Source: Atractiella rhizophila (taxonomy: Eukaryota). From it: DNA of 39,373 nucleotides. The stretch is taken from contig MU271612.1 of the NCBI GenBank assembly GCA_021432655.1, positions 1-39,373 of the forward strand. Direction: 5' to 3'. Below, one piece after another: positions 1 to 39,373 of the stretch (its first letter is position 1; each line of letters opens with the position of its first letter). Below the pieces are notes generated by a model that was not told the DNA's origin, did not search any database, and worked only from the letters and a program-made list of their open reading frames with translations. The position numbers and the translations under genes are program-made.

Positions 1-96
1 GTGCGGCTGTCTATTTTGCATCAGCGCGCTGTAGCATCGACGATTACATCGCCCAATCACACTTTCTGTCTTCGAGCGAAATTTTGAGCGAAGAAA

Positions 97-1465
97 ATGG
101 TGTTTGGATTGTTTGGAATGGGAATGGACGTGAAGAAGGGTGGGATATCGTTAGGGACAAAAAGAATGAGTGTCATCGATGTTTCCTGCAGGCAGGAGAA
201 ATCGAAGAATAATGAAGGTACGCTTTTTTCCTCCTACCTTTATTCTGCCTGGATGTGGGGTTGCAGCACCGCCAAAAATGCACTCTCCTCTAGCAGTACC
301 ACCGCGACAACACCTTCTCTGCCCTCTACATCAATATCTACGCGTCAAGCACCGACACGCGCCATCTTCCCGAACGAAATTATTTGCGAGATTGTAAACG
401 AGCTGTATGAGATCTCGTACCCAGCACGCGCATTTGCCGACTACGGCCTCGTCTCGCGGTCGTTCTATGGCTGCGTCCAGCCTCTGCTCTTCACACACGC
501 GTCTTTCGTCACTCGAAACGCGTCGGATTCACCCTGCACTCGACTCGCACTCTTCGAACATCTCCTAGCGCAGGATCCGTGGAAAGCATCACTCGTACGC
601 TCGTTGGAGATCAAGTTCCCAACCCCTCGAACTGTCTTCAGTTTCCCCTCTTATCTCACGAGCCTGCAATACCTCGCACTTTCAGGTATCGACCTCACAC
701 ATCTCTCTTCGGCCGCTCCACTCCCCTCTTGCCTCCTTACCCTCGTCATCGACTCCGGCACCGGGGCTCTCTCCAATTTAATTTCCTTCCTCCGAAACAG
801 CAAAGGAAAGCTCAAGGTCTTGAAGATGCGAACCGACTGGTCGTGCACCTGGGATGCCCTGGAAATCCACGATTTCGTACTCTTCTTCGCCTACGGCCTT
901 CAGTCGTTGGAAATGGCTTTCAAATCAGCAGCGGTAGACGTTGGACCTTCCCATGCAGTCGAGGAGCCTTGTAACGGCCATGAGTGCCTAGAGACCCATA
1001 CCTACGTTGCCGACTCCACCTTCCTCCATCTTTTGCAGCGAAGGGAAATTGCGAACTCGGAGAAGTTGAAGAGACTCGTTCCTTCATGGTACAGCTAGTG
1101 CAGATATCCTCCAGGTCATCCCTTCGTCTGTCCATGAGTTGGTGGTTTTGCGTCAACTCGACTAAGGAACCATTGGGTCTTGGTCCTGTGCTCGAATTTT
1201 TGTGCAGGATGAGATGTGGAAGAAGCCGAAAAGGATGTTGTTTGTGGATACGGGGAGATTGACTTTTGATGAACGTGATGCGGCAGCGTGGGAACTATGG
1301 GGTGATGTGAAGGATGCTGCTGAGGAGCTCAAGATAGATGTGGACTTTGAGTTGTTGCAGTGCGTCCAATAGTTTGATCGCGAAAAGTGATTGCTGATGT
1401 TGGTTTCTAGTGCTGGGGAATTTCTTGGAGATGCAACGAAGCGAGTCCTCAGTTTGATAGAATAG
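97..1465 (+). pseudogene. F-box-like protein of a lineage-expanded family, disrupted by a frameshift (~1080) and an in-frame TAA (1163-1165)
   Basis: ORF 97-1098 has an F-box-like segment (IFPNEIICEIVNELY...GLVSRSFYGCVQPLLF) followed by LRR-like LxxLxL runs. A protein-like continuation lies in another frame (FLHGTASADILQVIPSSVHELVVLRQLD*GTIGSW...ELKIDVDFELL) and splices through a clean GTGCGT..GCTGAT..CTAG intron (1360-1410) to HAGEFLGDATKRVLSLIE* at 1463-1465. The 5' end is uncertain. Confidence 0.6.
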
Positions 1466-2129
1466 GCGTTTTCGTCCTTTCTTGTTTATCGTTGTTCGCT
1501 CACTTTCAGAGTGCTTTCACAATGATAGTGTTCTTGGTTAGAAGTTGTTGTTTCGTTGTAGTAATGTTATGGTTCCAATATAGTAGTGCAATAAATTAAA
1601 TGATTTCAGCACCAACGTTCTACGATATTAGGTCTCCTGGAGCTCTCCTAGATCAGCCGATACATGCACAGCTCCTAACGATCAAGCACAGTTACCTTCC
1701 TTCAAAATTGTCGTAAAACTGTTACTTCGTTGCTTCTTTGATTCCGTGAATGCGTCAAGTCTCTGACCCAAACGCAACGCTAGAACAAATCTGCTGCAGG
1801 AGGCATGGTTGCGCGCCGTGGCACTATAAAGGAACGTTCTTTTTTTCAAGGAATAATTCCCCTTGAGAGAGCAGAACTTGATAAAACAGATGGATGGCAG
1901 ATATGGCACAAACACAAGCAGTTCCGCCTTTCCATCAGGGGAGCCAGATGCCAACAGCGATCGCTGACGAAAACCCTGAATCACGATGGATGCTGCTAGT
2001 ACGATGGCATGGACGCTGAAATTTACCGTGAGAGTGCATTGTTAACGATCTCTTTTATATCCAAGATAGGAACTGACGCGCCGTCATAGGTTTACAGAAA
2101 GATGAACAGTCTCGCTACAACAGTTTTGA

Positions 2130-4087
2130 TCAACTGCGTAGACCTGGATACCATGCTGGTTCAAGCGCTGGAAGTCATGAGAACTTGAGCTCCATCATTT
2201 GGACAGTTAAGATGGGACACCATACATTTTCTAAGTCCCGCCAATACTTTCGACTTGTTCTCTAGTCGATTCTTGGTCGCCTCAGGAATCTGTTTACTCC
2301 CAGAAGTGACCTGTACGAGGAACCCAAGCAGTCAGCGAGAGCGTCGACACGGGGGCGAGTTTCTAATGGGACGAATGAAAGTGGCATGAATGAACGAACC
2401 TTGAGTTGTTGTCCATCGATCTCATCCTTCACAGACATTTGAAGCAAGTCCGTCCAAATGGTGACCCAATCGTCGTTTTGTTCCTTCTCCGAGGTCGGAC
2501 GCACCAGCGAATCGTTGTCCAAGGCATCGTGAAAGTCCTCAGGCAGTCGATCGCATACAGAATGGATCACTTCAGACAAACAATCTGGTCCGTCTGAGGT
2601 GACAACGATCCTCCCAATCGAGTTTAACAGCGCCGTTGATGTCGATGCCCCATTCTCAGGAGTAGATTCTGATCCTTCACTCCCTAATTCTCCTGTGTGC
2701 TGTCCCAAGGGGAATGACGTTAGTAGTCTAGACGTATCAGGTGCCGCATTGTTTATCTGTTCATACAGCTCCTGAACACCCATTGGAGTCTTTACTTCGG
2801 AGTGCCTTGTTCGGACAAGATCTTCTAAATCCATCCATCCACGTTTCCTCGTCCTCCTCATGCTCCTTATCCCATTCCTCGTTCAGCCTTTTACTTTGTT
2901 TCATGTTGACCTGCCTCATCATCTCCCTCATACCGCCACCGTTTTCACCAACAACTACTTTAAAACTTGGCATCCCCAAAGCTACTCAAATTTTTTGAAA
3001 AATCGAAAGATCCCAAATATTCCTCCAGTCTCTTCTTCGTCCACTTTCGATGCTGATGGGGAGTTACGTCCCCATATATACGTGGCAGGGCTTCGTGGTT
3101 CAGGATTAATGACTCGAGGGAGGGCTCTCTGCTTGGGGAGGAACTTGAAAGCGAACTGGCTCGGGGTTGCACCGCCATCAGTCTCGCCCTGTGAATCCTT
3201 GTCCAACCTATTCATTTTTTCAGCAATCGTTCTGTACCTGAATGCAGACGGAAGGGCGAGTCGTTTAATAAGCGCCTGATCTACTCCTGCTTCGTCGAGC
3301 GATAGTGGTCGATCGGCTTTGAGAAGGATCGTCACTCGTTCAGACTCTTTGTCCTTCCGCGCGAATTCGGCGAGGTAGACAGGCTGGTAGACGGGGTACG
3401 CGAGCAGGATTGACTCGCTTCCTTCTTTCGATAACGCTCCTCCGGTAGATTCTATCAGCTTTGAAATCATGTTGGTCGGCACGATGGAGAATGGGAGGAT
3501 TTCGGGTGGTGTGCTGGAAATGCTAGTAGGCGTGGAGGTGTAAGAAGAGAATGGGAGACATCTGTCCTCGGGGATGGGCCGGGTGTCCAAGATGGGACAA
3601 TCGCTTAATATCGGTGTGGTGAATGCTGGGAGGGTGATTGACATGGAAGAGACTGAAGACAAGTCGTAACGGTTAAAGACTGCGAAGACCCTGAAAAGGG
3701 AAATGGCGTACGAAACATTGCTTTACTTTCTTCGTCTCCGCCTTTGCCTGCCAATTTTAAGTTGGCGGCCAAACTGAGGTACCAAAAAGGGAGGAAGAAG
3801 GGTTGGAAAGACTGCAGTTTGGCGAGGCGGGACTCGTCGACAAGGGTATCTATGTCGAAATTTTCGGCGCCAGGACCCTTTGATAGAAAATTGGCGGCCA
3901 TGTAAACATCGGCATTCCTAGAGTAACATTGACGCTTTCATCTTGGTCAGAAAGGAAGATGTAGGACGGAAAGGGGACGGACGAGGTATCTGTTTTTTGG
4001 TGCAAAGTACAGTTGCGCAACTTCGGCAGCATACTCTCGAGCCCAGTCTGAAGGAACGTGGAATGGGAGGTCTGGAAGCAAGGACAT
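2130..4087 (-). CDS. Hypothetical fungal protein, multi-exon; 5' end and the 2866-2985 junction uncertain
   Basis: Exons join in frame: LPFHVPSDWAREY..., PFFLPFWYL..., intron 3653-3711, ORF 2982-3662 (ILLAYPVYQPVYLAEF), ORF 2262-2861, then two GT-AG introns to ...KVLAGLRKSLEPAWYPGLRS* (stop 2130-2132). It could instead be two genes. Confidence 0.55.
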
Positions 4088-4985
4088 TGGTTAGTAATCA
4101 ACGCACAACAAGAACTCCCAGAATTCCGATTAGCAGGGCTGCCGCTGAACAGCAACGAGCACGATATACAGAAAGTACCTTTCGTCTTATTCTAGATACA
4201 CCTCCTGAAAGATGCCAGGAGGAGGACTTTCTAGCGAATAGAAACTTTGGCCAAAAGCAAGGACACTGCATTAAATAAGTATCAGATCTGGTCAAACACA
4301 CTTGCCCGAAAATAATCATGAACGCTTTTCCAGAAAGGAGGATGTCAATAAATGTTGGATTTTGAAAGCGTTGATCTAGAAAGTGGTGCTTTCTTTTTTC
4401 TGTTTGATATTTGTGGTCAAAGTGCTTAACTTGATAAGAAGACGCGGAAAGAGACCGTTCTAGAAAGCATAGCATAAAAGGCAATACTCACATCCAATTT
4501 TATTGCTTGTCCTTTACAAACCCAATAAATCAATACGAAGACTTGTTACAATTCTACTTCCACAGGGAAAACTAGGAAAGTTAGTGACACACCGTGGGTT
4601 TGCCTCTCCTGGAGCAGCAGACGTTGAAGCTGCTCGACTATTTGTTCTCCAGATGGTCGTGCTCCGGTGGACTGCGACTCGCCCGGAAAGAGCAAAAGGA
4701 GCAAAAGGAGAGGCAGAGCGAGTGCGTAGAAAGAGCATACTGCCCTTTTTTAAAGTTGCAACTGCTGAGGGCCGTAAGTTAAGACGTGATGCTCGCATGA
4801 GGCTTACCTCGTACTTCTAGCTATTTTATGAAGGACTCTGCTGCAGCAGTCAATGGCAATGGTTTACAATGAATCAACAAAACTTTGTCCTGTGTAGTTC
4901 AGTCTTTCCTTTTTTGGAGGGTTGCCAGCTAAGTCATTACATATTTCAATCTCCAACAGCCAAACTCTCAAGCTAAACCCAAAAA

Positions 4986-4991
4986 ACGCGT
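4986..4991. promoter_or_regulatory. MCB-like element (ACGCGT) ~50 bp upstream of the SMC3 start codon
   Basis: AAAAAACGCGTC at 4981-4992, plus TTTGCGCG at 5004-5011. MluI cell-cycle boxes drive G1/S expression of cohesin genes in yeasts. Confidence 0.4.
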
Positions 4992-5041
4992 CTTTCATTC
5001 TCGTTTGCGCGTTCTGAGCTCAAATTGAAGAGGATCCGACG

Positions 5042-9730
<4,689 letters not shown>

Positions 9731-10220
9731 GTGCTCTGTTTCGATTTTCTGCCCTGTTCCGATTATGCTCGATGTTTTGAATTCATTTTCCCTCAGATCT
9801 GCAGTAGTCTGTCGTGCTGTTGTTGCAACTGACTTTGTTTACCTCATATTCACTCCTCACAACAACTGAGAGCTCAAAATGGTAATACAATATTCATTCC
9901 TCCCTCCCTGATCCTTCCCATGTAGAGGACCCCTAAATTGATATAATTGAATATGGATATAGGTAACAGGAGAGGCTGATGAGAGTCTGATCGCTTCATC
10001 CGGTGATCAACCTTTCCTGACGTGAGCTGGTAAACAGATACTGGTAAGATATTCAGGAACATGAGCTGGAGAGCAAATTGAAACGAAGCGAAACACATCA
10101 TTGACAAGCACAAGAAGACTCGAAGACGATCGCTCAACTCAAACACGAAGCGCTAACACGTACTTTGTCAGAAGTATCGAAGACACAAATCCTTCACCAG
10201 CCTCACCATCTGCCCCACCT

Positions 10221-12487
10221 CTATCCACTGACTCCGTCCACATCCAACTCCCTCTCCGCCTCTACGGCCACGTCTCCTTCCCTGACGCCACCCGTGCTCC
10301 TGCTCCCCACGATCGACGAGCTCCCCACACCCACGCTTCCATTCGCGCTCCCCCGCGCTCCCGCACCCCCTTGCATAGTCGCGCTGACCGGTGTGGACCT
10401 ATCCATCTTCGCCATGCCCTGCGAGGAGGGTACGGGCGTGAGGGGCAAGGGGAGAGGAGTGTGCGGAGCCGATGGCTGCTGGTGTTGGGCCTGGGCTTGG
10501 GCTTGGGCGTGGATCTGGGGTTGGATCTGGGAAGGGAACGGCGGAGGGGGACCGGCGGGCGCGGTTTGGGGGGGGATGGGGGTATTGGTACGGCTGTGCG
10601 GGCGGTGGAGGGGGGTAGATGTAGTTCTGCTGCGGCTGTTGCTGATGGTGGTGGTGCATGTGTTGGTGGTGTGGTGGGGGTTGAGGAGGGAGGGAGGAGC
10701 GCGCGGAGTGGTTGGCGGGAGGGAGGGAGGAGAGGGACATGTGTCTCGTTCCCTGGACGTTCGGATGCTGGTGCGGTGGGTAGTACGCCTGTGATGGAGG
10801 TGGCGCGGGAGGCTGGTGGTGCGGATGATGTTGGTGTGGACCGGGGGGTGGAGCAAGCCCGAAATGAAGCTTGAGCGCTTCGTTTTCTCGTACCAATTCC
10901 TCGTTGTGGCCTTTAAGTTGGGTGACATAATCGACCGCTACTCGCCCACCAAGAATGAGAACATCAGCATCATCTCTCTCTCTTTAATTCAAGCAAAAGG
11001 AAAGATAAGGAAGAAACGCAAAGACCTACCCCTGGACAGAATCTCCCACTTGCTGCTCTTCCCACCCCTCTCACTGGGCAACTGTTCCCTAAGCTCATCA
11101 AACAAGTCCTTCATCTCCTTCCTCCTCTTCCTCTCCGCCAACTTATGGCTCACCCTCAACTCCGGGCTCCTCGAATACGGATGGACCGCACCCGCCGAGC
11201 GCGCCGAGTCGAGGTGCTTGTTATGTCTCGTCGCCGACGGCTGGGTCGATTGGGTCGATTGTTGTGGACGGGAATCGGAGTCGGAGTCTTGGGACGCGGA
11301 GGGGGAGCGCGACGCTGACGGACGGCGGCGGGTAGAGCGACGGCGTGGCTGGGTCGGTTGAGTGGACCCGGGTTGGGAGGGGGAGGGGAGCGGGAGGAGC
11401 GGAGGAGGAGGATTGGAGGAGGGAGGAGAAGTTGGGCAGACTCCCTCTCCTCCCTCCGCCTCCCATTCCGTTCATCCCCATCCCCATCCCCATGTCCATC
11501 CCCAAATCCATGTCGATCCCGCCGCCCATGGAGGATGATGAGGGCTGCGGAGCGCCAGGGAAGGGGTAGGTTGGGTAGGTTGGCGGGTAGTTGGGATGTT
11601 GGTGGTGCTGAGGTGGATAGCCGTTTCCGTTCGGCGGCAGTTGGGAGGAAGGATGTTGCGGTTGCTGTTGCTGCGAAGGTGGATGCGGAGGGAAAGAATA
11701 CGACATCAACCCGGGAGGTGGACCTGCTCCAGCTTGATTCGGATGATTCACTGGTGCCGGGTAAGGATACTGGGTGGGTGGTGGCGGAGGTTGCTGGAAA
11801 TGTTGAGTAGGAGGGTTCGATGGGACGGCAGCAGGTGGATGGGAAGGGAGGGCGATGTCTTCCTGTCTCCTCCTCACTCTCCTCTCGAATTCCCTCTGCG
11901 AATCCCTCCACTCTCCGCCAGTCCCTCTCCCGCTCCCCTCCGCTCCCTCATTCCCTGCTCTCCCTCCACCATCACCGATACGCGAGCCAGAACGCGAAGA
12001 GCCAGAATCCCGACTCGGCCTCCTCTCTCCCATCCCCAGCGCCATCCCCCTGCCCAAACCAGATCCAGGTCCAGCCGAATGCGACGACGCCTGGCTTATA
12101 GATCCGTGGCCCTGCTGAGGATGCTCGAGCTCATACGACGACTTTCGCTTCTGACCCCTTCCCTCGGTAGCTCGCGCAGCATGAGAAGGGGACACGGAAG
12201 GAGGCAACGGGGTGCTGGCGTTGGTGGTGGGAAACGGGTCGAGGACGGACGGCAGAGAGCCCTTGCGATAGCCTGCGACCGCTGCTGATGGGAAGGCTTG
12301 CGGGTTTGGCGCGGAGGACGTGCTGGGATGGGATGGATGGGCGTGAGCGTGCAGGGACGGGTCGGAGTGTGTGTGCTGCTGGACAGAATGACGGAATGTC
12401 GACCACTGCGCCATGCCAATGTGATGCAGAAGAAATGCTCACCTCCTCCCTGTGCTGCAGTGGCAGAGGCAGCGAAAAGGTCTCCAT
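10221..12487 (-). CDS. bHLH transcription factor with Pro/Gln/His-rich low-complexity regions; assembly shows apparent frameshifts near 11380 and 10570
   Basis: [59 protein letters not shown] across intron 10938-11029. First exon [15 protein letters not shown] (12443-12487) has a GTGAGC donor. The C-terminus ends at 10399 or 10221 depending on the second frameshift. Confidence 0.85.
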
Positions 12488-13473
12488 TGTTTCCTGCTTC
12501 CTGCCTATTCGAAGCAATTACGGTAATATGTTGCCGCCAGCTACTACTTTATGGAGAGTTGACAGGTATATGTCGGCGTCACTTCGATCGATAGCGTGTG
12601 AGGTTACGTTATCTACCTGCACTGGCCTACTCGCCCAATACTGCAGAGAGCGATATCCCAGAAAAAGAAAAAAGGAGGGAAGAGGAGATGGTCGACAGAT
12701 CGAAGCTAATCGCAATTTCCGCGAGGCGCACATGGCGCTGCACGTTTCAGCCACAAATTTCCGAAACTGGCAATTCACTTTCTGGCGCGTTGTTATCGTT
12801 GCAATGAAATATTAACCATCAGTGAAATTATGAGCGAAGGGTTGCCAGAAGTGTTGAATGTGCCTACTGTAGTGAGTGAGCTCGGCGCTTGGGAGAAGGG
12901 ATCGAGCGTGGGAAACTTTCCTGAAAATGTGTGTGCTTGAATGGTTTGTTGCCAGTTCTCCTCTCCTACTGTCGAGATGAGTATGATGCTGGAGTGTCTC
13001 CAACTGGCTTCAGTTTCATCCATCTTCCAGTAGCCACTTAACGTGTTCTGATTGGCTTCCTCTTATTTAACTTAAAGGAGAGAGAACAGGACGGAAGAGT
13101 TCAAGTTTGCATACTGTTGATGTGACTCCATCAAAACGTATTTCCAACTATGCAACCATTTCGGTGTGAATCATCCGAAGCTGAATGGCCATTGCGACGG
13201 CCTCTTCCCATCAACTTAGATATTAAAGTGATAATCAGCAATATTCAACGCGAAAGAGCAAGAATCGCAATTGATGATGACCACAGAATGGCTAGTGACG
13301 AACAGACCGTTGTTACATTCAGTTGCTGGTGACCTTGTTCACACAATCAGCGAAACTTGGGCCCAAAACATATGATTGCATTCAACATATTTAATAGAAT
13401 CAACTCAAACAGCAATTTTGTCTCCGCCCACAAGTCACACGTCGCTTCCAGAGCGACTCATCAGGACTTTGAC

Positions 13474-14466
13474 TCAACCACCAATTTTGGCCAAAGCAAA
13501 AGCGACGGCTTGGCTTTGGTACGTGCTCACGACGATGAGGTGGTCGTTGACATTCCCGCCGCTTGCGCTATCGAATACAACATCACTCGTTAGAACTGGG
13601 TGCTGGGTGCGGTGGAAGGCAAAGGCGAGCGCTCACCATACGGGATCGTTCACCAAGCAGTAGCTGGCCAGCACAGACGAAAAAGCATTCAGTGCCCCGG
13701 AGGCGCGCGGAGAGAGACCGCTCCTGCAGAACTCATCAGATTTATAGAGGAGAGCATCACGTTTCTCACCTGGCTGAACCCGTGCCTACGTTGTACGGCT
13801 GATTCGCTACATGCGTGGGCTAAAGTTGGTTATGTTGACGCTTGATACGCCTGATTGGGAGAGAGACCCACATCAGCGAACAGCGCAGCTGCTTTAACTG
13901 ACCAAGTCAACCGCCATCAATACCTTCATTCTTCTCAGCAGGAAATTAGATACTCACTGAGATCCGTTCCTGTGCTCCTGGACTGCAACACATCGGCTAT
14001 CACTTGAGCTCCCTGGCTATAGCCCAAGACAACAATCTATTCATCGCTCAGTCGCAGTTGTGGTTGAAGACTGAACGAAAGAAAAGTCGTACTTTTTGGG
14101 AGGGGCAGGTGGTCTTTGCGCTCGCCAATTGCGCTTTCAGCAGCGAGACGCCCTGAGATTCGGACTGGTTGTAATTCGCAAACGTCGCGGGGTAGGGCAC
14201 GTCGTAGATGGTCATCGTCTGGCTGGACTGGGCGTCGATGGCGCTCTCTACTGCTCCAAGTCGCCCTGGTATGGTTTCATCTGACCCTCGGAGCGCTATT
14301 TCCATGCATCAATCAGGTAAACATGGAACGTTGAGACGATGGTGGACGTACACAATATCTTCACTGCTGTGCAGCTCTGTCGTTCTTCGAGCTTGGGAGC
14401 AGAAGGAGCACCGCTGCTGACTACGAGGATGGAGAAAACACAGAGGAGAGAACGAAGGGACACCAT
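13474..14466 (-). CDS. Secreted cutinase / acetylxylan esterase (carbohydrate esterase family 5), 6 introns
   Basis: Signal peptide MVSLRSLLCVFSILVVSSG; LRGSDE; VPYPA; CPSQK|IVVLGYSQGAQV (catalytic Ser motif); AALFAD|P; SYCLVNDPVC (Asp); VNDHL (His). Includes a 26-nt exon at 13872-13897; stop at 13474-13476. Confidence 0.92.
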
Positions 14467-16624
14467 CTTGTCGTTGTGATTCGCTACAGGATAAGCAAGA
14501 GTAGTCGCTTTTTATACGTTTGCCTCCTCTTCGAGTGGTAAAATGAAAGAACCATGCTCGAGTTCCCTCACACACGTTGAGGTGTAGGCATGCGGTTGTC
14601 CCGCCATCACGACTTCTCTTTACACGGTGGCAGTCGCCTCCTCCTACCCGTCTCCCTCATCGCAACGCGAAAAACCTTGATCATCAGGGGGAGGTGGAAA
14701 AAATGATACCCTTCGGGTTGGAGGGGCAAGTGGCAACGTTGACAGCGGAACAATATACCGCTTTGCTCCATCCATCTAACCGCTCCATCACTGCTAGCTG
14801 CATCCCCAACAGCATAGCTACGTCAGGCAGACTTTGTCAAAACAGGCGAATTTATCCCTGAAGCGGACGTCACCGTGGATTGTGCACGAGGACGGGGATG
14901 GCGTGTGGAGCGGACTGAATTGACGGCACAAGCTGCCAAGTGGTGAAGGATCGATTGAATCTACGACCGTCTGGAATGTGAAGGCTAGCGCTCGCTTCTC
15001 CACGGTACTTGGGAGATTGGATCAAGCAGCAACGCCTGTGGAGTGTGCTTACGACAAGTGAGCTATTCAGATGATGGACTATCCATCGGTTCGAAGTGTC
15101 AACGTTGGCTTCAGCATAGATTGTCGTATGGTTTTTGTGGCACTCCCTGCGGTTTGTGACGGTTTCTCATTGAATCAAACACCACTTCGTTTTTAATGAT
15201 CCAACTTAACCATCTTTTTGTAGCACGACAACAAGAGAAGGCAAACTGGACCCACATTCAAAAAAACAGCACACCGTCAAGAGCTTTCGCACACTATTGC
15301 CTGATGGACCTTGGCAATGGTCAAAAGCCGGTTGTACCGTATCCCGGTTACATCACGCCTGGAAACTGAGGCGTCTAAGATTAGGGCATTGTTGACGTTC
15401 CAGCGCGGCATAAACATTCGCCCTCCCGCAGATACTAGTGCCATTGCTGCTAGAGTGCAAGAGCGCATATGGGAGCAGGAATGATAGATCTGAGGAACGA
15501 CAGGCAATCGCAGGACTTTAATTTTGATGCAGAGGTGAAAATTAGTGTCAAAGCCATGTCGCAAGGCGCGAGGAGTCCCTTGAGTGGAAGGCATTCCAGA
15601 TCCATGACCGCCAGGAACTGTGTCATTGTCGCTTGAAAGAAACGAAAGCGCGAATACTTTAAAGACAGATCTTATTGACCTTCACATGCTGAATAGTGAG
15701 TGCTGAGAATTAGCCATCGAGTTTAAAAGGAGCCAGAGCCTGTCTCGAACCATCAATGCAGACATTGAGTGAAAGAACAATCGAATTCAGGTAGCCTACG
15801 TGATAAGGTGTGGCAGGACACTACGCCCTTAACGAGTTGATTGCGAGATGATGACCAGGATTTCGTTCGGTAGTCGTTTTATGACCGACAAATGCCATCA
15901 TCCCTGCATGCAATCAACGCTGAGCGCTGAGCCTTAGTTGTCATCATAAACGCTCACAGTGACTCAGTGAAGCAATGGTTCTGCTTGTTTAACTTTCGAA
16001 GGACCAGCTTCATGCTCGAGAGCAACTAACGATTTCATATTCAGGTTTCATGGCTGCACGTGACGCACCCTCGTCATGGCGTTGTTACAGACACTGGAGA
16101 TGCATGCAAAAAGTCATGCACGGCGCATAAATTCACGGATGTCGCAATTCCATATCCGAATGTTCCTTGGCATTTCGACGACAGGAGCTCTTTCGTCGTC
16201 AGCTGTAAAAAGTAATACTTGAATCACGAGCTTCCACTTCGAATTAGGCAGCCTAAGTCGTTGAGTTATTGGAGGATACATTCTCTCAGACAGGGAAGAA
16301 CAAAGAAAGTGCGCAGCTGCACCAGTTAAAGGTTTGCTAAGCCGAAAGAGTGGATTGTTTGCCACTGTCCTATAAGGTGAATCAACGGTTACTACAACAT
16401 TGTTTTGTTGGAAACATTTCCGAGAAACTAAAAGAGTAGCTCACATTGAAAACACCATTATTCTACACCTGCCAACCTGTGGGGAGCTATACTTGTCACA
16501 GGCGAAGACCTAAGCAGGCCTGAGTACGTACAATTTGGTTTCTCCGTATCGCATGGATGCTGTCAATTTGGATTAATTTAAGGCTATTAGGCTGACATTT
16601 TTTTGTGTGTACTCAGGATAAACC

Positions 16625-19600
16625 ATGCCAGTTGACACTCGAGAACTCCCACGGTCTACGCGCGCTCCAGCGTCAGAGGCAGATTCAGCCGGAAGCGCAC
16701 CATCTGTAAGTCGACGTCTCCTCCTGACCATCCCTGGTGGGAGAGCTCACAGTAGATCAGTTGGCATCCATCTCGACGGACGACGAGGGTCCTCCTCCTC
16801 GAAATCGTCTATACAGAGCCTCATCTAGTTCTGGTGACGACAAGGATCGTTCTAGGTTCACAGTTTTAGATGATGAAGAGGAAGAGGCGGGCGAAAGTGA
16901 AATACCCTCGTTAGGTGTACGTGACCATTTTTAGAGCTCAACAGAACCTGAATAGGCTTTTGAAGGATGATGATAGCTCGTCATCAGATGCTCCTATTCA
17001 ACAACTGAAAATTCACCAGTCGCTACCACAGGAGCGCGTTATCCCCAATAGTAACGCACTGCAGAACCGATCCAACGGTCATAATGAGTTACCTGGCATG
17101 ACGGGTCACGAAGAGGTTCAGGATTTTAAAGAATTGCCACTTTTGGAGAGGTTGGTTACGATCTCTACAATGTGTTGTTGCTGAGTTGTCTCATTTCAGA
17201 GTTACGAGCGCTTCGGAGTCCGCCATCAGCGACCTAGAAGAGGACGTGGTACCCGTCGCGGTGCAACAGTCTCCTCCGCAGGTTCAACAGCCGACGAGCC
17301 CTCAAGTCAACAAAGTGATGGTCTTGTCGGACCTGGTTGCAGAACATATTCCGGTTAAGCCAAAATTGATATTTGCAGGAGCCAAACTGAGGACTTCGTC
17401 TGACGAAGAGAGCGAAGGAGATGGTGCAGCGGATGAAGCAGAGCAAGTGAAAGATGAAGAGGGCGATCATCCTGGAGAAGAGGATTCCGAAGCCTCTGAA
17501 GAAAAGTCTGCAGATTTGACTAAGGAGGCGGAGCCGGCGGTAATCAGCATCGAGGAAGAGAAAGAAGATGTCCAGCCGAAAGAGGTCAGGATCACCGCGG
17601 TTCGCATGGCTTGGGGAGAAGACACAAGTGAAAGTGAAGTGGACGACCCTTCGCCGGAGGATGAGGACGCTGAGCTAGTAGTCCCTGAGTGGCAGTACGC
17701 TCTACTTCACTTCATCTCCCTAAATCTAATCAGTTTCAGTCCCGACCTTCTCAAACCAGACGCTGTTCGCAACTTCGGAATGCGGGCGATATCTGCATCC
17801 ATCGTGCAGGGAGGCTATACAAAAGACATCTTAACGTTGCTGCCTCAAGAAAAGGATCGTCTGCAATTCTTTCTTGCCAGTACGTTGTTTCACGGCAAAC
17901 GAAAAAGAGTGATTTCATTGTATAGATTGCACGAGACATTTGAGTCGGCTGCTCATCAAAGAGACGGCTACTCTATCCGAAACGATCGCTTATCTGACAT
18001 TCCATTCTCTCTACCAGTATTTTGTTGTCATGCCTCCTACGCTAATGAGCCCTCGAGTCAGACGGCTCGTCTCTTGGTGCAATACAACTCAGTACTTGGA
18101 AGGAACACTCGAAATGTTGTCCGTCGCGGATCCTCCACCTCCAGAGCAAGGCAATGAGAATTCCCGGAGGGAACATACCAGCGAAGACGAAGGCGTGAAG
18201 TCTGAAGGCGAAGACGATTCCAACATCCTTATCAGAGTCAAGATGACACAAAAACAACGCAAATATGATCTCCAGCAACAAAGGGCTGGCGTCAAACGCC
18301 GTTCCGACCCCTTCGCTCAGATCAGAGCTGACCCAGAAATGTTGCGGCTTTTCAAGCAAGCTGATTCTGCCATCCCAACAACACCAGAAGGGCGGGAAGT
18401 CTTTTACAACATTGGAAAATCGAGAAGCGTCGTGTGCTCAGGGTCAGTGATCGTTTAATTTGTCAACGTGAATTTGAGCAAAATCCAGGCTTTCTTCAGA
18501 GCTATCAGAACCCCTGAACTGGCTAGATACACGGAAGAGAAGTTTCTTGGCAGCGCGATGGCTACCAGCGCGTCCACTCTCGGCATCGACGAGCATGTCC
18601 CTGACGCAACACTTGAGAACCAGAAGGCGACATCGACTGCTCAAGTCGAGACGAACTATCTCGACGTGATTCCTTTCCCAAATATCCAACCGCTGAGAGC
18701 TGCGCAGATGGTAGCCTCTTTAGACTCCAAAAGTGCCTTGTACGGAAAATGGAAGATCCAACTAAGTGGCAGAGCAGGTAGGACAGGAAAGTGTTTCCGA
18801 AGTGAGCTGAAGTTCCGTTGCAGTCCGCGACTTTCGGCAACTTGGGGATCGTAAGGTACAGAAAATCATCAGTAATAAGCTTGTGCAGTTGTCGCATGGC
18901 CACTTCTCTCCTGACAACCAAAAACGCCTCACACGCAGAGAAGTTTCAAGCAACGACCAAGTCCCAATATATGAAGCGAAAGCATCGCGGGATCTTCGAG
19001 TCGTATATGAAATCGCCCTGAGAGAGGACGTCGATTTGAAGAAGGATTTCCAATATATCAGGGTAGGTTATTTGAGGCTTTGCTCAGCTAGTTAACGTCT
19101 GATTGACAGGTATGGGGTATTGCGACGCACGCGCAACTTGACGGTACAGTGAAGTAGTTTTTCGACAAAGCACGGCTGAGCTGTTTTAGATCGCTTGTGG
19201 AGCTCTCTCAACAAGGAGAGCCTTCGTCGGACACCAGAATACCTGCGTCGCATCAAGATCCGCTCAGCTCCACCGAAACATGGGAAAGAAGTGCGCGATG
19301 TTTTCGATCCTGCTCATTTCGAACATCAGGACTTCGACAGGCTAGACATGCTAGATGAAGATAACCCCGTCCGCCTGCTTACAGATGAAGAGCAATTGGA
19401 GGTGAGCGCGTGACGACCAGATCTGATTGTATTTTGCTGAACTCAGTCCAGTTGCACGAATTGATTTCCCTTGAGAAATGGGTCACGCTATCGAAAAGTC
19501 TGCTCAGCTCCATCGCAATGAATGAAGACAACGCAGCCCACATATTTGACGTTTCGCCCAAAGAACAAGAGGTTATCGATTGTCCGTCGTCACTATTCCT

Positions 19601-22600
19601 TCTAGGCCGTTCCGGAACGGGCAAGACCACCTGCATGCTTTTTCGCCTGATCGGTTTGGAGTGTGCCGTGCGACAGGAACAAGTAGATGATGCAACTGAA
19701 GTCGGGACAACAAGCACATCAAGGACGAAGCTCCGTCAACTGTTCGTCACCAAATCTCGTGTTCTCACAGCACGGTAAGAGTTCTTTTTCAATAACGCGT
19801 CACTCACTTGTCGCATCTTCGAGTGTGCGCGAATATTACCAGAAATTTGATGCAACACTAAGAGCGGGGAGCTTATCACCTGAAGAAATAAAGGAGCGAA
19901 CGAAAAGGTCCAAAGAGCGGAAAGCGAACCGGCTCGTGGACTTAGAAGACGAAGAAGAAACTGGAAATAATCTCCCAAGTAAATTCGGTGAACTCAAGGA
20001 GGAGCACTTCCCATTATTTGTATCTTTTGACCAACTTTGTAAACTTCTCGAGGAAGAGCTTCTCTTTGTTGGTGGCCCGGATACCGCCAATGTCCTTGGA
20101 GGAGAAGGAGTGCGGACTACGGCTACTACAGAGTCTGGCACGCAGTTCATTGATGCTGAAATCTTTCAATCCCAATACTGGCCTCACTTCAACCGCCTTC
20201 TCACAAAGGGGCTGGATGCGTATCTGGTGTTCTCTCAATTTGGGGTCATTCGAGGAGTGGAAAGAGATGTGAGTAACTTCATCCTGCTGTTAAAGTGACC
20301 TTACCCGAGGTGTAGCTTACAAAGGAGGAGTACCTCAAAGTTTCTGAGCGGTCGCATTCAACATATCGAGAGGCACGGCCTCAGTACGCTCTCTCCATTC
20401 TTGATATATGCATCTTACTTTAATTCTCAGGATCTATGAGCTCTTCTTAGCATACACCAGAAAGAAGGGAGAATGCAGACAATTGGATGCCGCAGATCGC
20501 GCCAGGCGCCTCCTCCGATACACAGCTACGCTCCCTCGGGATCTTCAATTTGATTTCATATACGTCGATGAAGCGCAAGACAATAACATGGCTGATTGTA
20601 TCTTGATCCGAAGCCTTGGTCGAAACGCGAATGGTAAGATATCACGCTGGTGCCGACAGCGCTCTCACTCTTGCTAAAACACAGGCTTCTTCTTTGCCGG
20701 AGACACTGCCCAAACAATCAGCTCATCTACTTTTACCTTTGCAGAATTAAAGGCGTCATTTTACCGCGCAGAGAAGAACGAAAAATTAGTAAACATTGGC
20801 GCTCGAAAACCTGTCAATCCCAAATTTTACAACCTCAATGTGAATTATCGGTGAGAAACGCACTATTCAGATGCCAACTCCACTTACATCTCTCCTTGTT
20901 AGCTCTCACGACGGCATTGTCCGCTGTGCCTCTTCAATTGTAGACCTGATACACAAGTACTTCCCTTCCTCCATCGATAAGCTGGCCCCCGAAAAGGGCA
21001 TTGTTCTCGTATGTTCTTTCCTGGGTATTTGCCCTCTAATCTTTCCTTAGGGACCAAAACCTACGATGTTCGCTGGCTGGAGATCGGACGAAAATATGGA
21101 GTTTGATCAATTTCTCTTCTCTCATGGCACCCACGCTATAGAGTTTGGAGCGTCGTACGTCCCCCCCCCTAATTGTCTCTATTGCAAGATCCCTGAGGAG
21201 TTGACGGATGGCTAAGACAATGCATCATTGTCCGGACTGAAGAGGCCAGGGATCGTCTCAGGGAGAAAATCCAAGATGCAGGGCTGATATTGACAATTTA
21301 TGAATCCAAGGGGCTGGAGTTTAGGTATGCGAGCAGCACACTCAGCGTTGGACTGAATGCGTCGGTAGTGACGTCCTTTTACTCAACTTCTTTGAAGATT
21401 CACCGGAAACTGAAGGTCAGTGGCGACTTGTATTGAACGGCATCCAAGGCAAAAAAGCTCCCAAATTTAACAATTCCAAGCATGCCGCCATACAACAAGA
21501 GCTCAAGGTAAATCCATCCTGTTTCAGCACTAACTAACAACGTTTGAAGTCACTCTATGTTGCCTGCACGCGAGCGCGTCGCAACGTTTGGATCTTTGAC
21601 ATCGGTACAAAGTCACAGCCCATGGCCGAATTCCTCTATCACCATGGTCTGGTAAAGCTCTGCTCCCCAAATGACCCAATTCCCACAATGGCACAAGCAT
21701 CCAGCAAAGAAGAGTGGTTCGAGCAAGGTCAAAACCTCTATGATCAAGGGATCCATAAACACGCAGCCTTCTGCTTTGGTAAGGCAGGAGCCCTGTGGGA
21801 GCAGCAATTCTGGTGCGTTCATCACCATCAGGCAATCTAAGTATCATGTTAAATGCGTTATAGTTTGGCTTATGTTGATATGAAACAAGCGGACCGTATT
21901 CCACTAGGAGAAGTCGTGAAGCGCAAACAGGCATACTTAACAGCAGCAGAGAAATTCGTGGCCTGTGCAGAAGAGGACGGCGCGTCTAAAGAGTTACGAT
22001 GGACCGCTTACAGGAAAGCTGCGAAGTGCTTCAGCTTCGTTGGGGATGGAAGAAGAGCAGGTCTAGCCTATTCTTCAGGCCAGGAGTTCGACAAAGCTGT
22101 CAAAGCTTTTCTGAGCGCAGAGGCTATAGATGACATTATGCCTATTCTTTCATCACACTCAGCCTTCTTGGCGAGGGGGACGAAAGAGGACGCTCGACAA
22201 ATGGGGCGACTCTTCTACTTAAAGGTCGGGAGAGTTGAAGCAGCCACCCCCCTGTTTGATGATCCGGATGATCAAATTTCTTTTCTGAAACACTGGGGCT
22301 ATCTGTCGAATGATATCCTTCAACGGCTTGGCCGACATGACCAAATCGCCATCACATTGGAACAGAGGGGTGATTACTTGGCTGCCGCGAGGGAACTACA
22401 AAGAATGCAATCGGAACAGGAGGCTGAACAATCTGTTCAACTTTTTATCAAAGCTTTGTGGCAGTCGTGCTTCACAGATGTTGATTTTTCGACCGTCGTC
22501 GGAGAAGCTGCTGACACAGCAGCAAGGCTATCGGCCAATCGTAGAGACGAAGTCATGGTTGACGTAAGCATTCTGTACAATGCCCTTCTCCTTTCTCAAG

Positions 22601-25359
22601 CTGCAGGCTAGGTGGATTTCTTCAAGGACGCTCACGACCGCGCAAAGACGATATCTTTTCTTGAAAGTTCCCTCGTCCCGGCTCCTTCAAATTCCGCCAA
22701 AGACTGGTTTCGTCTCAAATGCTGGCTGAAGACCTGGGAAATCCCCCGGTCAGGAAATACGACTAACGCATTCTCTACTATGTTGACCAGTGTAGAAAAG
22801 TTCTGCACTATTTGCCGAAGATTCTCTGCGTCAAATGTGGATCTGGATAATCGCCAATTGCAACTTCTCCTCGGTTTTCATAGATCGGTTGATCACACGT
22901 TCTCGGTTGCTCGCGCATCTTTCCACGTCAATGCAACTTCTCCTCTGAAGCTCATGCTTGAGGAAGATTCCTTTAAACAACACCTGTCATCTGGGACATT
23001 TGCTTCGAACTTTGGTTGGGAGATAAGCAGTATCGACTTGCGACTGTCAATACGAACGTTCTTCGCACGTCAAACACTCGATGAGCTTATAGCCTTTTCC
23101 TCAGTCGTACAAAGTGCGTCATTTCTGAGAGCACCATGCCACACATTTTTCGTCAATGGCAGTTGCTCCGACGACCGATGTCCTTTGCGGCACCAAGCGT
23201 CAGTGGAGGGATTAACTCTGTTAATGCGGTCCTTCAGCGTGTTCGCCCCGTCCTGGTTTACGAGTCTCTCGACTACAACACATCTTTCACAACACATTCT
23301 TCCCTTGCAACGGTAGGCCAAGCCCTATAAATTTAGAAAGGAACCTGAGGTTGGTGTCTAGGGATTGTTTGAACCGAATTGTTCATTCCCTGTTTGACTT
23401 CTCCTCGTCCGGAAACATCGTTGCAGAAATTCAAACCCGATCATTCTGGAACGCATGCACGAGGTCGAAACAAGCCCTTTTGGAGTTTCTTGCGTACGCT
23501 TCCCGTCATATCAATCCGATGGAGGAAGCGGAAACTCTTCTTTGCCCTCTGCTCTCTTGGTCGCACATGTGGATTGAGCTGGCACCGACGGAGTTTTCTT
23601 CGAACTGGAACACACTTCCTGTCGCGTCAGAGTCGATTGGTGAAGCCTTCATCTTTGAGAAAGAATCCGTGTTCACTTCTTTTGCTCGATTCTTCACAAC
23701 GAAGGACATTCTTGACAACGCCTTTATTTCCACTATCAATTTCTGCAGGTATGCCCCCCGCTTGCGGATGACTGCTCTGTCTGAACCATCAACAGGGCGA
23801 TACTCCAAAAGTCGTTAATTGTGGATGCAAATCTACTCATACATCACCTGGAACGAGTCATTGTCGCCGCTCTGGTCGGCTGGCGGTCTCAGGGACGTCC
23901 CTCTGATGGCCTTGCTGAGCATGGAGCGCCGGGATATGACGGATTGATACTGCCAACATCGTTGTTGCGCCACCTATACCCACTTGCAGCTAAGCGAGTC
24001 ACATGTTCCTTCGCAGTTCTGCATCGCTTGGCTGGGTGTACCATCCACTTCGTGGATCAAGTGAGACGGCGGATCGGTCACATTTTCTCGTCCCATTCCC
24101 TATATGCGCTGATGACAATATGTAGGGGGTCTTTTGTGCAATGGCAGAGCGGCACCTCAATGGGAGGATGCGGAAAGAGCCGTGATGTTGGACAGGCTCT
24201 GTCGATTACTCGTTCTTGCCGGACTGAATTCCAGAGACAAAGTTCTACAACAGAAGTACTTCATCTCCATTTTCGCATTGCCTTTCTAAGTAGTACATTT
24301 TACCAGGGCGACGGAGTGGCTCAACGCTCAAGCAGCGAAATTTGAGCACAAACCGCACTTGCTTGTTCAAAGGTCTGTTGTCATGACCTACTTCCGATGT
24401 CAAGCCTCATAGGTATTAGGTTTTTTGGCGATGCGAAAGGGCGTCAGTGGTCCGAAATCGAGCAAACCCTTTGGAAGAATGTACCACAAGTCCTCAAGAA
24501 GGACAATTATGTGGAAATCTTCATCCGTCCCGACACTTCCCAAACGCCGAAGGGTCAGGTATGGACGGCTGCTCTAGTGGTCCAGTCGCCACATCATCTG
24601 CGGGCCAATAAGGATCAAAATGAGGACACGCAGTCAATGAAAGAGGAATTGCCCAATGGGAGCCAGGGTAGTGCGACTGAGGAGCAAGCAGCTGCCGTAA
24701 TCAAAGCCTGGTGGAAGAATGTTAAAGAGGCTAAAGCTTATCCGCTTACAGAACGAGACGAGATCCTTTCTGCTAGACTTGGAGACATCAGAGAACTGCT
24801 TCGTTTGAAACCCGTGGGCTCGAAGCATCTTATACTAGTCCAAGGATCGGTTCCGCATGCTTTCATAGAAATTCGAAACCTGGGAATGCTGCTTGAGAAG
24901 ATGAGAAAGAAGTTGCAGAGGAGGTTAAAAGCCAAAAAGCCCGACATCGTGTCGCTTAATCACAAGATGAAGCAACTGATGTGAGTGTTCCTTGGTGTGC
25001 TACAACTGATGCATATCCACTCATGCGATGGCGATGGGGGAAGGGACATGGAAAAAAGTTTGAAGAGCATCGATGAACAGCTCGATCCTCGTTCAAAAAA
25101 ATGCCAACTGATATCCGATGACGGAACAGTCCTAAGCCTCCTGCTGCAACTACTCGAACTTCACAGACAACTTGACAGATATGCCGATGATTTGTCCATG
25201 GATCGAAATACAAGGAGCAACGTGGATTTCGACCTTCTACAGAAAATTCTCCATCCTCAACCTCGAAAATCCCAAGCCACTGTAAAGGGCATGAGAACAG
25301 GCAAGAGACCTCGCTTGATCGACGGAGAGGAAGCGGATGACGAGACTGGAGACGACTGA
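16625..25359 (+). CDS. Large TRANK1-like superfamily-1 (UvrD-like) helicase with TPR-like repeats, about 26 introns
   Basis: Spliced translation has Walker A LLGRSGTGKTT (~19605), motif Ia LFVTKSRVL, Walker B YVDEAQD (~20561), AGDTAQTI, NYR|SHDGI, TIYESKGLEF, ELK|SLYVACTRAR and TPR-like EEWFEQGQNLYDQGIHKHAAFCFGKAG. It has a long acidic N-terminus. All exons can be joined with GT-AG introns. Confidence 0.88.
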
Positions 25360-26801
25360 ATACATAAATTCAGTGCCGCTGAAGATCGTGGCACCTAACT
25401 TTCTTGATGGTTTTAGCTTCCTGATTGATTTGTGTGTTCTGGTAGTCCCACACTAGGCATTGTCTGTTAACATTAGCAAGAAATGTATTTCATCAGCAAC
25501 TTCATATTTCTCCCGGAACCTTTGCGAAGGAGTGTCCGGAGGAAATCAGCATGGATGAGTTGACACTCAAATCTAAGGGACTTTTGTGCGCTGTGGCACT
25601 CTTCTTGTTCAGCGCGCAAGTCGATGAAAAAGCTTCCCTGAGCAGATATGGAGATGAGGATCGTTGCGATGGGCAGTCTCAAGCTCATGATACAGGCTAT
25701 CATCGCAACTGAGATTCTATATCGGCACCAATCAATTGCGAGCTCGAACGGAAACAAATCAGTCTCCTGTCTGAAACGAGCTTTAACCAACTCTTCTCAG
25801 TGTGTGAGACTCATCGGTAGAAGATATTTTGAATGACGAGGTTTTTCTCGCTGTACGAGCTCAGAAGTATTCTGACCCTGATGAAGGAAGCTCAGACAGC
25901 TCTGGATGTCTCGTCGACAATATTTAAGACAGTTGAATTCGACCAAATTGGCTTGCGAAACTTTAGAATGGGATATGGAGTTGGGACCAGGTTAAACGGA
26001 GAACAAAGGAATATAACCTGATCATGACGAATTGCTGCTTTAACGCATGCTTGGTTTGTCGGTTTGATGCATAGGCAAAAGGCAAGCCAGCCAATTGGAA
26101 CAGTGAACCGGCGGTTGGTAATGCAAACATTCGCTCTCAAGCTCAGCACCGAGTACTTCGGTCTTCGTTCAGAAGAGCTACAACGAGTTAAACGGCAATA
26201 ACTTCTTCGCTATCACTCAACCGCGGAGCAACGAGGGAAGCTCATCCCGAAGTGAACTGCACACTGATTGAAACTGCTGTGGATGTGCGCTGAAATAGCA
26301 ACACCAGCAGCAGATCGTGAAGTGGACAAAGACAAAGACAAAGCATTTCCCCATCACATCGCAACAAAACAAGCTATCTCACTCGTCACATCCAACATTC
26401 CAAGTGCTAATGTGACAACAGCACAAGCCGACAACACGTCATAATTGATTGACAGGATTGTGATTTCAGTTGGGGTGGTCGATTTTGCCGCTCCGCAGTG
26501 AGGTGCTGAGAAGAAGGTTGGCGTTGCCTTTCATTTCACCCATCCACCATCGAGTCCCCTTTCCAACGTTCGCTTTTATCAATTTTCATTCGAAAAACGA
26601 GATATCGACGATTCGAGTGGATCATCAGTGGAAAGGTGAAAAATTCGTTAGCAAAGAGGAGTTTCAGCCTCAAACGACTCGGACTCACAAGGAGGGTCAC
26701 TCCCATCCCCTATCCCCTTTTTCTACGTTCAATCAGTAGACTTCTTTCAGCCACTTCGTATTCTCAGTATCACGTATCGGTTCGTATCAATCACATAATA
26801 G

Positions 26802-28949
26802 ATGGCCTCCTCACTCGTCGCAACCACGACCAACTCCAACCTCACGTCTCGAAGGAATCATCTCGCCACCTCCGATTCCACCAACCTTCCCTCGTACTCG
26901 ACCAAGCTGACGCACTCGCACCCTAATCCCATCCCAATGTCTTCGTCCTCAGCCTCGTATCAGCGGCGAACTCTTCATTCTTCGACCAACGCCGGGAATC
27001 GCCTGCGCCCACTCACTTCGCACATGGCACGGCAAGCAAACGTAGGCGATTACAGGGTGGAAAGACACCGACATGGCGCGGTGGAGAGGGAAGTGATCGT
27101 CATCGAGGACTCGCCGTCTCCTACCGAAGGAGGAAGCACCGGTGCGAGCGTGGGATCGAACGCTCCACCGCCTGCAAAACGACGGAAGGGCGGAGATGAG
27201 TCTTTTTATCCCTCTGCGATCGGACTCCCCGCTTCAGCGACTAATGCATCTTATACGAATGGAGTGTCGAGATTGAACGGAGTCGGTACGACCCCAGTTG
27301 GGACGTCGACCAAGAACAAGAGGAAGCTGGACGCTTATGTGGAAGACGGTGGTGAGGCGGCTTATCCTGCGATCAAGAAGCAGGTGCGGAACGTACGTCT
27401 ATCTTTTACCACCCTGTATGGGTATGAGAGTGATTCGCGATCATTTACCGCGGATTATAGAAGGTTGTCCCTCAACCCCTAGCTGTCACGATTCCTCCTC
27501 CCGTAGTTGTACAGGAAGAACCGTGCGATGACAAAGAAGGCCATTTCATTGTCCGTCAAGGAGTCGAGCTGGGGGGTCGATGTGAGTTTACCTTAATCCC
27601 TTACGAAGACGAGAAAACTGATTCATGGGATATTCGTTAGACCGGATATCGCGCCTCTTGGGCCAAGGAACATTCGGCAAAGTCGTTCAGTGCTACGACA
27701 ATCGAGGAGGACCGGAAGTAGCGGTTAAAGTGATGTCAGTAATGCCCCTTTCTTTGTCCTCCATATCCAGGGTTCAGCCGCTGACATGACGTGATTGCGG
27801 GCGATAGCCGGGCGGTGCAGAAGTACAGGGATGCGAGCAAAGTGGAAGTGAAAGTGCTGAAGTTGTTGAAAGAGCGCGACCCGGAGAATAGGAAGTATGT
27901 CCCTATGCTTCTGATACTCGCCAGAAATCAATTGATCGGCGTAAAACAGTAAATGCATTCACCTCCTAGACTGCTTCGACCACCGAAATCACATTTGCAT
28001 CGTCACCGAACTGCTCTCGTGCTCGGTATTCGATTTTTTGAAGGATAACGAGTATGCGCCGTTTCCTTCAAGCCAGATTCAGAGTTTTGCCAAACAGCTC
28101 TTGACATCGGTTGCTTGTCCGTTGCCCGATCCAAATTTAGACAAAGAGAATTACTGACACTTGTTGTTGGGTAGTCCTTCATGATCTGAAGCTCATTCAC
28201 ACGGATTTGAAGCCTGAGAACATTCTGCTCATCTCGAGCGAGATTCGCGGATACGGAAAAGTTTGTCATCTTCCATTTCCATCAAAGGGCAACGCGTCGC
28301 TAACGATTAATAAACAGACTCGCAGCCCTTCGAAGCTGGGCAAGAAAATCCTAAAGTCGACATCGATCCGCCTCATCGATTTCGGCAGCGCGACCTTCGA
28401 CAATGATTACCACGCGAATGTCGTGTCTACACGACACTATCGGGCGCCAGAGATCATACTGGGCCTCGGTTGGACGTTTCCATGCGACGTGTGGTCGATC
28501 GGATGCATCCTCGTCGAATTTTACACTGGTCAGGCCCTGTTCCAGACCCATGAGAACCTCGAACACCTGGCCATGATGGAAGTCGTCTTTGGACGCATGC
28601 CTCAGGGTTTGGCGAGACAGTCGGCGAAGAACAGACCCGAGTTCTTCAAGGGAACCAAGTTGGATTTTCCGAACTCGAGCACGAATCGGCAAAGCAGGAA
28701 GTTCGTGAAGGAGCAAAAGGCTCTTGGGGTTTGTCTTCCATTCTATGAACAATAACGGCGCTAATGTTTCACGTACGCGAACAGGAGGTTGTGCCGGGGA
28801 CAAATCTCGCGAATTCGAGGTTCCTCGACCTCCTTCACAAGATGCTGACGTGGGATCCGAAGGAGCGGATCAGTGTGAAAGATGCGTTGAGACATCCTTA
28901 TTTCAGTCTCCGACTCGAAGACGAGGGGTCAGAACCTTACGTCCCCTGA
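26802..28949 (+). CDS. LKH1: LAMMER/CLK-family dual-specificity protein kinase (Lkh1/Kns1-like), 7 introns
   Basis: [75 protein letters not shown]; signature [15 protein letters not shown]. Ser/Arg-rich disordered N-terminus. Confidence 0.95.
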
Positions 28950-30032
28950 AGAAAGATTTGGAGAAGCTTTCTGAGATAGGCGTAGGTTTAGAGAAGGATG
29001 TAGAGTTGAAGCAAGATGGTCTGTGTGGAACAAATGGAAGAAAGAAGGGACGAAGTTCGTAAGTTCCATATTCGAGCGTTGGTTGTGTTGCGTTGCATTC
29101 TGTGGAGAAGAAAGATGGATAAAAAGGCGATACAAGCTGCAATCCCGTTTGATGTTGCTGCCTGAAAATCAAACAAACTATCTTTGTCCTCTAACCCAAA
29201 AAAATCTGGAGAACGTTTAACCTTCGTCTTCTCTTCTACCATTTGACTTCCTCTAACTTTTCTTCACCATCTTCTCCTCTTCGTTCTATCTCATTGATTG
29301 AATTCTGTTGTGCTACCATACCACTTATCGGATTCGCAATCTGCTCCTAAATTCACCTTCAACAATCACAGGCTGTCCCCTTTTTGGAGTTAGTGAATGT
29401 ACATTTCTTTGATGCTCAGTCTTTTTCTTCCTTTTTTGTGCTTCTGACATATATTCCTCCGTACGCTCGTTAAAATCCTCTCCACCCGGCTCGCGATCAA
29501 CCAACTTTACGTATACATACTAACGATTCTGTGCTTTATTGCAATTGTGGTGAAAGAAGTGCGAAACCAAGAATCCTGCCAAATCCAGCTCCCTTGAAAC
29601 GTTATGAGGCGTTATGAGGCAACTTGCGCGTTGTTTTGATGATTGATTGATTGATTAAACTCAGCGTCTCACGAACCTTATTAGTCGCCCCCAGACCAAA
29701 CAGCCCCAGCTTCGAGTTTCAGCATCATTTTCTGGGCTTGAATACTTTGAGAAAGAACGCGTTACAATCACTGTCCGAGTAGTTCTCAGCAATATTCAAG
29801 GACCACAACTTTGCAGTTTATGAAGGCATCAAGGTACGTACCTAGTTTTTCTCCTCTAAGGATATCAATTCTGACCTTGGATTCGATGGATGGGCATAGA
29901 GCACTCTGGCATAGTCGCACCCAACACACCTTTTCTTCTCCACGCTCGACCTGCAACGTCCAACAGTAGGCTCAGTGCAGTTTGGTTTTGAGAGCCAATC
30001 ACTTGATGTACTTGGCCTAGCCTGGATATGTC

Positions 30033-33000
30033 ATGGAACAAGGGGCGACGTGGAATCCTCACGCTACTTATTATCCCACAGACCCACTACCAGCTTTCTG
30101 TCTCACTGACAATCTACCTCCAGAGGAGAATCTGAAATGTCTACTTTTGGGGAGCGCTGATCCAAAAAACATCTTATACACAATCCATGCTAGTATCAAA
30201 CTACCTAAAGGTGAAGATTCTGATCCTTGCTCAAAAGAAGCTTATCGTACACGTCACAGGTGATAGGAGATTTGATTTCACAATTTGTGATTGGCAAACG
30301 ACTGCTATCGGTCAGTACCCGCTTATTGGTAGTCTGAGGATTGCCTCACCTCCTTCATCCTCATATAGCTCGAACTATTCTCGTTCTCACCCTTATCCTC
30401 GACGATGCGCCATCCGACCAAATATTCTCCATCCTTTATCATTTCCGCATCGACAAGGGCACACTAGCGGCTTTCACAGAACAAACCATCAAGCTGTTGA
30501 AGGTAGCAAATAATGTTGACGCCTGGAACACTTCTCCATATGGCAAGGTCGTCCAATTTTGCACAACAGAGACATCGGTCAGATTTGTGGCGTATCTCAC
30601 CAGCTACTTGCAGTTTGAGATATGGAACCGAAATGAGATGAGTAGAAAGACGTTCTACGCACATTTCGAAAGGATTGCTAGATCCCGTCAGGAGGATACC
30701 GACCGTGTAGCACTGGTTCTCTCAAGATCTTTAGGGCACAGATGGGCGCATGCAGACAAGAAAAAGCTCTGTGAACTGTTCAACAATTTCTGGAGCAAGG
30801 GGACGACGCAGGAATCGAACGACGCAATCTATATCAACCCTGCTTTCGTCTACAGCATCAGAGACGGCCTGAACGAATTTGCACACTCTGCCAGGGTTGA
30901 TGCGGACTATTTCCCCCTCACCAACTTCCATCTTAGTCCATCTATCAACGCGGCCGTCCTCACGAATGCCAGTAATTTTGTCTCCGCTGCAGAACAAGAG
31001 TTTGCATCTTGGTGTAGTTCCTTTCGGTCCCAGTGTAGCTCTGCTCCGCGTTCCGTTATGATTCGCTTAGCTTGCGCCGATGCATTGGCTTTCTGTCATA
31101 CTCTACTCGCGGCCAAAACGACTGGAAAGATGTACGACGGTCGAAATGTTTCAGCCTGGGACCCCCGTCCCCTGGTTCTCGACCGCAAGAGTTACAGCGC
31201 GCCCAATGGTAGTGGAGCTCCAATGACGTTTAACGTTATCGACACCTCCACACCACGCGACTCAATGGAATTATTGGACCTCCTCGTTGCCTGTTCACCT
31301 TTACTCGAAAAGTCGCCTTCGGCGGAACTGTATGCAACATTATCTTTTCCCCTCGACGGTGATCCGTTGGCTGAACTGGAGCGTAAACTAAAGGGAGGAA
31401 TGCAAACAATTATATTGCTACTCGGAATTGCGCCAACTTCGATGCTTTCTGGTTTTTCGACTCGAGAGAACACTGCAGAAATTACATCTGCACGGCATTT
31501 TTCCAGACCCTCGAAAGATATTCTCGAGCGAGTTGGATGGAAGAGCACTGACATGGCTGACCCCATAATTTCACGTAAAAAGCTCAAATTTCAGCTCCAA
31601 TTTTCAGGAGAGCCTCTTGTATCATTGTTGAAGCCACTGGGGGCACAAGAGGATCTAGGATCGAGAACCGGATTTGCGAGTTTGCTGAGCCTGATCAAAA
31701 GGCGGCTCGACGTCCAACCATCGTGGGAAGAGGACATTGCAGCAGTCCTGGACTCGTTTCCGTCTCCTTTCTTACTGGACACACGGGTCCGCCTATTTCT
31801 CAATAAGACAATTTCTAAAGTTCCTTATACTGTCAATCTTGGACGAATGCTCTTTGAAGAAAACGTAGATCTTGTCTATAGAGAATGGAGGAAGATGGTC
31901 CCCGCAGTAGTTGTGCTCGTCATTTTAGTCCCAGGGAGCCAAGCAAGACGGATCCCCGGTCAGGCGAAGATTCAAATGGATATTATTGACAAGAGCAAGC
32001 TCGAAAATTTTCATTCCTTCATACCTTTCTCTGTCACCCTCGGCACCGCTCGCAGCGAAGGGGTAGGAGATGCAAGGACACTAGTTATCACTGAGGACAG
32101 GATGGCTTCGGATACTGCCCCACTCATTGTTCAAACTTTCGTTCCGTCAGAGCTCCTAGCTGAGAACCCAAAGAAGACGATGATAGAGCTCTTTGTGAAT
32201 TCTGACAACAAAAAGCATTTTCTGTCCCGCCTTGATCTCTCGATGAAAGAAATGCATTCGTAATCGGAACACCTCAACACGTCTCTGTTAGAGGAGCGCC
32301 TCGACCTCCACCATTTTCATTCAAGGATCGGGAAATAACGTTGAGTAAAAAGTTCAACTCCAATTCAGAAACGGTACGACTGGAAATGAAAGAAGAGATT
32401 CCACGATATGTCGTGCGAAAAGATATCCAACAAGATTCTAAGGAACTTCTGGAACTCAAACAGCGACATGCGAAGAAAGAAGTGTCGACAGATCCTGTTT
32501 CTTTGAGTTACTGCCGAATTCAATGGGGAGCCTTCTTTCGATTCTGGGCGTTCCCTTCTCCAGTAGATTATTCCCGATTTACTACGCGCATTGCGAAGAC
32601 CACTGGCTACGTCGAGGTATTTGAACTCTTTCTCCACTTAGATTGAGCTGATCCCGAGACAGGGATCAGCACCGGTGATGACAACACGACCGAAACTGAA
32701 CCCTTTCCTATTGTCCATATTTGAAGATGTCCCAGCCCTCTTCAACATCTCGCGTGTCAACTGGGATCAGGTTGTCTCCCAGCGCCGCGGTGCGTCTCTC
32801 GATAAACAGTTAATTAATAAAATCCTGCTTTCATGTTTTTCGGATGGAGAACTAAAGAAGCTTCGAAGCGGCACTCCGGAGGTTCTCACCAGAGTCAAAC
32901 ATACCATCTACACGATGTTTCAGTCTGCTACGGCAAACCCCAAGCTGTTCACTACCATTACTTTATCATCTAATCGAGCGAACTATGCCGTCGTCTTCGT

Positions 33001-33700
33001 TCAGGCGCTTGGGAAAGATATTCCCTCAGGGTCGATTGTAGCTGATTGCTGTGTGTTTCCTCTCGACGCAGCGCCAAATAATGCTCTTGAACAACAGCTA
33101 AGAGAGCTGCAACTTCAAAAGTCGTCTGTGGTGATTTCTACAGACGATGAAGAGACAAAAATGTGGAAGAGCCTCTTGCTAGCTTTTGTCGAACGGTGTC
33201 GAAGATCCTACGTCCATGCACCTCACTGTCCATGGAAGAGAGATCCAGTAACATCTGATGGGAAAGTGGTGAGGATAGAGGCGTTGTGCAATTGTGGGAA
33301 GGGGAAGGATCTTGGAGGATTCGATCTCAGGAGTCCGTTGGCCAAGCATGTCTATCGCGCTGCTTTCTCGCCACTGTTTGCCGTTCCTATCGTCGAGCTT
33401 GTCGGAAAGGATAGAGGCGGCGTTTCTGACTTGCCCTCAAAAATAGTGGACCTGGTGGGGAAGAACGAGCCCTCGCCACAGATTTCAAACCTATTGGGAA
33501 AGAACGAACCTCAGATTTCAAAACTATCGGAAAAGGACGAACCGTTACCACAGATATCAAAGCTATGCGATTTGTGTGGCATAAAGGCCAAATATAGGTG
33601 CGCCAACTGCAAACGAGTACGATACTGTTCAGTTTCACACCAACAAGAATCATATCCAGACCATTCTACCTTTTGTCAAAATGTCACTATTAGCTCATAG
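30033..33700 (+). CDS. DUF4470 (methyltransferase-like) plus C-terminal MYND zinc-finger protein; frame break at ~32236-32263
   Basis: N-terminal YYP...CLTDNLPPEENLKCLLLGSADPKNILYT, FDFTICD...I|ARTILVLTLI, FNVIDTS; FVERCRRSYVHAPHC...LCNCGKGK; YRAAFSPLFAVP; MYND finger CDLC...CANCKRVRYCSVSHQQESYPDHSTFC. Confidence 0.8.
33443..33564 (+). repeat. In-frame tandem repeat of ~33-39-bp units in the linker before the MYND finger
   Basis: CAGATTTCAAA / CAGATTTCAAA / CAGATATCAAA at 33479, 33512 and 33551; peptide LVGKNEPSPQISN-LLGKNEPQISK-LSEKDEPLPQISKL. Confidence 0.8.
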
Positions 33701-34023
33701 GTACAAAATGTAAAATATGTATCTACCTTTGTGTATTATGATCTATGTTGTGATCAAACAAGATAGACGTCGTTGCGTGTTTCCTATCAGGAAGAACCGA
33801 TCAGGAAGAAGTTCCATTGAAAATGAAGTGCAAATTGAGCCTCGTAGCAATTTGATTGACTGAAAACACTCAGCTTATGTGATTCTAATGGAACATTGCA
33901 TCTATGTAGCACTTCAGACAACAACTACTTCTCGGATCGATTAGCCGCATTGCATTCCGCTCAACTCATCAATGCTATGCAAGCTTTTCCTCCTACAAGG
34001 AGATAAAAGCACTTCAGACCACC

Positions 34024-35470
34024 TCAAACTTTTACTGGCTTTGGCACCTCCAATCCACTCAAGTTCTTCGGTGGCTCAACTTGTGGTTCTCCTTCCGGCG
34101 TCTATCCATCATCGCTCAGTCTTCAACTTTCTCTCAAAATATCTAAAGGAAAGGACGCACAACATAGCAGGCTGAGAGTCCACCATCCACTTTGAAGTCG
34201 GCTCCCTATTCCCTCTGCTTTCAGCATAGCCACCAACAACAAAAGACGAAAGACGGACGGTGACGTAGCTCGAATCGTCTGATGCCAAAAACAGAACAGC
34301 CTTAGCTTGCTCGATTCCCTCGCCGAACCTGCCCATGGGCAAATGGACCATTCGACGATCACGTTTCTCGGGAGTGTTAAGGTAGTCCATCAGAAGGGGT
34401 GTTTTCAGTGGGCCACTTGCAATCATCGTCAGCGATCGATAAAGGATGCGAAAGGTGTGGAATGGGCAAAGGTAAGACTAACGGGCATAGGGCATTCAAA
34501 CGGATCCCTTCCCGCGCGTGTACCATCGCCAGCTCCCTCGTCAACGCAAGGACGCCTCCTTTCGAAGCCGTATCTAACAGGAATCACACGGTCAGGTATC
34601 ATTCTCTAGACATTTTTTAGAACCGAAGAGTACAACTGGCTGACCAGAGGTAAACCAACAACTCGAACTCGCGCTCAAGAGAAAAAGGAAGATGATGGTA
34701 AAAGGGCTGAGAAGCAACGCAACTACCAGAAGAAGGAGGGTGAAGACGCACAAGCTAACTGGGGAGTAGCAGCACCCATGACCGCCACGAATGAAGCTGT
34801 ATTAATGATGCTTCCACCACGAGCTTCAGGTGGGTTGTCCCGCATGGCCTGGATGGCGTATTTGCAACCCCACCAGACCCCTTTCAAGTTGATGGTCATG
34901 GTTAGGTCCCAGATTTTCTCGGTCGTTGTGAGCGCATCTCCGTCATCCGGGTGCATTATCCCTGCCTATAAAAGCGTGAAACGATGTTGAGCATCGTATT
35001 TTTGGATATATAGTAGCGACGATATGAAAAGAAGGGAATCAGTGGGAGGAATGGTGGATGAGGAGAGAAAACAGACGTTGTTAAATACCACATCCACCCT
35101 GCCGTACTCCGATTTCGCTTTCCCAATCATGTTCTTTACGTCCTCTTCCTTGCCCACGTCGGCGACAAACGTGACTACTTTCCCATTCGGTGGAGGTGAG
35201 AGCTGATTGATCTGGTCGACTGTCTTCTGGAGCGACGATGGGGAGATATCCGCGAGCAGCAGATTGGCACCTTGACACGAATCCAACCCCAGTTTATGGC
35301 TTGGTGATCTGGTGGAGAAACCACGCACCTTCGATAGCGAACAAGAGGGAAGTCTCCAATCCGATTCCTGAGCCAGCTCTATGATCGCATCAACCAGGCG
35401 GGCTCCCGATAAATACAAAAGATAAAGCGCACCCCGTAATAACAGCAGTTTTTCCTTGCAATCTACCCAT
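34024..35470 (-). CDS. Classical short-chain dehydrogenase/reductase (SDR, FabG-like), 7 introns
   Basis: MGRLQGKTAVITG|AGSGIG (TGxxxGxG), VVFNN|AGIMHP, IINTASFVA, catalytic Y|TASK, NALCP|GPLKTP, FLASDDSSYVT|GADFKVDGG; stop at 34024-34026. Confidence 0.93.
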
Positions 35471-35647
35471 AGTGACACTTTCACGGTAAGACCTGTTTCC
35501 AACGAAATCTCAGCGTGGGAAGGGTCAGTAAAAGTAGCTTGCTTGTTTAATTTTGCTGCATGGATGACTGGGAGGATAAGAAAGAGGACCAAGTAGAACT
35601 TCACTCAACTCGCGATCACCAGCAACCACAGAAAGTTCGAAGGCAGC

Positions 35648-38287
35648 ATGCAACGCCAGCCAGGTCCTCCTGCGGGACCTCCGCCAATCGCAGAAAACCA
35701 GCTGATATCATTCAAAGTCCTTCGCGCGTCCAGGCCGTCCTTCTCCCACTCAGTTCGGTGCGCATTTCATCCCTTCAATGGCACGTCTGAATAAACAGCC
35801 AATAGACCTTACTTTGAAGACGAGACGTTGACTGGCTATGGAAAGCACCTCAGAGCAGCGGCGGTGAAGGACTTAGGCAGTAACCAGAGGGAGATTGATA
35901 TCGGTGGTGCTGCTGGAGCGAGGGACGATCCGACGACGAATGTGCTTTCACTCCCTTCAAATTTCGGTGTGGTGTCGCTGGGAGAGACATGTGCGTCTCC
36001 CTTTTCTTGAGAAAAAGATCAAAGCTGGTATTGAATTGTTGCTTGTTGGGAAGTCACGGTGTTCATCTCCCTCACTTCCATTTCTCCCACCCTTCTACAC
36101 AATCCTCGGCTCACAGTAACCATTCAAACCTCCTCTAACCTGCACACCCTCCCTCTCCAAACAGCTCTCCCAGAGTTCCTGCGCGCGGGCGAGACGTACG
36201 AGACGGTGGTATCCCACGATGTGAAGGAGCTGGGTGGACACTCCTTAGTTTGTAGCGTCAGCTATCAGGTGAATGGCGAGGAACGAGGCTTTAAGAAAAC
36301 ATATAAATTTCAGGTAAGCTCTTCCTTGAAGAAAGGTAGCCGTTGATGATGAACGAGATAGGTCTCAAATCCCTTGAGTGTGAGGACTAAGGTACATACG
36401 CCTAAGAGCCCGAATGCCATGTTCGATAGAACGGAGAAGAATAAGATCTACCTAGAAGTTCAAGTCTCCAACATTTCGCCAACACCACTCTCTTTCCAGT
36501 CCCTGATCTTCGAGCCGGCCCCTGGTCTGGCACATCAGGACCTAAACACAGGCATCTTCGAGCGTACCACCGACGTGATAAGCTCGGGAGACGTCAGGCA
36601 GTATTTGTACATAATCTACCCAACCCCGGGGACGGAGGATGCTTATGAACCCCCAAAGAGCGGCGCTCAAGCTTTAGGGAGACTAGATATTATGTGGAGG
36701 ACAAGCATGGGAGATTCGGGACGGCTGCAAACGAGCCAGTTGACAAGGAAGATCCAACCATCGACTCTACTGTCACAGCCTATCGCTTCCACAAATCGCG
36801 ATCCTATTCCTCCACCTCCTCAACCAGCAACAGCTCCCAAACTCAATGTCCCAGCCGGGCCGCACGCACCGCGCTCTCCTTCCCCTCGACTAGCTCTACA
36901 GACTCAATTACCTCCCTCCTCGACGCCAGGAGCACCGGGAAAGCTCTCACTCAACACTTCTCTCGTACCGCCCTCGCCCGCAACCTACGCCCTCACACCA
37001 TCCTCCCCAAGTGGCATGCACGGTCTTCCAACCGGACTCCCCCTCTCTCCAGATTCTCCCCTTCCTACTCCTTTGTCTCCATTTCCCATCCGTGGCATCC
37101 ATCAAATCTCGTTAGGAAGAGATGGCGCATTAGTCACGCCAGGATTCATGACCAGAAATCCATCGCCCCTAACTGGGGACGGCAGAGGGGTACGCACCCC
37201 TGTTCCTGGCGCAACATCTGAAGAAGGGGGTGGAGACAAAGGACGAAAGGTCGTGAAGCCTTCTGTAGAAGGGTTAGAAGTCGACCTTTTTGTCGACGGT
37301 CCTACTCGGGGGAGCGTGGGAAAGTCGTTTGAGTTACAATTCAGGGTGCGCGTAAAAGGCGGGGAAGGCTCCGCGAAGAGGAGGATCGCTCTCGCAGCTC
37401 AGTTTGTGAACCATCATTCGAGTGCCATGGCCAGGAGACGGCTCCAAATAACTGAAGAAGCTCTCAGTCCCCTCGCCAAGCATCTACTTCACGAAACTCT
37501 CCAGTCCCCTATGACACTCCCCAATTCCCTACCCTCCCCACCGACTTCGAGGCCAGGCAGCGTGGCAGGTACGCGTAGAGGAAGTACGAGTACCGTCACC
37601 TCTCATGCTCCTTCCTCAGCTTCTCCTAGCGTGGGAGGAGGAGCGACGACAACGAGGTCACATCCTCATCCCCTCTCCCAGTCTCTCACAAGAAAATCAT
37701 CCTCCAGCTCAGTGGGAACGATGACACCTCGACGCAACACACTCACTGCTTTCACTGGAGAAGGAACCACTGTCTCTGGCACACCGCGGACGTCCTTGGA
37801 TGGCGATGGAGAAGATGTACTCCCCAACTTTTTGTCAGAAGGGACCGTGCTACTCCCTCCTCCGAGACCAATTTCGAAGCAAAAGGACAAGAAAGAGGAA
37901 AAGGATATCCCTTCGAAGGACATTAAGCTTATGGGTGCCACTTTTGCGCAGTTGGGTGAAGTGGCTTTGGATGAGGGAGCGGGAATGGAGAGCACACCCA
38001 CGACGAGGAGGGGACAAGATCTGTTGGGCAACGAGCCAGCCACACCGTTGCCTTTGACTCTGTCTAATGCTGAGACGGAGAAGAAGTGGTCTTGGTCTTT
38101 TGTACCACGGAAACAAGGTATGATTCGTGTTGGAGGGCTTAGGATTTTGGTACTGGAGGATGTGGAAGAGAAAGGGGGCGGAGAGACGGAGGAGAAGGCG
38201 GGGATAGATGTTGTTAAGCAGGCAGAAGTATTGAAAGAGTGGGACGTCATTCGGGAACTGTGGATAGCGGGTCCGGCACCGTTGTAG
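35648..38287 (+). CDS. TRAPPC13: TRAPP complex subunit 13 / Trs65-like (DUF974) protein with Pro/Ser-rich insertions, 3 introns
   Basis: LISFKVLRASRPS; LSLPSNFGVVSLGET|F; VSHDVKELGGHSLVCSVSY...FKKTYKFQ|VSNPLSVRTKVH; IYLEVQVSN; DVRQYLY; LGRLDIMWRTSMGDSGRLQTSQLTR. Confidence 0.85.
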
Positions 38288-38536
38288 CTCATGATTGGAT
38301 TACGCATAGGAATAACAACACGGTGCATAATCCCGCTGAGTCGTATACACAATGTTTTCGCCCACCACTACCAGTGTCCTTGTCCGCTAGCCCATTGCAT
38401 GTCTGCAAAGTTTGGGCGGTTGGGACACCTTGGTAACCGTTTACTATTGCGTCCTATAGACACATACATGGAAAAGATGTTGAGGTTTCGGTAATGTCAA
38501 TGGTTTACAAGGTGTTCACAGAATGAGCAAAATAGA

Positions 38537-39373
38537 TTAGTTTCGTCCAGCCTTCTTCCTCAGAATGGATTTCAGAGGTGGCGGATTCGCATTCGGACCT
38601 TTCTTTGTTGGGCGTGCAGTTCTTGTGCTGGGAGCTCGAGTGGGAGGTGGAAGCTCCGTTTCTTCCTCCTTAATGACCGGCGCGACTGATGATGTCGAGC
38701 TCGAAGATGCCACAGACACTCGTTGTCTTTTTGTCCTGGTCGCGTCTGTGAGCTGAGAGTTGTTGGAACGCTTTCCCGACTGAGTATACGATTCGATTTC
38801 ATCCTAATAACCCAAATTAGATTGTTGTGAACGTTGACTTGCTGCTGACTTGAATGGGGTCATCCGCTGTTTGACTGATACTGCTTAGTGTTCCCAGCTC
38901 GTTAGCTCTTGCAGCAATGCGCTGGAGTAGCATTAAGTATCTTGGTAATGTCAGATGGTTCTTACGAAAACTGTGCCGGGCTCCGCTGCGTCGACCTCAT
39001 TGTCCTCGGCAACCGACGTTGGATCTTTGCGGTGCTTCAATTGCTCAGTGACCACTCGCAAATTATTCTCCGCGTCCTCGAGCTTCCTCCGTAAACGGCT
39101 GCAACAGGTCTCAACCACAGCGTGCAAAAAGAAAGAGAAGCTTGCTGGATTTCGTTCTTTGTTCGCATTCGCAAATTTAGTTCCGTGTCTTACTTACACT
39201 GAGAATCACGTACCTCTTTTTCGGATAGACTAATCCTAAAATTCTGCTCTGCAACCTGAACGGACGAGACTCGTAGCTGCAGGTAGATTCAGCGAAGATC
39301 CTGCTCATCTAAACTCATGTTACCCGTTCAGCTTCTTCTGTCTTCTTCCTTAACTTGTCGATTTCGTCAACGC
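38537..39373 (-). CDS. 3' portion of an uncharacterised coiled-coil protein (5' end beyond the window)
   Basis: Spliced exons VDEIDKLRKKTEEAER|LRVSSVQVAEQNFRISLSEKE...RLRRKLEDAENNLRVV...|DEIESYTQSGKR...LKSILRKKAGRN*; basic, NLS-like tail. Confidence 0.65.

Follow-up and report, generated by a model that had tools for sequence, protein, structure and literature searches.

Toxins of the RelE/ParE type are characteristic of the toxin-antitoxin and defence systems of prokaryotes. The question raised by the window analysed here (the whole 39,373-nt stretch of Atractiella rhizophila contig MU271612.1) is whether a fungal gene carries such a domain ahead of a helicase and, if it does, what the domain may do there. 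The original prediction placed a RelE/ParE-like RNase fold, split over three exons, directly upstream of an SF1 helicase core. The gene that contains this segment is:

16625–25359, forward strand: whole gene, 28 exons and 27 introns, about 2475–2476 amino acids

The product begins with an N-terminal region, followed by a RelE-like domain (residues 611–718), a UvrD-type helicase and an extended helical part at the C-terminus. Starting at the first ATG downstream of an in-frame stop (16619), the reading frame stays open until the stop codon at 25357–59; tblastn with homologues covers 18345–22464. RNA run X2 has contigs over each of the gene's 30 bins, which shows that the gene is transcribed, and these contigs skip at least 15 of the 27 introns at GT..AG joints; 4 further introns are backed by loose contig ends. 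For the intron at 21152/21155–21216, the same run sets the start 3 nt further on. Run X1, a root metatranscriptome, contributed two 151-nt contigs confined to 19530–19868, too little for use. The adjoining genes are housekeeping genes. Within this frame, the RelE-like domain is assembled from the following parts:

18741–18777, forward strand: domain piece 1, first strand (WKIQLS) and start of helix 1
18778–18823, forward strand: first domain intron, 46 nt, GT..AG
18824–19062, forward strand: domain piece 2, 80 amino acids, helices 1 and 2, strands and start of the last strand
18913–18930, forward strand: DNQKRL loop of piece 2
18970–18987, forward strand: strand of piece 2 with YEAK
18988–19014, forward strand: strand of piece 2 with DLRVVYEI
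19063–19109, forward strand: second domain intron, 47 nt, GT..AG
19110–19143, forward strand: domain piece 3 (VWGIATHAQLD), end of the last strand and start of the C-terminal helix
19125–19136, forward strand: conserved His motif THAQ in piece 3
19144–19189, forward strand: third intron, 46 nt, GT..AG, placed by frame and profile continuity (RLW)

The predicted exon-intron reading at 18750–19143 agrees with the sequence as written, with two GT..AG introns whose removal keeps the frame and joins the three pieces into ~108 residues. The exon of piece 1 runs through WKIQLSGRA and one base of a Val codon to a phase-1 end at 18777; the piece aligns to positions 3–15 of the family profile, with its Trp kept in 168/170 family rows. 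Reading through the first domain intron meets a stop at 18852–54, and the profile alignment crosses that junction without a gap. Scored against a family HMM from which the window's row was left out, the spliced product reaches 113.5 bits (E = 2.5e-37) over profile positions 3–108 with no junction gap, compared with 79.8 bits over positions 8–93 only for the best unspliced frame. The RNA bears out the predicted splicing in part. Intron 19063–19109 is confirmed by an X2 contig that runs from 19109 onward and is preceded by 12 letters identical to 19050–19061; introns 18778–18823 and 19144–19189 are not among the RNA joints listed and are placed by splice signals, frame and profile alignment. After the third intron the frame continues to the Walker A motif of the helicase. 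The three-exon domain segment is thus confirmed as real.

The same domain recurs across a large fungal family. An exhaustive homologue search gave 109 matches, 106 of them true family members; three bacterial STAND/WD40-type proteins (P0059, P0081 and P0095) failed the family HMM and were dropped as chance matches to WD40-like repeats. The profile gave 114 matches, every organism-named one an Agaricomycete, and 101 of 102 homologues picked by the helicase alone carry the RelE-like domain. The family spans the Agaricomycetes, with several copies per genome, often as tandem gene pairs. Its members share one order: a helical N-terminus, the RelE-like domain, a linker of ~110 amino acids, the UvrD-type SF1 helicase and a long helical/TPR-like C-terminus that carries a CCCH-like motif. 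The RelE-like domain is therefore a fixed module of a multi-copy Agaricomycete protein family. Escherichia coli K-12 has no match to the family profile. Scans of contigs for prokaryotic relatives, each with two short patterns and thus a weak indication of absence, confirmed none of 124 pattern matches from the domain alignment and none of 600 from the helicase alignment. That two of the three introns are absent among the RNA joints listed could be held to favour a chance resemblance created by joining open frames, or a decayed pseudogene; but a product open over 2475 amino acids, a transcribed and spliced gene, the strength of the profile match and >300 homologues with the same architecture refute that explanation, which we regard as extremely improbable.

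The fold was assessed on models of homologues' domains (55% identical over exon 2) rather than on the window's spliced product. The AlphaFold2 (AF2) model of the domain from the closest full-length homologue (pLDDT 89.4, pTM 0.81) runs from a strand through two successive helices to three long strands, after which a C-terminal helix starts at the conserved His. A strand, two helices and a three-strand antiparallel sheet within about 90–110 residues are the elements of the RelE/ParE superfamily (BECR) fold, and the predicted RelE/ParE layout is recovered in its element order in this homologue model. With Foldseek, the best 15 matches to the model (E ≤ 1e-3) are all of YoeB/YafQ/RelE type; in the list of structural alignments, RNase-type toxins fill ranks 1–13 and ParE-like structures first appear at rank 14. 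In an independent structure search of a second homologue against 48,161 chains, superfamily toxins take 7 of the 8 top rows. By sequence, the resemblance to bacterial toxins falls short of every curated threshold. The family profile finds two YoeB chains as its best matches among PDB sequences (E = 0.042 and 0.19, from residue 3), ParE_toxin is the only Pfam family to match more than one member (4/33, best E 0.0095, below the gathering cut-off), and hhalign against single toxins gives E 0.0047 (probability 7%) for RelE and E 0.015 (probability 3%) for YoeB. Exon 2 alone gave no match in Pfam and nothing useful among PDB sequences, and in the ESM Atlas the best scores (0.84–0.89) were under the meaningful level, with a RelE/ParE cluster only at rank 27. 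Taken with the homologue models, these searches support reading the segment as a genuine RelE/ParE-superfamily (BECR-fold) domain of RNase type.

The residues aligned with the toxin active sites are largely retained. RelE K52 and K54 are basic residues on strand 2; hhalign pairs them and R61 with E63, K65 and R71 of the fungal domain, and pairs fungal K65, D69 and R71 with YoeB R59, E63 and R65. The structural alignment range of the first model ends at residue 99, opposite YoeB 83 (2a6r_C), and that of the second homologue at 379, opposite residue 84 (YoeB chain 2a6q_E), so that the conserved His is paired with YoeB His83 from alignment ranges rather than residue pairs. The alignments thus contain the strand-3 Arg (RelE R61, YoeB R65) and the basic strand-2 residues expected of the RNase branch, as well as a residue at the C-terminal catalytic position after the last strand, the counterpart of YoeB His83 and RelE R81; R61 and R81 of RelE are named in the part of PMC3482391 available to us. 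Three residues for which the original prediction had anticipated conservation are kept throughout the fungal family, namely the Lys of YEAK (K65, 191/201 rows, plus 6 Arg), the Arg of DLR (R71, 197/201) and the His of TH (H99, 139/149). Similar conservation is found for N48 (198/199), K50 (186/200), E63 (189/201) and D69 (181/201), and the window's domain retains all of these residues. The fungal counterparts of RelE K52/K54/R61 and YoeB R59/R65/H83 are kept in 93–98% of about 150–200 rows, and this retention makes it likely, as far as sequence can indicate, that the domain is an active RNase.

A different explanation of the same fold is a non-catalytic module that binds the ribosome, RNA or a partner and only targets or regulates the helicase. 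The marginal sequence similarity to active toxins would fit such a module, as would YoeB Glu46, the general base, which has no clear counterpart: the loop between helix 2 and strand 2 aligns differently in two alignments to YoeB, so the corresponding residue cannot be placed; candidates for this base (YoeB Glu46, YafQ His50) are the conserved E63 and D47/N48. The RelE-like 'RNase toxin-like' (RTL) domains of CoCoNuT systems, described in the available part of PMC11090510 as having no sequence conservation with known toxins, point the same way. However, the polar residues aligned with the active site are kept at the level given above although mean column identity in domain alignment A1 is 54%, and mere binding would not require that exact set. 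We consider a purely non-catalytic role rather unlikely.

Downstream of the domain, the gene contains:

19190–19604, forward strand: linker from domain to helicase, containing intron 19402–19451; its start (DRLW) completes a conserved helix
19605–21579, forward strand: UvrD-type SF1 helicase core, from Walker motifs, Pfam and homologues
19605–19628, forward strand: Walker A motif, GRSGTGKT
20561–20581, forward strand: Walker B motif, YVDEAQD
21559–21579, forward strand: helicase motif, VACTRAR
21550–21812, forward strand: first TPR-like repeat (weak), just after the helicase; TPR_2 E = 0.014, below the Pfam cut-off
23137–23193, forward strand: CCCH-like zinc-finger motif, C-x8-C-x4-C-x3-H

The helicase predicted directly downstream is evident from the window's Walker A and B motifs and from Pfam UvrD-helicase, UvrD_C and AAA_19 in all 4 full-length homologues; on the window's ORF at 20405–20674, UvrD-helicase scores E = 0.0023. 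It matches UvrD/Rep, RecB, PcrA and GajB models, RecB and PcrA being the best in NCBIfam, and the gap from domain end to Walker A has a median of 111 amino acids across 167 homologues. The predicted TPRs are borne out to a lesser degree: TPR-like matches do follow the helicase but are weak and sub-threshold in Pfam, and TPR_1 reaches E = 4e-4 in one of four homologues. The CCCH-like motif occurs in 128/156 homologues of ≥1800 amino acids with three nearly invariant Cys columns, and its Pfam matches are sub-threshold (zf-CCCH_12, E = 0.052; zf-CCCH, E = 0.097). It leans, weakly, toward RNA.

UvrD-family helicases are typically DNA enzymes, and the domain could instead work like ParE or as a DNA-directed nuclease that teams with a UvrD-type DNA helicase to act on topoisomerases or on DNA itself, whether for repair, for recombination or for restricting transposons or foreign DNA. 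Against this stand the 13 best structural rows, all of RNase type, with ParE-like structures first at rank 14, the YoeB chains as best sequence matches, an Arg/His/Lys set that fits RNase active sites and, weakly, the CCCH-like motif. A DNA-directed role appears improbable.

The RNase-type reading invites comparison with known systems. YoeB, YafQ and RelE are type II toxins, ribosome-dependent mRNA interferases of the RelE/ParE superfamily. The fungal domain differs from them in being eukaryotic, split by introns and located at residue 611 of a 2475-amino-acid protein, in having similarity below curated thresholds and in having no recognised antitoxin: searches of the N-terminal region for an antitoxin or known domain gave generic helical-bundle matches only, and no antitoxin-like gene, domain or partner was recognised. 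Comparable in layout is ArmD of the E. coli ARMADA type II system, which, in the portion of the preprint available, combines an N-terminal RelE-like domain with a UvrD-family (GajB-like) helicase and is needed, as is its Walker A motif, for anti-phage defence (bioRxiv 10.1101/2025.09.15.676423). The fungal protein likewise joins the two in one polypeptide, with the RelE-like domain preceding the UvrD-family helicase, whereas ArmD as described there has 704 amino acids, is without a C-terminal solenoid and belongs to a four-gene operon, and the genes around the fungal one are housekeeping genes. Kinship with ArmD in sequence and an armABCD context were both rejected: BLASTP of an ArmD homologue (P0310) against the fungal family matched generic helicase motifs alone, at E 0.19–0.26, hhalign left the RelE-like parts unpaired, and no ArmA-C-like genes were found among the neighbours. 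CnuH of CoCoNuT types II and III-A, a predicted RNA-targeting defence system, also places a RelE/colicin-D-fold RTL domain N-terminal to an SF1 helicase, according to the same part of PMC11090510; there the helicase is UPF1-like rather than UvrD-like, and neither the SmpB-like OB fold nor the McrBC partners of CnuH are seen in the fungal case. Membership in CnuH was rejected, the fungal helicase matching the UvrD-type models above and not UPF1-like ones. In prokaryotic Cami1 (CARF-RelE; PDB 8phj, 8phb), regulation is by a CARF sensor of cyclic oligoadenylate and not by a helicase.

The large protein with a UvrD-like helicase and TPR-like repeats also resembles TRANK1, the TPR and ankyrin repeat-containing protein 1, and one homologue (P0276, Hypsizygus marmoreus) is named TRANK1-like in its source. 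Ankyrin repeats were found neither in 4 homologues (E ≤ 0.001) nor in 12 ORFs of the window (E ≤ 0.01). Conservation had been anticipated across fungal and animal TRANK1-like proteins; it holds among Agaricomycetes, but the exhaustive homologue and profile searches found the RelE-like domain nowhere else.

On balance, we judge it about an even chance that this RNase-type RelE/ParE-superfamily module is an active endoribonuclease whose access to RNA is controlled by the helicase. By analogy with the residue roles of Glu, Arg and His in YoeB catalysis, as given in the available part of PMC3814384, the strand-2 Glu and Lys, the strand-3 Arg and the His that follows the final strand would supply the base, the stabilisers of the transition state and the acid. 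The domain's reach to RNA, possibly A-site mRNA on the ribosome, would be governed by the C-terminal repeats together with the ATP-driven helicase; according to the accessible part of PMC11980606, eukaryotic ribosomes are among those on which E. coli RelE cuts A-site codons. More speculatively, the protein may act as one chain in RNA surveillance or as an antiviral/nonself effector, much like the RelE-helicase defence proteins of bacteria. A stronger version makes it the eukaryotic counterpart of ArmD and CnuH, a multiplied, single-chain, ATP-gated, ribosome-directed mRNA interferase that shuts down translation as innate defence against mycoviruses or other nonself RNA, possibly sharing ancestry with prokaryotic RelE-UvrD-solenoid proteins and TRANK1-like eukaryotic helicases; this we find doubtful.

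In the partly available sources, a RelE-like domain before a UvrD-type helicase has so far been described only in bacterial anti-phage proteins. The accessible portion of a 2025 survey of the RelE/ParE superfamily counts no more than 13 genes from eukaryotes, each of them a toxin-antitoxin fusion, and does not contain the word 'helicase'; a literature search outside subscription journals and bioRxiv supplements found no paper describing the fungal family. Here, an Agaricomycete helicase family includes, as a fixed and expressed component, a RelE domain that is apparently of RNase type and retains its key residues. If active, the domain would represent a bacterial, ribosome-directed toxin fold in native use by eukaryotes and one more immune module common to bacteria and eukaryotes, and would provide a testable function for a large family whose members are currently annotated only as hypothetical or 'UvrD-like helicase'. 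We note that public gene models often break the RelE-like domain where the reading runs into an intron, which helps to explain why the domain lacks annotation.

A RelE-fold domain is joined to an SF1 helicase in this protein, here in a eukaryote, and the finding is real: the reading of the window, the profile score of the spliced product and the fold of a homologue all agree with the observation and structural interpretation of the original prediction. The window sequence bears out the split of the RelE-like segment over three exons at 18750-19143, with the frame ending WKIQLSGRA usable up to 18777 and read-through meeting a stop at 18852-54. The whole gene was modelled by a splice-aware dynamic programme followed by RNA-guided curation.

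Features of the gene, the domain and the neighbourhood
5018-9295, forward strand: neighbouring SMC_N ATPase head
16625 to stop at 25357-59, forward strand: whole gene, 27 introns, opening at the ATG that first follows an in-frame stop
18778-18823, forward strand: intron 1 of the domain, 46 nt, GT..AG, phase 1
18824-19062, forward strand: domain exon 2, 80 residues
19063-19109, forward strand: intron 2 of the domain, 47 nt, GT..AG
19110-19143, forward strand: last piece of the domain, VWGIATHAQLD
19144-19189, forward strand: third intron, followed by a linker
19605-19628, forward strand: Walker A motif GRSGTGKT, downstream of the linker
23137-23193, forward strand: CCCH-like motif C-x8-C-x4-C-x3-H, with sub-threshold Pfam matches only
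26802-29059, forward strand: neighbouring protein kinase
32642-33697, forward strand: neighbouring zf-MYND protein
34969-35604, reverse strand: neighbouring short-chain dehydrogenase
36362-38284, forward strand: neighbouring TRAPPC13

Against a family profile built with the window's own row left out, the spliced product aligned over positions 3-108 with gap-free junctions and scored 113.5 bits (E 2.5e-37), compared with 79.8 bits over positions 8-93 only for the unspliced frame; what the small flanking exon pieces contribute is thus precisely the first strand, which is conserved, and the His-bearing last strand. Contigs of sequencing run X2 span 30 of 30 bins of the gene and skip GT..AG introns at 15 or more joints, and X2 therefore derives from RNA. 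Four loose ends of these contigs are exact matches to the opposite side of other predicted introns, and the intron at 19063-19109 is matched in this way; those at 18778-18823 and 19144-19189 are placed by splice signals, frame and homology. The gene is expressed and intact, with an open product of 2475 aa in which the domain occupies residues 611-718, and a decayed gene is excluded. At the joint 21152-21216, the two sides are separated in an X2 contig by the letters ATC, which implies an intron start at 21155, a G/A difference at 21152 and one codon more in the model (2476 aa). X2 contigs are 90-99% alike to the window, with 81 single-letter differences and two small indels over the 9.1 kb of 16500-25600, so X2 probably represents a different strain or haplotype, either of this species or of one very close to it.

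Kinship to RelE/ParE toxins is marginal at the level of sequence. Exon 2 alone matched no Pfam family. Among the members of the family alignment (32 cut-outs plus exon 2), ParE_toxin was the only Pfam family matched more than once (4/33, best E 0.0095, below the Pfam cut-off). The alignment profile found two YoeB chains as its best PDB sequences, with E values of 0.042 and 0.19 and alignments that begin at residue 3, and hhalign comparisons with the individual E. coli sequences of RelE and YoeB gave E values of 0.0047 and 0.015 at low probabilities. Folding used homologue domains rather than the window's own spliced product. The domain of P0004, the best full-length match, a Rhizoctonia solani homologue with 55% identity to the window over exon 2, was modelled with a pLDDT of 89.4 and a pTM of 0.81 as one strand followed by a pair of helices, three long strands and, from the conserved His on, a further helix. 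All 15 Foldseek matches in the PDB at E<=1e-3 were YoeB, YafQ or RelE-type toxins (target-normalised TM 0.64-0.81), and all 50 rows listed by VIA-align were members of the RelE/ParE superfamily. The predicted models thus uphold the RelE/YoeB-type fold, and chance resemblance is excluded. A rival reading takes the domain as ParE-like or DNA-directed, working alongside a DNA helicase; against it, the first ParE-like row in VIA-align stands at rank 14, with classical ParE scoring about 10.0-10.6.

Active-site positions are conserved. By hhalign, domain residues E63, K65 and R71 (P0004 cut-out numbering) pair with RelE K52, K54 and R61, of which K52 and K54 are taken here as known active-site residues, and K65, D69 and R71 pair with YoeB R59, E63 and R65. 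Structural alignments end with model residue 99 on YoeB 83 and, in a second model, residue 379 on 84, which suggests that the conserved His pairs with YoeB His83. The roles described for YoeB residues are general base for Glu46, general acid for His83, stabilisation of the transition state for Arg65 and Arg59, and stacking on the third base for Glu63 (PMC3814384, partial text); active-site residues of RelE include R61 and R81 (PMC3482391, partial text). Across 209 family rows from 200 proteins, with rows per column varying, the three residues singled out for checking, the K of YEAK, the R of DLR and the H of TH, are kept in 191/201 (K65), 197/201 (R71) and 139/149 (H99), as are N48 (198/199), K50 (186/200), E63 (189/201), A64 (201/201) and D69 (181/201); all eight are present in the window. 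The loop from helix 2 to strand 2 pairs differently in the profile-versus-PDB and hhalign alignments, and E63 is a candidate counterpart of YoeB Glu46. Spatial clustering of the conserved residues is suggested by the alignments only. By analogy with YoeB, we infer, at roughly even chances, that the domain has endoribonuclease activity and would cleave RNA via a Glu/Lys/Arg/His set; on another rival reading, the domain would be a non-catalytic binding module.

When exon 2 was searched exhaustively against 1.84 billion proteins with phmmer (E<=1e-3), 109 matches came back, of which 106 are true family members. The remaining three, bacterial STAND/WD40-type proteins (P0059, P0081 and P0095; E 3e-5 to 5e-4), failed the family HMM and were dropped, their match probably being due to a 'GHFSPDNQKRL' stretch resembling a WD40 repeat motif. 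A domain profile search found 114 proteins, every organism-named one from an Agaricomycete, ranging from Cantharellales, Sebacinales and Auriculariales to Agaricales, Boletales, Russulales and Polyporales. Searching with the helicase part of homologue P0010 (E<=1e-5) gave 2319 proteins; all named ones among the 120 listed are Agaricomycetes, and 102 of these 120 were new homologues, hence chosen without regard to the domain, which 101 of them carry. UvrD-helicase, UvrD_C and AAA_19 were found by Pfam in 4/4 full-length homologues and UvrD-helicase weakly on one window ORF, which, with the Walker A motif, places the expected SF1 helicase downstream of the domain; the fusion to a UvrD-type helicase is constant. 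PADLOC GajB and NCBIfam RecB/PcrA models matched modestly, as expected for any UvrD-family helicase. For 167 long homologues, the medians are residue 282 for the start of the domain, 111 residues for the gap to Walker A and 2155 aa for the length. Several species have multiple copies, some of which adjoin each other, judging from locus tags that run consecutively within a contig: Epithele typhae (104875/104876), Rhizoctonia solani AG-8 (10106/10107) and two Heliocybe sulcata proteins that share a contig.

Listed family proteins have no precomputed Pfam domain over the RelE-like segment and are named hypothetical, 'P-loop NTPase', 'UvrD-like helicase' or, once (P0276), 'TPR and ankyrin repeat-containing protein 1'. 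Many database homologues break off or turn to nonsense just past strand 3's conserved 'RLV', apparently reading an unspliced intron (P0020, P0021, P0024, P0025, P0044, P0062, P0072-P0074, P0089, P0091-P0093, P0096-P0100, P0105, P0110 and P0111), so most homologues seem to have an intron there; the window has none at this point, its own intron being located 16 codons downstream. Gene-model errors of this kind may be why the domain went unannotated.

Literature searches found no paper linking a RelE/ParE domain to fungal or TRANK1-like helicases, and the family is unannotated and, as far as searchable, undescribed. In the accessible portion of a 2025 survey on RelE/ParE toxins with one or several domains (PMC11980606), the word 'helicase' does not occur and the eukaryotic genes number 13, each of them a toxin-antitoxin fusion; a preprint of 2026 on the classification of BECR proteins lacks the word too. 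Among prokaryotes, the architecture has precedents in ArmD of ARMADA type II, essential for phage defence (bioRxiv 10.1101/2025.09.15.676423, partial text), in a helicase adjoining Tiamat type I-K that carries a RelE-like domain at its N terminus (partial text), and in the UPF1-like CnuH helicases of CoCoNuT, whose RTL domain has a RelE/colicin-D fold (PMC11090510, partial text); Cami1, a CARF-RelE fusion, has been solved on the ribosome. An ArmD homologue in E. coli ATCC 8739, found via a published primer, does not specifically resemble the fungal family, so the likeness is one of architecture and not of demonstrable descent. Neither of two pattern scans across prokaryotic genomes, weak evidence either way, turned up a relative of this family. 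The fungal protein has the RelE-helicase pair in a eukaryote and adds a large solenoid and a CCCH-like tail. More speculatively, the putative endoribonuclease would target mRNA on the ribosome (E. coli RelE is able to cut codons in the A site of eukaryotic ribosomes; PMC11980606, partial text), and the helicase and C-terminal repeats might gate or aim the domain in the surveillance of RNA or in defence against viruses or nonself. The multiple copies and tandem duplications of the family, like the bacterial precedents, agree with such a role but do not show it.

Pfam evidence for TPRs is weak in homologues and window, and ankyrin repeats were not seen by Pfam in the four full-length homologues or the window ORFs. 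The CCCH-like motif occupies the same relative place in 128/156 homologues of at least 1800 aa, ~1200 residues downstream of the domain (C-x8-C-x4/5-C-x3-H in P0007, P0016, P0026 and others), and its three Cys columns are nearly invariant. Neighbouring genes are ordinary, with no sign of a defence island or second paralogue within the window. The N-terminal 235 residues of one homologue form a confidently predicted helical bundle with generic matches only, and structure search recognised no antitoxin-like partner there. In the window, 610 aa precede the domain, ~330 residues over the family median (domain start 611 versus 282); this N-terminal region (17102-18154) includes an acidic, Asp/Glu/Ser-rich low-complexity stretch and is transcribed and spliced in X2.
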